A DNA stretch of 55,870 nucleotides from Candidatus Pacebacteria bacterium UBA1364. Lineage in GTDB: Bacteria; Patescibacteriota; Microgenomatia; UBA1400; PJMF01. The DNA lies in contig DBRQ01000009.1 of assembly GCA_002306345.1 (NCBI GenBank), positions 1 to 55,870 of the forward strand, in the 5' to 3' direction. Below are positions 1 through 55,870 of the stretch, piece by piece. The notes beneath the pieces are model-generated. The model saw only the letters and a list, made by a program, of their open reading frames with translations. It ran no database searches and was not told the DNA's origin. The first letter of the stretch is position 1; each line of letters begins with the position of its first letter. The position numbers and the translations under genes are program-made.

Positions 1-1
1 G

Positions 2-592
2 TATATTAAAAGGCAAAAATTGCCTACTGTTTCTGTCAAAACCAGAATTGGGTACGCTCATGAGGAAATTGCCAGTTGGTTGCCTTATTTGCTTGAAATG
101 CGGCCCGCCGCCATTTCTCTACACGCTCGGACGTTCAAGCAAGGCTACTCTGGAGAAGCCGACTGGTCGGTAATTGGGCGGGCCGCTACTTTGATTAAAA
201 ATACTGATCCTTCAGTTATTTTTTTAGGTAATGGCGATGTGAGTGATTATGAGCAAGCCCAAAAGAAAGTGGCACAATATGGGGTTGATGGAGTGTTAAT
301 TGGTCGCGCTAGTTTTGGGAAACCATTTATTTTTTTGCCACAAGAAAAGCGACACCAATTTTTAGCAGAAAAAAATATTTTTCAAATTGCTCTGGAGCAC
401 GCTCAATTATATGAGGCCACTTACGCGCAAGATGAAAAATATAGTTTTTTGCCAATGCGAAAACATTTGGCGTGGTACACTAGAGGAGTAAAGGAGGCAG
501 CTATCATTAGAGCTGAATTGGTGCGCACTAACAGTGCTTTAGAAGTGGCACAAATTTTGCAAAAATACCATTTAAATGAAAAAAATGACTAA
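2..592 (+). CDS. dus: tRNA-dihydrouridine synthase, C-terminal portion (5' end outside window)
   Basis: The frame is open from the window edge, and the track ORF 20..592 begins at an internal TTG. Dus-like signatures: ISLHARTFKQGYSGEADW, GNGDV, GVDGVLIGRASFGKPFIF. Confidence 0.8.
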   Translation, partial: YIKRQKLPTVSVKTRIGYAHEEIASWLPYLLEMRPAAISLHARTFKQGYSGEADWSVIGRAATLIKNTDPSVIFLGNGDVSDYEQAQKKVAQYGVDGVLIGRASFGKPFIFLPQEKRHQFLAEKNIFQIALEHAQLYEATYAQDEKYSFLPMRKHLAWYTRGVKEAAIIRAELVRTNSALEVAQILQKYHLNEKND

Positions 593-3500
593 TTTTGAGT
601 TAGCTTATCAAAGTCTTAATCCACTGCAAAAAGCGGCTGTTGATCATATTGAACAGGGGCCGCTTTTATTGATTGCTGGGCCAGGAACTGGCAAAACTCA
701 AGTCTTATCATTACGCATTGCTAATATTTTACGCCAAACTGATGCCAAACCCGATACGATTTTGGCTCTCACTTTCACCGAAGCGGCTGCCAAAAACATG
801 CGTGAACGGTTATTGAAAATTATTGGCAAGGATGCTTATTACGTTAACATCAGTACTTTTCATGCTTTTTGTCGTCAAGTGATTGCTGAACATGGTGAAT
901 ATTTTCCGCTACAGCGAGAAAGTGAACATTTAAGTGAGTTGGATCGCTATCAATTGTTTGAAAATTTACTGGATGAACTTAAACCCGAACATTTACGTCC
1001 ACTCAATGACCAGTATTTTTATGTGAACGACATTATCCAAGCAATTTCAGATTTAAAGAGAGAAGGTATTTCTGTTTTGCAGTTTGACGAAATGGTGCGG
1101 GCACAGGAGCAAGAACTTTTGACGCTTAAAGAACAAAGTAAAAGTAAGACCAAAATTGCTGCGCTGGAAAAAAAATTTCTTAAAAACAAAAATTTGCTTT
1201 TACTTTACCAAGCTTATCAAGAACGTTTGCGTCAAACTTTGCGTTTTGATTATGATGACATGATTAATTTTGTGGTTGAGGCTTTTAGTACTCATGAACT
1301 TTTACTGCGTGAATATCAAGAGAACCTGCACTATTTTTTAGTTGATGAATATCAAGATACCAACTCTGCGCAAAACAAATTAGTTAATCTGTTAGTTTCT
1401 TATTGGGAAGAAATGGGTGGAATGGCCGATTTGTTTGCTGTGGGTGATCCCAATCAAGCGATTTATCGTTTTCAGGGGGCTTCTGTGGAAAATGTTTTAG
1501 CTTTTACTCGCACTTATCCCAATGCGACGGTAATTACCTTAGACACGGCTTATCGTTGTCCACAAAACATTTATGATTTAGCTACACACATTATCGCTCA
1601 CAACAAATTATCACAGTTGAGCAGTTTGGACGAAAAAATTCAGTTGGTAACGCACTTAAAAAATCCTAAAGGTGTGAGTACAAAAATTAAGTTTTTTCAA
1701 GCGCCTTCACAAGTTTTAGAAGCGGTCAGCGTAGTTGAAGAAATTAAAAAACTGCAAGAAACTGGAGTCGCGTTAACGCAGATAGCAGTTTTATATCGCA
1801 ATCATGCTGATGCTAATGATTTAATTGAAGCTGCAAAAAAGTGGGCCATTGCTTATCGCTTAAGTAAAGGTGACGATGTTTTGCAAAATGAACATATTGT
1901 ACAATTACTTGATTTAATGCGTTTAATTAGTAATCTTCGCGAAGCTCAAGAAATTGATTTACTCTACAACGTGATGACTTTTTCTTGGTTAGGTTTAGAT
2001 CCTCTCGTGGTAATGAAATTAGGCCGTGTAGCTGGCACATTACGTTTAGACCTTTACGATTTAATTGCTAGAGGTTTAGACTTTATCAATCAAGCACTAG
2101 TTGGCCAAGAAATTACCCCTGTAGAATTCGCCACTATTACAGCCTTTTTGGATAAATTGCGCGCTTTTGGTATTAAAGATCAAATGATGACCTTTAATCA
2201 TTTTTTTGAAGAAGTATTAAGTGATAAAGGTTTTGCTTTTTTAGCTTACTTAAAAACATTACCTGATAGTTTTGAGCAAATTGCTATTTTAAATGCTCTC
2301 TTTGCCGAAGTTAAATCGATGCTTAATAATAATCATCAATTAAAATTGAATGATTTTCTCAAGCAGATTGCCACTTATCAAGAGCACAAAATTGAGATTC
2401 AAAGTAAAACTGCTGTTACTGACAATGATGCGGTCTATTTTTCCACGGTGCACAGTGCCAAAGGAATGGAGTGGGATTATGTTTTTTTGATCAATCTAGT
2501 CGACAAAAAATGGGGGAACCAAAAAGATAATAGTAAAATCAAATTACCAACTGGTATTATTAAAAATACTGATTTATCAGATAAAGAACGCAATGAGGAT
2601 GATCGTCGCTTGTTTTATGTAGCGCTAACGCGAGCCAAAAAACAACTTTATTTGAGTTTTCCTCTAAAAATTGTCGAGAATAATCAAATCAGTGATAAAT
2701 TTCCCTCGATTTTTTTACAAGAATTGAAAGAAATCGAAGATAAAACAGGCACCACTTTCTTAGAAGTAAATCAAAATAGCCAAATCATTGAGCAAGCTCC
2801 AACTTATTTAAGTAAATTAATGTCTCCAGCGCCTGTTCGTTCTTTTGGCGCGGAAGAACAAGCTTTTCTGGAAACGCTGGTCAAAGATTTTCAATTGTCA
2901 GTGACAGCGCTTAACACTTATTTGCGCGATCCAAAAGAATTTTTAGAAAAAAATTTATTACGTATTCCCAGAGCAAAAAAAACTTTTATGTCTTTTGGTA
3001 CAGCTGTGCACGCTGCTTTGGAAAGATTTTATAAATTGGAAAAACAAACTCTTGAAGTTCCCAATTTAGAGTTTTTATTAGCTGAGTTTACGCATGCTTT
3101 AGAAAAAGAAGTCTTAAGCACGAGTGATTTCACTGATCGTCTGCAATATGGCCGACAAATTTTGACTAGTTATTATCAAGATCGTTTATTGACCAAAGTG
3201 AATGTTTTTGACGTAGAAAGAAGTTTCGGTTCTGGTCGTAAAATTTTTTTGGGCGATATTCCACTTTCTGGTAAAATCGATCGCATTGATTTAGTGGATC
3301 AAGAACGAGGTTTGTTGAGAGTTTACGATTATAAAACTGGAGAACCTAAAACTCGCGGTGGAATTGAAGCTACCAGCAAAACTTACCAAAAAGATTTTTC
3401 TAAGCGTGAATTAGAATTGCCAGCAACAATTCGTGGCCCTTACAAACGTCAATTAATTTTTTACAAACTACTATTAGATTTAGACAGAACAATCAATCCT

Positions 3501-3683
3501 AATTGGCAAGTGAGTGAAGCGGTTTTTGAATTTATTGAGCCTAAAACCAAAGGTGGCAACCAACATGTCGCTCATGCTTATGTCATTACTGATGAAGAAA
3601 TCGCTGATCTTAAACAACTAATTAAACAAGTGATGCAAGAAATTCGTTCCCTTAGTTTTCTCCATGAAGTTCTCGTAAAGTGA
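576..3683 (+). CDS. UvrD/PcrA-type SF1 helicase fused to a C-terminal PD-(D/E)XK (RecB/AddA-like) nuclease domain
   Basis: Helicase motifs: Walker A AGPGTGKTQ, VDEYQDTN, VGDPNQAIYRFQGA, TVHSAKGMEWDYVFL, RRLFYVALTRAKK. C-terminal nuclease-like motif GKIDRIDL...VYDYKTG. Ends with TGA. Confidence 0.85.
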   Translation: MKKMTNFELAYQSLNPLQKAAVDHIEQGPLLLIAGPGTGKTQVLSLRIANILRQTDAKPDTILALTFTEAAAKNMRERLLKIIGKDAYYVNISTFHAFCRQVIAEHGEYFPLQRESEHLSELDRYQLFENLLDELKPEHLRPLNDQYFYVNDIIQAISDLKREGISVLQFDEMVRAQEQELLTLKEQSKSKTKIAALEKKFLKNKNLLLLYQAYQERLRQTLRFDYDDMINFVVEAFSTHELLLREYQENLHYFLVDEYQDTNSAQNKLVNLLVSYWEEMGGMADLFAVGDPNQAIYRFQGASVENVLAFTRTYPNATVITLDTAYRCPQNIYDLATHIIAHNKLSQLSSLDEKIQLVTHLKNPKGVSTKIKFFQAPSQVLEAVSVVEEIKKLQETGVALTQIAVLYRNHADANDLIEAAKKWAIAYRLSKGDDVLQNEHIVQLLDLMRLISNLREAQEIDLLYNVMTFSWLGLDPLVVMKLGRVAGTLRLDLYDLIARGLDFINQALVGQEITPVEFATITAFLDKLRAFGIKDQMMTFNHFFEEVLSDKGFAFLAYLKTLPDSFEQIAILNALFAEVKSMLNNNHQLKLNDFLKQIATYQEHKIEIQSKTAVTDNDAVYFSTVHSAKGMEWDYVFLINLVDKKWGNQKDNSKIKLPTGIIKNTDLSDKERNEDDRRLFYVALTRAKKQLYLSFPLKIVENNQISDKFPSIFLQELKEIEDKTGTTFLEVNQNSQIIEQAPTYLSKLMSPAPVRSFGAEEQAFLETLVKDFQLSVTALNTYLRDPKEFLEKNLLRIPRAKKTFMSFGTAVHAALERFYKLEKQTLEVPNLEFLLAEFTHALEKEVLSTSDFTDRLQYGRQILTSYYQDRLLTKVNVFDVERSFGSGRKIFLGDIPLSGKIDRIDLVDQERGLLRVYDYKTGEPKTRGGIEATSKTYQKDFSKRELELPATIRGPYKRQLIFYKLLLDLDRTINPNWQVSEAVFEFIEPKTKGGNQHVAHAYVITDEEIADLKQLIKQVMQEIRSLSFLHEVLVK

Positions 3684-4260
3684 TACTGTCAAGATCTCTT
3701 TGTGAAATAATCATTTCTTCTTTGGCAAATGGCCAGGTGATATTTAAATCTTGATCAAAAATAGAAATGGCTAAATCATCTTTTTCGTCTCTTTCATGAT
3801 AGAGCAAATCAACTCCGTAAAGATAATAAACTGGCCCCTCGATCGCACAAATCGAATTGCCAATTTTTTTACTAATGTAAAGGCTTTCGCCCCACTCGTT
3901 TTGTGGATCAGCAACAAAATCAAAATATTCAATATTTTTGTAGCTTGGTGAATCATGCCGAACATCAGCCAGAGCACAAAAAGCGTGACCAGCGATGACG
4001 GTTACTAATTTATTCCAGCTTTCAGAGTGCAAACCTCTAACAATTTTGCTTTGCGAGACTGATAAATTAACTTGTTTAATTTGGAAATTCGGATTAATAC
4101 CCGCTGCTCTAATTCTTTCCGGTTCGAGAATTTGTGAAAAAAATCCCCGTTCATCAATCATTTTTTTGTATTTAATATAAAAAAGTCCTTCAATCTTGGT
4201 TTTAAAAATATTTTCAGCGATTTCTAATTCTTGGTTGGGGACATAATAATTGATTGCCAT
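3652..4260 (-). CDS. dTDP-4-dehydrorhamnose 3,5-epimerase-like cupin (RmlC family)
   Basis: Motifs DERGFF, VRGLHSE, NKLVTVIAGHAF..ADVR typical of RmlC-type epimerases. Its 3' end overlaps the convergent helicase gene by 32 nt. Confidence 0.7.
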   Translation of the reverse strand: MAINYYVPNQELEIAENIFKTKIEGLFYIKYKKMIDERGFFSQILEPERIRAAGINPNFQIKQVNLSVSQSKIVRGLHSESWNKLVTVIAGHAFCALADVRHDSPSYKNIEYFDFVADPQNEWGESLYISKKIGNSICAIEGPVYYLYGVDLLYHERDEKDDLAISIFDQDLNITWPFAKEEMIISQRDLDSITLRELHGEN

Positions 4261-4375
4261 AATATTTTTTAGTCTAACATAAGATCTACACTTTAATAAG
4301 TCGTGACTGCTTAAAACTTCTGATAATTAAATTTTGTTGTCGCAAAGTTTGAAATTTTGAGTACAATCTCTGTTT

Positions 4376-5584
4376 ATGGCAGATTCATATTTACCAGCAC
4401 AGGATATTATCGACAAATATGCTCATGTCTTGATTAATTTTGCACTTAATTCTGGCGCAGGAGTCAGGAAAGGGGCAGTGGTGCAATGTAGTGTGCCAGA
4501 TGTGGCCAAGCCCATCGCTTTGGCACTACAAAATACTTTACTTAAAGCTGGTGCCAACCCCATCATGCGCTTGTTACCCACCGGTTTTGACCGTGATTTT
4601 TATACTTTAGCCAGTGAAGAACAATTAGTGTTTTTTCCTCACGAATTTTCCAAAGCAAGGGCTAATTTGATTGATCATCAAATTGGTATCATTGCCGAAC
4701 CAGAACCCTCAGCGCTTGCGCAAGTTGACCCTCACAAAATTATGTTAGCTCGCAACACTCAAAAACCTTATAACGATTGGTTAGTAGATAAAGAAAATCG
4801 AGGTAAGTTCACTTGGACAGTGGCCTTGTGGGGTGTCGAGGCTAAAGCTAATGAAGTAGGCTTAAGCCTTGAGGAATATTGGCAACAAATTATTCAGGCC
4901 TGTTTTTTAAATGAGCCAGACCCGGTGGCTAAATGGCGAGAAACTTTGCTTATTCAAGAAGAAATTAAGCAAAAACTCAACCAAATGCGTATAGAGTACG
5001 TGCTGGTTAAGGGTGACGATGTTGATTTAAAAATCAAAATTGGAGCCAATCGTATTTGGCAAGGAGGTGGTGGGCGTAATATCCCCAGTTTTGAAATTTT
5101 TACCTCACCAGATTGGCGAGAAATTGATGGCTGGATCAGTTTTAATGAGCCTTTGTATCGTTACGGTAATATCATTCGAGACATTTATTTGCGGGTGGAA
5201 AATGGATTAATTGTGGAAGCTAAAGCCAAAACTGGCAATCAATTTTTACAAACGATGCTGCAAACTGCCAACGCTAACAAATTTGGCGAGTTCTCTATGA
5301 CTGATAAGCGCATGTCACGCATCACTCATTCGATGGCAGAGACTTTATTTGATGAAAACATTGGGGGTCGTTTCGGTAATTCGCATTTGGCACTTGGCAT
5401 GGCTTACAAAGATTGTTATCGGGGCAATCCTGACGTGGTCAAGCCTGAGGAGTGGGAGGCCATGGGTTTTAATGATTCAGCCGAACACACGGATATAATG
5501 ACCACTACTGATCGCCGCGTGACAGCAATTTTACCAGACGGTAGCAAAGTGTTAATTTACAAAAATGGTCAATTTGTAATTTAA
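4376..5584 (+). CDS. aminopeptidase, M29 (AmpS/PepS) family
   Basis: 402 aa. Overall resemblance to thermophilic metalloprotease M29 (NIPSFEIFTSP, DENIGGRFGNSHLALG, EHTDIM). TACAAT box at 4362..4367, 8 nt before the ATG. Confidence 0.7.
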   Translation: MADSYLPAQDIIDKYAHVLINFALNSGAGVRKGAVVQCSVPDVAKPIALALQNTLLKAGANPIMRLLPTGFDRDFYTLASEEQLVFFPHEFSKARANLIDHQIGIIAEPEPSALAQVDPHKIMLARNTQKPYNDWLVDKENRGKFTWTVALWGVEAKANEVGLSLEEYWQQIIQACFLNEPDPVAKWRETLLIQEEIKQKLNQMRIEYVLVKGDDVDLKIKIGANRIWQGGGGRNIPSFEIFTSPDWREIDGWISFNEPLYRYGNIIRDIYLRVENGLIVEAKAKTGNQFLQTMLQTANANKFGEFSMTDKRMSRITHSMAETLFDENIGGRFGNSHLALGMAYKDCYRGNPDVVKPEEWEAMGFNDSAEHTDIMTTTDRRVTAILPDGSKVLIYKNGQFVI

Positions 5585-5605
5585 TTTAGTGCTAAAATAA
5601 GCCCA

Positions 5606-6382
5606 ATGATCATTAATTCAGATCATCAACTACTTAAATATCAAAAAATTGGTAAAAAATCGACCGACATTCTCTGGCAATTGTGGCAAGCTACAGTTGA
5701 GGGAATTACACCAATCGAAATTGATCAATTAGCCGCTAAACTTTGTCAAAAAAACGCTGTGCTGCCAGCTTTTAAAGGGGTGGGTTCCAAAAAAAATCCT
5801 TACCGCTACGTGACTTGTATTGGCATTAATGACGTGGTGGTGCATGGCATTCCTAATGAAACTCCTTTGCAAAAAGGTGATTTAGTCAAAGTTGATTTCG
5901 GTATCATTGAAGATGGTTTTTACACCGATCATTGTTTTACCAAAGCCATTGGTCAACCCAGTGAAGCAGATTTGCGCCTAATGAAAGTGGCGCGCCGCAG
6001 TGTACAAGAGGCGGCGCGCAAAGCTATTATTGGTAATCAAATTGGAGATTTGGGTTTTACGATGCAAACTGTGGCTGAAAAAGCTGGTTTTAGTACGGTT
6101 AAAGAATTTGTGGGGCATGGCATTGGTTTGACCATGCATGATGATCCACAAATTCCCGCTTGGGGCAAAGTGCGTAAAGGTTTGACTCTTAAAAGAGGTC
6201 AGGTTTTGTGCGTTGAGGCCCAAATTATTGCTTCTCGAGATGACAGCGTTTATATGGATGATGACGGTTGGACAATTCGCTCTAATTCTGGAGCCAAAGC
6301 AGCGATGTTTGAATACATGGTGGTGGTCCAAGAAAGAAGACCAATTTTTCTGACGCCAACTTTAGAATGGCCTTTGTATTGA
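5606..6382 (+). CDS. map: type I methionine aminopeptidase
   Basis: VVHGIPN, DLVKVDFG, YTDHCFT, GHGIG..MHDDPQIP and EYMVVV are canonical MetAP metal-ligand blocks. Confidence 0.9.
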   Translation: MIINSDHQLLKYQKIGKKSTDILWQLWQATVEGITPIEIDQLAAKLCQKNAVLPAFKGVGSKKNPYRYVTCIGINDVVVHGIPNETPLQKGDLVKVDFGIIEDGFYTDHCFTKAIGQPSEADLRLMKVARRSVQEAARKAIIGNQIGDLGFTMQTVAEKAGFSTVKEFVGHGIGLTMHDDPQIPAWGKVRKGLTLKRGQVLCVEAQIIASRDDSVYMDDDGWTIRSNSGAKAAMFEYMVVVQERRPIFLTPTLEWPLY

Positions 6383-6451
6383 TTTTTTGTCATTAATGAT
6401 TTGTCAAGTGCTTCAAACTGTATCTCTTTTATGTCTTTTCCTGATTTACGT

Positions 6452-6479
6452 TTGCTTTTTGCTAATTAAAAAGTATAAT
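6452..6479 (+). promoter_or_regulatory. sigma70-type promoter candidate for rpoD (TTGCTT-16 nt-TATAAT)
   Basis: TTGCTT at 6452..6457 and TATAAT at 6474..6479, with the ATG 11 nt downstream. No Shine-Dalgarno sequence is visible. Confidence 0.4.
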
Positions 6480-6490
6480 TATAAACTCTT

Positions 6491-7600
6491 ATGACTGACC
6501 AAGTAGCCCCTAAAAAAATTCCCAAAGCCCTCCAAGAGGAAATTAAGCAACTTTTCAAAGTGGCTAGTTCTCGTGGTTACGTTACCCAAGATGAAATTTT
6601 AGATGTCTTCGTCGAGCCAGAAATTTACGTGGAGGAACTTGATGATCTTTATGATCGCTTTTTCAAAAAAAATATTGATATTTTTGAATCAGTTTCCAAA
6701 GATGAAACCGCTGGCGACGAAGATGTCCTCAAGCAAGAATTAGATGTTTTAGCTAATCTAGGCAGTGTCGGGGTGTCTGATCCGGTACGGATGTATTTGA
6801 AGGAAATTGGTCGGATTCCACTTTTAAATCGTGAGGAAGAAATTCGTTTGGCTCAAGAAGTAGAGTCAGGCAGTGAAAAAGCCAAAAAAGCTTTAATTAA
6901 TGCCAATTTGCGTTTGGTAGTTTCTATTGCTAAAAAATACATTGGTCGCGGTATGACTTTTCTTGATTTAATTCAGGAAGGTAATAAGGGTTTAATTCGA
7001 GCAGTGGAAAAGTATGATTGGACCAAAGGCTTCAAGTTTTCGACTTATGCCACTTGGTGGATCAGGCAAGCAATTACCCGTTCGATTGCTGACCAAGCTC
7101 GCACCATTCGTATTCCAGTGCACATGGTGGAGACAATCAATAAATTGATGCGTACTTCCCGTCGCTTAATGCAAGATTTGGGTCGCGAGCCCACTCCAGA
7201 AGAAATTGGCGAGAAAATGGAATTGGAACCGGAAAAAGTGCGTGAAATTTTAAAGATTTCTCAAAACACCACTTCTTTGGAAACACCAGTTGGAGATGGC
7301 GAGGACGACAGTACTTTGGGTGATTTTATTGCTGACGAAAAACAAGACAGTCCTTACGACACCACCAGCAAACAAATGCTTTCTGAAAATGTCGAAGAAG
7401 TGCTCAAAGCTTTATCTGACCGTGAAGCTAAAGTACTGCGCATGCGTTTTGGTTTGGCTGGCAATCGCACTATGACTTTGGAAGAGGTCGGTAAGGAATT
7501 TGGGGTGACGCGTGAGCGTATTCGTCAAATTGAAGCAAAAGCCTTGCGTAAATTAAAACACCCTAGTAAACGCAAAAAACTGCAAGACTTTTTAGAATAA
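6491..7600 (+). CDS. rpoD: RNA polymerase primary sigma factor (sigma-70 family)
   Basis: Region 1.2 ([16 protein letters not shown]), region 2 ([32 protein letters not shown]), region 3, and region 4.2 ([28 protein letters not shown]). Confidence 0.92.
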
Positions 7601-7604
7601 AAGC

Positions 7605-8342
7605 ATGAAGCTGATTTCCTGTAATATTGAAGGAGATAAACATTTTCAAGCGCGATTGTTTCCTTTTTTTGCTAAAGAACAGGCCGATATCTTAGTTTTG
7701 CAAGAGGTATTTGAGGTTGATCTAGAGAAAATTAAACAGGCCAGTGGTTTGAAGAGTTGCGTTTTTTATCCTCAGGCTAATATTATTTTACCCAATATTC
7801 ATTTGCCTCTAAAAGGTTCTTGGGGCGTAGCGATTTTTGCCAATGAGATCATTGAGGAAGAAGGTTTTTATTATTGTGGTCATCAACACGGTCAATTGGC
7901 CGTTTTCAAAAATGGTCATCCAGAACTAATTGATCGGGTGGCTTTAAGAGCCAAGGTTAAAGTTAACGAGCAGCTTTTTCAACTAGTGACGGTCCATTTT
8001 ACTTGGTCAGGAGATGCCACAATCACCGCTTTGCAACAAAGGGATTATCTAATATTGAGACAATTTTTAGAGAGTTTTGAAGAAATTATTTTGTGTGGAG
8101 ATCTCAATACACCTAGAGGTGGAAAGATTTTTGATGATTTAGCCAAAAAATATACCGATAATATTCCCCTTGCAATTGAGACCACCATTGATAAAAATTT
8201 ACATAAGTCTGGTAAAGATATTCGTTTAGTAGTTGATTCCCTGTTTACCAGCAAGGAGTATGTGGCTAAGGAAGTGAGAGTAGTGCCTAATACCAGTGAT
8301 CACATGGCGGTGGTAGCAGAGATCGAAAGAGTTTCTTCATAA
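7605..8342 (+). CDS. endonuclease/exonuclease/phosphatase (EEP) family protein
   Basis: SCNIEG, ILVLQEV, GDLNTPRG and a C-terminal SDHMAV, which are EEP catalytic blocks. Starts 4 nt after the rpoD stop. Confidence 0.65.
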   Translation: MKLISCNIEGDKHFQARLFPFFAKEQADILVLQEVFEVDLEKIKQASGLKSCVFYPQANIILPNIHLPLKGSWGVAIFANEIIEEEGFYYCGHQHGQLAVFKNGHPELIDRVALRAKVKVNEQLFQLVTVHFTWSGDATITALQQRDYLILRQFLESFEEIILCGDLNTPRGGKIFDDLAKKYTDNIPLAIETTIDKNLHKSGKDIRLVVDSLFTSKEYVAKEVRVVPNTSDHMAVVAEIERVSS

Positions 8343-8345
8343 ATT

Positions 8346-8354
8346 TGCTATACT
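8346..8354 (+). promoter_or_regulatory. extended -10 box TGcTATACT, 8 nt upstream of the ATG at 8363
   Basis: Read directly from the sequence. The same TTGCTATACT string recurs at 12316..12325. Confidence 0.4.
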
Positions 8355-8362
8355 GAATAGAA

Positions 8363-9037
8363 ATGTTATTTTACTTAGCAGAATTTCTATTGTTTGCGTT
8401 TTGTGGTTGGATCATTGATTCCGTATTTTCTTCCATCACTAGTAAAAAGTGGATTTCCTCTGGATATTTTCCAGGAGTGCCTTTATGTCCAATCTATGGC
8501 TTTGGCGGAATTATTATGTTTAACAGTTTTGCACTGTTAAACAATCAAGGAGCTTTGGCAAGCATAATTATTACTACTTTTCTGGTTATTTTATTGGAAT
8601 ATGTGGGCGGATGGTTAGCAGAACATTTGTTAGAAGAAAAGTTATGGGATTATTCAAACGAGAAATGGAATTTTGGTGGCTACATTAGCTTATGGCATAG
8701 TTTTTTATGGTTGGTTTTGGTGGGTATAGTGTATTTTTTATTAGCCCATCCTATTAATACGCTCTTGGCTTGGTTGAAGGCTCAATTGCTGATTAATTCA
8801 TCTATTGAAGTTCTCTTAACTTTGACTTTTGTTTTTATATTTCTTTTGCTAACTTTTAAGACTAAAGAAAAACGCTTAAAACGTTTGTCTTTGAATAAAG
8901 ACTTTAAATCTTTAGAAGATATGTTTGATTGGCAACAATGGCAGCGATTGACAAAAAAAAAGAGACAAGAATTGCTTGAACGATTTGAACAAAATCATTT
9001 AATACAAAAATTGAAAGATTTAGAAGAAAAGTTATAA
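8363..9037 (+). CDS. multi-pass membrane protein (resembles the 'putative ABC-transporter type IV' PF06541-like family)
   Basis: N-terminal GWIIDSVF...PLCPIYGFGG and several hydrophobic spans, followed by a charged coiled C-terminus. The family assignment is from memory. Confidence 0.5.
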   Translation: MLFYLAEFLLFAFCGWIIDSVFSSITSKKWISSGYFPGVPLCPIYGFGGIIMFNSFALLNNQGALASIIITTFLVILLEYVGGWLAEHLLEEKLWDYSNEKWNFGGYISLWHSFLWLVLVGIVYFLLAHPINTLLAWLKAQLLINSSIEVLLTLTFVFIFLLLTFKTKEKRLKRLSLNKDFKSLEDMFDWQQWQRLTKKKRQELLERFEQNHLIQKLKDLEEKL

Positions 9038-9049
9038 TCAAATAGGTTT

Positions 9050-9141
9050 CCCAGCAGCTTGCTGCGGGAGGAGTCAATGATATTACGGCGATGGCTGTGA
9101 TATTATCAAAGACATTAATACCCCGTCAGCTTGCTGTGGGG
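9050..9141 (+). repeat. two related hairpins with identical CUUG loop (cccagcag-cttg-ctgcggg at 9050..9068; ccccgtcag-cttg-ctgtgggg at 9121..9141)
   Basis: Imperfect direct repeat of a stem-loop, about 70 nt apart, lying between the stop of 8363..9037 and tRNA-Asn. Confidence 0.45.
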
Positions 9142-9216
9142 AAGTTGATTACTTGAATTGGCATTTTATTGAAACTGCAGTAAAATGTAGCCTGTTATTA
9201 ACATTAATTTTGACAA

Positions 9217-9288
9217 TCCCCGATAGCTCAATGGCAGAGCAGGAAGCTGTTAACTTCAAGGTTTGTGGTTCGAGTCCACATCGGGGAG
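9217..9288 (+). tRNA. tRNA-Asn (anticodon GTT)
   Basis: Manual cloverleaf: acceptor TCCCCGA/TCGGGGA, D arm GCTC/GAGC, anticodon loop CTGTTAA, T arm TGTGG-TTCGAGT-CCACA. 72 nt, no encoded CCA. Confidence 0.9.
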
Positions 9289-9356
9289 CCCTTTCAACAT
9301 AAATCACCATAAAGTTACAGTAAGACTATTGCCGAGGAAAACTGCAACTATTTTAA

Positions 9357-9758
9357 GCTCGGAGCATAGATAACACCAGAAAAATTAAGTTTATTGAGGC
9401 CAACTCGACTAACTTTATAGATATTCAAAAATTAGCACCGCCTGACTTTAAAAATATTACCAAAGGAAGACATGGTGGAATTTTCGTACTCAAAAATAAT
9501 GTTCAGCAGCAAGTATACTTTGCTGATAAACAGGTTCAGGATTTAGTGCTCTCGCCATCTCAACAGCAAATTGTTTTTTCTTACAATCCAAACGAAAATG
9601 ACGAATTAAGAGAGCATGAGCTGATATTAATGATTCTTGGTTTAACCACATTGCAGGGCATAACATTGTTGCATATACAAACTGGAGAGACTATAAATGC
9701 AACTTTATCTTACATGACGCCCTCTGACCGACCAGTTTATACTCATTTCAAAGATTAG
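9357..9758 (+). pseudogene. start-less gene fragment (PD40/TolB-like beta-propeller flavour)
   Basis: The frame is open from 9357 with no ATG until a GTG at 9546. Translation reads ..GRHGGIFVLKNN..DLVLSPSQQQIVFSYNPNEN... It sits in an ~860-nt otherwise non-coding stretch. Confidence 0.35.
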
Positions 9759-10151
9759 TTTGGCAATCATCATGAGGTAAACAACTTTGTTGAGAGTATT
9801 GATACAGAAACAGTGGAAGGTAACTCTTACTGACTCTTTAATATGAGAACAGACCAAGCTGAAAAAGCCCGGCAGGAAAAATTTATTTTTGCTGAAAACA
9901 ATCTTATTTTAGAGTCTTAGCAACCTATTATTTCACTCATACCACTAATACAATAGGAAAAAGCTGGACCCTACCACTAAAAAGGGAGAATATCTGAGGT
10001 TTTAATCCACACAAAGCCCTACATAGTTTAGAAAGAGTTTTGAGGGTGCCAGTCAGGTGTCATTTTCAAAAATGAAAATTCTATGCTCAATAGAAAAGTG
10101 CAGACGATTCTTGTTGCAGAAGATTTGGGATTTTAGGTTAGAATATGCATT

Positions 10152-10562
10152 ATGACGCAGCCTGAGAAATTTTCTCCAGAAATTAAAGGTCTACCTATTG
10201 AAGAGTGTGTTGCTAAAGCTCAAAAATATATCGAAGAAAACGGAGTTTGCTTGTTTTTATTCGATGTTAAAGAGTCAAAAAAATATCCTGATCGACAAGC
10301 CCTACAAAAAAAATTGTTTCTTCTTATTCAAGATTTAAATCAGCAATTTGCCCAGTATTTTCCTGAAAATAGTTTGGCTACTTGTACTCGAAAAGAAAAA
10401 GGTTTTTGTAATCTCTTAGGTGACGGATCGTGGGTTGGCATCAATGATGCTCTCGTTATTCCAATGATCGCAAATTATGTCAAAGAGAATTATCCTGATT
10501 TATCCCTATATTATGGTGTTGCCAAAAATGGCTACGATCAAGCTACAAAAATAGTTAAATGA
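10152..10562 (+). CDS. hypothetical protein
   Basis: 136-aa ORF. TAGAAT box at 10139..10144, 7 nt before the ATG. No recognisable motif. Confidence 0.5.
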   Translation: MTQPEKFSPEIKGLPIEECVAKAQKYIEENGVCLFLFDVKESKKYPDRQALQKKLFLLIQDLNQQFAQYFPENSLATCTRKEKGFCNLLGDGSWVGINDALVIPMIANYVKENYPDLSLYYGVAKNGYDQATKIVK

Positions 10563-10588
10563 GCAAAATTAATGTTTTTTATTGGGGT

Positions 10589-11365
10589 TTAGACAATATC
10601 TTTTAATAATTTTTTTGCCTTGCTTTGTATGTATCCCTCATTAAGAGTGTTATGAAATTGTTGTGCGCATTTTTCAATAGTGTATTTTTTAAGAAATCGT
10701 TTCTTGCCAGCCATTCCTAGTTTTTTGCCAAGTGTAGGATTTTCTAACAAAGTGATTATTTTATTTGCTAAATCTTTAACATCACCTGATTTAGCTAGGA
10801 GTCCAGTTTGTTCGTTAACGACTATTTCATTGCCTGGCTTGTGATCAAAAGCTATTACTGGTTTGCCCAGTGCCATAGCCTCAAGCAACACTAAGCCAAA
10901 ACCTTCTAGTGACCACATGGAAGGAAATACACAAAGGTTGGCTTTGGCCATTTCTGTCAGCGCATTAGGCACTCTGCCTATAAGTTGAACATTGGCAGAT
11001 AGTTTTAAATCTGTGATTAACTCTGCTAATTCTTCTCGAAAAATCCCTTCGCCCACAATGATTAATTGTGCTTTTGGAACTCTTTTTTTCACCTGGACAA
11101 AGGCTTTAATTAATAAGTCTTGACCTTTGCCTTTTTCTAATCTAGAAACACAGACAACGTAGGGAGTTTGTGGTTTTTTTATTTTTCTAGAAAATCCTAT
11201 TGGGATACTTTTTCGGCCGCAAGGAATGACTACTAATTTAGCTAGGGAAATATGTGGTCCAGAAATTAGATGATTAAAGGTATTTTTTGAGGGCACAATC
11301 ACTTTTTCAGGGATTTTTTTGACACTGTAATAGAGTACTTTTGGTAATTGACCAAATTTTTGCAA
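10589..11365 (-). CDS. glycosyltransferase family 4 (GT-B) C-terminal half; downstream part of an amber-interrupted gene
   Basis: RLEKGKGQDLLI, GEG, FPSMWSLEGFGLVLLEAMALGKPVIA (EX7E-type GT4 block). The frame stays open upstream to 11410 and is in phase with 11411..12238. Confidence 0.75.
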   Translation of the reverse strand: MQKFGQLPKVLYYSVKKIPEKVIVPSKNTFNHLISGPHISLAKLVVIPCGRKSIPIGFSRKIKKPQTPYVVCVSRLEKGKGQDLLIKAFVQVKKRVPKAQLIIVGEGIFREELAELITDLKLSANVQLIGRVPNALTEMAKANLCVFPSMWSLEGFGLVLLEAMALGKPVIAFDHKPGNEIVVNEQTGLLAKSGDVKDLANKIITLLENPTLGKKLGMAGKKRFLKKYTIEKCAQQFHNTLNEGYIQSKAKKLLKDIV

Positions 11366-11410
11366 TAATTGTTCTAGAGGGCCAAATTCAATCCAAACAA
11401 CGGGAATTGA

Positions 11411-12238
11411 CTATAATTTGCCTAAAAACGATCCAATGATTTTTTCATTAAAACCGGAAAATAAAAGTAAATCGGTCGGACTATTTTTGAGAATTTTTTG
11501 ATATTGCCATATACCCCATGGCCACAACAACATTGCTTTAACCAATCCCTTCCAGTCTCCTACGACGTCAAGCACCACTGGTAGTGTTTGTGCAGTAATG
11601 CCCTTCTTTTGAAGCAAATTGGCAAATGGAGAGTAGGTAGTGTAAGCCTTTACGGTCATGCCCTCGTTTTGTAATTCGCTAAGGAGATCACTCATAAATT
11701 CTTCGGCACCACCTAGAGCCAACGACTGATTAATATAAGTGATGTGTTGTAATTTAGCTGGCTTATCAAGCTTTCTAAACACAGCCAACCAATTAGTAGT
11801 TTCTTGTGTCAATTTGATTAATGAAAGATCGTATTCAAGCATAAGAGTGGTTAATAGCAGTGGCGAAAAACCCACCTTGTGTGCTCCAAAATACCCAGTT
11901 TCTGCAGTAGTGCCATACAGAAATTGATTGCGAACTTCAGGATCATTTTGAAATCTTGTCAAAATATCATCAACGTTGGGTACACGGATGGTAAGAACGC
12001 CATTGATTTTTAAAACTCTAGCGATTTCACCGATCACAAAATTTACTTCTTCTTTGGTGAAGTGTTCGAGAATATCTTGGGCCAAAATTTCCGTAACAGA
12101 ATCATTAGCATAAGGGAGTGGTAATCTAAGATCATGTACAAGATCAGGTTGAAAACTGGCGAGAGCGTCAATATTAATCCAGCCGGCTCGTTTGTCTTGT
12201 CCACAACCAAGGTTTAGTTTCAATGTAGTAGCTTTCAT
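11411..12238 (-). CDS. class I SAM methyltransferase domain fused to GT4 N-terminal domain; upstream part of an amber-interrupted gene
   Basis: LNLGCGQD, ILEHF and RVLKINGVLTIRVPN (methyltransferase), then ITYINQSLALGGAEEF (GT4 N-terminal domain). Ends at a TAG at 11411..11413. Confidence 0.75.
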   Translation of the reverse strand: MKATTLKLNLGCGQDKRAGWINIDALASFQPDLVHDLRLPLPYANDSVTEILAQDILEHFTKEEVNFVIGEIARVLKINGVLTIRVPNVDDILTRFQNDPEVRNQFLYGTTAETGYFGAHKVGFSPLLLTTLMLEYDLSLIKLTQETTNWLAVFRKLDKPAKLQHITYINQSLALGGAEEFMSDLLSELQNEGMTVKAYTTYSPFANLLQKKGITAQTLPVVLDVVGDWKGLVKAMLLWPWGIWQYQKILKNSPTDLLLFSGFNEKIIGSFLGKL

Positions 12239-12344
12239 TCTTAGAAGGAGTATATAACTTCAAACAACTGAAACAAATTACATGCTTAATTTTTATTAGT
12301 ATTTTTTATTAATAATTGCTATACTTGGTTTTGGTTATTATCAA

Positions 12345-15011
12345 ATGATAGAAAAAACTAATTGGTACAATCTTACTTGGGAAAAAGCAGTTGCGCTGTT
12401 ACATTCTGATTTTAAAGCAGGTTTGTCTGAAAAAGAAATCGAGTCTCGGCAAAAAGAATTCGGCAAAAATAAATTGCCACAAGAAAAACCTCTCTCTCGA
12501 CTAAAAATATTTTTAGATCAGTTCAAAAGTTCCCTAGTTTATATTTTAATAGTGGCTGGCATCATCACATTGCTTTTAAAGGAATATGCAGATGCACTTG
12601 TTATCTTTATGGCAGTGATTTTAGATGTCATTGTTGGCTATATTCAAGAAAATAAATCATCCAACGCTTTAAGAGAATTAAAAAAAGTATTAAGTATCGA
12701 GACAATTGTTTTTAGGGACGGCAAAGAAAAAGAAATTTCCGCTGACGAACTTGTTCCAGGAGATATTATTTTGTTAAGACCAGGAGATAAGGTGCCAGCC
12801 GATGGCAGATTGATTGAAAGTCATGACCTAAAAATTAACGAGTCAGCTTTGACCGGCGAGTGGCTTGCAGCTGTTAAAACTGTCAACATCCTACCCAAAG
12901 ATACTCCATTAGCGGATAGAGATAATGTAGTTTACATGGGGACGATAGTTGAAGATGGACGTGGAAAAGCCATTGTGACCGAAACGGGCATTAGAACAGA
13001 AATTGGAAAAATTACCAATTTAGTCAGAGAAACCAAAGAGCAAAAAACTCCTTATCAAAAAAAACTCGCTCACTTTTCAACAAGTCTTGGCATTGTTATT
13101 GGGATAATTTGTTTTGTTATTTTTATTGAAGGCATGTTGACTGGTGGAAAATTTGTTGAAATGTTTACGACGGCTGTAGCCATAGCCGTAGCTTCTATTC
13201 CCGAGGGGTTACCAGTAGCAATGACGGTCATTTTAGCCCTTGGTATGCAGAGAATTTTTAAAAAAAATGGCTTGGTACGGAAATTAGCCGCCGCTGAAAC
13301 ATTGGGAAGCACTTCGTTAATTGCCACCGACAAAACCGGTACTTTGACACAAGCTAAAATGACAGTAGCTGGTCTCTTCACTTTTTCCAAGGAAGAAGAG
13401 GAATTAGTTTTGAAAAACGCCATTTTGTGCAGTGAGGCTTTTATTGAAAATCCTGACGAGCAACCTGAAAATTGGCAAATTAGAGGAATGTCTACCGAAA
13501 GAGCCTTGGTTTTGGCTGGTGGCCAACGCGGACTTTTTAAAAATCAATTAGAAGAACTAGAACCGCAAATTGATGAAATTCCCTTTGATTCAAAATATAA
13601 ATATTCAGCCAGTTTGCGGAAAATTTCAAGAATGGATAAACAAGAAAAACATTCAATTTCCAGCAAGTTTGGGGAAATTATTTATGTTAAAGGAGCGCCG
13701 GAAATAATTTTAGAAAAATCAAAATATTTAAGATTGAAAGATCAACAAGTTGAAATGGATGAAGCTAGACGCGCTCTTTTAAATCAAGAATATGAAAAAT
13801 TAACGAAAAATGGATATAGAGTTTTAGCAACGGCCTATAAAATTGATACCAACTTGCAATCGACTAATGGTAATTTAGAAGAAGAAATTTGTGATTTAGT
13901 TTTTGTTGGTTTCATTTTTTTGGAAGATCCTATTCGTCAAGAAGCCAAGCAGGCAATTCAAACTTGTTATCAAGCTGGTATGAGACCAATTATTGTCACC
14001 GGTGACCATCGATTAACTGCCAAAGCCATTGCCAACCAATTAGGTTTTAATGTCAAGGATGAAAATATTTTAGAAGGAAAAGATTTAGAAAAAATGTCTG
14101 ATGAAGAGTTTGATCAAAAAATAAATAGTGTCCAAATCTTTGCTAGATTAGAGCCAAAGCACAAGTTGAGAATCATTGAAGCTTTACAGAAAAAAGGCAA
14201 AGTGGTGGCCATGACTGGCGATGGAATTAACGATGCTCCTGCCTTGAAACAGGCCGATATTGGAGTGGCTCTGGGTTCAGGGACACAAGTAGCTAAAGAA
14301 GTTTCCGATCTTGTCCTTTTGACAGATGACTTTTCTATTATTGTGTCAGCAGTGGAAGAAGGTAGGGCTATTCTTGATAATATTAGAAAAGTCATTACCT
14401 ATCTTTTGTCTGACAGCTTTACTGAAGTAATTTTAATTTCGACTAGCATGATCGCAGGACTTCCTTTGCCGGTAACAGCTGTACAAATTTTATGGATCAA
14501 TCTAATAGAAGATGGTTTGCCGGATATTGCCTTGGCTTTTGAGCCAAAGGAAAAAGATTTAATGAAACAAAAACCACAAAGTCGTGATGTTCCTTTATTA
14601 ACTCAAGAAATGAAAATTATTATCTTTATTATTGGGTTGTTTACTGACTTGCTGCTTTTGGGTTTATTTTTTTGGCTCTGGAAGCAAAATCATAATATTG
14701 ACTATGTCAGAACCATGGTTTTTGCCTGTCTTGCCATAGATTCGATTTCCTATGTTTTTTGTTGTAAAAGCTTAAAAAAGAATTTATGGCACACCAATCT
14801 CTTTGACAACAAACTTTTAATTGCAGCTTGGTTTGTTGGTATGATTGGTCTATTGTCTGCCATATATATACCTATTTTAAATAGATTTCTTGGTACCATT
14901 CCTTTACCATTTTCTTCGTGGTACATCATTGTTGGATTGGCAATTATCAATGTTGCTTTAATTGAAGTCGTCAAACATTATTTTATCGTCAGGCACCAAA
15001 CTGAAGTCTAA
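12345..15011 (+). CDS. cation-transporting P-type ATPase (type II, Ca2+/Mg2+-like)
   Basis: TGE, DKTGTLT, KGAPE, TGDHRLTA, MTGDGINDAPALKQADIGVA, about 10 TM segments, and the N-terminal cation-ATPase motif GLSEKEIESRQKEFGKN. Confidence 0.9.
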   Translation: MIEKTNWYNLTWEKAVALLHSDFKAGLSEKEIESRQKEFGKNKLPQEKPLSRLKIFLDQFKSSLVYILIVAGIITLLLKEYADALVIFMAVILDVIVGYIQENKSSNALRELKKVLSIETIVFRDGKEKEISADELVPGDIILLRPGDKVPADGRLIESHDLKINESALTGEWLAAVKTVNILPKDTPLADRDNVVYMGTIVEDGRGKAIVTETGIRTEIGKITNLVRETKEQKTPYQKKLAHFSTSLGIVIGIICFVIFIEGMLTGGKFVEMFTTAVAIAVASIPEGLPVAMTVILALGMQRIFKKNGLVRKLAAAETLGSTSLIATDKTGTLTQAKMTVAGLFTFSKEEEELVLKNAILCSEAFIENPDEQPENWQIRGMSTERALVLAGGQRGLFKNQLEELEPQIDEIPFDSKYKYSASLRKISRMDKQEKHSISSKFGEIIYVKGAPEIILEKSKYLRLKDQQVEMDEARRALLNQEYEKLTKNGYRVLATAYKIDTNLQSTNGNLEEEICDLVFVGFIFLEDPIRQEAKQAIQTCYQAGMRPIIVTGDHRLTAKAIANQLGFNVKDENILEGKDLEKMSDEEFDQKINSVQIFARLEPKHKLRIIEALQKKGKVVAMTGDGINDAPALKQADIGVALGSGTQVAKEVSDLVLLTDDFSIIVSAVEEGRAILDNIRKVITYLLSDSFTEVILISTSMIAGLPLPVTAVQILWINLIEDGLPDIALAFEPKEKDLMKQKPQSRDVPLLTQEMKIIIFIIGLFTDLLLLGLFFWLWKQNHNIDYVRTMVFACLAIDSISYVFCCKSLKKNLWHTNLFDNKLLIAAWFVGMIGLLSAIYIPILNRFLGTIPLPFSSWYIIVGLAIINVALIEVVKHYFIVRHQTEV

Positions 15012-15052
15012 AACTTTTAGCGTTTCAATACTTGATTGATTTTTGAGGTATA

Positions 15053-16306
15053 ATGATGTCCATGATTAAACCGTTCAAAAAAAATACTCAATTATCAAAA
15101 TTACCACGTAACGTTTGGGCAGTGGGTTTCACTAGTTTTTTGACAGATATTTCTAGCGAAATGATTATTAATATTTTGCCGCTTTTTTTGTCTAATGTTT
15201 TGGGGGTTAAAACCAACGTTATTGGTTTGATTGAGGGTTTTGCTGAAACCACTGCTAGTATCCTTAAACTTTTTTCCGGTTGGTTATCGGACAAACTTAG
15301 AGCTCGCAAATGGTTAACCGTGGTTGGATATGGTTTATCAGCCATCACTAAACCATTGTTTTATTTTGCTAATAGTTGGGGATTAGTTGCTAGTGTCCGT
15401 TGGGGTGATCGGGTGGGCAAGGGTATTCGTACTGCCCCTAGAGATGCATTGATTGCCGATTCAGTGGCGCCAACAACACGAGGTTTGGCATTTGGTGTAC
15501 AAAAAGCTTTAGATAGTGCGGGAGCGGTTATTGGTTTACTAATTGCTGCCATTGTTGTTTGGTGGACACAAACGGAAACTCTTGCTCTGTCTCGTTCAAC
15601 CTTTCAAACCTTGGTTTTAATTAGTATTCTTCCAGCGTTTTTAGCTATGCTGACTTTAATTTTTGGGGCAAAAGATGTGGCTAGTAGCAAAACCGCCATC
15701 TTGCCCAAGTTTTCTTTTCGCAATCTAGGTAAACCATTTGGGATTTACGTTGCCATTGTTGGTATCTTTACTTTAGGTAATTCTTCAGATGCTTTCATGG
15801 TACTTCGTGCACAAAACTTGGGCATTTCCGTTATCGGAATTCTTTTGATGTTAGCGGTTTTTAAATTGATTTATTCGTTAGTTTCTGTTCCAGCTGGTTC
15901 ACTGTCCGATAAAATTGGCAGAAAAAAACTAATTATAGGTGGCTGGTTGGTTTATGCGGCTATTTATTTTGGTTTTGCCTTCGCCACTCAGTCTTGGCAA
16001 GTATGGCTATTGTACGTGATTTATGGTCTTTATTATGGTTTAGCTTTTGGAACAGCCACCGCTATGGTAGCTGATTTGGTTCCAGAGCAATTGCGTGGGA
16101 CAGCATATGGCACCTACAATGCTGTAATTGGATTGCTTAATTTACCGGCTTCTTTGATTGCTGGCGTATTATGGCAAGGAGCGGGTAGCTTTGAAGGTTT
16201 TGGGCCAAGTGCACCGTTTCTTTTTGGTGGTAGTCTTGCCATTATCGCCGCCTTACTCATGATTTTTGTAATGCCAAAAGTTGAATCGCTTCAGTCAAAA
16301 AAATGA
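15053..16306 (+). CDS. MFS transporter
   Basis: 12 predicted hydrophobic spans and loop motifs GWLSDKLRARK and SDKIGRKK. TATAAT at 15049..15054 overlaps the first ATG, so the true start may be the ATG at 15062. Confidence 0.75.
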   Translation: MMSMIKPFKKNTQLSKLPRNVWAVGFTSFLTDISSEMIINILPLFLSNVLGVKTNVIGLIEGFAETTASILKLFSGWLSDKLRARKWLTVVGYGLSAITKPLFYFANSWGLVASVRWGDRVGKGIRTAPRDALIADSVAPTTRGLAFGVQKALDSAGAVIGLLIAAIVVWWTQTETLALSRSTFQTLVLISILPAFLAMLTLIFGAKDVASSKTAILPKFSFRNLGKPFGIYVAIVGIFTLGNSSDAFMVLRAQNLGISVIGILLMLAVFKLIYSLVSVPAGSLSDKIGRKKLIIGGWLVYAAIYFGFAFATQSWQVWLLYVIYGLYYGLAFGTATAMVADLVPEQLRGTAYGTYNAVIGLLNLPASLIAGVLWQGAGSFEGFGPSAPFLFGGSLAIIAALLMIFVMPKVESLQSKK

Positions 16307-16345
16307 CGCTCTCTTTTTTAGGGATATAATTAATTGCGTGACGTC

Positions 16346-18016
16346 ATGAAAAAAAAATTATTTTTACTGTTTATCTTTGTTTTAGCAATTATTTTACGTT
16401 TTTGGCAATTTGCCAAAGTGCCAGTGGCTTTAAATCGTGACGAAGCATCTCTGGCCTACAATGCTTTTGCTATTTTACAAACAGCTCGAGACGAACATGG
16501 TCGTTTTTTACCACTGCAGATTGAATCTTTTGGCGATTGGAAATTACCTGGTTATATTTATACTTTATTACCATTTATAGCAGTTTTTGGCTTACAAGAT
16601 TGGGTAGTTAAATTACCCTCAGCCTTAGCTAGTTTGGGCACTATTGTTTTTGGTTTTCTTTTGGTCAAAAAATGGAGTAAAGACGAACTATTCGCTTTGT
16701 TGCTGGCCTTAATTTTAGCCATTACGCCATGGTCTATCCACTTTGCGCGCGTAGCCTATGAGACTAATTTAGCTTTATTTTTTTGGGTTTTTGGTTTGTA
16801 CTTTTTTGAAATTTTAATAGAAAAAATGAAACGAAAAAAGTCTGCTTTAGGTTATTCTTTATTAGTTATTTTTTGCTGGAGTTTAACAGTTTTTACCTAT
16901 CATGCTTTTCAAATTTTTACGCCAATTATGGCTATATATCTATTTTTTTCGCATCGCCAATTATTTTTAAATTATTTTAGGCAATTTAAAAAATCATTTT
17001 TCATTAATTTAATTTTTTTATTTCTTTGGATAGGCTTATTTATTTTCTCCGGTTTTGAACAAGCCAATGCAATCAAATTTTCTGGTTTATCAATTTTTTC
17101 TAATAATCATTATAACGAAGAAATGTTTCAAGATAGACAACAATTTGCTAAACCAAATTCATTGTGGGCCAAATTGTATAGTAATGACCTTTCGGTCATT
17201 ACACAACAATTAACGACTAATATTTTTAAAGTTTTTTCAGCTGATTTTTTATTTATTAAAGGAGGTAATAATCTCAGTCACAACGTTAGTCTGGTTCCCA
17301 ATCTTTATCCCTTCGAAGCATTGTTAATAATATTGGCTTTGATCTTTTTTATTCAAGAAAAAAAACCTTGGCAAAAACTTGTTTTTTTTATGACTATCAC
17401 AGCAGTTATTGCTCCAGTTATTACCTTTGAAGCTAATCATAGTACTAGAGCTTTTCCCTTGCTTTTGCCTTTATCAATTATGGCAGCCTATGGTTTAAGA
17501 AAAATTTACTCAAAACGAGCGTTGTTATTGCCTGCACTTTTTTTGCTTGTTTATGCTCTTTATTATTTTGTCATTAACTATTTTATAATTGCCCCGCGTT
17601 TGGATTTAGATTCATCTAACTGGTACATGAAACAATTAACCGCTTCTGTTTGGCAAGAAAAGAATCAATATGATTTCGTGGTTTTCAATGAAGTTGGTAC
17701 AACGCCTTATATTTATTTTTTATACTACTTAAAATATCAACCTGCGCTTTTATCTTATAATTTAACTTATTATCCTTCTGATCAAGAAGGTTTTCGTTAC
17801 GCCAAAAGTTTAGAAAATATTTATTTCATTAATGATCCGGTCTATTTTCAAAATTTTTTGCAAGAGAAGCCAGCTGATTTTTTATATGTTAGTCGAGTTG
17901 GTGGCGATTCGCTGCACGTTACAGATAAATATTCTTATCAAATTATTGCTGAGGTAACCGATGAAAAATCAACAATTGTTTATCAGTTGATGCAAGTAAA
18001 CAGGCAAGACTTGTAA
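16346..18016 (+). CDS. GT-C fold glycosyltransferase (family 39 / ArnT-PMT-like)
   Basis: First-loop NRDEASLAYNAF motif and many TM segments. The track ORF starts at a TTG at 16334. ATG 16346 lies 15 nt after TATAAT at 16325..16330. Confidence 0.65.
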   Translation: MKKKLFLLFIFVLAIILRFWQFAKVPVALNRDEASLAYNAFAILQTARDEHGRFLPLQIESFGDWKLPGYIYTLLPFIAVFGLQDWVVKLPSALASLGTIVFGFLLVKKWSKDELFALLLALILAITPWSIHFARVAYETNLALFFWVFGLYFFEILIEKMKRKKSALGYSLLVIFCWSLTVFTYHAFQIFTPIMAIYLFFSHRQLFLNYFRQFKKSFFINLIFLFLWIGLFIFSGFEQANAIKFSGLSIFSNNHYNEEMFQDRQQFAKPNSLWAKLYSNDLSVITQQLTTNIFKVFSADFLFIKGGNNLSHNVSLVPNLYPFEALLIILALIFFIQEKKPWQKLVFFMTITAVIAPVITFEANHSTRAFPLLLPLSIMAAYGLRKIYSKRALLLPALFLLVYALYYFVINYFIIAPRLDLDSSNWYMKQLTASVWQEKNQYDFVVFNEVGTTPYIYFLYYLKYQPALLSYNLTYYPSDQEGFRYAKSLENIYFINDPVYFQNFLQEKPADFLYVSRVGGDSLHVTDKYSYQIIAEVTDEKSTIVYQLMQVNRQDL

Positions 18017-18146
18017 ACAGCCCATTTTTAATCCTTGTCGCTAGCTTAAATAAAAAGCAATCCTCATTAAAAAATATAAAATTGTTCAAGCTGAAACAGT
18101 CAAACCTTTCATTTTTTATTTTGTCATTTTTTGGCTAGGAAAACAC

Positions 18147-19337
18147 TTAGGAAAGTACTATTGCGTTTGGCAAAATGTTAGCTCTTGGAATAGTGATATT
18201 TTTTTTCACAAATTTTATTTGTTTCACTGGTTGATTAACAATTTTTTTCTTTTTTCTTTGCGTTCTTGTAGCGATTTCCTCAACAATTAATTTGATCAGT
18301 TTTTTTGCTTCAGCTTCATTAGTTTTAAGTGATGTATTCCAATCAAGACCAGGCATAGTATTACCTTCTAAAAAATAAACGTTGCCATTATTGCTCATTA
18401 CAAAATCAAGGGCGTAAAGCGAAGATTTATCATTTAAGATTTTAGCAATTAAATTTGCTTGATTCACTACTTTTTGTGGAATTGTTTTAAGAGGTAAATA
18501 AATTAAAGTGCCACCTAAATGTTCATTACAGCGAAAATCTCCTGGTTGAGCTATTCTGATATAAGATTGCACAATTTTGTCGCCAAGATAAACAAAGCGA
18601 ATGTCAGCCATTACTGGTGAGTTTTTATAATTAAAACCTCGATCAAATTTGATAAAAGGTTGAAGAATAAAAGAAATTTCCGCATTTTGATTGACTATGG
18701 CCAATATATTTTCAAATTGTTGAGGGGTAAATTTGTAAACATTTTCCCCGCCTGATCCAAATCTATCTTTCATCACAATGTCGCTACTAAAATCAGTAGT
18801 ATGAGCATTACAGCTCACTAATTTTGCCAATCTATTGCAAGCATCACTGATGCCTTGCAAAGTATTGTCTTTTAAAGAATTTAGCGCAATGGTTGGAATA
18901 GCGTATGCGGCTAATTTTTCGTAAGTTTGTTGTTTGTCAAAAAATAAATCAAAAAGTTTAAAACTATTAAATGATTTAACTTTCTGTGATGAAAACAACA
19001 ATTTGCGTCGCGCTTTAATTCCATCATTAACTGGCGCAAATTTGTCAAAAATTAAGTTAGAAGAACATGAGGAATTATTTTTTTGCCATTTTTGATTTTT
19101 AAATTCCCAAAAACTTTTACATAAACCGGCGCCAATAATATCGGCAGAAGTTGTTAAGGCAATTTTGAGTTTATACTTTGCACTAATTTCCAAAAAATAA
19201 CCATAAACAATATTGTAAGAACTATTACCAAATTTAGCTGAAAATGGTGTTTTATTTAAAATCGAGGAATCAGAAGCACTTGAGGAGAATTTTTCACTAT
19301 AAACAATCAGAGCATCAAAATAAATTGGTTTTTTCAT
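18147..19337 (-). CDS. ATP-grasp domain protein (RimK/GshB-like ligase)
   Basis: VMKDRFGSGGENVYKF, and ALDFVMSNNGNVYFLEGNTMPGL (Mg/ATP-binding E-N pair typical of the ATP-grasp fold). Confidence 0.6.
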   Translation of the reverse strand: MKKPIYFDALIVYSEKFSSSASDSSILNKTPFSAKFGNSSYNIVYGYFLEISAKYKLKIALTTSADIIGAGLCKSFWEFKNQKWQKNNSSCSSNLIFDKFAPVNDGIKARRKLLFSSQKVKSFNSFKLFDLFFDKQQTYEKLAAYAIPTIALNSLKDNTLQGISDACNRLAKLVSCNAHTTDFSSDIVMKDRFGSGGENVYKFTPQQFENILAIVNQNAEISFILQPFIKFDRGFNYKNSPVMADIRFVYLGDKIVQSYIRIAQPGDFRCNEHLGGTLIYLPLKTIPQKVVNQANLIAKILNDKSSLYALDFVMSNNGNVYFLEGNTMPGLDWNTSLKTNEAEAKKLIKLIVEEIATRTQRKKKKIVNQPVKQIKFVKKNITIPRANILPNAIVLS

Positions 19338-19443
19338 AACTTAACAAAATTTTGGGTTAGGAGACCAAAAGAAATACAAAAATGTATTAGTGCCTTAATT
19401 ATAGCACATTTTAAGACGAAGTAGTCAGGCAAAACAGAAATGC

Positions 19444-20724
19444 TTATTCAACAAAGGTTAAGGCAATACCGGTTTTATTTGCACGTCCGGTACGACCAAT
19501 TCGGTGGATATAATCTTCGTAAGTTTCTGGTAAATCATAATTGATCACGTGAGTAACGTTTTTAATGTCTAAACCTCTAGAAACCACATCGGTAGCTAAG
19601 AGAATTTGGACATGATCGTCACGAAATTGTTGTAGCGCTTTTTGTCTTTGACCTTGGCTTTTATTACCATGAATAGAGGCAACTTTGAAGCCTCGGCTGT
19701 TTAATTCTCTAGTGAGTTTTTCCATGCCATACTTGGTACGCCCAAAAACTAAAACTTTTTGGAATTCTTTCTGAATTAGTAAATCCTGCAAGACATCAAT
19801 TTTGCTTTTACCTCGCACACTAATAATACTTTGATCAATGTGAGCTTTACTTTCTGTAGATTTAATGGCTACAAAAACAGGATTGCTTAGAAAACCTTGC
19901 ATAATTGCTTCCACTTTTTTGTTAGTAGTAGCAGAGAAAAACAATGACTGTCTTTCCTTTGGTAATTGACTGATGATGTTTTTGACGTCATGCACAAACC
20001 CCATATCTAACATTCTATCGACTTCATCCAAAACTATAGTGTCAAAGTGCATAAAATTTAATTTATGCCTTTGTGCTAAATCTTTGAGACGTCCCGGCGT
20101 ACCAATGACAAACGCCGGTCTTCTTTGCAAACGTGCAATTTGACGAGCAATAGATGATCCGCCAATGCAAATAGTAGAAAAAACAGCTAAATTTTGATTA
20201 AAAGTCACCAATTCGTCTCTAATTTGTAGAGCTAATTCGCGAGTAGGGGTAATCACTAACACTCTAGTGTTTGGATTTTTCAAAACTTTATCAATCAAAG
20301 GAATCAAGAAAGCTGCAGTTTTGCCCGTGCCAGTGTCGGCGATTCCCACTGCATCTCTATTTGCCAAAATGGAAGGAATAATTTGATCTTGAATAGGAGT
20401 AGGGATTTGATAGCCCTTGGCGCTTAGATTAATTTTAATTGTCTCATCGACAGCAAAATCAGCAAAAGCGTATTGATTGTGATAAATTTCTTCTGTTTGC
20501 TTAGTTTCATCAAAGTGACTGGCTTTTTGAATGAACAAAGAAGGATCAAAACTCACAATTTTTCTGCCAGAGCGATTGTTATTACCTCTAGCAGTGTGGC
20601 TAAAAGCGCGATTATCACTAAAGCTGCGACTTCCACGGGAACGAGAACCGCTATTACGGAAAGCAAAGCCACTATTGCGATTACTATGAAAATTAGCCTT
20701 TAAAAGGCGTTCACGCTGATACAT
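19444..20724 (-). CDS. DEAD-box ATP-dependent RNA helicase with Arg/Ser/Gly-rich N-terminal tail
   Basis: Q-motif region, ADTGTGKT, PTRELA, DEVD (motif II), SAT, HRIGRTGRA. The track start 20763 is a TTG and the first ATG is at 20724. Confidence 0.9.
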   Translation of the reverse strand: MYQRERLLKANFHSNRNSGFAFRNSGSRSRGSRSFSDNRAFSHTARGNNNRSGRKIVSFDPSLFIQKASHFDETKQTEEIYHNQYAFADFAVDETIKINLSAKGYQIPTPIQDQIIPSILANRDAVGIADTGTGKTAAFLIPLIDKVLKNPNTRVLVITPTRELALQIRDELVTFNQNLAVFSTICIGGSSIARQIARLQRRPAFVIGTPGRLKDLAQRHKLNFMHFDTIVLDEVDRMLDMGFVHDVKNIISQLPKERQSLFFSATTNKKVEAIMQGFLSNPVFVAIKSTESKAHIDQSIISVRGKSKIDVLQDLLIQKEFQKVLVFGRTKYGMEKLTRELNSRGFKVASIHGNKSQGQRQKALQQFRDDHVQILLATDVVSRGLDIKNVTHVINYDLPETYEDYIHRIGRTGRANKTGIALTFVE

Positions 20725-20962
20725 ATTTACTTCTTTCTTTAATCTTTTCAAGGTCAAAGACAAGAAGCAAAAAATTGCGTGCTCAAACCAATTGAATTAT
20801 TTTAACTATGAATTGCTATTATAACATACTAATCAGTTAATTGTAAATTATAGGATATTAAACTTGACTCAAGACAAATGGTAAAATATATGTTTTTTAA
20901 AATTTTGTCTATTTATTTTTTGAAAAAAAACAATAAAATACTGACTTACTTAAGATAAACAT

Positions 20963-23389
20963 TTGATGCCAGAAAATATTGAACCCCTGCCTTTAGCCAA
21001 TAAAACTATTCTTGTTATTAATACGGGGTCTCTCAAAAAGAGATTTATTCTGCAGAAAATCAGGAAAATACCTGGTTTGAGAATCGTGGTGGCTCACGTT
21101 GAAAAAAATTGGGCTGATAAATACGTTGACGAGTGGATTATTACAGATACCACCAAACATGCAGAGACGCTTAAAACCATAGATGAGTATCTAAAAACCC
21201 ATCGAGTAGATGGGGTAATTACTTTTTGGGAAGATGATGTTTTATTAACTGCCAAAATTGCTGAAAAATATGGACTAGTTGGCATTCCCTACAACGTTGC
21301 TCAGAGAGCGAGAAATAAATTACTTTTTAGACAATTTTGCCAAGAAAATGAATTACCCTTTCCAAAATTTGGTCGGGCCAATTCCAAAGAAGAATTAAAA
21401 GAGCTCATGAAAACTCTTAAGTTGCCGGTGGTGATTAAACCAGCTTTTGGTTCTAGCAGTGCTTATGTCATTAAGGCTGAGAATCAAAAGGAGGTCCTAG
21501 AAGTGTTTGAGTTTGTCAAAACAAATATTTCTACAAGAATCGAGTCTGCTCTTGAGGATGGAACTGATATTGTCGTGGAAGAATACATAGAAGGTAATGA
21601 GGTAGACATCGATATCCTGTTGCAAAACGGAAGAATCAAGTTTTTTTCTATCAGTGATAATCTACAAACCAAAGAGCCATTTTTCCTTGAGTCTGGATAC
21701 AATTTGCCATCTTCTTTACCCTTGGACAGTCAAAAAAAACTAATCAACATGGCTGAACTAGTTTTAGAAAAGCTTGGCGTTATGAATGGTTGTATTCATT
21801 TTGAAGCCAAATCTACTGAAAATGGGCCGGTGCCTTTGGAAGTTAATTTGAGAATGGGAGGCGATGAGGTTTATCCAGCCGTTAAAAAAGTTTGGCATGT
21901 CGATCTAATTGAAGAAGCTATTAAAATAGCTTGTGGTATTTATGTGCCAGTTTTGGAAAAAAAAGAACCCTATACTTACGTGGCAGCTCAGTCGATTATC
22001 GCTGAAAAATCAGGAGTGATTTGTAAATTATATTTGCCCAAAAAATTTGATCATGACTTAGAAGTTAGTGAATTTCATTTTAACAAAGAAGTGGGCGATG
22101 TGGTTTTTGTGCCACCCAATAATTTCGAATTTCTAGGTTGGACACTTGTTACTGGTGATAATGCCATTGAAGCGAACGCAAATTTAGAGGAGGTTTTGTC
22201 GCAAATTTCTTATGAAATTACTCCATTTTCTTCAATTTCTTCCTTAGGTAAAACGCAGAGACGCTCGCGTTTTTCTTCAGCCGCTCTTGATCATGCCATG
22301 TTGGAGGGTAAAGCCAGAATTGAAAAAATTCGTTTAAGCGATAAAAAAAATCAGAGAAAATTAAAAATAGGAGTCGCTTGTAATACATTTGTGAGTAAAG
22401 ACGGAGAAGTCGAAGCTGAATTAACCAGTATGGGCAAAACCATTCAAAATACGTTGGAGGAACGTGGTTATCAAACCACTTTTATAGATTTTAATCATCT
22501 TAATGAAGCTACTGATATACTGAAACATGGCCAAGTTGATTTAGTTTTTAATGTGAGCGAAAGATTAAACAATTCCAGTTTGCTGGAACCGCACATTGCT
22601 TCACTGTTTGACATGTATCAAGTGCCCTACACTGGTTCCAATCCTCTCACCTTGGGATTATGTATGGACAAAATTACAGTTAAAAAACTACTGACTTATC
22701 ATGATATTCCTACCGCCAAATGGGACTACAAGCATGATCTCAAAGACGAATTAAGGAGCGATTTACGTTATCCTTTGATTGTTAAACCTTCCAATACCGA
22801 CAACTCTATAGGAATTACTAATAATTCTGTAGTTACTAACAAAAAACAATTACAGACTCAATTAGAGTACGTGCTGACTCAATTGAAACGACCCGCTTTG
22901 GTAGAAGAATATCTAGAGGGAGATGAATATGATGTTTCTATTATTGGTAGTGAAGATGATGATTTAAGAGTTTTACCTTTAGCTCGAACGATTTTTGATC
23001 AATTACCAGATAATTATTGGCATATTTGTCCTTATGATTTAAAGTTTGGTAAAGCTTCTCTTTATGAACAATATTTGACTACACAAATTCCGCCCAAAAA
23101 TGTTAATTACAAATTATTAAAGCTAATTACAGAAATTGCTTTAGATACTTATAATATTTTGGACTGTCATGATTATGGTTTGGTTGATATTAAATTAGAT
23201 CGAGATGACAATCCCTACGTCCTAGAACTCAATCCTAATCCACCTATCAACAAAGGGAATCGTTTACCCACTGCGGCAGAGTTAATTGGTTTAAATTATG
23301 GTGATCTTTTGGAAGAGATTATTGCTCTTACGATTAAGCGTTACAAAAATAAGCCACCATATTATCACCTACAGCCTAATCTTGGATAA
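20963..23389 (+). CDS. double ATP-grasp ligase (N-terminal carboxylate-amine-ligase-like module plus C-terminal D-Ala-D-Ala-ligase-like module)
   Basis: Module 1: LPVVIKPAFGSSSAYV, VVEEYIEGNEVDIDIL, HFEAK...LEVNLRMGG. Module 2: YPLIVKPSNTDNSIGI, LVEEYLEGDEYDVSI, VDIKLDRDDNPYVLELNPNP. Confidence 0.7.
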   Translation: MMPENIEPLPLANKTILVINTGSLKKRFILQKIRKIPGLRIVVAHVEKNWADKYVDEWIITDTTKHAETLKTIDEYLKTHRVDGVITFWEDDVLLTAKIAEKYGLVGIPYNVAQRARNKLLFRQFCQENELPFPKFGRANSKEELKELMKTLKLPVVIKPAFGSSSAYVIKAENQKEVLEVFEFVKTNISTRIESALEDGTDIVVEEYIEGNEVDIDILLQNGRIKFFSISDNLQTKEPFFLESGYNLPSSLPLDSQKKLINMAELVLEKLGVMNGCIHFEAKSTENGPVPLEVNLRMGGDEVYPAVKKVWHVDLIEEAIKIACGIYVPVLEKKEPYTYVAAQSIIAEKSGVICKLYLPKKFDHDLEVSEFHFNKEVGDVVFVPPNNFEFLGWTLVTGDNAIEANANLEEVLSQISYEITPFSSISSLGKTQRRSRFSSAALDHAMLEGKARIEKIRLSDKKNQRKLKIGVACNTFVSKDGEVEAELTSMGKTIQNTLEERGYQTTFIDFNHLNEATDILKHGQVDLVFNVSERLNNSSLLEPHIASLFDMYQVPYTGSNPLTLGLCMDKITVKKLLTYHDIPTAKWDYKHDLKDELRSDLRYPLIVKPSNTDNSIGITNNSVVTNKKQLQTQLEYVLTQLKRPALVEEYLEGDEYDVSIIGSEDDDLRVLPLARTIFDQLPDNYWHICPYDLKFGKASLYEQYLTTQIPPKNVNYKLLKLITEIALDTYNILDCHDYGLVDIKLDRDDNPYVLELNPNPPINKGNRLPTAAELIGLNYGDLLEEIIALTIKRYKNKPPYYHLQPNLG

Positions 23390-24167
23390 GTTTGGCTTGA
23401 ATGGCCATAAATAGGGGAATCTCAGCGCGAGCACGGTTTTCCATTTTAGCGGCTTTGCCTACACTGTCTTTGTCTGAAGCCCACTCTTCGATTTTTTCAA
23501 TCACAAAACCTGCTTCATAAAGCATTTTGCTGTAATCCTGCAAACTATGATGGAAAGACCAAATAAAATTTTTGCCTTGTTGCTTGATCTTTTCTCCAGG
23601 ATGAATATCAATTGGAATTTTTAAGGGTGATAAATAACGATTAACATAACGTTGCTGTTGCTTGCTTTTTTCATCGATACTCCAACCAGATTGACGAGGA
23701 ATACGAAAACAAGGATGATTGAGAACAATCACCAGCGAACCGCCTTTTTTAAGATAGTTAGCTGCATTTTTAATAACATTTTCTGCCGGTTCAATGTTTT
23801 GCAGCGCTAAAATAATCGCGGCTTTATCAAATTTTTCTTCTTTTGCCTTTAACAATTTACATAGATCACAGACTAAAAATTCATAATTGTTTTGCTTATT
23901 TTTATTTTTGGCTTCTTTAATTAACTCTTTGGATAAATCTAAACCAAGATATTTTTGCAGATGAGGGACATGTCGTGCCAAAATACCTTGGCCACAGGCT
24001 AAATCAACTAAACTGTCCTCATTTTTTAAATCAAGTAAACGTAAAACTCCAGGAATAACTAGGTGTTCGTGATAATAATGACCCTCTTCACCAACAATTT
24101 TGTTGTACCATGGGGCAACTTGGTTCCAGGACGTATTTTGTGTTTTTGTTGTTAGACGAGTTTGCAC
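23376..24167 (-). CDS. class I SAM-dependent methyltransferase
   Basis: LVDLACGQG (motif I), LGLDLS, and GGSLVIVLNHP. Confidence 0.75.
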   Translation of the reverse strand: MQTRLTTKTQNTSWNQVAPWYNKIVGEEGHYYHEHLVIPGVLRLLDLKNEDSLVDLACGQGILARHVPHLQKYLGLDLSKELIKEAKNKNKQNNYEFLVCDLCKLLKAKEEKFDKAAIILALQNIEPAENVIKNAANYLKKGGSLVIVLNHPCFRIPRQSGWSIDEKSKQQQRYVNRYLSPLKIPIDIHPGEKIKQQGKNFIWSFHHSLQDYSKMLYEAGFVIEKIEEWASDKDSVGKAAKMENRARAEIPLFMAIQAKLIQD

Positions 24168-24277
24168 ACTAGATATTATAACTTAATTACTACCATTACT
24201 GTGTTGATTAGTGAGCATAGTTATATTAGTTTTTAAAGATTGCTTATTGGGATGTTTTATAATAAGCTTTAGCAGAT

Positions 24278-24811
24278 ATGAAACAAAAAATTATTACCAT
24301 TATTATCATTGCCGTGATAGCTGTTTTGCTCTCTTTGGTGGTAATTGCTAGCAATAATAGTGAAAATCAGGCTAACCAGCAAAAATTAGAATCTTTGCAA
24401 AAAGGCGAACCAATTCTTTATTATGGTAGCACCTGCTCACATTGTCAGGAAGTTGAAGCTTGGTTAAAAGCCAATCAAATAGAAGAAAAAATGCAGTTTG
24501 CTCAAAAAGAAGTCTATAACAATCGCCAAAATGCCATAGAATTAAGCGAAGTGGCCACTCTTTGTGGATTCGATACACAAAATATTCCAGTACCATTTCT
24601 CTATGCAGAAAATCAATGTTTAACTGGTTCGGTGGATATTATTCAATATTTTGGAGAGAAATTAGGCATTGCTGTAGACAAAGAGGTTGGTCAAGCTACC
24701 ACTTCAGCAGTGATGCAAACAGAAACTCAAGTAGCGACGCAAGCAGCGACCCAAACAGTAACCCAAGCGGCTAAGCAAGCGGAAGGGAGCGCAAGTGCAA
24801 TTAGCAATTAA
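24278..24811 (+). CDS. membrane-anchored thioredoxin/glutaredoxin-fold protein (CxxC) with T/Q/A-rich C-terminal tail
   Basis: N-terminal TM helix, YYGSTCSHCQEVEAWL (CxxC), IPVPFLY (cis-Pro region), and low-complexity QTETQVATQAATQTVTQAAKQA. Confidence 0.6.
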   Translation: MKQKIITIIIIAVIAVLLSLVVIASNNSENQANQQKLESLQKGEPILYYGSTCSHCQEVEAWLKANQIEEKMQFAQKEVYNNRQNAIELSEVATLCGFDTQNIPVPFLYAENQCLTGSVDIIQYFGEKLGIAVDKEVGQATTSAVMQTETQVATQAATQTVTQAAKQAEGSASAISN

Positions 24812-25298
24812 TTTTATTTTTCTTTTGCTATTTTTAATCTTTGCGCCGAAGGCGCAAGCGGTTTGTCCAATTTGTACGGTTGCAGTTGGTACTGGTTTAG
24901 TTTTTTTTAGATATTTAGGAATTGATGATAGTATTACTGGATTGTGGATTGGGGCTTTGATTCTCTCTAGTGCTTTGTGGACGGCTCATTGGTTGCAAAC
25001 TAAACCATGGAAAATTCCTCATAAAACAGTCCTTTCTATAATTCTTTTTTACCTTTTGGTAATTCCGCCCCTATTTTGGATGGGAATGATTGGTCATGAA
25101 TTCAATACCATTTTTGGCATTGATAAAGTGTTATTTGGCACTGGCGTTGGTTCTGTGGTTTTTATGGCAGGTATTTATTTAGACAAATATTTGCGTACTC
25201 TCAACCATGGCAAAGTTTTTATTTACTTTCAAAAAGTTATTGCTCCAGTACTGTTACTTAGTATTTTTAGTGTGATTTTCTTTTTAATTACACGTTGA
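24795..25298 (+). CDS. polytopic membrane protein with a CxxC directly after the signal peptide
   Basis: Signal-like LIFAPKAQA followed by VCPICTV, then 4-5 hydrophobic spans. GTG start overlaps the upstream gene by 17 nt. Confidence 0.5.
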   Translation: MQLAINFIFLLLFLIFAPKAQAVCPICTVAVGTGLVFFRYLGIDDSITGLWIGALILSSALWTAHWLQTKPWKIPHKTVLSIILFYLLVIPPLFWMGMIGHEFNTIFGIDKVLFGTGVGSVVFMAGIYLDKYLRTLNHGKVFIYFQKVIAPVLLLSIFSVIFFLITR

Positions 25299-25306
25299 AA
25301 GGTCAT

Positions 25307-25873
25307 ATGACTCAAACTAAAAAGTTTACATCATTGGACTTGGCTGATTTCATGAAAAAAGTAAAAAAAATGGAAAAGGGTGAAAAATTTGATTTGTCCT
25401 CTGATGAAGATTTGTCTATTGCCATCATGAATTTAATTAGTATTGAAGAACATTTATTTTTTACAGCAAATAAAACTGGTAAATCAAGTTATTATGATTT
25501 GCTTTATGAGGTTAGAGAAATGCGCAAAGAATTGCTGGCGAAAATTATTAAAGAATACGAAGGCGAAAATTGGTGCATCAGTAAACATTTATTAGCCTCG
25601 TCTATGCGTTTGATGGAAGTTGGCACGAAAATGTTAACCAAAGGTGATAATAAAGCCGCTCAAGAAATGTTTAAGAAATCTTACAATCTTTACTCTTTGT
25701 TTTGGGGTTTAAATTTGGGAGCAGTGAAATTAGATGGTTCAAATCAAGCTAAACTAGGCGATAACATTGAATTACTTTCTGATACCACTCCAGTTAAAAG
25801 TAAAGTTAAACTAAGTGTTTTTGATAAACTGGGTGAAATGGTTAAAAAGGCCGTCGATTGTTGCATTGAATAA
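25307..25873 (+). CDS. hypothetical protein
   Basis: ATG 25307 is preceded by GAAAGG. The track start 25295 is a TTG. No recognisable motif. The C-terminus ends ..VDCCIE. Confidence 0.5.
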   Translation: MTQTKKFTSLDLADFMKKVKKMEKGEKFDLSSDEDLSIAIMNLISIEEHLFFTANKTGKSSYYDLLYEVREMRKELLAKIIKEYEGENWCISKHLLASSMRLMEVGTKMLTKGDNKAAQEMFKKSYNLYSLFWGLNLGAVKLDGSNQAKLGDNIELLSDTTPVKSKVKLSVFDKLGEMVKKAVDCCIE

Positions 25874-25917
25874 TTTATTTTTTGTAGATAAATTGACAAG
25901 CAATGAATTTCTATTGA

Positions 25918-27036
25918 TTAAATTTGGCTTTTAATTAGCGCTTGAAGCTGTGTCCAATCATTCATGCCAGCTTTCGGAATCACAATAAATGCTCCTTCAC
26001 TGGATTTGCCATTTTGTAAAACATTGTCCGGACTTAAATTAATGCTTTTGATAGTAAATTCATCAACATTAATGAGCAGTGGAACTAAGTATTGAACACT
26101 TGCTAGATCCAAATTAGTTGTGACGTGTTGGCTAAATGCTTCATAATACTTAGGAACATCTTTTAGTACTTCTAATTTAAATAATTTATCGCGAATAGCG
26201 GTTAAAACTTCCACTTGGCGGCGGCTGCGATCATAATCGCTGGAGCTGTGGCGCGAGCGTACGTACGCGAGCGCATCAGCACCTTCCATTTTGACTTTAC
26301 CTGGCGGATAAACTAAGTGCTTGTAGCGACAAGTAAATTTGCTTTCTAATTCAAAACCACTATAGGTAGCAGTCATGCTGGCAATTTCCTCTGGCGAAAA
26401 GCCGCAGGGATCAAGTTGGGCACCTTCAATAGGATACCAAGGATCATCAAGAGCTTGTGTCACGTTGACTTCAATACTGCCTAATTCATAGCCAATAGTT
26501 CTTTGGAAACCAACAAAATCGATGCCGATAAAATATTTAATGGGTAAACCGGTAATTTGACTGAGACTTTTTTGCATTAGTTCTAGACCAGCGCTCACTC
26601 CGCCGCCTTGACTCATACCAACGCTCATTAGTGCGTTCACTTTATAATTTTTACCGTCTTTAGCAGATAAATATAAATCTCTGGGAATTGAGATAAAGGT
26701 GAGTTGCTTTTTGGGGAAATCAAAATGAGCTATTTGAATGATATCACTTAAAAAACCTCCCTCATGGCCAGCGCCACCGTAGCCAGCTAATAAAACATTT
26801 AAAGTTGTTCGATCTTCTGCTTTAATTTTGTCTGTATCTGAGTTAATTGTTTGATCGAGATCTAAGTCAAGCGAATTTGCTGTTTCTAGTTTTGCTTCTT
26901 TTTTTCGACCAAAATAGTGATAACTAGCAATGGCAGAAACAGTAACGACCAATAAAATAATGGCGGCTAATACGGCATAAATAATGATTTTTTGCTTTTT
27001 TTCTAACTTTTTATTTTTTTGCCAAGCTTGCCACAT
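25918..27036 (-). CDS. LytR-CpsA-Psr (LCP) family cell-envelope phosphotransferase
   Basis: N-terminal TM anchor, LNVLLAGYGG..GGFLSDIIQIAHFD, ISIPRDLY, ALAYVRSRH, RQ. Confidence 0.8.
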   Translation of the reverse strand: MWQAWQKNKKLEKKQKIIIYAVLAAIILLVVTVSAIASYHYFGRKKEAKLETANSLDLDLDQTINSDTDKIKAEDRTTLNVLLAGYGGAGHEGGFLSDIIQIAHFDFPKKQLTFISIPRDLYLSAKDGKNYKVNALMSVGMSQGGGVSAGLELMQKSLSQITGLPIKYFIGIDFVGFQRTIGYELGSIEVNVTQALDDPWYPIEGAQLDPCGFSPEEIASMTATYSGFELESKFTCRYKHLVYPPGKVKMEGADALAYVRSRHSSSDYDRSRRQVEVLTAIRDKLFKLEVLKDVPKYYEAFSQHVTTNLDLASVQYLVPLLINVDEFTIKSINLSPDNVLQNGKSSEGAFIVIPKAGMNDWTQLQALIKSQI

Positions 27037-27094
27037 TAGCCTAGAGTATAACCAATCTTATAATCTAGAACAAGCTCACAATAGCGATGTCTCT

Positions 27095-27268
27095 ATGCAA
27101 GATTTAGCAGTTGGAGAAACTGTTACAGTTATCGGCACTAGTAATACTGATGGAAGTTTAACTGCTCAAACGGTGACACTGGGAGAAACGATGATGCCAG
27201 TAGGACAAACTCGTCTTGAAGACTTACCTAGGGGCGCAGGTCAAGTATCTCCTTCGGAAAGCAAATAA
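27095..27268 (+). CDS. small ORF / C-terminal remnant of a secreted protein (..VGETVTVIGTSNTDGSLTAQTVTLGE..)
   Basis: The first in-frame ATG lying outside the LCP gene. TATAAT at 27059..27064 upstream and a strong terminator downstream. Confidence 0.3.
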   Translation: MQDLAVGETVTVIGTSNTDGSLTAQTVTLGETMMPVGQTRLEDLPRGAGQVSPSESK

Positions 27269-27297
27269 ATCAAAAATTACTAATTTGTCAGTGGAAA

Positions 27298-27332
27298 CCA
27301 GAAACATTTATCCAGGTGTTTCTGGTTTTTTT
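27298..27332 (+). terminator. Rho-independent terminator
   Basis: Stem ccagaaaca (27298..27306) pairs with tgtttctgg (27317..27325), followed by a T7 run. Confidence 0.7.
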
Positions 27333-27334
27333 AA

Positions 27335-27343
27335 TGTTATAAT
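27335..27343 (+). promoter_or_regulatory. extended -10 box TGtTATAAT, 6 nt before the ATG at 27350 (leaderless-type geometry)
   Basis: Read directly from the sequence. Confidence 0.4.
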
Positions 27344-27349
27344 TTTTTT

Positions 27350-28138
27350 ATGAAAAAAATTTATCAAGAAAAGGTTTTTGTTTTTCCCTATGATAGTTAT
27401 CGTTTTGCTGGCCAAGCTACTGATGAAAGAATTCTTTATATTACTAGAGAACACAAGTTTTTTTTATTTATTAAAATGTTTTTTGTTTTATTAATTGCTG
27501 CAGCAATTTTTTTGGCAACTTACGTTTTTTCTTTAGCGTTTAAAAATATTTTTGCTTTTGATTATCCTTCTTTTTTGTTGCCCCTAATTTTAATTTTAAT
27601 AGTTGCCTTAATTATTATTGGTTTTTGGTGGGTTTATAGTGTATGGCAAAAAAGTTTAGCTATTTTAACTAACCAACGATTAACTAAGATTATTTACACT
27701 ACTCCTTTTAATCGTTATAACCAAAGTTTACCTCTGGAAATGATTGTTGACACGAGCTGCAGTAATCAGGGATTTTTTGGAGGCATTGCTCATTCTTTAC
27801 TCAAAATTGATACTCTAACTGCTCGCTCAAGTGCTTCAAGTTCTGGAGTGGCTACCAATGATGTTAGCAGGGTTAATAAGAAATATTTTTATCTTGAAAA
27901 TATTCAATATTGTGAAGATTTACAACAATATTTGAACAAAATTTTAAGTGTGCTTAGTCATTCTCCAGAGCGATTATCAAGTTTTAGACCATTTGTACCT
28001 AATTTGAAAGCCGAAGCACGAGCAAAATTTTTGCAAGAACATTATAAGGTAGGAGAAGAAGGTGTGGAAGTGAAAAAAGAACAGAATAAAATAGAAGAAC
28101 AGGCACAATTGAGTCAAGAAGAGAAGCCAGTCAGCTAA
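27350..28138 (+). CDS. membrane protein, possibly bacterial PH-domain (YdbS/YdbT-like)
   Basis: Two adjacent TM helices followed by ILTNQRLTKIIYT..., with a charged C-terminus. The family call is weak. Confidence 0.45.
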   Translation: MKKIYQEKVFVFPYDSYRFAGQATDERILYITREHKFFLFIKMFFVLLIAAAIFLATYVFSLAFKNIFAFDYPSFLLPLILILIVALIIIGFWWVYSVWQKSLAILTNQRLTKIIYTTPFNRYNQSLPLEMIVDTSCSNQGFFGGIAHSLLKIDTLTARSSASSSGVATNDVSRVNKKYFYLENIQYCEDLQQYLNKILSVLSHSPERLSSFRPFVPNLKAEARAKFLQEHYKVGEEGVEVKKEQNKIEEQAQLSQEEKPVS

Positions 28139-28281
28139 TTTCTCAGCCTCATCGGTCAAGCTAAACACGATTTGGTCAAAACTGATTATGACAAATTAAT
28201 GCAAATTTTGACGATCTAAGAGTTAGCAGTCAATTAAAGAAAGGCAGCACTTTTAGTCTGCATTTGTGTTAAACTGGGCTC

Positions 28282-29430
28282 ATGTTCGATGTAGATATTC
28301 AAGATGTTTTAGCTCAATATAATTACCCTTTGCGTAAAGATAAAATTGCCAATCAGCCGGTTTTTCCGCGTGATCACTCTAAACTTTTAGCTCTCAATCG
28401 CCACGATGGAACATTAACTGATTATTTTTTTTATGAATTAGCTGATCTTTTAAGTCGCAACGACGTTTTGGTACTTAATGAAACTAAAGTTTTTAGCGCT
28501 CGTTTACTTGGTAAAAAACAAAGTGGTGGTAAAGTGGAATTGCTACTAATTAGACAAATGACTTTAGACACTTTTGAAGCCATTGCCAAACCTGGTTTAA
28601 AACCTGGCCAAAAACTTTTTTTTCCTAGAAGAAGTTTTTTGGAAAGTGACGACAGTTTATCTGCCGATTTAGATTTTGGAGATTTTTTGCAAGCTTTGGT
28701 AATTTCCCGCGATGATGACAGCGCTAAAGTTCGAGTGCAATTTAATCGAGAGGGAGACGACTTATTAGCGGAGATTGATCTTTGCGGTTTTACGCCGCTG
28801 CCGCCCTATATTCATTCCACCCAAAAAGAGGCAATCGTCAAAGAGGAATATCAAACCGTTTACGCCAAGGCAACGGGTTCGGCGGCAGCGCCTACCGCAG
28901 GTTTGCATTTTACGCAAGCACTTTTGCATCAACTAGAAAAAAAAGGAGTACAAATCGAAAAAGTGATTTTGCATGTTGGTTTGGGCACTTTTGCTAAATT
29001 AACTAGTGAAAATTTAAAAACTAAAACTTTGCATAGTGAACACTACGAAATTACAGAGGCCACTGCCAGTCGTTTAAACCAGGCTAAAAAATTGGGCAAA
29101 AGAATCATTGCGGTTGGGACAACCAGCGCTCGAACTTTAGAATCAGCAGTTTTATTATCTGCTACAAAAAAAGAATTATTACCCCTCACCAAAGAAACTA
29201 ATATTTTTATTGATCCACCTTATCAATTTAATTTTGTTGATGCTTTAATTACCAATTTTCATTTGCCCAAATCTAGTTTATTAATGCTAGTCTCTGCCTT
29301 TTGCTCTGCGCCAAACACCAACCAAAAATTTGAATCTTTTCTCAATTCAAATATTGGTCGGGCTTATATATATGGCCTGCAAAATAACTACAGATTTTTT
29401 AGTTTTGGTGATGCAATGTTTATTTATTAA
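28282..29430 (+). CDS. queA: S-adenosylmethionine:tRNA ribosyltransferase-isomerase
   Basis: YNYPLRKDKIANQP..PRD.SKLL, LNETKVF.ARL, PLPPYI, YQTVYA...GSAAAPTAGLHFT, AVGTTS.RTLES, TNFHLPKSSLLMLVSAF. Confidence 0.92.
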   Translation: MFDVDIQDVLAQYNYPLRKDKIANQPVFPRDHSKLLALNRHDGTLTDYFFYELADLLSRNDVLVLNETKVFSARLLGKKQSGGKVELLLIRQMTLDTFEAIAKPGLKPGQKLFFPRRSFLESDDSLSADLDFGDFLQALVISRDDDSAKVRVQFNREGDDLLAEIDLCGFTPLPPYIHSTQKEAIVKEEYQTVYAKATGSAAAPTAGLHFTQALLHQLEKKGVQIEKVILHVGLGTFAKLTSENLKTKTLHSEHYEITEATASRLNQAKKLGKRIIAVGTTSARTLESAVLLSATKKELLPLTKETNIFIDPPYQFNFVDALITNFHLPKSSLLMLVSAFCSAPNTNQKFESFLNSNIGRAYIYGLQNNYRFFSFGDAMFIY

Positions 29431-29460
29431 AGATTTTGATTTACTGGGAATTGCAATGTA

Positions 29461-30666
29461 GTGATGGATGAACCGATTATGAATATTTCTTCAGATAAAA
29501 AATTAGCTCTTAAGCAGATTTTAGCTTGGTATACCAAGCAGCAGAAACAAGCAGTGAACACTAACAATCAGCAGTACCTAACTTTGGGCGGTTATGCTGG
29601 CACGGGCAAAACCACTTTGATTGCCATTTTACGCAAGATTTTATTTAAACAAAATCCAAAAATTAGGGTGGCTTTTGCCGCTTTTACAGGGAAAGCTGCT
29701 CGGGTTTTAAAAACTTATCTCAAAGACAATGGTGTTTTATATAAAAATGACAGTATTGGTACCATTCACTCACTTATTTATAGCGTTATTGAAAATGAAA
29801 GACACGAAATTATTGGCTGGAAACGCAAAGAGGAAATTAAAGCCGATTTGATCATCATCGATGAAGCTTCCATGGTTGATCAAAAAATTTGGTTTGACTT
29901 ACTTGCTTTCAATATTTCTATTTTAGCGGTTGGCGATCACGGACAATTACCACCAATTAACGGTCAGTTTAATTTAATGGAAAATCCGGCAATTAAATTA
30001 GAAGAAATTCACCGACAAATGGCCGATAATCCAATTATTAAATTATCAATTGCAGCCAGAAAATTTGGTCACATTGAAATCGGTAATTACGGGCAAGGGG
30101 TAAGAAAATTAAATAAAAATGATCCTGAGTCTGCTGAAATGATTGAAAACTATTTGCAAAGTTATAACAAAGACACTTTAATTTTGTGTGGTTACAATAA
30201 TACCCGTACTAAACTCAATAATTATTTACGCACTCTTTTAGGTTTTGAATCGGCTTTGCCCCAAGCTGGCGATCGCATTATTTGTTTGCGCAATAACCAA
30301 CAAAAAGCTGTTTTTAATGGTATGCTGGGAACGCTACAAAGAGTAACTAGTAAAGATGAAAATTTTTACGAGGTTAAAATTTTATTTGATGATGAGGAAC
30401 AAGTCTTTGAGGGGTTAGCGGTCAAAAAGCAATTTGGTGCGAGTACAACTTTAAGCTTTACTAAAGAATTGCGCGTGCTTACACTGCAGGCGGAACTTTT
30501 TGATTTTGCTTATGCGCTCACCGTTCATAAAGCTCAGGGTAGCCAAGCCAATAGAGTAATTTTATTTGAAGAGCGTTTTAAACAAATGTCTGATTTAGAT
30601 TGGCGCCGCTGGCTTTACACAGCGGTTACTAGAGCAGAAAATGAATTAATTATTTTAGGTGATTAA
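29461..30666 (+). CDS. RecD/Pif1-like SF1B DNA helicase
   Basis: GYAGTGKTT (Walker A), LIIIDEASMV, AVGDHGQLPPI, TVHKAQGSQANRVIL, YTAVTRAENEL. The start is uncertain (GTG 29461 or ATG 29464). Confidence 0.8.
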   Translation: MMDEPIMNISSDKKLALKQILAWYTKQQKQAVNTNNQQYLTLGGYAGTGKTTLIAILRKILFKQNPKIRVAFAAFTGKAARVLKTYLKDNGVLYKNDSIGTIHSLIYSVIENERHEIIGWKRKEEIKADLIIIDEASMVDQKIWFDLLAFNISILAVGDHGQLPPINGQFNLMENPAIKLEEIHRQMADNPIIKLSIAARKFGHIEIGNYGQGVRKLNKNDPESAEMIENYLQSYNKDTLILCGYNNTRTKLNNYLRTLLGFESALPQAGDRIICLRNNQQKAVFNGMLGTLQRVTSKDENFYEVKILFDDEEQVFEGLAVKKQFGASTTLSFTKELRVLTLQAELFDFAYALTVHKAQGSQANRVILFEERFKQMSDLDWRRWLYTAVTRAENELIILGD

Positions 30667-30784
30667 ATTAGTGTAATTAAATAAATTGCGTTTAGATTCT
30701 CCTTAAATGAAAAAATCTAAAATGTATGCCCCCGCGTACAGTGATAATTAGATTTTTGCCCATTCAACCGTTATAATAATATTT

Positions 30785-31531
30785 ATGAAGATTCGTCTGA
30801 ATAAATTTTTGGCTGATTTAGGCCTTGCCTCTCGTCGCGGAGCTGACCAGCTTATTGATGAGGGTAAAGTTTTAGTGAATAGTAAAAAAGCTAAGCTTGG
30901 CGATAAAATCGATCCAGAAGTTGATCAAATCACTTTTGCTGGTAAAAAAATTACCGCCGCTGCCAGAGAAGATTTCGAGTATTGGTTGCTCAATAAACCT
31001 TCTAATGTTATTTCTAGCGTCAGTGATGAAGCCGGCCGGAAGACGGTTTTTGACTACGTTAAAAGCAAAACTCAAGCAAGAGTTTATCCCGTGGGTCGAT
31101 TAGATCTGGAATCTGAAGGTTTGTTACTTCTCACCAACGATGGAGAGTTAGCTAATCGTTTGACTCATCCTAAATACGAAGTTAAAAAAGTTTATCGAGT
31201 GTGGGTCAATGGTATTTTTACTCAATCCAAAGTGGATAGATTACTTAGAGGAGTCAGGCTCGCTGAGGGTCGCATTGCTTTTGATGATTTAGAAATTTTA
31301 GAAAAAGAAGGTCGCGACATGGTTTTAAAGGTCACTATTCATCAAGGTGTGAAAAGAGAAATTCGTCGTGTTTGCGCTAAAGTTGGGTGGGAAGTGACAA
31401 AATTACTGAGAGTCAAATTAGGCAGTCTAAGCATGGTTGGCTTATCAGTTGGTAATGTGAGAAAATTAAACCAGCAAGAAATTCAGGACTTAAAAAAATT
31501 AGTTGGTCTTTATGCAAACACTGATTTTTGA
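30785..31531 (+). CDS. pseudouridine synthase, RsuA/RluB family, with S4 domain
   Basis: S4 region RLNKFLADLGLASRR, catalytic GRLDLESEGLLLLTNDG, HPKYEV.K.Y. TATAAT at 30772..30777, 7 nt before the ATG. Confidence 0.88.
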   Translation: MKIRLNKFLADLGLASRRGADQLIDEGKVLVNSKKAKLGDKIDPEVDQITFAGKKITAAAREDFEYWLLNKPSNVISSVSDEAGRKTVFDYVKSKTQARVYPVGRLDLESEGLLLLTNDGELANRLTHPKYEVKKVYRVWVNGIFTQSKVDRLLRGVRLAEGRIAFDDLEILEKEGRDMVLKVTIHQGVKREIRRVCAKVGWEVTKLLRVKLGSLSMVGLSVGNVRKLNQQEIQDLKKLVGLYANTDF

Positions 31532-32129
31532 TTTCGATGGCACGCTAGTTGACAGCATGGCTTTATATGTTGCTGGTTTTAATCAGGTGGCACAAGATTT
31601 TAAATTACCCTTTATTCAAAAAACTGATCTACAAATGCTCAAGCAAACTTCTGCCAAAGAGTTAATGCTTACATATAAAATTAGTCCCTTTAAATTAGCC
31701 AAAATTTTTTACACAGTCAATAAAAATATTCATCAAGAAATTGCTAATTTACCATTTTTTCCTGGAGTTAAACCCTTATTGTTGCAACTTGCACAAAAAT
31801 ATAGATTAGGCATTTTAACCTCTAATTATGCGGAAAATATTAAGGCTTTTCTAAATAAACAATCCTTAGAAGTTTTTGATTACATTTATTGCAGTAAAAA
31901 TTTATTTGGTAAAGATCAAACTTTTTTGCAGCTGATCAAAAAATATAAATTAAATAAAGCAGACATTTTGTACTTTGGAGACGAGGTGCGTGACATTGAA
32001 GCTTGTCGCAAAATTGGTATTAAAGTGGCAGCGGTCACTTGGGGTTTTGATGACAAAAATTTACTTGCAAGCAAAAAACCAGATTTTTTATTTTCTTCAC
32101 CTGATGAAATTTTTAGGCAATTAGCCTGA
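31512..32129 (+). CDS. HAD-superfamily hydrolase (phosphoglycolate-phosphatase-like)
   Basis: LIFDFDGTLVDS (motif I), ILTSN (motif II), YFGDEVRDIEA (motif IV). The track start 31503 is a TTG and the ATG is at 31512. Confidence 0.8.
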   Translation: MQTLIFDFDGTLVDSMALYVAGFNQVAQDFKLPFIQKTDLQMLKQTSAKELMLTYKISPFKLAKIFYTVNKNIHQEIANLPFFPGVKPLLLQLAQKYRLGILTSNYAENIKAFLNKQSLEVFDYIYCSKNLFGKDQTFLQLIKKYKLNKADILYFGDEVRDIEACRKIGIKVAAVTWGFDDKNLLASKKPDFLFSSPDEIFRQLA

Positions 32130-32188
32130 ACCAACGCCAGAGCTCAAACCTTGTGTCGATACTCAGAAACGAGTATAATAACTTCTTT

Positions 32189-34036
32189 ATGCAAATTAGA
32201 AATGTAGCCATTATTGCTCATGTTGATCATGGTAAAACCACTTTGATTGATGGAATGTTGAAGCAAACTCATGCTTTTCGTGAAAATCAAGCTGAAATGA
32301 ACCAAAGTACTATTTTGGATAGCAACGATTTGGAAAGAGAAAAAGGTATTACTATTTTGGCTAAAAATACGGCGGTTTTTTACAAAAGTGAAGCTGGTGA
32401 AGACTATAAAATTAACATTATTGATACTCCAGGACATGCTGATTTTGCTGGTGAAGTGGAAAGAGTAATCAGTATGGCTGATGGAGCCGTTCTTTTGGTT
32501 GATGCGGCCGAGGGGCCATTGCCACAAACCCGTTTTGTGTTGGAACAAGCTTTAAAACAAAAATTGAAAATGATTGTGATTGTCAATAAAATCGATCGAA
32601 AAGATGCGCAACCAGAAAAAGTTTTATCTCAAATTGAAGAATTATTTTTGAACATTGCAAATGATGAATCACAATTAATGTTTCCAATTCTTTATGCGGT
32701 TGGTCGTAGTGGTAAAGTTTGGGATGATTTGCCAGAAAATGAAGTGGGTAATGCAGAGGCAATTAATCAACATCCAGGAGATTTAAGACCAATTTTTGAA
32801 GCAATTATTCGTACTGTGCCCGCGCCAAAAATTAACGATCAACTACCTTTTAAAATGCAGGTTTCAACGCTAGACTTTGATTCTTACAAGGGGACTTATG
32901 CTATTGGCAAAGTTACTCAAGGAGTAGTTAAAAAAGGTCAACGTTTGGTGATTTTAAACGAAAAACAAAAAGTTGCCGAGATGTCCGTAACTCATTTAAT
33001 GACCAGTGATGGTTTAGGTAGACGAGAAATAGAAATTAGTCAACCCGGCGACATTATTGCCATTACTGGTGCGGAAAATATTGCTATTGGCCAAACTTTG
33101 GCAGCCTTGGGCGAAACAGAAGGTTATCCAAGCATTAATATTACTGAGCCAACGCTAAAAATTCGTTTTGCAGCTAATACCTCACCTTTTGCTGGTAAAG
33201 AGGGTGATTTTTGCACCATTCGCCAAATTGCTGAACGCTTACGCAAAGAACAAAAAACTAATTTAGGTTTGCGTATTGAAGGTTTGGAGGGGGGTGCCTT
33301 TAATTTAGCTGGCCGTGGGGAATTACATTTAGCTATTTTGGTTGAAACAATGCGTCGCGAAGGGTATGAAATGGAACTTTCTAAACCCCAAGTAATTTTT
33401 AAAGAAATTGATGGAGTGATGTCAGAACCTTATGAAGAGTTAACCATCGAAATTGCTCAAGAATTTGTGGGGGTGATTGCCGAAGAATTAGGTAGAAGAC
33501 ACGCTCAATTAACTGACAGCATCACTAACGAAAAAGGAATTAATAGAATGGTTTATGAGGTCAGTACCCGTAATATTTTGGGTTTTAGGAGTCAAATTTT
33601 GACCAAAACTAAAGGCAATGGTTTATTTAGTAGTCGATTTCTGCGTTACGCTGCCGTTGGCAATGAATTACCTCAGTTACGTAATGGTGCGTTAATTGCT
33701 ACCGAATCTGGTACTGCCACTGCCTATGCCTTAGAAATTATTCAAGACCGCGGCAAAACCTTTATTAATCCTGGCGACAGCGTTTATGAAGGGCAAATTA
33801 TTGGTTTGCGTAATCAAGGCGGTGATCTAGAAGTAAATGTTTGTAAAGCCAAAAAATTAACCAATTTTCGCTCCAATGCCGATTTTTTAACTGTTTTAGA
33901 TACTCGTGTCGAATTAAGTTTAGAGCAAAGTTTAGACTTTATTGAAGAAGATGAATTGCTGGAAGCCACTCCAAAAAGTTTGCGATTACGCAAAAAAATC
34001 CTCAATAAATTGCAACGTATGCGCCATAATCGCTAA
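32189..34036 (+). CDS. typA: translational GTPase TypA/BipA
   Basis: IRNVAIIAHVDHGKTTL, DTPGHADF, NKIDR, and EF-G-like domains. TATAAT at 32174..32179 lies inside the longer track ORF (GTG 32153), which favours ATG 32189. Confidence 0.92.
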   Translation: MQIRNVAIIAHVDHGKTTLIDGMLKQTHAFRENQAEMNQSTILDSNDLEREKGITILAKNTAVFYKSEAGEDYKINIIDTPGHADFAGEVERVISMADGAVLLVDAAEGPLPQTRFVLEQALKQKLKMIVIVNKIDRKDAQPEKVLSQIEELFLNIANDESQLMFPILYAVGRSGKVWDDLPENEVGNAEAINQHPGDLRPIFEAIIRTVPAPKINDQLPFKMQVSTLDFDSYKGTYAIGKVTQGVVKKGQRLVILNEKQKVAEMSVTHLMTSDGLGRREIEISQPGDIIAITGAENIAIGQTLAALGETEGYPSINITEPTLKIRFAANTSPFAGKEGDFCTIRQIAERLRKEQKTNLGLRIEGLEGGAFNLAGRGELHLAILVETMRREGYEMELSKPQVIFKEIDGVMSEPYEELTIEIAQEFVGVIAEELGRRHAQLTDSITNEKGINRMVYEVSTRNILGFRSQILTKTKGNGLFSSRFLRYAAVGNELPQLRNGALIATESGTATAYALEIIQDRGKTFINPGDSVYEGQIIGLRNQGGDLEVNVCKAKKLTNFRSNADFLTVLDTRVELSLEQSLDFIEEDELLEATPKSLRLRKKILNKLQRMRHNR

Positions 34037-34098
34037 AAATTTTACGATTTTATAATCCTTTTGCAAGCAACTCTCTTTTCGGGTAAAATTAGCCTTAA

Positions 34099-35322
34099 GT
34101 GTTAAATTTATCTAAACCCTTAGCTGCCTTGATTCGTCCAAATTCTTTACAAGATTTTATTGGTCAAGAGCATTTGGTTGGTGAGGGCAAACCCATTAGA
34201 GCAGCGATGGAATTGCAGGCCATTTTTTCAATGATTTTTTGGGGTCCTCCAGGTGTCGGTAAAACTACTTTGGCCAAAATTATTGCTAAAGAAAGTGACC
34301 GCCAATTTATTGAAATTTCCGCGGTTTCTGCTGGAAAAGCCGATATTCGCAAAATTGTTGAAGACAGTCGCCGCCAAAAAGGTTTACTTGAAGATTATCG
34401 TGCTCCTATTTTATTTGTTGATGAAATTCATCGTTTTAATAAGGCCCAACAAGATTATTTATTGCCTTTTGTTGAGGAAGGCGTAATTATTTTGATTGGA
34501 GCGACGACTGAAAATCCCTCTTTTGAAATTATTCCTCCTTTGCTTTCCAGAATGAGGATTTTTATTTTTAAATCTTTAAGTGAAGAGGAGATGAAAAAAG
34601 TTTTAAGTTTGGCTCTCAAAAAAATTTATGAAAATGAGAAATTAATTAATAAAAAAGCAAAAAAAATTGTTATACCAATAGAAAGCGAGAATTTTTTACT
34701 CAATTATAGTGCAGGGGATGCGCGCAAACTTTTAACCTTAGTTGATAACACTTTTACTCTTTATGGAGACCTGCGGTTAGAGTCTCTTAAAAATTCTTTA
34801 CAATCAAAACACTTAAACTATGATAAAAAAGGCCCAGAACATTACGAAACCATCAGTGCTTTTATTAAAAGTATGCGGGCTAGTAATCCTGATGCAGCCA
34901 TCTATTATTTGGCTAGAATGGTAGAAGCTGGCGAGGATCCATTGTTTATTGCTCGTAGAATGGTGATCTTTGCTTCAGAAGATATCGGTTTAGCTGCGCC
35001 AACCGCTTTGGTGGTGGCCAATGCAGTGTTTTCTGCTTGTCAAATTATTGGTTATCCAGAATGTGCCATCAATTTAGCACATGGCGTAACTTATCTCTCC
35101 AATGCGCCGAAAAATCGCACTGCCTACAATGCTTTACGAGCGGCACAAGCAGACGTCAAACAATTTGGTAATTTAGAGATTCCCTTGAATTTAAAAAACG
35201 CCGAAACCAAATTACTTGAGGAAATTGGTTATGGCAAAGGTTATGAAATGTATCCTAAAAAAGGTACTGATTTATTACCAGAAAAATTGAAGGGTAAAAA
35301 ATATTTTCAGGCAAAAAAATAA
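34099..35322 (+). CDS. rarA: replication-associated recombination protein A (AAA+ ATPase)
   Basis: GPPGVGKTT, LFVDEIHRFNKAQQD, GATTENP, and MgsA C-terminal domain blocks (AIYYLARMVEAGEDPLFIARR). GTG start. Confidence 0.9.
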   Translation: MLNLSKPLAALIRPNSLQDFIGQEHLVGEGKPIRAAMELQAIFSMIFWGPPGVGKTTLAKIIAKESDRQFIEISAVSAGKADIRKIVEDSRRQKGLLEDYRAPILFVDEIHRFNKAQQDYLLPFVEEGVIILIGATTENPSFEIIPPLLSRMRIFIFKSLSEEEMKKVLSLALKKIYENEKLINKKAKKIVIPIESENFLLNYSAGDARKLLTLVDNTFTLYGDLRLESLKNSLQSKHLNYDKKGPEHYETISAFIKSMRASNPDAAIYYLARMVEAGEDPLFIARRMVIFASEDIGLAAPTALVVANAVFSACQIIGYPECAINLAHGVTYLSNAPKNRTAYNALRAAQADVKQFGNLEIPLNLKNAETKLLEEIGYGKGYEMYPKKGTDLLPEKLKGKKYFQAKK

Positions 35323-35394
35323 AGCTTTTGGGTTATAATATTTTTGTTATTTAACGATAAATGGTGAATAGTATTTTAAAATGTTTTAAAAAAA

Positions 35395-35469
35395 GCACCC
35401 ATAGCTCAGTCTGGATAGAGCGTTTGTTTGCGGAACAAAAGATCGTGCGTTCGAATCGCACTGGGTGCA
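35395..35469 (+). tRNA. tRNA-Arg (anticodon GCG)
   Basis: Manual cloverleaf: acceptor GCACCCA/TGGGTGC, D arm GCTC/GAGC, anticodon stem TTTGT/ACAAA, loop TTGCGGA, T arm GTGCG-TTCGAAT-CGCAC. No encoded CCA. Confidence 0.85.
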
Positions 35470-35497
35470 CGGTAGTAATTATCTATGAAAGGATTTT

Positions 35498-35701
35498 ATG
35501 CCAATGAACAAAGAGGTTACTGAGAAAGCCACTAGGGTTTCTGAGGAAGATTTTGCCGACTATCCTAAATCTAGAGATGTTTTCCCCACTTGTTTTACTT
35601 TAGCACAAATGAAAGAAAATGCTAAACAAGCTAGGGAAGCGACTCAAAGAGAAGACAAAACTAAGAAATATCAAATTTTGGAGGATGAGGAAGTAGAATA
35701 A
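35498..35701 (+). CDS. small acidic hypothetical protein
   Basis: 67-aa ORF between two tRNAs. AAAGGA lies 7 nt upstream of the ATG and the ORF has its own terminator downstream. Confidence 0.4.
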   Translation: MPMNKEVTEKATRVSEEDFADYPKSRDVFPTCFTLAQMKENAKQAREATQREDKTKKYQILEDEEVE

Positions 35702-35735
35702 ATCAATTTCATATAAATCAGTTAGATTAGTGCAA

Positions 35736-35765
35736 AAAACTGCTCACTGGCAGTTTTTTGTTTTT
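35736..35765 (+). terminator. Rho-independent terminator
   Basis: aaaactgc (35736..35743) pairs with gcagtttt (35750..35757), followed by a T-rich run. Confidence 0.6.
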
Positions 35766-35814
35766 ATGATCATTTCGGGGTAAAATCGTTTAAGTCTAAT
35801 TTAAAAATTAAATA

Positions 35815-35896
35815 GGAAGGGTCGCATAGTGGCTATTGCATCAGCCTCGAAAACTGACGCCTTCGGGCACCGCGGGTTCGAGTCCCGCCCCTTCCG
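35815..35896 (+). tRNA. tRNA-Ser (anticodon CGA), class II with long variable arm
   Basis: Acceptor GGAAGGG/CCCTTCC, anticodon loop CTCGAAA, variable arm GCC-TTCG-GGC, T arm GCGGG-TTCGAGT-CCCGC. 82 nt. The track ORF 35841..36035(-) is its shadow. Confidence 0.88.
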
Positions 35897-36059
35897 CAAG
35901 TATCGATTTTTTCTGGATAGACCCGTTTATTTGCTGTATTAGGTTGATGTGCCCCACTTCTTTTCTTCTAAATTTACCAGATGCGAGTTTTAGAGCCTGT
36001 AATAAATAAGATAAATTGTTATTAGACAAAAACAATGCTACCCATTCAAGGAAAAAGTT

Positions 36060-36269
36060 TTATTTTTTTGGTTTTAGTAAGAAATACAATCCAAATAGTG
36101 GGGCGGAGATTGCCAGAAAATAATAAGCTCTATTGAAGAAATATGCTGAGTAACACTCCAATCTATTTTCATTAGGGGTAGAGATTTTGCAATCTGGAGT
36201 ACTTGCTACTAATACGCAAGTTAATAATATAAATATTAAAAATACAATAATTTTTTGTGCTTTATTCAT
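36060..36269 (-). CDS. small membrane or lipoprotein-like hypothetical
   Basis: 69 aa with an N-terminal hydrophobic segment ending ..LLTC and a second hydrophobic C-terminal span. Confidence 0.35.
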   Translation of the reverse strand: MNKAQKIIVFLIFILLTCVLVASTPDCKISTPNENRLECYSAYFFNRAYYFLAISAPLFGLYFLLKPKK

Positions 36270-36347
36270 GTTATTTTTTCACTATATTAAAACTCTTGAT
36301 ATTTTAATATAGTATTAATTGATATATAAAAGCAAATGAAATAATTT

Positions 36348-36971
36348 ATGAAAAAAGGATTTTTTGTCATAGCGTTTTTATTTATTTTTCAATCTTTTTT
36401 TCTTTATAGAGAATTCTCAATCAATCATAAATTAAATAAAACCTTAGAACAGAATTATCCAGTTCAATCACAATCAGTTTGTGATTCTGTTCTAAATATT
36501 TATAAACCTGAGTCAGTTACTGTCTACGATGGTAAACCTGCAAAAGTTGATTTTGATTCAATGCCTGAACTAAGAAACTTTTACACGCTTATAACAGAAG
36601 AAGCTTCTAAAGGTCCAAATTTTGCAGGACACTTTACTTTTATTCAATGGGGATGTGGTACAAGTTGTCTAAGTTATGCAATTGTTGATGCTATTAGTGG
36701 AAAAATAGTTCTATTTAAACCAGTATTAGAAAATTCTATTCCTTCATATAATGTGAATAGCAGACTCTTAACTTTTAATGAAAAAGATGAATTCAGACAT
36801 CTAGAAGGCAAAAATTTTAAAGAGATTATAAATCTTATGGATATAGAATCTGGAAAATTAAGAGAATATTATGAGTTTCTTGAAGAAGAAAGTGGCAAAA
36901 CTTGGTTATATAGACTATGTTCAGAAAATGTTTTAGACGGTATTTATTCATTAGATGAAATTAATTTATAG
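36348..36971 (+). CDS. secreted hypothetical protein
   Basis: Signal-peptide-like N-terminus and a conserved-looking GPNFAGHFTFIQWGCGTSC block. The 3' end overlaps the recombinase gene by 11 nt. Confidence 0.5.
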   Translation: MKKGFFVIAFLFIFQSFFLYREFSINHKLNKTLEQNYPVQSQSVCDSVLNIYKPESVTVYDGKPAKVDFDSMPELRNFYTLITEEASKGPNFAGHFTFIQWGCGTSCLSYAIVDAISGKIVLFKPVLENSIPSYNVNSRLLTFNEKDEFRHLEGKNFKEIINLMDIESGKLREYYEFLEEESGKTWLYRLCSENVLDGIYSLDEINL

Positions 36972-38283
36972 CAATTATATGTTTTGGGTTTTGTAATATA
37001 CTGATTACCCTATCTTTCAAAACAAACTTTGTTTTCAGACAAGATAATATTTGTTGTCGGTCACTACTTGAACCGGTTTTTAAAATATGTTCTAGATAAG
37101 TTTTAGCCATTTCTGTGTTTCTTGGTTTTACAGCAGATAATTCAAATTCTTCTAAGTTGCCTGACAGATATTCTTGATGAAGAACTTCAGACCTTAATTT
37201 ATGAAATCTTTCAATATCGTTTTTAATTTGTTGGGTAATTTTTGCTTCATCGATTTTAATTTTTGGTATAAGGTTGAGTAGTTGAGCAATTAAATCTTGC
37301 TCAGTAATATATGGTTCATCACAGTCGTAATCTACGGTTCTAGTGCAGTGATAGTAGATATAAGAAGCTTCTCCTCCATATTTTAATTTCTTGTGTTTTT
37401 CTTCTGGAATAACTTGAGCTCCACATCTGCCACATGTGCAAATTCCTCTAAAACCATAGCCATTTTTCTTCCAAGTTTTAGGAGTAGTAATTAGCTGTCT
37501 TTGCACTTTCATAAATAAATCATGAGAAATTAAAGGTTCATGAGTGCCTTTATATAAAACTCCGCTAAATTCAAATTCACCGTAATAGAAACTATTCTTT
37601 AAGGTGGCATAGATCTTGCTTAGAGCTAATTGTTTACCTGATCTTGTAGTAAAACCTATTCTATCTAGCCACCGCTTAACCATCCTTCCTGAGTAATGTT
37701 CATTACCAACTTTTTCAAAAATTTGAATAACAAAAGGAGCTCTTTCTTTATCAATAATAATTTCTCTAATGCGATCATTTTTCATAATATTAAGATATCC
37801 AAGTGGAGCATACCCTGGTCTGATCCCCATTTCGCATTTGGCTTTAAGCCCACGTTTAACATTGACTCCACGATTGTCATTTTCTAGTTTTGCCTGAGAG
37901 CAGAGAATCATTAATAAGAATTTCTCATTAGGACTATTGGTGAAGCTTTGTGAGTAGGTTTGAATTTTGAGCAGCTTTCCTTGGTCCATAAGGTCTACCA
38001 GTGAGCCAAGATCTCCAGCATTTCTACTTAATCTATCGGGAGCCCAAGTCAGGATAGCATTGTATTTTTCTTCTTTAATTTCCTTAAGGATTTCGACGAA
38101 TAGAGGGCGGGATCCTGAAGCTTTAGCAGAATGGCTTTCACGCTTTGTTTCAACAACGTCAATGCTCTCACGTTTAGCCAGAGTCAACATCTCTTTAATC
38201 TGAGAATCAATTGACATGGTTTGTCGCTCGTCCGATTCAGAAGATTTACGGGCATATAGGCAATATTTTAGTTTTTCTTGCAT
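36961..38283 (-). CDS. large serine recombinase (integrase)
   Basis: Resolvase catalytic domain YARKSSESDERQTMSIDSQ, ..DRLSR.., a recombinase domain, a zinc ribbon CTCGRCG...YYHCTR, and a C-terminal coiled coil. ATG at 38283 (the track TTG is at 38295). Confidence 0.85.
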   Translation of the reverse strand: MQEKLKYCLYARKSSESDERQTMSIDSQIKEMLTLAKRESIDVVETKRESHSAKASGSRPLFVEILKEIKEEKYNAILTWAPDRLSRNAGDLGSLVDLMDQGKLLKIQTYSQSFTNSPNEKFLLMILCSQAKLENDNRGVNVKRGLKAKCEMGIRPGYAPLGYLNIMKNDRIREIIIDKERAPFVIQIFEKVGNEHYSGRMVKRWLDRIGFTTRSGKQLALSKIYATLKNSFYYGEFEFSGVLYKGTHEPLISHDLFMKVQRQLITTPKTWKKNGYGFRGICTCGRCGAQVIPEEKHKKLKYGGEASYIYYHCTRTVDYDCDEPYITEQDLIAQLLNLIPKIKIDEAKITQQIKNDIERFHKLRSEVLHQEYLSGNLEEFELSAVKPRNTEMAKTYLEHILKTGSSSDRQQILSCLKTKFVLKDRVISILQNPKHIIAIN

Positions 38284-38357
38284 AGTTTCCTTCAAGTAAG
38301 TGAAGGTACCGCAAAGAATTTAGAAGTCTATTGCCAATTTATAATAACTTAAAGATG

Positions 38358-38386
38358 TTGACATAGTTAGTTACAGATAGTAATAA
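38358..38386 (+). promoter_or_regulatory. promoter candidate TTGACA-17 nt-TAATAA, 8 nt before the ATG at 38395
   Basis: Consensus -35 at 38358..38363 and an AT-rich -10 at 38381..38386. Confidence 0.45.
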
Positions 38387-38394
38387 TAAAATAT

Positions 38395-39150
38395 ATGAGC
38401 GATCAAAACGAAAACAATTTTTTTACACCAATACTAAGTGCAATATCGGGGATTGGTGCGATTGTTACTTCTGTTAGTCCAATCATATTTTCAAAAAACA
38501 ACATATTCCCCATTTTTATAGATCCTGAATTGACTACTTTTGCTTCAATAATAGCTGTCGTTATAGTGATTATTACTATATGGATGACGTCATCTATTAG
38601 TGCAATTATGTTGTTTAACAACAAGGGCAACCCAGCAAGCTTTAATTTGAAACTAATAATTATGTTTCTATTAAGTTTAGTGTTTTTTTATTTGATGAAT
38701 GTGTTGGTTAAGTTAAACGCAATAAGTATCCCTATAGCTTCTCTGCTTCAACTTTTGTCTTACCTGCTAGCTTTTCTATTTTTAGCTATGATAGTTGGGT
38801 TTTTATTGAGAGATTCCATAAATAATTCCAAGAGGGAACAGATAGAGGCTACTAAAATGGACAGAATAAAAGAATTATTAATCAAAACAGGCCTAATTAA
38901 GTTGAACTTTAAACTTCTTTCTATAGAAAACTATGTTCCTCAACAAGGAGAGTTTTCAAGATTTGGAAGTAAACAAATTAGAGCGTTAATAGATGGGAAA
39001 GAGTATTATTTAATAGCATCTAGCGATTTTTCTCTTTTGCAACACTCTGCAGAAATACCAAAACAAGCAACTATTGTAGCGGCAAATGTTGCGACAGCAA
39101 ACCCTTCTACAGTAACAAAAAAACCAAAAGTTCTTTTAAAAAAGTCCTAA
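38395..39150 (+). CDS. membrane protein, hypothetical
   Basis: 4-5 hydrophobic spans followed by a soluble C-terminal domain. No motif recognised. Confidence 0.5.
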   Translation: MSDQNENNFFTPILSAISGIGAIVTSVSPIIFSKNNIFPIFIDPELTTFASIIAVVIVIITIWMTSSISAIMLFNNKGNPASFNLKLIIMFLLSLVFFYLMNVLVKLNAISIPIASLLQLLSYLLAFLFLAMIVGFLLRDSINNSKREQIEATKMDRIKELLIKTGLIKLNFKLLSIENYVPQQGEFSRFGSKQIRALIDGKEYYLIASSDFSLLQHSAEIPKQATIVAANVATANPSTVTKKPKVLLKKS

Positions 39151-40568
39151 ATAAAATCAATAATTGGCAAAGTTTCTTTTAGCGATTCTCTATATTCAGC
39201 ACAAGCCATAGTAAAAGCATCTACCAAATCATTTGGACCATCGGGGCTGAATTCAATTAGTTGCAGAATTAGCTCTTCAGCTCCATTCCTTGGAAATAAA
39301 ACTTGAGCATTCTTGATTTGATTAGAGGCAGCCCATAATCTAGTGGTTTTATCCTGTCCTTTAGTGGTTTTACCTATTACTGGAAGTTTACGCGCATCTA
39401 GTTCATCAATTAATCCTGATTGTTGTGCAGCTTTTTCAACAATAATCTTTGTCGCACAGCCTTTATTAAAAGAGTGGTAAAGTGACTCAATGTAACCATT
39501 TAATTGAGGAGCATTTAATCTGCCATTAAATGGTTCTGGGTGGATGTACATTGTTTTTTGATCATTAAAATTATAAATTGAAGCACAAATGATGCCACTT
39601 TTATCAGATCTTTCTGTTGTAGTAAAAGCTGGGTCAACACTAATTAATTTACCAGCCAAATAACGATCATCTGGAAGCTGATCATAATATTGAATCCAAC
39701 TTGGCTTAATAATTTGTTCTTTGCTATTAATAGCTTTTAGTAAGTACTCTCTAGCAAAATCAATTTCAGTCATGGAATTTCTTAATTTATCGATTGCTTG
39801 TTGATTTGGGTATTTATTTTTCCACAAACATTGATCATCTTTGTCTATAAGCGGGTATTCTCTGTATATCCCAGTTCTTTTTCCATTTAAAATTGATTGC
39901 TTTAATCTCATCATTGCCGAATCTCTGTGAACTAGATTGCCAATAAAAATATATGAGGTGTCAGGAGAACCCACTGGAATTAACTCACCATTAACGAACT
40001 CCCACAATTTCTCTCTTTGCTCTAATATTCTGGCTGATTGCACATCTTCAATATCGTCAGCAATAACAAGATCTGGTCGGTAAGCTCCATGCCTAATTCC
40101 ACGAATACTTTCACTTACTGAGACAGCGGAAATTCTAGCTTTTTGGTTTCTTAAAACTAAACTACTTGAATTCCACTCACTAGTTTCTGCTGTAATAAAT
40201 GGACCAAAATCATTTATTAATAATTCGTTACTTTCTAGTTCTTGCCTAATGTTATACAAGGTTTGGTTGGCTCGGCTCTGGTTTTGACTCACAACCACAA
40301 TAAACTTCTTTTTTTCTGTACAAATAACTTGCCATAAAGGCAACATCAAGGTACATAACGTTGATTTAGCACTACCCCTAAAAGCCACAATACAAGAGAA
40401 ACTTGGCTCGTCACTCGTAATCAACCTAATAATTTCTCGATGAAAAGCTGGCGTTTTGTATTGTAGGAAGTGACTAAAATATATAGCTATAAAATACTCA
40501 AAGCTTTGTTTTGCTAGTTCTTTTCTAGTTGTACGATTGTTTAATAACTCAGCCATTTGTTTTTGCAT
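39147..40568 (-). CDS. phage terminase large-subunit-like protein
   Basis: Walker A-like AFRGSAKST, Walker B LVIADDIED, and RNaseH-like nuclease acidic residues (ISVDPAF..SDKSGI, DLVDAFTMA). Confidence 0.7.
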   Translation of the reverse strand: MQKQMAELLNNRTTRKELAKQSFEYFIAIYFSHFLQYKTPAFHREIIRLITSDEPSFSCIVAFRGSAKSTLCTLMLPLWQVICTEKKKFIVVVSQNQSRANQTLYNIRQELESNELLINDFGPFITAETSEWNSSSLVLRNQKARISAVSVSESIRGIRHGAYRPDLVIADDIEDVQSARILEQREKLWEFVNGELIPVGSPDTSYIFIGNLVHRDSAMMRLKQSILNGKRTGIYREYPLIDKDDQCLWKNKYPNQQAIDKLRNSMTEIDFAREYLLKAINSKEQIIKPSWIQYYDQLPDDRYLAGKLISVDPAFTTTERSDKSGIICASIYNFNDQKTMYIHPEPFNGRLNAPQLNGYIESLYHSFNKGCATKIIVEKAAQQSGLIDELDARKLPVIGKTTKGQDKTTRLWAASNQIKNAQVLFPRNGAEELILQLIEFSPDGPNDLVDAFTMACAEYRESLKETLPIIDFI

Positions 40569-40950
40569 CTTTTTCTCCTTGTAATAGCTCTAATGCCAAC
40601 ATAATTTTTTCTTGTTGCTCCTTAGATAAATTTTCTTGATTGTTAACACCACTTAATTCCACTTTGGTTCTATAATCTGGATGGTTGTGTTTAAGCCAGA
40701 AGCTAATTGCCTGAAAGCGTTTGTCTTTAATTGAAGAGATAAGTTGTGATTCGGCTAGATCATTCACTAATGATTTGCCATCCTGCAGAGAATCCCGAGC
40801 TTCTCTAGCGAACTCTTCGTTTTGACACCATCGATAGAAGGTGGCTCTACTGACGCCTGCTTTTTCACAAGCAATTTGGACAATTGGCGTTTTACGCAAT
40901 TGCTCTATTAGACGTTGCTGGTCGGATTTGATTCTTTCTTCGATACTCAT
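40549..40950 (-). CDS. small HTH protein (terminase small-subunit-like position)
   Basis: HTH CEKAGVSRATFYRWCQ. It overlaps both neighbours (4 nt and 20 nt), so the three genes are co-transcribed. Confidence 0.5.
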   Translation of the reverse strand: MSIEERIKSDQQRLIEQLRKTPIVQIACEKAGVSRATFYRWCQNEEFAREARDSLQDGKSLVNDLAESQLISSIKDKRFQAISFWLKHNHPDYRTKVELSGVNNQENLSKEQQEKIMLALELLQGEKDAKTNG

Positions 40951-42278
40951 AAGATTCTTTCTGCCTTTAGACCAGTGAGTTTCTCCCAGCGTTTGCGAAT
41001 AACCTCAGCGTAAGTAGGGCATTTTTCCATTACAAAACAGCGACGCTTTAATTTAGCTGCCGCAATTAAGGTTGAACCACTGCCACCGAAGGGTTCAAAG
41101 AGTAGATCTCCACGCTTAGTTAGAACTTTAATGTAGGGAATAAGAATCTCAATCGGTTTGGTGCCAAAGACTACTCCCTGACCAGAACTCTTTTCATCGG
41201 AAGCATTGAACTCAATAAAGTCAGTGGGCTGAATCTTTTTGCCTTTATCGTAGCCTTCCCATTGTGGTTTACCTGAGATGGCATAGAGGGCGGTTTCATA
41301 TTCTTCTTGCAAGCCATCAACTTCCTCACTTAAGTTGTAGGGCACATCAGCATCTTGAGAAGCTCCAACCATAGCAATGTCATGTTTGCTAAAGAATTTG
41401 TACTTAGCACTAAAACCTTGGTGGCGATTGGGTATGTGCCAAACAAGCATGTTTTTAACTTTCCAATGTTTTTCCATCTCCGCCCAGATGGTGCGTAGGT
41501 TTTTCCAGTTTTCGTAGACAATGATAGAGAAGTGTTCAGCTTGAACTTTAGCAACGTTATCCATCCACAGTTCTGTAAAATTGTCTGGTAGAGAGTCGGT
41601 CATTAAATACTTGCGATCTCTTTTATATCCAAACCCCTCGGTTGGTTTACCATGTTTTTGTTTACCGTGAAGATAGTCCAAAATATATGGAGGATCGGTC
41701 AAACATAGGTCTACTTTTTCTTCAGCAATTAGCTTTAAAACGTCTGGCTCATTTGTAGAATCGCCAATCATCAGTTTATTTTCGCCCAACTGATAAACTT
41801 CGCCAGTTTTCATGGTAATCTCAGAAATTTGTAGCTTAGCTAATTCTTTTTTAAGATCGAATTCTTCAGGAGTCTCTAGATCAAAGTCGAAGATACTATC
41901 AATTTCTTCACTGGTAAACCCAACGTCGCTGAGCATTTCTTCAGAGAATTCTTTAAGTAAATCGTAATCCCACTCTCCAGTAGCTCGGTTGAGTCTAAGG
42001 TTTAAGTCTTTCTCTTTTTCAATGTCAGGAATATTAAGAAAGATAACTGGCACCTCAGCAAAGCCAAGCTCTTTGGCAGCGGCTAATCTCATGTGTCCAC
42101 CAATGAGGGTATTTTTTCTCTCAGGAGCACAGTTGGCGATTAGTGGATCTACCAAACCATGTCTAGTAATGCTTTCTTTAAGCCTTTCTAGAGCGTCTTT
42201 ATCCCATTTTCTTGGGTTATAGGTGGCTGAGTTAAGCTCCTCAATTTTGATTTGTACTACATCAAGCTTGTTGTTCAT
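40947..42278 (-). CDS. ParB-like nuclease domain fused to an N6/N4 DNA methyltransferase
   Basis: ParB-N: NPRKW, GLVDPLI, GGHMRLAAAKELG. Methyltransferase: DPPY (LTDPPYILDY) followed by FEPFGGSGSTLIAA. Confidence 0.85.
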   Translation of the reverse strand: MNNKLDVVQIKIEELNSATYNPRKWDKDALERLKESITRHGLVDPLIANCAPERKNTLIGGHMRLAAAKELGFAEVPVIFLNIPDIEKEKDLNLRLNRATGEWDYDLLKEFSEEMLSDVGFTSEEIDSIFDFDLETPEEFDLKKELAKLQISEITMKTGEVYQLGENKLMIGDSTNEPDVLKLIAEEKVDLCLTDPPYILDYLHGKQKHGKPTEGFGYKRDRKYLMTDSLPDNFTELWMDNVAKVQAEHFSIIVYENWKNLRTIWAEMEKHWKVKNMLVWHIPNRHQGFSAKYKFFSKHDIAMVGASQDADVPYNLSEEVDGLQEEYETALYAISGKPQWEGYDKGKKIQPTDFIEFNASDEKSSGQGVVFGTKPIEILIPYIKVLTKRGDLLFEPFGGSGSTLIAAAKLKRRCFVMEKCPTYAEVIRKRWEKLTGLKAERIL

Positions 42279-42391
42279 AAGCTTTCTTTCTTCAAAAAGG
42301 TATTCAAATATTATTATTTAGATCAAAAAGTACCCTTTAATAATATTTTACTGATTTTGCATAAATTTTTTCTAAATTGCTCATCACAAAC

Positions 42392-42421
42392 AAAAACCCC
42401 GCCTGTTTAAGCGGGGTTTTA
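42392..42421. terminator. GC-rich hairpin flanked by A/T runs (bidirectional terminator)
   Basis: aaaaccccgc-ctgtttaa-gcggggtttt, lying between 42444..42935(-) and the ParB-methylase operon. Confidence 0.65.
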
Positions 42422-42443
42422 GAAGTTTTTACTTTAAGAATCT

Positions 42444-42935
42444 TTATTCAACGATCTGGCAGTCTTTGATCATAATGATGCCTAGACTTTGTTCGTTAAC
42501 TTTACCCTTTACCATAACAATCTGATCATTGGCTACATTAAGCAGGTCTTCTTTATTTTTGAAGAAGCATTGTATGCTTGTGCCTGTATAAAGGTTACCG
42601 ACACTGCTTGGTCTTACCATAATAAATGGGTTACCAGTAATATCTTCAGAGATGTTGGCAATTTTACCTTTTAACTGAACACCTTTGCCTTTATATTGGT
42701 TTTCTGCCGATAGCTGATTGGTGTCAAAAGCTTCTATAAACTTGGTAATATCTACTTCTTGGTAAGTTAGTTCTGTCTCAGCTGTTTTTTGCTCAGCATT
42801 AGAGCTATTTGAAGTAGAACTTTTGTCTGAAGAGCCGTTTGATCCAGCAATGGCAATGACTACAATAATAGCCAGTATTACTGTTAATACTTTATGTCTG
42901 GCAAACCAGTTCTTCTTTTTTTCTGGTTCTGGCAT
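42444..42935 (-). CDS. membrane-anchored OB-fold (tRNA_anti-like) protein
   Basis: N-terminal TM helix, a Ser-rich linker, then NQLSAENQYKGKGVQLKGKIANI, which resembles the tRNA_anti-like OB family. Confidence 0.5.
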   Translation of the reverse strand: MPEPEKKKNWFARHKVLTVILAIIVVIAIAGSNGSSDKSSTSNSSNAEQKTAETELTYQEVDITKFIEAFDTNQLSAENQYKGKGVQLKGKIANISEDITGNPFIMVRPSSVGNLYTGTSIQCFFKNKEDLLNVANDQIVMVKGKVNEQSLGIIMIKDCQIVE

Positions 42936-43042
42936 GGTTTTCCTTTCTTTTTTTAATTACTGAACCAATATTACCGCAACTACTCTAATAATGCTACAAG
43001 GAGAAGCTGTAAATCAGAGCTGTTTGCAAAGACAATGGATAC

Positions 43043-43270
43043 GTGGGAACAGCACTCAATACTACTAGCTTACATAGAGAATTTGGTAATAAGATCCAAC
43101 AGCTTCGTAAACAAAGAGGTTTGTCACAAGAAGATTTGGCATTTAAGGTTGGCGTAGATAGAAGCTATATGGGTTTTATTGAGCGTGGCGAAAAGAATGC
43201 AACCTTAGACAAAATTATCAAAATAGCTAAAGCTTTTAATATTAAAGTTAGAGATTTGTTTGATTTTTGA
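43043..43270 (+). CDS. XRE-family HTH transcriptional regulator
   Basis: LRKQRGLSQEDLAFKVGVDRSYMGFIERGEKNATLDKIIKIAKAF. GTG start. Confidence 0.8.
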   Translation: MGTALNTTSLHREFGNKIQQLRKQRGLSQEDLAFKVGVDRSYMGFIERGEKNATLDKIIKIAKAFNIKVRDLFDF

Positions 43271-43334
43271 GTTTTCCTATTTTGTTTACTTATACAAGAT
43301 TTTTCAACCTTTTTTGTTTGTGGACTGTAAGGTG

Positions 43335-43343
43335 TGCTATTAT
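43335..43343 (+). promoter_or_regulatory. extended -10 box TGcTATTAT, 11 nt before the ATG at 43355
   Basis: Read directly from the sequence. Argues for ATG 43355 rather than GTG 43334 as the helicase start. Confidence 0.4.
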
Positions 43344-43354
43344 CTATACAAATA

Positions 43355-45037
43355 ATGGAAGAAGAATCAAGATTAAAAGAAGATAGAAAAAAAGATTCGG
43401 ACAAGATTATAAAGTCGAAATATCCTAAAAGGGTTGTTGTTGCTGGTCCAGGAACAGGTAAAAGTTTTCTTTTTAAGAAAATAATTGAAGAAGAGGTTAA
43501 GAATGGTAGTACCAACTTCTTAGTTATTACTTTTATGGGAAAACTTTGTGATGAACTAGCTGATGAATTAGCCGGTTTATCTAAGGTTTTTACTTTACAT
43601 GGTTTTGCTAGAGAATTTTTATTTAGTCAGTTAAGTAACAAAGATGAATGGGTTTATCAAACAAATATAAAGGATATTATTTTTGAAGATTTAAAAATTA
43701 ATAGTATAGATAATTGCAAAATTGAAGATGATTCTTATCATGAAAGAACTAAGTATTATAAAGCAGTTGGACACGATGATGTTATTTTTTATGCAAATAA
43801 AATTTTAAAGAAAAAAGATAAAGTACCAAAATACGATTTAATACTAATTGATGAGTTTCAGGACTTTAATGAGTCTGAAGCTCAATTAATAGATCTGCTC
43901 GCAGAAAAAAATAGAATAATAATAGTTGGAGATGATGACCAAGCTTTATATGACTTTAAGGGTTCGTTTTCAAAATTTATTTGTGACAAGTATGATGAAA
44001 AAAATCAAGATTTTGAAAGCCATTGTTTAAAATATTGCTCTAGATGTACTGAAGTAATAATAAGCGCTTTTCACAGAATTGTTGACTTTTATAAGGATAA
44101 AGGAAGGCTTAAAGATAGAATTAGCAATAAAGAGTATGTTTGTTTTTATCCTGAAAAAAATAATGACAACAAAAATAATCAAAAAATTATTTTAATAGAA
44201 AATATTCCTATAGGTAGTATTCACAAAAAAATTAAAAGTGAATTAGAAACTTTACTGAAAAATCAAAAAATAAAATCAGTTTTGATTTTAGGTGAAGCTA
44301 CCAGTCTTTCTTCATCATTAAAAGAAATAGCACAAAGGTTAATAGAGCTTGGTTTTAGAAATGTTGAATCATCTTTAAACAATGATGTCTTTGGTTTTGA
44401 AAAGGATATTTTTGATGCTTATAAAATTTTTAACAAAAATAATAATTTAGCTTGGAGAATTATACTTAACAGTCTAAAAGATAGCATTGGAGAATCATAT
44501 TCAGAAATAATCAAAAAAAGTTTCGTAAAAGATTTTAAATTTGTTGATGAGTTACCGAAAGATGTTATAAAAAAACATAATAAAAATGCAAAAACCTTCA
44601 GCAATATAGTCTCAAAGACAAAATGTGGGAGAGATTTAATAGCGGATTCATCTATATCAGATTTAAGTAAGGATTTGGTAGATATTAAGAAAGAAGAAAG
44701 AGAATTAGTTATAGATCAAATTATTAAAGAGACCAAACATTTAAATAGGCCTTTGGCCAATCTAAGTATATCAGTATGTAGTATTTTAAAATCTAAGGGT
44801 TTGAGTGCAGATGTTGTTTTTTTGGTTGGCTTTGATAATGGTAAGTTGCCAAAGGATACTGATGCTAAAGATGGAGAAATTTATCAGATGCTAGTTGCTC
44901 TCACAAGAGCCAGAAAAAGAATATATCTTCTCAATACTATCGGTAGTTCTGTTTCAGAATTCGCAAAAGCAATAGGAGATGACTTAGTCGAAAAAAATAA
45001 GTTTGAAACAAAAAAAAGAAGTGAAGGACAATCCTAA
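43355..45037 (+). CDS. UvrD-like SF1 helicase/ATPase (compact, divergent)
   Basis: VVVAGPGTGKS (Walker A), LILIDEFQDFNE (motif II), IIIVGDDDQALYDFKG (motif III), C-terminal VVFLVGFDNGKLP and LVALTRARKRIYLL (motif VI region). Confidence 0.8.
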   Translation: MEEESRLKEDRKKDSDKIIKSKYPKRVVVAGPGTGKSFLFKKIIEEEVKNGSTNFLVITFMGKLCDELADELAGLSKVFTLHGFAREFLFSQLSNKDEWVYQTNIKDIIFEDLKINSIDNCKIEDDSYHERTKYYKAVGHDDVIFYANKILKKKDKVPKYDLILIDEFQDFNESEAQLIDLLAEKNRIIIVGDDDQALYDFKGSFSKFICDKYDEKNQDFESHCLKYCSRCTEVIISAFHRIVDFYKDKGRLKDRISNKEYVCFYPEKNNDNKNNQKIILIENIPIGSIHKKIKSELETLLKNQKIKSVLILGEATSLSSSLKEIAQRLIELGFRNVESSLNNDVFGFEKDIFDAYKIFNKNNNLAWRIILNSLKDSIGESYSEIIKKSFVKDFKFVDELPKDVIKKHNKNAKTFSNIVSKTKCGRDLIADSSISDLSKDLVDIKKEERELVIDQIIKETKHLNRPLANLSISVCSILKSKGLSADVVFLVGFDNGKLPKDTDAKDGEIYQMLVALTRARKRIYLLNTIGSSVSEFAKAIGDDLVEKNKFETKKRSEGQS

Positions 45038-46631
45038 AAAACAATATTACGAAGATTTATATGATCTTTTTACAATAAAAGAATGTCTTAGAGGTGTTGA
45101 GCTTTGGAAAAAGATTTATCAAAAAAGTAAGACCGCTAAAGAAATAAAAAAAGTTCCCAAGGAAGAATCTGCTCGTGCCTGTAATTTCATGTACAACATT
45201 CATATGCTGGTTACTAAAACTCAGCGATATAAAGATAGAGCGGCAACCATTCAGGGGTGGATTGATAGAGACAAAGCTAGGCAAGATAAGCTAGACAATA
45301 CTCCTGCTCCGAAAAATATAATTTGTCCTAATTGTCAGACTAAAATGGTTACGGATGATTTTAAGATTCTTGAAGATTGGGATAAAGGTGATGAGGTTAG
45401 AGTTTTATTCACATTTAATTGTCCAAAATGTAAAAAACGAGAAGGTATATATGACAATGGTGATAAGCATATTTCTAAACCAGCTCTCTGTCCAAAATGT
45501 CATAAAGAAATTAAAACCACTTTAAAACTAAAAAATAGAGTTTTAACTACCACGACTGAATGTTCTTCTTGTGGTTATAAAAATATTGATATTGATGATT
45601 GGGATAAAGAAGATGTTTGTAGAAAGGCTGAGAAAAAGGCAGATCAAGAATTACTAGATAAATATCGTAGGGAGTTTTGTTTATCTGATAAAGAGGGTCA
45701 AGAAAATATCGAAATGATGGAAGCTATGGATGTAGCTCATGAAGTTAGGTTAGAAACAATGGCTGAATATGACAATCCTGTTTATGAGAGAAAAATGCAA
45801 CTTAAAAAAACTTCAGTGACAGATTTAGAAAAGATTCTTAGTAAGAAAATGGAAGAAACTAATTTTTCTAAACTTAGTTTTGCTAGTCCTGAAATAGATC
45901 GATATGTAATTGTTCCTTTCACTGTACAAAACACCGATGTAAAAAGAAAAGATAGAGAGAGCGAATATCAGCTTAAAAAATTAATCAACCAAAATATCAA
46001 GGATACTAATTGGCGATTGGAGTCTAATGAGATTAGCTACCGATTAGGTTATTTAAGTGGCAGATTAAAGGGCTATGAGAGTGAAGAAGATTTACTTAAA
46101 TTAGCCGGTAAAGAAGAAACTAAAAAGCCTAAATCAAAAATAGATCCAGAAAAAAGACGTAAATATGAAAGCCATAGTTATGTCCAATTAGCACGTTTAT
46201 TTGGTGAGATAGATGCAAAAAGCAATATTAGAAAAAGAAGACTAAAAAATGAGCCAGAAGGTTTCTTTTTAGATGATGAAGAAGGTGGCGGTTATACTTG
46301 CGGTATTTGTGGTGGTTCTCATGAGGGTAAAGATATTTGGTGGCAAGAAGATGGTCTAAGATGTAGAGACTGCTGGAATAACATTAAAAAAGGTGTTATA
46401 CCAATGTTTAAGCTAGATGCTGAAGATTGGGAAAAAGAATTTTTAACTAGGTCAGATATTACCTATAAATATAAAATCCATCCTGCAACAATAGGTAAAA
46501 TGAGAAGGCATGGAGAGTTGGTTGGGAGAGATTTAAGAAATAAAGATGAATGGATTTATTGTGAGGTGTTTTTGGTGAAAGAGAATAAAAAATTTTTTAT
46601 AAAAGATAAAAATAAATATTTAGTAACTTAA
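45003..46631 (+). CDS. multi-zinc-ribbon protein with C-terminal excisionase-type HTH-like segment
   Basis: Three Cx2C...Cx2C pairs: CPNC/CPKC, CPKC/CSSC, CGIC/CRDC. C-terminal LTRSDITYKYKIHPATIGKMRRHGELVG. TTG or GTG start inside a 35-nt overlap with the helicase gene. Confidence 0.6.
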   Translation: MKQKKEVKDNPKKQYYEDLYDLFTIKECLRGVELWKKIYQKSKTAKEIKKVPKEESARACNFMYNIHMLVTKTQRYKDRAATIQGWIDRDKARQDKLDNTPAPKNIICPNCQTKMVTDDFKILEDWDKGDEVRVLFTFNCPKCKKREGIYDNGDKHISKPALCPKCHKEIKTTLKLKNRVLTTTTECSSCGYKNIDIDDWDKEDVCRKAEKKADQELLDKYRREFCLSDKEGQENIEMMEAMDVAHEVRLETMAEYDNPVYERKMQLKKTSVTDLEKILSKKMEETNFSKLSFASPEIDRYVIVPFTVQNTDVKRKDRESEYQLKKLINQNIKDTNWRLESNEISYRLGYLSGRLKGYESEEDLLKLAGKEETKKPKSKIDPEKRRKYESHSYVQLARLFGEIDAKSNIRKRRLKNEPEGFFLDDEEGGGYTCGICGGSHEGKDIWWQEDGLRCRDCWNNIKKGVIPMFKLDAEDWEKEFLTRSDITYKYKIHPATIGKMRRHGELVGRDLRNKDEWIYCEVFLVKENKKFFIKDKNKYLVT

Positions 46632-46636
46632 ATTTT

Positions 46637-47191
46637 ATGTCCAATATACAAATAACTAGAGAAATGGAACATTTAATGGACTTGGTAAGTAGCGGTAATT
46701 ACTCAGTGATTGCAATTGATGGAAATGATGGTGTTGGTAAATCAACGTTAGCTGATGCATTATCAAAAAAATTTGGATATAAGCATATCAATTTAGATAA
46801 CTTTCTAAGTAAAAAGAAGGGTGGTTATTTAAAATATTTAAACTTTAAAAACATTGAAGCTGAAGTCAGAAAACGTTCGAATAAGAAAATAGTTATTGAG
46901 GGGGTTTTGATGAAAAAGGTATTAGAAGAAATTAATGTTGATCCAGATATGTTCATTTATATATCTGACAACGTTTGGATATATCAATGGTCTGAGGAGT
47001 ATGACGGTGAGTATAGCAAGATGACATTTGAAGAAATTATTAAAGACGTTGAAGATAAGACAAATAGAATTTCTAGAATCGTTGATTCCAACCCAAAAAT
47101 TTACAAGCTAAATGGGTTACAGTTTGAATTATACGAATACGCTTTTAAATGTAAGCCATGGGAGAGTGCTGATTTAGTATATGTCAGGTAA
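46637..47191 (+). CDS. P-loop nucleoside/nucleotide-kinase-like protein
   Basis: VIAIDGNDGVGKSTLADAL (Walker A) and KKIVIEGVL (Walker B-like, as in uridine-kinase / dNK-type folds). Confidence 0.6.
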   Translation: MSNIQITREMEHLMDLVSSGNYSVIAIDGNDGVGKSTLADALSKKFGYKHINLDNFLSKKKGGYLKYLNFKNIEAEVRKRSNKKIVIEGVLMKKVLEEINVDPDMFIYISDNVWIYQWSEEYDGEYSKMTFEEIIKDVEDKTNRISRIVDSNPKIYKLNGLQFELYEYAFKCKPWESADLVYVR

Positions 47192-48200
47192 AAAACGAAC
47201 AAACAACACTGAATTAAAAACCAAGGTAGGTGAGGCTAAAAATGCTGAGGTAGCTGGTAGCTATTTTAGTGCAGCAATTTTATATAAAGAAGCACTTGTG
47301 CTTGCAAAAAAACTTGGTAATTCTGAATTGATAAAACTTTGTAAGTCAAAATCTGTAGAAATGAATAAAAAATCTATCGATTCTGGAAATGGTTTCAAAG
47401 AATATAAGTTTTCATATGAGTTCTCAGAAAAGCAAAAAGAAGATCTAAAAAAATTCATGATAGGCTTTCTTAAAGAAAAAGACAAAACAGTTGTTTTAAA
47501 AAGGATTGGATTGTCTTCATTTTTTATCCCAAAAGTAGATCAGATAGAATTAATTGCGAAAAACAACATGCCTATTTCTCATATATTCGCAACACTTAAT
47601 TCTATTTCTAATCAAGGTCATAATTTAAGAGGTGGATCTCTTGGCGGGTATTCATGGTTTATGTCTATGTATGATATTAATCAAGAAAACATAATGTCCA
47701 TGCTAAGTAATTTGATTTATTCTTTAATTTATAAAAATCAATATGGAGATAATATGAAAATATCTGAAATAAATGACTACTTTTCGCAGTCCCAACTATT
47801 TAATGATAGCCAATTGAAGATAGTCAAAGTTGGATTAAAAAAATATTATGAAGAGGACTACGTATCAGCTCTTCATATATTAGTTCCTCAGTTTGAATCA
47901 TTTCTGTTAAGTGTAGTCGAAAAACTTGGAATTAATATTGTTGCTTTGGACACGTCAATGGATATGGCAACTAGAACGAAGGTTTTATCAGAAAGAGATT
48001 TCGATTCTCAAGATTTTATTAATATATTTGGAAAAGATTTTTGCAAACAAATTAAATTTATATTGTTTGAGCCAATGGGATATAAATTGCGACACAAAAT
48101 AGCACACGGTGAAATATCGGCAAATGAGTGTAACTTTCAGAATGCAACACTTATTTTATATCTATATCTGGTAGTTTTAGCTAGAGTTGTGAAGAAGTAA
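47181..48200 (+). CDS. HEPN-motif protein (DUF4209-like by recollection)
   Basis: C-terminal YKLRHKIAHGE, giving an Rx4H motif at nt 48090..48107, preceded by LVPQFESFLLSVVEKLG. Overlaps the upstream gene by 11 nt. Confidence 0.6.
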   Translation: MSGKKRTNNTELKTKVGEAKNAEVAGSYFSAAILYKEALVLAKKLGNSELIKLCKSKSVEMNKKSIDSGNGFKEYKFSYEFSEKQKEDLKKFMIGFLKEKDKTVVLKRIGLSSFFIPKVDQIELIAKNNMPISHIFATLNSISNQGHNLRGGSLGGYSWFMSMYDINQENIMSMLSNLIYSLIYKNQYGDNMKISEINDYFSQSQLFNDSQLKIVKVGLKKYYEEDYVSALHILVPQFESFLLSVVEKLGINIVALDTSMDMATRTKVLSERDFDSQDFINIFGKDFCKQIKFILFEPMGYKLRHKIAHGEISANECNFQNATLILYLYLVVLARVVKK

Positions 48201-49217
48201 CTAAATCCATTTAAATAAATTGTATATATTGGTAAAATCTGGTTTTTTAATTGGTTCTAGAGCTTTTAAATCGACTAATGATTCAACCACATAGTTATAA
48301 AATACAATATCAGCAACTATTGACTGAGTTATCCAATTGCTGTAGATAAGTTCTGTAAATTTTATATTATCTCCATGAACAATTGAGTTCCTAAGTTTGT
48401 AAAATTTCCAGCACCACCATGCTGGATTGCTGAGTGTTTTATTATCCTTTTTCTTACCATATTTTCTTGTTCTTTTTTTAAACCTTGCTTCTGTTAGTTT
48501 TTTTTCAACAGACTCAGCAAAATAAATTGATTTATCTGAGATATTTGGTATATCTAAAATAATTTCAAACGCTGAAGCAAGCATTATTATTTTAAAAAAT
48601 GGGGAAACTGAATCATTTTCTATGTGTGCTAAACGAAACCATTCTAAGGATCTAAATAATCTATTTTTAAATCTTTTATTTTTTTGTGAATTAATTAATT
48701 TGTTTATTGCCAGTAGAACATCAATATTGATATTTCTAAAAAATCCACCAGTTGACCATGGTTTTTGAAAATTAACTTCCTTTAAGGTCCATCCTCCGCT
48801 TATAGCGCTTCCTGACCTTATTGCAATTCCATCACTTCCTGCTACAAAATTTTGATACTTCATATCAAAAATGTCAGCACTGGGAGGACCAACGCTGTAA
48901 TTATTCATATTTAGGGCAATTCTTGACTGTTCAGAAATGCATAGGAAACAAAGAATGTTTCTAGCAGAATTAACTTCTTGGTATTGTTCATTGGTTAGTT
49001 GCTTAAAGTTATTTTTATCTTTGAAAGAAACAATTGTAAGCTCTTTAACAGGTTGCAAATGCTCATCTACGTAACAATTTACGTATTCATCAAGATAATT
49101 TTTTATTTCTTGGTCGTGAACCAAATCAGATTTATATTTCCAAAATATTACATTACCTATTTGTAGGTTTTTTATAGAAATCCAAGGAAGCAAAGATACC
49201 TGATCAACTATGTCCAT
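48201..49217 (-). CDS. HEPN-motif protein (Abi/ApeA-like C-terminal domain)
   Basis: FYKLRNSIVHGDN, giving an Rx4H motif at nt 48375..48392 in an all-helical C-terminal region. Its stop codon abuts the stop of 47181..48200. Confidence 0.6.
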   Translation of the reverse strand: MDIVDQVSLLPWISIKNLQIGNVIFWKYKSDLVHDQEIKNYLDEYVNCYVDEHLQPVKELTIVSFKDKNNFKQLTNEQYQEVNSARNILCFLCISEQSRIALNMNNYSVGPPSADIFDMKYQNFVAGSDGIAIRSGSAISGGWTLKEVNFQKPWSTGGFFRNINIDVLLAINKLINSQKNKRFKNRLFRSLEWFRLAHIENDSVSPFFKIIMLASAFEIILDIPNISDKSIYFAESVEKKLTEARFKKRTRKYGKKKDNKTLSNPAWWCWKFYKLRNSIVHGDNIKFTELIYSNWITQSIVADIVFYNYVVESLVDLKALEPIKKPDFTNIYNLFKWI

Positions 49218-49328
49218 TTACTAACTCAATTATTAAACTGATTTGCTATATTAGCAAGGAATTATTCCATGCTGTTTCATTCATATTGTCTTCAGTATAA
49301 TTCATTATTGTAGTTCCTATGCGGAAGT

Positions 49329-50294
49329 TTGATCTCGACTCGAATGTGCGAAATAAATATTATGAATAAAAGAAAATTTACTACTGAATTCGGAATAAAT
49401 TTTGTTTGTACGCACCTGACTTTATTACAACAGGACCACCTTGCAACTCAAATTATCCCAAATTTAAAAAATAGCTCAATATACTTCATTTGTTCTAGAC
49501 CTAAGATAACAATAGACATGAAAAACATTAAACAAACTGAAAATTCTTTATCAGGTAATTTTATTGTGCATAGAGGTGACAACCAATACAGTTATCCTTT
49601 TTCAATGAGCTTTCCAGAAAATTTTAAGGTTAAACTAATATGTGATTACCCATATACAGAATACAAGCTTTTCGTAAATGATCATATTTTTTCTGAAGGG
49701 CTGGTTTCGAATCAAGCAACTTTAATTAATGACGATATTCAAAATGAAGTTCCACTAGAAGTGATTTATATTGGGCAATCATTTCCCCACAATGGACGGA
49801 CAATAAAAGATAGATTGCTTAATCACTCGACTTTACAAAAAATTTATGCAGAAAATAATAAAGAAACTCCAGATAATGATATTTATATTATAATTGCCAC
49901 TTTTGAAGATGTAATTCTTGGAGCAATTGACGGAAAGTCTAAAGTAGAAACAACCGAGAAACAAAATGATGATCATACCATTATGGTGTTGGAGAAAGCT
50001 TCAGAAGAAGAACAACAACGAACCAATATTATTGAAGCAGCATTAATAAAATATTTTAGACCAAAATATAATCTTAAATTCATAGACAAGTTTCCGGACA
50101 AGAAACATAATTCATATAAAAGCTATTATGAATTAGATATTAATAGAGTGCTTTTCGAAATAAATACTGAAGTTATAAAAGCTAAAATAAAGAGTGCCAT
50201 TGTTGCTCCAGAATGGACACACTTTGCCGATTTTCCTCTTGAGAATAAGTCCAAAAAAAACGATTTACTTCATTTTATGGGTTTAAGCGAATAA
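49329..50294 (+). CDS. GIY-YIG-like nuclease domain protein
   Basis: EVIYIGQS (nt 49761..), RTIKDRLLNH, NIIEAALIKYFRPKYN (Glu/Asn block). The N-terminal ~130 aa are unassigned. The start is uncertain (TTG 49329, ATG 49344 or ATG 49362). Confidence 0.5.
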   Translation: MISTRMCEINIMNKRKFTTEFGINFVCTHLTLLQQDHLATQIIPNLKNSSIYFICSRPKITIDMKNIKQTENSLSGNFIVHRGDNQYSYPFSMSFPENFKVKLICDYPYTEYKLFVNDHIFSEGLVSNQATLINDDIQNEVPLEVIYIGQSFPHNGRTIKDRLLNHSTLQKIYAENNKETPDNDIYIIIATFEDVILGAIDGKSKVETTEKQNDDHTIMVLEKASEEEQQRTNIIEAALIKYFRPKYNLKFIDKFPDKKHNSYKSYYELDINRVLFEINTEVIKAKIKSAIVAPEWTHFADFPLENKSKKNDLLHFMGLSE

Positions 50295-50316
50295 AATTCT
50301 TTTATACAGTGTTATT

Positions 50317-50343
50317 TGTTCTATAGCTAACTAATATAGAACA
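50317..50343 (+). terminator. 9-bp hairpin tgttctata-(9 nt)-tatagaaca downstream of the GIY-YIG gene (terminator or operator)
   Basis: Perfect inverted repeat read directly. Only a weak T tract follows it. Confidence 0.3.
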
Positions 50344-50461
50344 TTAATTGTTACGTTGTATATTTATCTGTCTCGCTGATGCAATATGGATTTTAAGATT
50401 TGAGTAAATAGTAAAACAGAAAAGCAGGATTATTTTGTTTCTAAGTGATAAACTTTACATA

Positions 50462-52858
50462 ATGCGAAACTTTTTTGTTCATTCTAATGAGTTCAAAGAA
50501 CAAAACAAACGTCCAATGGTTGCAGCGATGCTAGCTGTGTTTTTTGGTCCGCTTGGTTTTCACAGGTTTTATCTGAAACGTTATACCTCTGGCTTAATTT
50601 TTTTTATTTCTACTGTTCTGTCATCCGGTGCACTTATGGTAATAACAATTCCAATCTCATGGATTGAAGCAATCTATTATGCCTATATTCAACAAAAAAG
50701 GGTGAATAAACAAAAAGCTCAAAGAATAGATAGTAATAATACAAATGCGACAAATTTTGCTAATCTTTTTTCTAATTATGGAGCAGGAGACTCTACGGAT
50801 GAGAATGGTATTCCAGACATTAAACATTATCAAATACCTGCCATTTCCCCTGCTTTAGAGAAACAACTAAGTTCATTGCAAGGAATTGTTGCTTCATTGG
50901 AGGATCAATCAAAAAATTTATTGCAATCTAATTATGATTTGCAGAAAGCATATAAGGTTGATTACCACAAAGAGCTTAATGAGAATCAGTTTTTGGCAGC
51001 AACTAATATTGATGGGCCAATGCTCGTCATTGCTGGTGCCGGTAGTGGCAAAACTAGAACCTTAACTTATAGAGTAAGTTACCTTTTAGAGAATGGTGTC
51101 AAACCTCATAGAATTTTGCTTTTAACTTTTACTCGTAAGGCTGCTAATGAAATGTTAGATCGTGTGACTCAATTAACCAATAATCAATCAGCCAAAATGG
51201 TAGACGGTGGAACATTTCATGCCTTCGCTAATAAAGTTTTGCGTAAATACGCCAGACTTATTGATATCGAGCCAAACTTTACTATCATAGATAGCAGTGA
51301 CTCTGCAGACGCAATTAATTTGGTTCGTCACGCATTAAACATTAAAAAGAAAAAAGATGAGCTCTTTCCTAAAAAAACACAGCTGCAAAACATTATTTCT
51401 GGTTCTAGAAACAAATCACTTTCTATTGAGGAATATGTAAAAAAAGAATATCCGCGATTTACTCCGCACATAGATGTTATAGAGCAGATTGCTCGGGCAT
51501 ATCACGAATACAAAAGGACTACTAATATTTTTGATTACGATGATCTTTTGGAAGTATTTCTTGAGAAAATGAAGTCTAATGCAGACTTTTGCAAACAGGT
51601 GCAGAGTAGTTATGATTATGTCCTAATTGATGAGTATCAGGACACTAATATAACGCAAGCAGAGTTAATTGGAGTTTTAGCAAAAAATCATAATAATATT
51701 TTTGTGGTGGGTGATGATGCACAAAGTATCTATGCTTTTAGGGGAGCAAATTTTGTCAATATCCTCAAATTCCATGAGCAATTTCCAGGGGCAAAAGTCG
51801 TTAAACTCAACGAAAATTATAGAAGCAATCAAGAAATTCTCAATTTTTCGAATGCAGTAATAAATGAGGCAACATTAGGCTATAAGAAATCTCTATATTC
51901 ACAGAAAAATGCTGGATATAAACCGCAAGTGTATCGATTTGCCGATGAGTTAAGAGAAGCATCTTGGATAGCAGATGAAATTGAAAAAGAACACGATTCT
52001 GGAAATAAACTCAAAAATATTGCTGTATTATTTAGAGCGTTTTACCATAGCAACTTTCTTCAAGCTGAATTAATGAAACGTAATATTCCTTTTGTGACAG
52101 TGGGTGGAATAAAATTTGTTGAGCGAAAACACGTCAAAGACGTCATGGCATATTTACGTGTTACTGCAAATTTTAAAGATTCATTGGCTTGGAATCGCAT
52201 TTTAACAATGATTCCTAATATTGGAGATAAAACGGCAGCAGATATTTCACTTCAAATTAGGAAACAAGAATTTAATGCAACTGGTTTTACAAAAAAGAAT
52301 TTTTATACGGACTTAGTTAACTTATTATCGTTATTGCAGTCGATTAAAGAGGCACCAGAGATTAAAGAAAAAATTTCCAAAATTATTCAATATTATCTCC
52401 CATATCTAGAAGCAACAGAGGAAAATGCTGCCATACGCAAGTTTGATCTTGATGCTTTGCAAGCATTATCAGAAAAATACAAAAATGCTCAGGACTTTAT
52501 TAATGATTTCTCACTTGATCCACCTAACCAGGCTTTTCAAAACAAAGAAGTTGATAAAGTTGAGAAAATAGACGACTATATTACACTCTCAACAATACAT
52601 TCTGCTAAAGGCTTAGAATGGCATACTGTGTTTGTGATAGAAGCCATTGATGGCTTATTGCCTAGTCATCATAGTCTTAATACTTTAAACGAGATAGACG
52701 AAGAGAGAAGACTATTTTATGTTGCTATTACTCGTGCTAAAGAACGACTAGCTATCACACTTCCTCATTATAGTATGGGATATAGTGCGTTTTTTAGTTT
52801 GCCATCAAGATTTTTAGCTGGACAATCTAGAGAATATTTTGATTTCTCTGATCGGTAA
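50462..52858 (+). CDS. TM2-domain membrane anchor fused to a UvrD/PcrA-type helicase
   Basis: N-terminal MVAAMLAVFFGPLGFHRFYLKRYTSGLIFF plus a second TM helix (TM2-like). Then AGAGSGKTRTL, VLIDEYQDTN, VVGDDAQSIYAFRGA, TIHSAKGLEWHTVFV, RRLFYVAITRAKERL. ATG 50462 (the track TTG is at 50435). Confidence 0.8.
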   Translation: MRNFFVHSNEFKEQNKRPMVAAMLAVFFGPLGFHRFYLKRYTSGLIFFISTVLSSGALMVITIPISWIEAIYYAYIQQKRVNKQKAQRIDSNNTNATNFANLFSNYGAGDSTDENGIPDIKHYQIPAISPALEKQLSSLQGIVASLEDQSKNLLQSNYDLQKAYKVDYHKELNENQFLAATNIDGPMLVIAGAGSGKTRTLTYRVSYLLENGVKPHRILLLTFTRKAANEMLDRVTQLTNNQSAKMVDGGTFHAFANKVLRKYARLIDIEPNFTIIDSSDSADAINLVRHALNIKKKKDELFPKKTQLQNIISGSRNKSLSIEEYVKKEYPRFTPHIDVIEQIARAYHEYKRTTNIFDYDDLLEVFLEKMKSNADFCKQVQSSYDYVLIDEYQDTNITQAELIGVLAKNHNNIFVVGDDAQSIYAFRGANFVNILKFHEQFPGAKVVKLNENYRSNQEILNFSNAVINEATLGYKKSLYSQKNAGYKPQVYRFADELREASWIADEIEKEHDSGNKLKNIAVLFRAFYHSNFLQAELMKRNIPFVTVGGIKFVERKHVKDVMAYLRVTANFKDSLAWNRILTMIPNIGDKTAADISLQIRKQEFNATGFTKKNFYTDLVNLLSLLQSIKEAPEIKEKISKIIQYYLPYLEATEENAAIRKFDLDALQALSEKYKNAQDFINDFSLDPPNQAFQNKEVDKVEKIDDYITLSTIHSAKGLEWHTVFVIEAIDGLLPSHHSLNTLNEIDEERRLFYVAITRAKERLAITLPHYSMGYSAFFSLPSRFLAGQSREYFDFSDR

Positions 52859-52863
52859 CCTTT

Positions 52864-53193
52864 ATGTTTTATAAAATTTGGAAAACCAGTCTTATTTTCT
52901 TTTTTGTCTTAGTTTGTTTACATTTTCTCAAAGATATTACTCAAGATATATTAAGTGTTCCAACAGTTTTAGATAATCTTGGGAATATTGAAGAAAATAT
53001 TAATTATTTTCCCATGTGGCTCACTTGGTTATATCATTGGGCTTGGGTAAATGCTTTTTTTGCAGAGTTAGCGATTATTTTATTAATCCCGTTGAAATTT
53101 AAAGAAACATCTTTCAATAAAAAAGATTTGTTAATAGTTGTTTGTTTGTCTTATATACTTGTGATGACAGCTATTGCTTATTTTCTACAATAA
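52864..53193 (+). CDS. small three-TM membrane protein
   Basis: 109 aa and hydrophobic. Starts 5 nt after the helicase stop. Confidence 0.5.
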   Translation: MFYKIWKTSLIFFFVLVCLHFLKDITQDILSVPTVLDNLGNIEENINYFPMWLTWLYHWAWVNAFFAELAIILLIPLKFKETSFNKKDLLIVVCLSYILVMTAIAYFLQ

Positions 53194-53194
53194 A

Positions 53195-54055
53195 TTAGCT
53201 CATTAGAGATCTAATAATTTCTTCTTCGCAATTTTTTCTAAATAAATGCCCACCGTTCTCATTAATAAAAAGTTCACTATTTGGTATTTGTGATTGATAA
53301 TATTTACCCATATTTAGAGAAACATTTTTATCTTTTGCTCCATACCAAAGATAAACATTTGTTTTAATATCACTTAATTTAAATCCCCAATCATCGGTAT
53401 AGATTTTTAAGTCTAGTGCTGGACCTTTAATACCTTGCCGATAAGCTTCTTTGCTAGAAGCAAAATTACTCATTTCTTTTTTATTTTTAAGCATTTGTCT
53501 ATCTTCTTTTGCTTGAAAACCGACCACTTTTCCAATTATTGGTAGATATTTAAATTCTAAAGCTCCAACCAAAGAAGCCAATGTTCTTAAGAATGGAAAC
53601 TGATGATAATTATTCCAGCCAATTCTTGACATGAAAAATATTCCTTTGGTTATTTCTTTAGAAATGATAGGAGATAATCCAACGACAATGGCAGCTTTAG
53701 TAACTCTGTTTTTTAATTGGTATGCACAAACAGCGGCGTATGGTCCGCCACCAGAAACTCCCATCACAGCAAACCTTTTAATTTTTAATTGATCGGCTAA
53801 TTCAACAACGTCGTTTGGCCAATTAAGCAAAGTCCTGTTTGCCTTGTAAGTTGATAAGCCAAATCCTGGTCTGTCTGGAGAAATTACTCTTATACCAAGC
53901 TTTTTTGCTGATATATCCAATTCAGCACCAGAAAGACGTGATGCTGGCCAACCATGAAAGTAAAAGAGTGGTTTGCCATTATGATCACCATATTCACAGT
54001 AAGCAAGTTTTCTGCCGTCTTTAAGCTTAACAATGGAATTTGTATTTTTAGGCAT
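53195..54055 (-). CDS. alpha/beta-fold hydrolase
   Basis: HGWPASRLS, nucleophile elbow GVSGGG, and a C-terminal GGHL. ATG 54055 gives MPKNTN... The track start 54112 adds a poor N-terminal extension. Confidence 0.75.
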   Translation of the reverse strand: MPKNTNSIVKLKDGRKLAYCEYGDHNGKPLFYFHGWPASRLSGAELDISAKKLGIRVISPDRPGFGLSTYKANRTLLNWPNDVVELADQLKIKRFAVMGVSGGGPYAAVCAYQLKNRVTKAAIVVGLSPIISKEITKGIFFMSRIGWNNYHQFPFLRTLASLVGALEFKYLPIIGKVVGFQAKEDRQMLKNKKEMSNFASSKEAYRQGIKGPALDLKIYTDDWGFKLSDIKTNVYLWYGAKDKNVSLNMGKYYQSQIPNSELFINENGGHLFRKNCEEEIIRSLMS

Positions 54056-54143
54056 AAATGGAACAAACATGATTATATACTGTCTCATTTGTCTCATTTT
54101 CAGTATAATCACCTCTAGCAGATGATGGTATTATAACGACGTA

Positions 54144-54168
54144 GGGTTCCAGACCCACCTGTTCCGCA
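54144..54168 (+). repeat. degenerate copy of tRNA-Ser T-arm and acceptor 3' end (candidate attR)
   Basis: gggttccagacccacctgttccgca versus tRNA 35874..35898 gggttcgagtcccgccccttccgca: 20 of 25 identical, ungapped, same orientation. Confidence 0.5.
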
Positions 54169-54206
54169 TTGAAAAAAAGATTGAATATTCAATCTTTTTT
54201 TCAATG
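54167..54206. terminator. 40-nt perfect palindrome (bidirectional terminator-like)
   Basis: cattgaaaaaaagattgaat | attcaatctttttttcaatg. The halves are exact reverse complements and contain A7/T7 runs. Confidence 0.55.
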
Positions 54207-54241
54207 AAGATAGGTGCTTGAGATGAAAGCCTTTGGTTCGC

Positions 54242-54294
54242 TTATTGAGCTAAATAATGCACACGAGCGAAGCGAGGCGCATTATGCTCAATAA
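54242..54294. repeat. long imperfect hairpin (9+7 bp stem, 3-nt bulge, 18-nt GC-rich loop)
   Basis: ttattgagc-taa-ataatgc ... gcattat-gctcaataa. Confidence 0.5.
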
Positions 54295-54317
54295 TTCGAG
54301 CTTGCAAAGCGAGATGT

Positions 54318-54333
54318 CTCCGCCCCTTCTGCA
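54318..54333 (+). repeat. second tRNA-Ser 3'-end-like segment
   Basis: ctccgccccttctgca versus tRNA 35883..35898 tcccgccccttccgca: 13 of 16 identical. The core ccgccccttc(c/t)gca matches 13/14. Confidence 0.4.
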
Positions 54334-54389
54334 TATGAAAATTAAATAAGCATCGGTGGCTCCTTAATCCGAAATTTTATTTCAATAAA

Positions 54390-54584
54390 TTAATATTTAA
54401 GGAAAAAAAGTTTATCCACCGATGTTTTTAAAGTTTTGGCAACCTCATAAGCCAACTTTAAGGACGGGTTGTATTTTCCTTGTTCCAAAAAAACGATTGT
54501 TTCGCGTCGCACTCCAGTTTTTTTTGCTACGTCTTCTTGAGTAAGATGGAGCTTTGTACGTATTTCTTTAATTCTATTTTCCAT
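54390..54584 (-). CDS. XRE-family HTH transcriptional regulator (YozG-like, short)
   Basis: [52 protein letters not shown]. The longer track ORF (to 54680) overlaps the upstream gene. Confidence 0.75.
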
Positions 54585-54588
54585 AAAA

Positions 54589-55140
54589 TTATTTTGTGCA
54601 TGCCACACTTGGAGCTGGAAAAGCTGGGTGGCCGTGCTGAACCCATTGCCCATTCTGACAAATCCAATTATCTTCAGCACTAAAAAGTTTCAAACCAGAA
54701 AAGGCTACCATAAGTATTAAGACAATTCCAATAATTATATAAAGTTTTCTGTTTTTGGCAAAAGTAGCTTTATCAAGATAACGAAAAATGAGTGAATATA
54801 AAATCATCAAAAAACAAACTGAATATGCTAGAGTTGTGGCAATTGGTAAAAAAGACGGATTCAGATCTTGTTGGGCATACAAAATAATCATAACTATGAC
54901 GGCAAATGTATTGAAAATTTGAATCGCCCACCTTGCAGCATCACCACCTATTTTATAATCCCTCTCATCAGCAAGAAACTCATTCTTTAATTTACTGCGC
55001 AAATAAAATAGAAGCGATGAAGAAAGGACAATCCCAATAATTGGTAACAAATAATTTCGAAAGATAATAGACTGACTAACTAAAATTGCTAAAAAGCTTA
55101 TTACTATTAATCGTATATATTTATATTTTTTTATTGTCAT
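54589..55140 (-). CDS. membrane protein (DUF2178-like, the usual partner of the short XRE regulator)
   Basis: 4 TM spans, a LADERDYKI motif, and a Cys-containing C-terminal extension. The family assignment is from memory. Confidence 0.5.
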
Positions 55141-55423
55141 ATTTTTATGTTTCTAATAAGTTACCCAATGTTATATTATTCTAACATTTCTGTCAAACAT
55201 AATTTTGTTTACCTATAAGAGAGTAAACAATTCGCGTCTAAGGTTTTGTTTTTTTATTGGGGCGGTTATACTGTCAGCACTCTTTAAAAAATACTTTAAC
55301 TTAATGGATAGTGTCTTTTTTAATGTAGCCTACAAAATCTTCAAAGAGTTAGCTCTACAATTTGACAATCGGGATTTTGGTGCCTGGCTAAATAGTTAAA
55401 TTTTGCACATTTTTCTGAAAAGA

Positions 55424-55870
55424 TTAGGATTCATTTTTTGGAATCTTTAACGCCATTTGTTCGCGTACAGCTTCAACAATAGGGATGCATGCATTTCTGG
55501 CGACTTGCGAACCAGCACGAAGAATTTCTCCGATGTCAGCGTTTTCGAAAGTTGTACGACGTTGGCGTACTGGTTCCAAAAAATCATTAAGAACTTGCTC
55601 AAGGCGATTTTTTAATACTACGTCACCCAAACCACCTTGGCGATATTGTTTGGCCAATTCTTCAACTTCTTGTTGATTGGGATCGAAAGCTCTCAAGTAC
55701 ACAAAGACTGGATTGTTGTCGGGGTCACCAGGATCTTCTACACGCAAATGATTGGGATCAGTAAACATCTTTTGCACTTTTTGCTTCACTGTTTCAGCAT
55801 TGTCGTTAAGTTGAATAGTGTTATTCAAACTCTTTGACATTTTAGCTTTGCCATCGGTACCAACGAGTCG
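55424..55870 (-). CDS. trpS: tryptophanyl-tRNA synthetase, C-terminal portion (5' end outside window)
   Basis: The frame is open to the window edge. ..LVGTDGKAKMSKS (KMSKS loop) is followed by a TrpRS anticodon-binding helical region. Confidence 0.85.
   Translation of the reverse strand, partial: RLVGTDGKAKMSKSLNNTIQLNDNAETVKQKVQKMFTDPNHLRVEDPGDPDNNPVFVYLRAFDPNQQEVEELAKQYRQGGLGDVVLKNRLEQVLNDFLEPVRQRRTTFENADIGEILRAGSQVARNACIPIVEAVREQMALKIPKNES

Follow-up and report, generated by a model that had tools for sequence, protein, structure and literature searches.

The block of genes at positions 43043–48200 of the window (the whole stretch analysed, 55,870 nt of contig DBRQ01000009.1, assembly GCA_002306345.1, Candidatus Pacebacteria bacterium UBA1364) is a part of the co-directional, rightward accessory arm of an ~18-kb integrative element, which extends over roughly 36.0–54.2 kb, both ends being approximate. 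Two stretches of this arm are exchanged among related elements: slot 1, from the stop codon of an XRE gene to the start of a gene coding for a zinc-ribbon protein (ZnR), and slot 2, from the stop codon of ZnR to ~54.07 kb. Here, slot 1 harbors a stand-alone compact UvrD-like SF1 ATPase (helicase), while slot 2 begins with a kinase-like gene followed by a cassette of two HEPN genes and then more cargo. Since the two exchanged slots flank ZnR and carry separate cargo, the block previously described as a four-gene operon consists of one element gene and three separately acquired cargo genes. Overall, the mosaic organization, i.e., a conserved element backbone with ZnR and separately exchanged cargo modules, is considered the probable reading of this DNA.

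The open reading frames of the preliminary description were confirmed: XRE (43043–43270), helicase (43334–45037), ZnR (45003–46631), the kinase-like gene (46637–47191) and the gene of the 339-aa HEPN protein of the DUF4209 type (47181–48200), all on the plus strand, as were the junctions of the last four (a 35-nt overlap, a 5-nt gap and an 11-nt overlap). Each of the five is a genuine gene that belongs to a family of homologues or matches a profile. Still, the proposal that the four genes following XRE make up one sensor/modulator/effector system failed, since they did not co-occur outside the window, an outcome which the description itself had named as contrary to its proposal. Genome searches with ZnR matched 67 loci, 66 in total after clustering (65 besides the window). 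The helicase adjoins ZnR in none of these 65, a kinase of the same family is near ZnR in one (on the opposite side of it), and DUF4209 is present at ZnR in six, always without the kinase; the kinase is found at 1/80 other DUF4209 loci. Close helicase relatives were examined in seven other places, representing five distinct arrangements, and ZnR, the kinase, or DUF4209 occurred at none of them. Hence, the gene order expected to be conserved elsewhere was not seen in ZnR, DUF4209, or helicase loci.

The related elements reside mostly in Patescibacteria/CPR genomes. Their backbone, as recognized with Pfam and PHROGs, comprises a serine integrase, TerL, TerS, a ParB_N-N6/N4 methyltransferase, a Sie-like lipoprotein, and XRE, usually also ZnR; capsid or portal genes gave no match inside the element in the PHROG search. 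The large serine recombinase (36961–38295, minus strand) matched Pfam Resolvase, Recombinase, and Zn_ribbon_recom as well as the phrog_95 integrase (E 2e-56). It is followed on the same strand by TerL, the terminase large subunit (39147–40568; phrog_38, E 2.8e-75), by a TerS-like HTH protein, the small subunit (40549–40950; PHROG TerS families, E 4e-8 to 1e-6; Pfam HTH_Tnp_1_2 slightly under the cut-off), and by the methyltransferase (40947–42278; Pfam and phrog_498, E 1e-77). The TerS-like gene was found in 16–18 related loci, and TerL is kept alongside the methyltransferase and TerS in 9–13. In 21/66 ZnR loci the methyltransferase lies on the 5' side of ZnR and on the opposite strand (all but one or two of its occurrences); the same position is taken by TerS in 16/66 and by TerL in 9/66.

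On the left, a tRNA-Ser(CGA) gene (35815–35897, plus strand; ARAGORN) lies just outside the low-GC element and may serve as a rough marker of its start, with GC dropping to 0.264 at 36–37 kb. The claim that the block is the most AT-rich part of an integrated element was borne out as to the element, in a region rich in defence genes by Pfam, PHROG, and neighbourhood evidence, and as to the low GC of the block (0.27–0.32 vs ~0.36 in the flanking genome), but not as to its uniqueness, the stretch at 36–37 kb being equally low. By gene, GC amounts to 0.27–0.32 in the cargo vs 0.34–0.40 in the backbone.

The exchange is best seen in the closest element, L162. The backbone of the two is similar at the protein level (methyltransferase 91%, XRE 87%, TerL 75% identity), and the 5' end of the integrase gene is 91% identical as DNA. 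The blastn similarity covers 39148–42430 and 42848–43268, where it ends at the XRE stop codon, and resumes at 45226–46613 within ZnR; from the XRE stop up to 54.07 kb, no other segment resembles L162. Neither the helicase of slot 1 nor the 807-aa UvrD/PcrA-like gene of slot 2 showed DNA similarity to L162 by blastn. Upstream of its ZnR, L162 carries an AAA_21 ATPase, GIY-YIG, and FlmR_OhkR_N, and downstream HNH_2 and DUF8370/8371. Past the unrelated cargo in both elements, 54067–54200 is 74% identical to L162 13886–14020; this conserved segment (54067–54206), with a perfect 40-nt palindrome at 54167–54206, marks the right end of the element or a site close to it, or else a shared host flank.

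Such an arrangement resembles the defence hotspots of integrative elements and phage satellites (P4/P2-type, PICI cargo), which Rousset et al. and Fillol-Salom et al. reportedly described in 2022. In both cases, unrelated immunity genes replace one another in close relatives at fixed positions of a conserved backbone (integrase, repressor-type regulator, packaging gene), as seen here between the window and L162 and across the 66 loci. In contrast to those elements, the one in the window belongs to CPR/Patescibacteria-type genomes, possesses both TerL and TerS, a ParB-methyltransferase, and an integrase of the serine instead of the tyrosine type, but no capsid genes, and an uncharacterised zinc-ribbon protein of 540 aa lies between its hotspots.

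The XRE/HTH_3 regulator (43043–43270, plus strand; Pfam HTH_3, 62 bits) matched PADLOC Control_protein (E 6e-20) and also capH models. Divergent from it lies a Sie-like, tRNA_anti-like lipoprotein (42444–42935, minus strand; PF12869, 55.5 bits; phrog_8545 “superinfection exclusion Sie-like”, E 3.5e-11), and the same divergent pair is present in L001, L071, and L072. The genes after XRE differ from element to element: XRE is a part of the element's switch region and is not specific to the helicase, so its supposed role as the dedicated regulator of the helicase block was not upheld, other genes following the similar XRE of L162. XRE thus recalls the C-protein/BrxR/CapH-type regulators in its profile matches and in preceding different cargo in each element, but it is paired with a Sie-like lipoprotein in the switch region, and no cognate restriction enzyme comes after it. 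It would act as a repressor-type switch of the element, and the arm is probably co-transcribed rightwards from the XRE region, because its genes are packed with overlaps. A promoter ahead of the helicase is plausible. The extended -10 motif (TGCTATTAT, 43335–43343) put forward as an independent promoter is indeed present, within the GTG-started helicase frame, but the pattern occurs at chance frequency (24 found in the window vs 22.35 expected); in 42.3–50.5 kb, promoter-like sites numbered 43 vs 43.3 expected by chance.

In slot 1, ATG 43355 is a likelier start for the helicase than GTG 43334 and yields a compact protein of 560 aa (43355–45037, plus strand). Its assignment as an SF1 UvrD-like ATPase with Walker A and DEFQD was confirmed by Pfam (UvrD-helicase, AAA_19, UvrD_C) and by direct reading of the motifs GPGTGKS, DEFQD, and VGDDDQALYDFKG. 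With more than 1500 homologues, it represents a widespread stand-alone compact family of ~545 aa, whose members elsewhere are accompanied by HNH, by a 205-aa protein, or by no partner; e.g., one relative sits alone between uvrB and thrS (L075), and others occur in other islands or arms (L073, L074, L163/L164, L165/L166). The likeness to Gabija (the GajA OLD/TOPRIM ATPase-nuclease with the UvrD-like helicase GajB) consists in SF1 motifs and partial matches to GajB HMMs (best E 4e-27), and in L071 the same position, after XRE and before ZnR, is taken by a GajA-like and a UvrD-like gene. However, no GajA-like protein was present among the ten proteins scanned at 40.9–52.9 kb, and the helicase of the window belongs to its own family, solo or with other partners. 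The reported absence of GajA and HamA partners was borne out with the PADLOC HMMs, which detected no complete known system. The helicase may function as a GajB-like nucleic-acid-dependent NTPase.

ZnR (45003–46631, plus strand) is, as described before, a 542-aa protein with three Cx2C...Cx2C ribbons (C108/C111–C140/C143, C163/C166–C187/C190, C433/C436–C454/C457) and a winged-HTH-like tail, in addition to a ferredoxin-like domain; all 12 ribbon Cys are invariant across 26 homologues. The search retrieved 455 homologues at about 50% identity, and the family comprises 992 clusters at 50% identity. The AF2 model (pLDDT 84) found no significant fold match in PDB or BFVD, and profile searches of PADLOC, Pfam, and NCBIfam assigned no family. 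ZnR is a usually conserved gene of these elements, located between two swap-prone cargo slots, and one contig harbors two copies. Its same-strand upstream neighbour overlaps it or lies within 38 nt in 25/28 loci, whatever that neighbour is; tight or overlapping junctions are thus the norm around ZnR, so that coupling does not argue for partnership.

A different reading makes ZnR a putative shared sensor or regulator for adjacent cargo, like the BrxR/WYL or CapH/CapP-type regulators, so that helicase, kinase, and HEPN protein would be tied via ZnR with no fixed system. It would account for the conservation of ZnR between two variable slots, its almost always co-directional and tight packing with variable neighbours (among them CBASS/SMODS, Shedu, Gabija, restriction-modification genes, LexA-like proteins, DUF4238, and DUF3800), and the abundance of defence genes and control proteins in its immediate surroundings, as well as for its zinc ribbons and winged-HTH-like tail and its divergence (55% identity to the L162 homologue vs 75–91% for the backbone). 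One homologue, P0370, carries a fused P-loop kinase-like domain that differs from the kinase of the window. Against this, the backbone-sharing elements L072, L078, L079, and L088 lack ZnR, the first three of them with DUF4209 cargo; the helicase and DUF4209 families are mostly found without ZnR, and small P-loop proteins are not enriched beside it (2/244 near vs 9/779 far). ZnR itself may be semi-accessory, and its role as a hub appears unlikely.

Slot 2 starts with the small P-loop NMP-kinase-like protein (46637–47191, plus strand). The Walker A motif of the putative 184-aa kinase was found as claimed (GNDGVGKST), along with kinase-type profile matches: NCBIfam PRK03839 “putative kinase” (E 5e-7) and sub-threshold Pfam kinase and AAA matches; in PDB, it matched the putative adenylate kinase 4cvn (E 2e-5). 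The family is rare: its three members found are those of the window, of L036 (upstream of ZnR), and of L082 (upstream of DUF4209), so that two adjoin ZnR and two adjoin DUF4209. Since two of the three lie beside ZnR and P0370 is a ZnR–kinase fusion, a link between ZnR and the kinase may exist.

The next gene (47181–48200, plus strand) codes for a DUF4209/ERMARD(C6orf70)-type HEPN protein of 339 aa. Its designation as HEPN stood as to sequence, with PF13910 above the cut-off (24.8 vs 22.3 bits) and RHKIAH (R304–H309, nt 48090–48107) with R304 and H309 invariant across 25 homologues, but gained no support as to fold, Foldseek giving no significant match in PDB. DUF4209 is reported as a catalytically active HEPN family with members in restriction-modification-related operons (Anantharaman et al. 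2013, PMC3710099). The PADLOC candidate system PDC-S39, for which validation was sought and none found, shares with this protein DUF4209 and Rx4H (E 5e-14, C-terminal half only), but the match covers only 257–575 of ~600 profile positions, and the protein belongs to a separate family of ~335 aa.

The block does not end at 48200, as had been assumed: the abutting convergent gene (48201–49217, minus strand) belongs with DUF4209. It encodes an Apea-like HEPN protein of 338 aa with its own Rx4H motif (YKLRNSIVHGD; YKLRNSVVHGD is conserved in six homologues). Gao et al. reportedly validated the defence function of ApeA, a single-gene HEPN, in 2020. The 338-aa protein shares its layout, a C-terminal RNxxxH HEPN motif behind an N-terminal domain, but its HEPN_Apea match is weak (19.2 bits, under the Pfam cut-off of 24.4), PADLOC gave no match, and its N-terminal domain is ~200 rather than ~300 aa. 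A convergent ~340-aa gene adjoins DUF4209 in five loci (the window, L071, L072, L080, L107), and the DNA similarity is contiguous at 47202–49204 with L072 and 47259–49198 with L071, leaving the kinase outside. Judging from these alignments, the two HEPN genes form one 2-kb cassette. Both proteins might operate as RNase-type abortive-infection effectors via the invariant Rx4H dyad. Further cargo includes a 321-aa protein (49329–50294, plus strand; phrog_15714, E 5e-29) with no Pfam or PADLOC match and no homologue among the fetched loci, and the 807-aa protein with TM2 and a full-length UvrD/PcrA-like helicase (50435–52858, plus strand; Pfam TM2, UvrD-helicase, UvrD_C; NCBIfam pcrA, 454 bits, under the equivalog cut-off).

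The 11-nt overlap of the kinase and DUF4209 genes, their pairing in L082, and the recurrent cassette might suggest a toxin/modulator module of kinase and DUF4209 HEPN, with or without the Apea-like HEPN, to which helicase and ZnR would be unrelated. This seems decidedly improbable: the cassette common to L071 and L072 begins at the DUF4209 start codon, without the kinase; the kinase of L036 has no DUF4209; DUF4209 has variable neighbours on both sides across its 81 loci; the ~340-aa gene occurs without it in L001; and PADLOC lists the related PDC-S39 as a single-gene candidate.

It is very doubtful that the arm has no part in defence and consists of prophage or element DNA in decay, its helicase, kinase, and HEPN-like genes being inert or working in nucleotide metabolism or in replication of the element: TerL and TerS are present with no capsid genes found, and the element has a second UvrD/PcrA-like gene, but all genes are intact with conserved catalytic motifs, the backbone is found again in many species, truncated in the same way, with two ZnR copies on one contig, and the neighbouring cargo of relatives comprises recognised systems (CBASS, Gabija, Shedu, restriction-modification). 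One dedicated XRE-controlled system, in which helicase and ZnR would act as the sensor, the kinase as a modulator, and the HEPN protein as the effector, is hardly credible in spite of the co-directional genes with overlapping or 5-nt junctions, the defence-type domains, and the lack of a complete known system by PADLOC HMMs. The failure of its genes to co-occur largely refutes it (the combination being absent from 65 other ZnR and 80 other DUF4209 loci and seven other helicase places); further points against it are L162, where XRE and ZnR are retained and all else is replaced, the generic close packing around ZnR, and the movement of the HEPN gene in one cassette together with another, convergent gene.

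In the mosaic element, the three cargo genes are, judging from their context, probably directed against viruses, and each cargo module would work alone as anti-phage or anti-competitor immunity. The most interesting remainder is ZnR, a family of ~990 clusters with neither sequence nor fold relative found, which may represent a nucleic-acid-binding protein of the element serving its regulation or maintenance.

The segment 43043-48200, proposed in the preliminary description as a single new defence system made up of an XRE regulator, a helicase, a multi-zinc-ribbon protein (hereafter ZnR), a P-loop kinase and a HEPN protein, is better explained as interchangeable, probably defensive, cargo set around conserved genes of a mobile element. 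It lies on the rightward arm of an integrative element of ca. 18 kb (window 36000-54200) adjoining a tRNA-Ser gene (35815-35897), immediately to the right of which the GC content falls. The opposite arm carries a large serine integrase (36961-38295, minus strand) and a terminase large subunit, TerL (39147-40568, minus strand; phrog_38, E 3e-75), followed, according to Pfam and PHROG, by a terminase small subunit-like gene (TerS), a ParB_N-N6/N4 methyltransferase and a Sie-like lipoprotein. Neither capsid, portal nor tail genes were recognised in any ORF of the element with PHROG and Pfam, and no primase or Rep that could represent a replication module was recognised in it. Serine integrase, XRE, TerS and TerL, with no structural-protein match, provide the integrase, repressor-type regulator and packaging genes expected of PICI-like or P4-like phage satellites, and this truncated backbone is recurrent in many CPR-type genomes; as judged from gene content, this suggests that the element is satellite-like and brings its own terminase. 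The IMG/VR contigs harboring ZnR or the methyltransferase resemble the same islands; structural genes were not recognised on them, hence no bona fide phage genomes were found in this set. A search for att sites gave no convincing direct repeats flanking the element (a 23-nt match at 36380 was rejected, since it falls in a poly-Phe coding stretch), and iterons or origin-like repeats were not found near ZnR.

The gene list proposed for the block was borne out by ORF calling, and its junctions by direct reading of the DNA. The XRE gene (43043-43270, plus strand), which belongs to HTH_3 in Pfam and also matches the PADLOC model 'Control_protein', is followed on the same strand by an SF1 helicase ORF ending at 45037 and overlapping by 35 nt the 542-aa ZnR ORF (45003-46631). 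After a 5-nt gap comes the 184-aa kinase-like ORF (46637-47191), overlapped by 11 nt by a 339-aa ORF of the DUF4209 family (47181-48200). All the quoted motifs were found, namely GPGTGKS, DEFQD and GDDDQALYDFKG in the helicase, three Cx2C...Cx2C ribbons in ZnR, the Walker A motif GNDGVGKST in the 184-aa protein and RHKIAH at nt 48090-48107; the HEPN and helicase domain calls agree with the profile scans. The helicase gene is real, its start lying more probably at the ATG at 43355 than at the GTG at 43334. Other elements of the proposal need correction: the 'extended -10' taken for an independent promoter occurs at chance frequency (24 found vs. 22.35 expected), as do promoter-like sites in general, and the boundary at 48200 overlooks a convergent 338-aa gene (48201-49217, minus strand) with its own HEPN-type RNxxxH motif.

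One relative with 75-91% identical backbone proteins split the 'operon' into one element gene and swapped cargo. In this closest related element, L162, the methyltransferase, XRE and TerL proteins are 91%, 87% and 75% identical to those of the window. The nucleotide similarity revealed by blastn spans 39148-42430 (TerL, TerS and methyltransferase) and 42848-43268, stops at the XRE stop codon, resumes over 45226-46613, covering ZnR only, and then reappears at 54067-54200. Between XRE and ZnR, L162 harbors an AAA_21 ATPase, a GIY-YIG nuclease and a FlmR_OhkR_N protein in place of the helicase; downstream of ZnR, it features HNH_2 and DUF8370/8371 genes in place of the kinase, the DUF4209 gene and the rest. 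Since L162 swaps genes on both sides, ZnR is flanked by two cargo slots, slot 1 running from the XRE stop to the ZnR start and slot 2 from the ZnR stop to ca. 54.07 kb. Of the four 'operon' genes, one fills slot 1, the next is ZnR and the other two open slot 2. The 134-nt segment at 54067-54200 (13886-14020 in L162) follows unrelated cargo in both elements; a perfect 40-nt palindrome (54167-54206; CATTGAAAAAAAGATTGAAT/ATTCAATCTTTTTTTCAATG) sits inside it. This sequence could mark the end of the element or a site of att type, act as an operator, or be shared host flank.

The single four-gene system is unsupported by the wider sampling as well: neither the full set of helicase, ZnR, kinase and HEPN gene nor even three of the four came up together at any of the other places examined (65 for ZnR, 80 for DUF4209 and seven for the helicase). 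The same-strand gene upstream of ZnR is separated from it by at most 38 nt, or overlaps it by up to 59 nt, in 25 of 28 loci independently of the identity of this gene, and the downstream side is alike; translational coupling is uninformative about partnership here.

Scans with PADLOC, Pfam, NCBIfam and PHROG agree with the earlier statement that no complete known system is present, and the defence-type character of the region is supported. Gabija combines GajA (an OLD-family ATPase with a TOPRIM nuclease) with the UvrD-like GajB, whereas the neighbours of the window helicase are XRE upstream and ZnR downstream. Of the Gabija components, only GajB was matched in the PADLOC scan of ten proteins from 40.9-52.9 kb; hence, the locus is not Gabija, because GajA is not present. 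A Gabija-like pair occupies the corresponding slot in another of the fetched loci (L071). In Hachiman, HamA (DUF1837) accompanies the SF2 helicase HamB, whereas the window helicase is of the SF1 UvrD type, and neither the HamA nor the HamB model was matched.

The helicase matches PF00580 (80.5 bits), PF13245 (69.8 bits) and PF13361 (45.8 bits), displays UvrD-helicase, AAA_19 and UvrD_C domains along with partial GajB matches, and, with UvrD-helicase and UvrD_C both exceeding the Pfam cut-offs, is SF1 UvrD/Rep/PcrA-like; in a search for motifs I, II, III, V and VI, its translation was found to hold GPGTGKS, DEFQD, GDDDQ, KSKGLSAD and VALTRAR. It represents a compact UvrD-like family of ca. 545 aa with more than 1500 matches. 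Its context, sampled at seven other places representing five distinct arrangements, included a solo gene between uvrB and thrS (L075), other defence islands (L073, L074), a site past TerL, on the opposite arm of an element of this type (L163/L164), and an XRE-methyltransferase-HNH-helicase operon (L165/L166). ZnR, the kinase and DUF4209 occur at none of these seven places, and a close relative of the window helicase occurs in none of the other ZnR loci. The operon of L165/L166 (4380-7680), composed of overlapping genes for XRE, an N6/N4 methyltransferase, an HNH nuclease and the helicase, contains the closest helicase relative (54% identity) and may represent a helicase-assisted restriction-modification-like module. 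Farther along the variable cargo region of the window, an 807-aa protein (50435-52858, plus strand) joins an N-terminal TM2 membrane domain to a UvrD/PcrA-like helicase of full length; PcrA-like helicases anchored in the membrane are unusual. The 321-aa gene (49329-50294, plus strand) has phrog_15714, of unassigned function, as its sole match (E 5e-29), and its homologues were found in none of the fetched loci.

The 339-aa protein matches Pfam PF13910, DUF4209, with 24.8 bits (cut-off 22.3) over residues 274-330, and many of its homologues possess a precomputed match to the same model. In Anantharaman et al. 2013 (PMC3710099), DUF4209 is treated as the HEPN family C6orf70/ERMARD. The residues R304 and H309 of the Rx4-6H dyad (RHKIAHG) are invariant in 25 sequences. 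With regard to the four-helix up-down bundle expected of a HEPN protein, the AF2 model is all-alpha (pLDDT 84), with helices at 209-335 around the motif; Foldseek against the PDB yielded nothing at E <= 0.001, and a sequence profile against the PDB yielded nothing. The single-gene PADLOC candidate PDC-S39 resembles the protein over the C-terminal half only: a full-length match was rejected, with profile positions 257-575 of 595 (or 468-591 of 615) reached, and so was a split PDC-S39, the kinase and the FlmR_OhkR_N proteins of the relatives giving no match to the N-terminal half.

Across 81 sampled loci of this family (ca. 335 aa, 193 matches), the DUF4209 neighbours on both sides are mostly unique. 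The gene is often directly divergent from the ParB-methyltransferase with ZnR absent; six further loci have it downstream of ZnR, the kinase being missing in each. The convergent 338-aa gene of the window abuts the DUF4209 stop codon; genes of its family of ca. 340 aa are found convergent after DUF4209 in five loci. The string YKLRNSVVHGD, containing a HEPN Rx4H motif, is invariant in six sequences of this family. In comparison with ApeA, the protein is Apea-like but stays below the Pfam cut-off (HEPN_Apea, 19.2 vs. 24.4 bits), and it has no PADLOC match; hhalign of the DUF4209 profile with the 340-aa family aligned the motif region only (probability 10%). The window shares 47202-49204 as one contiguous DNA block with L072, and 47259-49198 with L071 (66-69% identity). 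It is therefore this two-HEPN convergent cassette (47181-49217), and not the block initially delimited, that represents a real recurrent module. The two genes are also convergent and adjacent in L080 and L107, and L001 possesses the 340-aa gene with no DUF4209 gene.

The most serious rival to interchangeable cargo, although an unlikely one, is a model in which ZnR forms a 'hub' tying the genes together. A ZnR homologue of 697 aa, P0370, bears a C-terminal fusion to an AAA_18/AAA_33 P-loop kinase-like domain, which could still provide such a tie, but there is no enrichment of small P-loop proteins next to ZnR (2/244 near vs. 9/779 far). The P0370 domain shows no homology to the window kinase beyond the P-loop/Walker A, and an IMG/VR search for the kinase found none; considering all three results, the ZnR-kinase link is not upheld. 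The kinase itself gives NMP-kinase-like matches that score at or below the Pfam and NCBIfam cut-offs (SKI 22.1, equal to the cut-off of 22.1; AAA_17 24.6 < 27; PRK03839 29.9 < 152), and its best PDB match, the putative adenylate kinase 4cvn (E 2e-5), is confined to the P-loop region. Its family comprises three members among all fetched loci, one of them in a ZnR locus (L036) on the opposite side of ZnR. A kinase-DUF4209 sub-system is highly improbable: the kinase precedes DUF4209 in the window and in L082 only, and the shared cassette block begins at the DUF4209 start codon and therefore excludes the kinase.

ZnR is represented by 455 full-length homologues (ca. 50% identity); those with a source name belong to Patescibacteria/CPR lineages. 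When 1.84 billion representatives were searched with the ZnR profile, 992 clusters matched. Among the best 150 of these, a short form of ca. 360 aa accounts for the majority of the 50%-identity clusters, and the 540-aa form, which has one more zinc ribbon plus a winged HTH, for about 13. The short form consists of a helical hairpin, a double zinc ribbon and a ferredoxin-like domain, and this core appears more diverse than the 540-aa form. In the confident AF2 model of the window protein (pLDDT 84), an N-terminal helical hairpin and a beta-rich domain with two zinc ribbons are followed by long helices, a ferredoxin-like domain, the third zinc ribbon and, as a tail, a winged-HTH-like segment. 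Foldseek searches of the PDB and BFVD returned no significant match to this fold, the non-significant ones being limited to sub-domains (S24e/S6-like ferredoxin fold, zinc ribbons, HTH); the profile against PDB sequences gave zinc-ribbon noise only, and PADLOC, Pfam, NCBIfam and PHROG do not recognise the protein.

For the neighbourhood analysis, 67 genome loci were fetched and their ORFs called and clustered, with 66 ZnR loci after later fetches. The recurrent companions across these 66 are backbone genes: XRE (26 loci), ParB-methyltransferase (21; with one or two exceptions encoded upstream of ZnR on the other strand), TerS (16), serine integrase (10) and TerL (9). Among the genes adjacent to ZnR, which vary almost everywhere, are CBASS/SMODS accompanied by LexA-like regulators, type I/ISP restriction-modification, DUF4238, DUF3800, a DUF2779/Cas4-like nuclease, Gabija and Shedu. 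The commonest non-backbone neighbour is the DUF2779/Cas4-like protein of ca. 490 aa, present in 15/66 loci (e.g., L004 8388-9920 and L016 6644-8062), in nearly all of them not more than three genes upstream of ZnR and in either orientation. Proteins of the FlmR_OhkR_N type (PF12640, formerly UPF0489; ca. 270-290 aa) are encoded directly upstream of ZnR or DUF4209 with 4-nt overlaps (L070 8198-9004, L072 8198-9004, L071 5210-6082, L162 8180-9004), and constitute a further common cargo gene or partner in related elements. A Microgenomates contig of 1.13 Mb, JBAZXP010000001.1, carries two ZnR genes (L034, L035) with differing neighbourhoods ca. 0.55 Mb from each other, which is consistent with several element copies or islands per genome.

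ZnR diverges faster than the backbone (55% vs. 75-91% identity to L162), and some elements built on this backbone lack it (L072, L078, L079, L088); the rank correlations of pairwise identities (ZnR-methyltransferase 0.28, TerS-methyltransferase 0.44) are weak and not discriminating. As a working inference, ZnR is considered a nucleic-acid-binding element protein engaged in regulation or maintenance; alternatively, it may be a sensor, a regulator or a stand-alone immunity protein. It is conceivable, albeit doubtful, that ZnR founds an uncharacterised family largely confined to CPR, which would be situated as a hub between two defence-cargo hotspots and act as a novel sensor of infection or a regulator serving interchangeable immunity genes beside it, or as a stand-alone immunity protein. 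The hotspot-bearing element would then be capsid-less and satellite-like, with TerL, TerS, ParB-methyltransferase and serine integrase. Its arrangement resembles, and presumably works like, the hotspots for defence genes on phage satellites and integrative elements; it differs from them in its CPR-type host and the unusual capsid-less backbone with TerL and TerS.

Overall, a new defence system should not be called merely because genes are tightly packed on one strand and their domains make a plausible mix. The analysis leaves three testable units, i.e., the solo compact UvrD-like helicase family, the two-HEPN convergent cassette and the ZnR family with no known relative, and the residual value of the locus rests on the ZnR family and the element family. 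To our knowledge, the mobile elements and immunity of CPR/Patescibacteria are poorly charted; here, a family of integrative elements in CPR/Patescibacteria-type genomes is outlined, with interchangeable cargo comprising CBASS, Gabija, Shedu, restriction-modification and HEPN genes.

Follow-up and report, generated by a model that had tools for sequence, protein, structure and literature searches.

A PcrA/UvrD-type helicase with a predicted Shango-type TM2 membrane anchor on a tRNA-Ser island of a Candidatus Pacebacteria bacterium

Since pairs of nucleases and helicases are common in defence, a gene for a helicase with an N-terminal membrane segment, lying between a putative nuclease gene and a gene for a small hydrophobic protein, raises the question of whether the three act together, and of what a helicase held at the membrane would do. 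Such a locus is situated in the window analysed here, i.e., the whole 55,870-nt stretch of contig DBRQ01000009.1 (assembly GCA_002306345.1) from Candidatus Pacebacteria bacterium UBA1364. The initial annotation had taken the three genes to be one defence system, composed of a GIY-YIG-like nuclease, a TM2::UvrD helicase and a 109-aa membrane protein, and had suggested surveillance of DNA entering at the envelope or, as a second option, a membrane-disrupting abortive response. The ORF list bore out all three ORFs at the positions it had given, including the start of the 109-aa ORF just past the helicase stop; the features are collected in Table 1.

Table 1. Positions of the island, cargo and helicase features in the window.
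Feature	Position	Strand	Basis or remark
tRNA-Ser 3′ end, proposed left attachment repeat	35875..35897	+	tRNA prediction, repeat pattern
Island backbone	36961..42935	-	Pfam, PHROGs
Large serine recombinase	36961-38295	-	Pfam/PHROGs; 58% identical in L021
Terminase large subunit (TerL)	39147-40568	-	PHROGs TerL 2.8e-75
Terminase small subunit (TerS)	40549-40950	-	Pfam/PHROGs
ParB-methyltransferase	40947-42278	-	Pfam/PHROGs
Sie-like OB protein	42444-42935	-	Pfam/PHROGs
Variable defence-cargo region	43334..50294		Between island backbone and helicase
GIY-like orphan-family gene, 310 aa	49362..50294	+	Cargo slot upstream of helicase
Shine-Dalgarno-like AGGA	50426..50429	+	5 nt before helicase TTG; within inter-locus homology block beginning 50418-50421
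TM2::UvrD helicase gene, 807 aa	50435..52858	+	TTG start, TAA stop
Membrane-anchor module, codons 24-88	50504..50698	+	Pfam TM2, hydropathy, dN/dS, SngA-like HMM
Polar low-complexity tether, codons 89-125 (37 residues)	50699..50809	+	dN/dS
N-terminal extension, codons 126-180	50810..50974	+	Common to soluble members of same helicase clade
SF1A helicase core, codons 181-807, domains 1A/1B/2A/2B	50975..52855	+	Pfam, 1pjr alignment
109-aa ORF, three hydrophobic segments	52864..53193	+	ATG 5 nt after helicase stop
Degenerate direct copy of tRNA-Ser 3′ end, proposed right island end	54145..54167	+	1.3 kb beyond helicase

In the 807-aa product of the middle gene, Pfam recognised UvrD-helicase (PF00580; residues 181–451, E 4.5e-78, 263 bits vs. 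a cut-off of 23) and UvrD_C (PF13361; residues 456–776, E 1.2e-61, 210 bits vs. a cut-off of 25.6). Moreover, residues 180–794 aligned with residues 11–638 of PcrA (1pjr; E 3e-91), with helicase motifs Q, I, Ia, II, III, IV, V and VI and the four subdomains intact. With motif letters reading AGAGSGKT, DEYQDTN, VGDDAQSIYAFRGA, NYRS, TIHSAKGLEW and YVAITRAKERL, the complete and legible UvrD/PcrA helicase described earlier was confirmed by both approaches, and the core showed a dN/dS of 0.04–0.08. The protein also matched the phage family phrog_1967 (“DNA helicase”; E 1.7e-116 via PHROGs) and the GajB and RTasHel profiles of PADLOC, the latter two matches being uninformative since any UvrD helicase gives them.

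Ahead of this motor, a Pfam TM2 domain (PF05154) was found at residues 24–71 (E 2.8e-10), its 40.7 bits exceeding the curated cut-off of 27.9 and lending substance to the two-helix TM2-like N-terminus that had been noticed by eye. The module is predicted to run from a pre-TM motif through TM helix 1, an HRFYLKR loop and TM helix 2 to an IP..IE segment, with hydropathy peaks at residues 27–43 and 51–83 and the loop in between. Counting five K/R residues before TM helix 1, two to three in the loop and five after TM helix 2, the anchor would fit an N-in/C-in topology, as judged from hydropathy and charge alone. The dN/dS of codons 28–88 amounted to 0.05–0.12, and the TM2 codons are under purifying selection as strong as that on the helicase motor. 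A true start downstream of the anchor could be ruled out, because an AGGA precedes the TTG by 5 nt and residues 1–88 are conserved in all six loci that carry the gene (6/6; see below).

What the initial annotation had described as a linker of ~110 aa between anchor and helicase proved to consist of two distinct parts, i.e., the tether (residues 89–125) and a conserved extension (residues 126–180). Across the tether, dN/dS was 0.3–1.7 overall and 0.88–1.69 against 80%-identical orthologues, with which amino-acid identity drops to 19–24% while the flanking parts remain conserved; this stretch evolves neutrally. The 55-residue extension (dN/dS of 0.11–0.15) can be aligned with proteins P0003–P0006 and P0021, and tblastn matches of the 807-aa protein to loci L010 and L011 start at residue 126.

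Several defence systems have effectors in which an N-terminal TM module is joined to a sensor domain, and the helicase could likewise be an abortive-infection effector, in line with the second option of the initial annotation; the TM2 helices would oligomerise and depolarise the membrane once the helicase has detected a phage protein or foreign DNA. In keeping with such a role, the conservation of the TM2 module, including its pre-TM motif and HRFY loop, far exceeds the needs of a simple anchor. However, the neutral and flexible tether argues against a tight conformational coupling between motor and helices, and to our knowledge no pore activity has been demonstrated for TM2 domains, leaving this explanation improbable.

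With regard to the origin of the anchor, the only UvrD helicase matched by an N-terminal query among 1.84 billion representative proteins was the 50%-identity cluster of the protein itself. Together with the Pfam and dN/dS results, this search upheld the TM2::UvrD fusion as genuine, under selection and very rare. Two multi-TM2 repeat proteins set aside, the best non-self matches to residues 1–180 that bear the module at their own N-terminus were TM2...TerB_C proteins of ~700 aa, and a TerB_C-type C-terminal region was present in 16 of the 149 other proteins among the matches listed. One such TM2...TerB_C protein (P0243) directly precedes SngB (7e-156) and SngC (9e-145). An HMM made from SngA-like N-termini alone matched the 807-aa helicase (E 2e-34), and the anchor aligned end to end with the SngA-like N-terminal module. 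The anchor belongs to the same type as the N-terminal module of the SngA-like proteins in Shango systems, to which it is closest; it is borrowed by a PcrA/UvrD-type helicase from an anti-phage system. The defence function of Shango has been validated by experiment, and membrane surveillance has been proposed for its TerB protein (10.1101/2022.11.11.516204; 10.1101/2022.05.11.491447). A second lineage carries a TM2-like::UvrD fusion as well (P0027; core 48% identical, anchor HMM E 3e-11), encoded by a gene that follows a PifA-like KAP NTPase gene at a distance of 34 nt and counted as an independent recurrence. Some N-terminal hydrophobic anchor is present in 10 of the 120 closest helicases.

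The nearest relatives of the helicase carry the annotation PcrA or helicase II, and its core is 46–58% identical to hundreds of such proteins. It might then simply be the organism’s housekeeping PcrA/UvrD repair enzyme that happens to bear a membrane anchor, CPR genomes being small and possibly holding few helicases, and the GC content of the gene (0.339) being closer to that of the host (0.359) than to that of the cargo (0.297). Nevertheless, the protein did not reach the NCBIfam equivalog cut-offs for PcrA (454 vs. 911 bits), UvrD (368 vs. 1144 bits) or Rep (387 vs. 951 bits), and it is devoid of the C-terminal RNAP-binding Tudor domain (PF21196) that is present in its nearest soluble relatives (P0003–P0006). 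Soluble relatives of 57% identity keep this Tudor domain together with a conserved PGK-TIM-x-helicase-DUF348/G5-KsgA neighbourhood, whereas the anchored helicase is part of an island flanked by a tRNA-Ser repeat and recurs at differing chromosomal sites. A housekeeping role is therefore highly improbable; the motor derives from a clade that has housekeeping PcrA-like genes as its nearest soluble members, and it has lost their C-terminal Tudor domain.

The window was compared with five further contexts of the gene in Shapirobacteria-like CPR bacteria (L001, L002, L018, L020 and L021), where the helicase is 80–97% identical and blastn homology ends at the edges of the gene (50418/50421 to 52845/52853). 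The upstream neighbour varies by locus, being a Shedu, Old, Hhe/PDC-S37 or DrmA-like gene. Defence genes are present in six of six contexts, with other immediate neighbours in each; of the original proposal, the anti-phage setting of the helicase is hence well founded. Its three-gene unit fared otherwise, as tblastn revealed no homologue of either partner beside the helicase in any of the five related loci and blastn homology was confined to the helicase gene. In favour of such a unit, the three genes are same-strand neighbours in the window, with gaps of 140 and 5 nt, but their GC contents differ (0.297 for the GIY-like gene, 0.339 for the helicase and 0.264 for the 109-aa ORF), and the upstream neighbours elsewhere match systems known to work as single genes (i.e., Old, Hhe/PDC-S37 and Shedu). 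Members of the GIY-like family (158 homologues) occur alone elsewhere, in unrelated genomes, inovirus prophages and plasmids, and the 109-aa ORF, whose three hydrophobic segments rest on hydropathy alone, is a singleton cluster known only from the window’s own contig, with no family match in Pfam, NCBIfam, PADLOC or PHROGs. A three-gene system, which the comparison of loci contradicts, is in our estimate barely credible. The GIY-like gene is independent cargo and not a conserved helicase partner, and the 109-aa ORF is a separate, orphan piece of cargo that is not conserved with the helicase. The helicase itself is a self-contained single-gene unit, directly downstream of a slot in which the single-gene defence nuclease changes from strain to strain.

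As for the occupant of this slot in the window, the upstream ORF (49329–50294) spans 321 aa from a TTG; its homologues and gene call P0121 begin at the ATG at 49362, yielding 310 aa. No Pfam, NCBIfam or PADLOC family was found for the protein, which matched phrog_15714 (E 4.5e-29 via PHROGs). The YIG...R...H...E...N pattern noted earlier is present, with Y136, G138, Q139, R151, H155, E225 and N237, and also R146, invariant or nearly so in 49 family members, and with the E-x11-N block (E225/N237) aligning with the catalytic E76 and N88 of Thermotoga maritima UvrC. However, no GIY-YIG profile in Pfam matched the protein at E <= 0.01. The best single-member scores were weak (0.0092 for RE_Eco29kI and 0.0032 for GIY_YIG_2), such weak matches being found in 10/49 and 4/49 members, respectively, and neither the comparison with a PDB profile (E 0.19) nor the hhalign probability (36%) was significant. 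Foldseek with the structural model (pLDDT 88.9) retrieved no GIY-YIG structure from PDB or BFVD, and a poor domain-only model (pLDDT 73) matched nothing. The protein thus belongs to a widespread orphan family in which the residues in canonical order speak for the supposed GIY-YIG identity, but these searches confirmed no GIY-YIG fold. In sum, YIG, R, E and N come in the same order as in the GIY-YIG nucleases UvrC and Eco29kI; unlike these, the protein has no significant profile match, bears an all-beta N-terminal domain of ~110 residues before the YIG motif, and has no methyltransferase partner in the neighbourhoods examined.

An 18-kb tRNA-Ser island has the helicase as the conserved gene at its distal end. 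The repeat pattern proposed to delimit this island matches the window only twice (0 matches would be expected by chance). The right-hand match lies inside a 93–120-bp block common to L001 and L020, and the same motif also occurs 130–1300 bp downstream of the helicase in L018–L021. The backbone proteins are 92–96% identical in L020, despite which the cargo differs, comprising GajB-like UvrD, Zn-ribbon (542 aa), P-loop (184 aa), DUF4209/PDC-S39, HEPN-like and GIY-like genes in the window vs. HTH, KAP/PifA-like, Zn-ribbon homologue and Shedu genes in L020. Helicase-bearing islands were found at at least two different chromosomal sites, and throughout this family of serine-recombinase islands of Shapirobacteria-like CPR bacteria the helicase is retained as the final gene of the backbone.

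Such constancy amid varying cargo is expected of a backbone (i.e., life-cycle) gene rather than of a swappable defence gene, and it counts against a role in defence. The helicase might instead serve to unwind the DNA of the excised island when it is packaged, transferred or replicated as a rolling circle, with the anchor bringing this unwinding to a site of replication or export at the membrane. This would suit a single gene that is conserved across islands of differing cargo and always stands beside the distal att-like repeat, on an island with a serine recombinase, TerS, TerL and ParB-methyltransferase. The gene also lies downstream of T4SS genes in L002, and its product matches phrog_1967. 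Moreover, SCCmec and SaPI-type islands encode helicases of their own, and rolling-circle elements depend on PcrA. On the other hand, neither Pfam nor PHROGs revealed a Rep, relaxase or primase on the island, and anchors of this type are known from a defence protein and not from replication proteins. Furthermore, 80–95% identity is kept beside three backbones (of the terminase, T4SS and DUF2726/recombinase types) with homology ending at the gene edges, a pattern that suggests a portable cassette more than an integrated replication module. Taken together, a life-cycle function seems possible but rather unlikely.

The best explanation, which we favour only tentatively, is that of a stand-alone membrane-tethered helicase in defence or exclusion. 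An intact PcrA/UvrD-type SF1A helicase would be fixed to the cytoplasmic side of the cell membrane, with the N-terminal two-helix TM2 module as its anchor and the flexible tether of ~37 residues as the joint to the motor. It may work alone, as an island-borne defence or exclusion factor, its ATP-driven unwinding or protein-stripping being confined to DNA entering or undergoing replication at the membrane, and such tethering would spare the chromosome.

Compared with known systems, the 807-aa helicase has the four subdomains and all motifs of PcrA/UvrD/Rep (1pjr; E. coli UvrD 2is1), from which it differs by its TM2 anchor and tether, its clade-specific extension of 55 residues, the absence of a Tudor domain, its scores below the NCBIfam equivalog cut-offs, and an island-borne rather than housekeeping neighbourhood. 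As in Gabija (GajA, an OLD-family ATPase-TOPRIM nuclease, plus GajB), a UvrD-like helicase with a strong GajB-profile match is found in a defence island, yet GajB proteins are soluble and smaller. Membership of Gabija was rejected, as no GajA was found in the window, and thus none adjoining the helicase, and as the OLD-family gene upstream in L018 best fits the P2 Old model (4e-72 vs. ~4e-36 for GajA) and is separated from the helicase by a 1.1-kb gap that holds an oppositely oriented 115-aa ORF. In FtsK/SpoIIIE translocases and T4SS coupling proteins, an N-terminal TM anchor and a flexible linker tether an ATP-driven DNA motor, an arrangement that recurs in the 807-aa helicase; those proteins are hexameric RecA-fold/AAA+-like pumps, whereas the helicase is of the monomer- or dimer-type SF1A and has no sequence relationship to them. 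Finally, unlike Shango, with its three genes (SngA, TerB-like; SngB, an ATPase; SngC, an SF2 helicase), the anchor here is fused directly to an SF1A helicase in one gene, and no window protein matched TerB_C, SngA, SngB or SngC, the N-terminal module alone being in common. The TM2 module of ~90 residues at the N-terminus of the SngA-like TM2...TerB_C proteins is nonetheless homologous to the helicase anchor over its whole length, and both systems pair helicase function with a TM2 membrane module in defence islands.

The 807-aa ORF carries a TM2 domain (residues 24–71; E-value of 2.8e-10, 40.7 bits vs. a cut-off of 27.9) ahead of the UvrD-helicase (residues 181–451) and UvrD_C (residues 456–776) domains, all via Pfam. 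Alignment with PcrA (1pjr) over residues 180–794 (E-value of 3e-91) left every helicase motif intact, so that the initial annotation of TM2 and a complete UvrD helicase within one ORF holds; the ORF and its two neighbours were likewise confirmed by ORF reading. UvrD-family helicases are textbook soluble enzymes. The true start does not lie downstream of the anchor, since the TTG start codon is preceded by AGGA (5 nt upstream) and residues 1–88 are kept in six orthologous genes (i.e., those of the window and of L001, L002, L018, L020, and L021, all loci with the same helicase in Shapirobacteria-like CPR).

To compare regions of the protein, dN/dS ratios (Nei–Gojobori) were calculated for the window gene vs. 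its ~80% and 96% identical orthologues. Ratios were 0.05–0.12 for the TM2 module (codons 28–88) and 0.04–0.08 for the helicase core (codons 181–807), vs. 0.88–1.69 for the tether (codons 89–125) against the 80% orthologues (19–24% amino acid identity) and 0.31 against L020. This per-region pattern implies a domain order of anchor, flexible tether, conserved 55-residue extension, and motor, so the ~110-aa linker originally described does exist but falls into two parts. Judged from its coding sequence, the anchor is translated and functional. Moreover, five K/R residues precede predicted TM helix 1, five follow helix 2, and two to three lie in the loop, a charge distribution that favors a cytoplasmic motor. 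A pore-type abortive role for the TM2 domain of this protein seems improbable to us. A promoter and terminator scan revealed no signals above those of shuffled sequences, and Rfam returned nothing beyond three tRNAs.

Positions of the features discussed, in the window and in other loci
Sequence	Positions	Strand	Feature
Window	576–3683		UvrD-family gene, 1035 aa
Window	20963–23389		ATP-grasp protein, 808 aa
Window	35875–35897		GGTTCCAGACYCACNNNYYCCGC match, tRNA-Ser 3′ end
Window	43334–45037		GajB-like UvrD helicase, 567 aa
Window	45003–46631		Multi-Zn-ribbon protein, 542 aa
Window	46637–49217		Three further defence-type cargo genes
Window	49362–50294		GIY-like gene
Window	50435–52858	+	TM2::UvrD helicase, 807 aa
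Window	52864–53193		109-aa ORF
Window	54145–54167		GGTTCCAGACYCACNNNYYCCGC match, degenerate direct copy of tRNA-Ser 3′ end
L004–L007 (Salmonella enterica)	8001–8969		GIY-like family member
L012–L014	5694–7967		KAP NTPase
L012–L014	8001–10658		P0027-type UvrD, 885 aa
L016	3820–8799		Shango variant
L018	9810–9914; 12664–12770		~100-bp direct repeats
L021	1867–1986; 13367–13487; 14075–14163; 14710–14746		~100-bp repeat copies

The combination is rare. Among the 120 best full-length homologues, TM2 was found in P0001 (97%) and P0002 (80%) only. When residues 1–180 were searched exhaustively with phmmer among 1.84 billion representatives, there were 167 hits, and none of the 149 other proteins among the matches listed had a UvrD core match; a word-indexed homologue search with the same residues, and tblastn of phage genomes with the helicase N-terminus, yielded no match. 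A search of genome contigs with the helicase revealed just two relatives (33–35%), uninformative as to taxonomy and context. The helicase clusters hold 3 and 16 member sequences; one of these, MDD4382960.1, bears the name Candidatus Shapirobacteria, which assigns the lineage to CPR/Patescibacteria.

If two multi-TM2 repeat proteins are set aside, the best non-self phmmer matches bearing the module at their N-terminus were ~700-aa proteins in which TM2 comes first and a TerB_C domain last (the latter present in 9/10 tested), and a local HMM detected a TerB_C-type C-terminal region in 16 of the 149 other proteins among the matches listed. One such protein, P0243, is a SngA match followed by genes matching PADLOC SngB (7e-156) and SngC (9e-145). 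Alignment of the helicase and SngA-like modules extends over their whole length and takes in a Y-F-V..E motif before the TM helices, and an HMM built from SngA-like N-termini only recovered the helicase with an E-value of 2e-34. These comparisons show the selected TM2 anchor to be of the SngA type. Shango is a validated anti-phage system, in which the TerB protein has been proposed as a membrane surveyor (10.1101/2022.11.11.516204; 10.1101/2022.05.11.491447). A Shango variant lies at L016, where a SngA-like protein with an N-terminal TM2 module (covered by the PADLOC SngA model at C-terminal residues 512–757 only) precedes strong SngB and SngC matches.

The motor belongs to a large clade of ~720–750-aa helicases with a common N-terminal extension. 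Its closest soluble relatives, P0003–P0006 (57% identity), have retained the C-terminal Tudor domain that the window helicase has lost, and lie in a conserved PGK-TIM-x-helicase-DUF348/G5-KsgA neighbourhood, which is a housekeeping setting. That the window helicase itself has a housekeeping role we consider very improbable.

An N-terminal hydrophobic segment is present in 10 of the 120 closest helicases, as a single helix in P0007, P0009, P0010, P0011, and P0013, and as other anchors in P0098 and P0119. P0027 (885 aa) shares the window protein's anchor type, in the form of a divergent TM2 (anchor HMM E-value of 3e-11), and its locus, with an adjoining Schlafen-like gene, is an independent defence-type setting. 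In three metagenome contigs (L012–L014), the P0027-type gene follows a PifA-like KAP NTPase gene (3e-21) after a 34-nt gap; the two may constitute a two-gene membrane-associated defence pair.

The GIY-like gene, the helicase, and the 109-aa ORF had been proposed to act as one module, yet neither partner has a homologue beside the helicase in any related locus. Homology between loci (blastn) runs from 14–17 nt upstream of the helicase start to a few nucleotides before its stop, and genes on either side vary. Instead of the GIY-like gene, the upstream position holds Shedu SduA with two 62-aa ORFs (L001 and L020), a P2-Old-type nuclease (4e-72; L018), a 1340-aa Hhe/PDC-S37 helicase-nuclease (L021), or a DrmA-like 322-aa gene with DUF4325 and T4SS genes (L002). 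The 109-aa ORF, which begins 5 nt past the helicase stop and encodes three hydrophobic stretches, is a singleton cluster with a GC content of 0.264. A three-gene system is therefore hardly credible. Gabija was considered for the OLD-family gene of L018 and rejected, as the P2 Old model matches best and GajA-type adjacency is lacking.

The window and L020 have a common backbone (92–96% protein identity) of terminase large and small subunits, a ParB-methyltransferase, and a Sie-like OB protein, and the large serine recombinase has a 58% identical counterpart in L021. Cargo is wholly different between the window and L020; the helicase that follows it is 95.7% identical. The 23-nt pattern GGTTCCAGACYCACNNNYYCCGC has only two matches in the window, on the same strand (chance expectation of 0), the second within a short block common to L001 and L020, and the motif recurs 130–1300 bp downstream of the helicase in L018–L021. 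In our reading, att-like repeats enclose an island of 18.3 kb; the helicase is the final conserved gene of this island and is immediately preceded by a slot for defence cargo. GC content is 0.297 for the cargo, 0.339 for the helicase, and 0.359 for the host.

The constancy of the helicase agrees with the main rival explanation, i.e., that the island uses it to replicate or transfer itself. However, its cassette-like portability and the origin of its anchor are at odds with such a role, which we regard as unlikely.

Though serine recombinase, TerL, and TerS are present, the island has no capsid or tail genes and could be a satellite or prophage remnant. Near-identical ~100-bp direct repeats flank the helicase gene in L018; in L021, more copies separate consecutive small genes. 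Each starts with the tRNA-Ser-like motif and contains TGTAATATA, resembling a –10 promoter box; cassette boundaries, tandem att remnants, and a repeated promoter are all conceivable. Within the cargo, the GajB-like gene lacks a GajA partner and overlaps by 35 nt with that of the Zn-ribbon protein, which has no family; in both L001 and L020, a homologue of the latter (51–54% identical) lies ahead of Shedu SduA_C, and an uncharacterised defence component may be encoded here. The next three genes encode a 184-aa P-loop kinase-like protein, a DUF4209 protein (PADLOC candidate PDC-S39, 5e-14), and, on the minus strand, a 338-aa protein with a weak Apea-like HEPN match. Outside the island, the window's third UvrD-family gene, with weak AddB/RecC matches in its C-terminal part, may be the host's repair helicase-nuclease. 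The ATP-grasp protein is an apparent fusion of two such modules, with a carbamoyl-phosphate-synthase-like N-terminal half and a C-terminal half matching D-Ala-D-Ala ligase.

The GIY-like gene most likely starts at ATG 49362 (310 aa), the position at which gene call P0121 and every homologue start. Its family comprises at least 158 proteins (~310–325 aa), scattered over Pectobacterium, Salmonella, Yersinia, Pseudomonas, Flavobacterium, Bacillus, and cyanobacteria; it is not covered by any family of Pfam, NCBIfam, or PADLOC, and the protein matches phrog_15714 (function not assigned). The suggested GIY-YIG pattern is borne out by invariant residues (Y136, G138, Q139, R151, H155, E225, and N237). 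A GIY-YIG relationship is favored by a PDB profile search, which ranked the UvrC GIY-YIG domain first (E-value of 0.19, aligned on catalytic E76/N88) and Eco29kI next (E-value of 1.4), and by the only Pfam families matched by more than one member, RE_Eco29kI (10/49) and GIY_YIG_2 (4/49), all sub-threshold. It is not supported by structure, as Foldseek of PDB and BFVD with a confident model (pLDDT 88.9) gave no neighbour. An hhalign match to the E. coli UvrC N-terminus was limited to the LIxxYxPxYN motif, and the C-terminal half modelled alone gave a poor model that lost the predicted sheet and had no relevant Foldseek match. The GIY-YIG assignment is therefore kept as a motif-level lead rather than a demonstrated membership. 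A restriction-modification role, raised by the weak Eco29kI matches, was rejected, as the Salmonella, Acinetobacter, and Agrobacterium contexts all lack an adjoining methyltransferase.

Elsewhere, the family occurs on its own. In Salmonella enterica (L004–L007), integrated filamentous (inovirus) prophages end in a gene of this family, with one copy in each prophage of a tandem pair; there it may be a cargo defence gene or have some part in integration. On pAoF64/95, a member adjoins an integrase and a Hachiman-like pair, and on pMsp22 one lies among transposases. tblastn of phage genomes with the GIY-like protein gave no match. Since the same slot holds Old, Hhe, and Shedu, the GIY-like gene is a candidate single-gene defence nuclease.

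For the helicase, an intact SF1A motor, a selected SngA-type anchor, a neutral tether, a single-gene unit, and Tudor loss are established, and it sits at the island terminus next to the defence slot. Our preferred, if tentative, reading is that of a defence or exclusion factor: the tethered helicase would work alone at the inner membrane face, on foreign DNA that is entering or being replicated at the membrane. With a membrane-fixed UvrD under clear selection, the location of a DNA motor could be part of telling foreign DNA from own, for the cell or for a mobile element. The common anchor also offers a concrete lead on the role of the Shango TM2/TerB-type proteins. In practical terms, the helicase and the tRNA-Ser repeat offer a marker for defence islands of CPR/Patescibacteria, a group whose immunity has been little charted. 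They also point to a candidate defence nuclease in the uncharacterised ~310-aa family of Salmonella, Pectobacterium, Pseudomonas, Bacillus, and inovirus prophages.

A broader reading, somewhat doubtful as a whole, would make the protein a single-polypeptide "compact Shango", i.e., an SF1A helicase on a SngA-type TM2 tether that arose at least twice (in the Shapirobacteria and P0027 lineages) as a stand-alone immunity or superinfection-exclusion factor acting on foreign DNA at its entry point; the gene would then flag where defence genes land in CPR islands, and the upstream phrog_15714 GIY-YIG-like family would become a candidate for a new defence nuclease of the single-gene kind. Helicases of this family, TM2 domains, and defence islands have each been known before; of a UvrD helicase anchored by TM2, we know of no described example.
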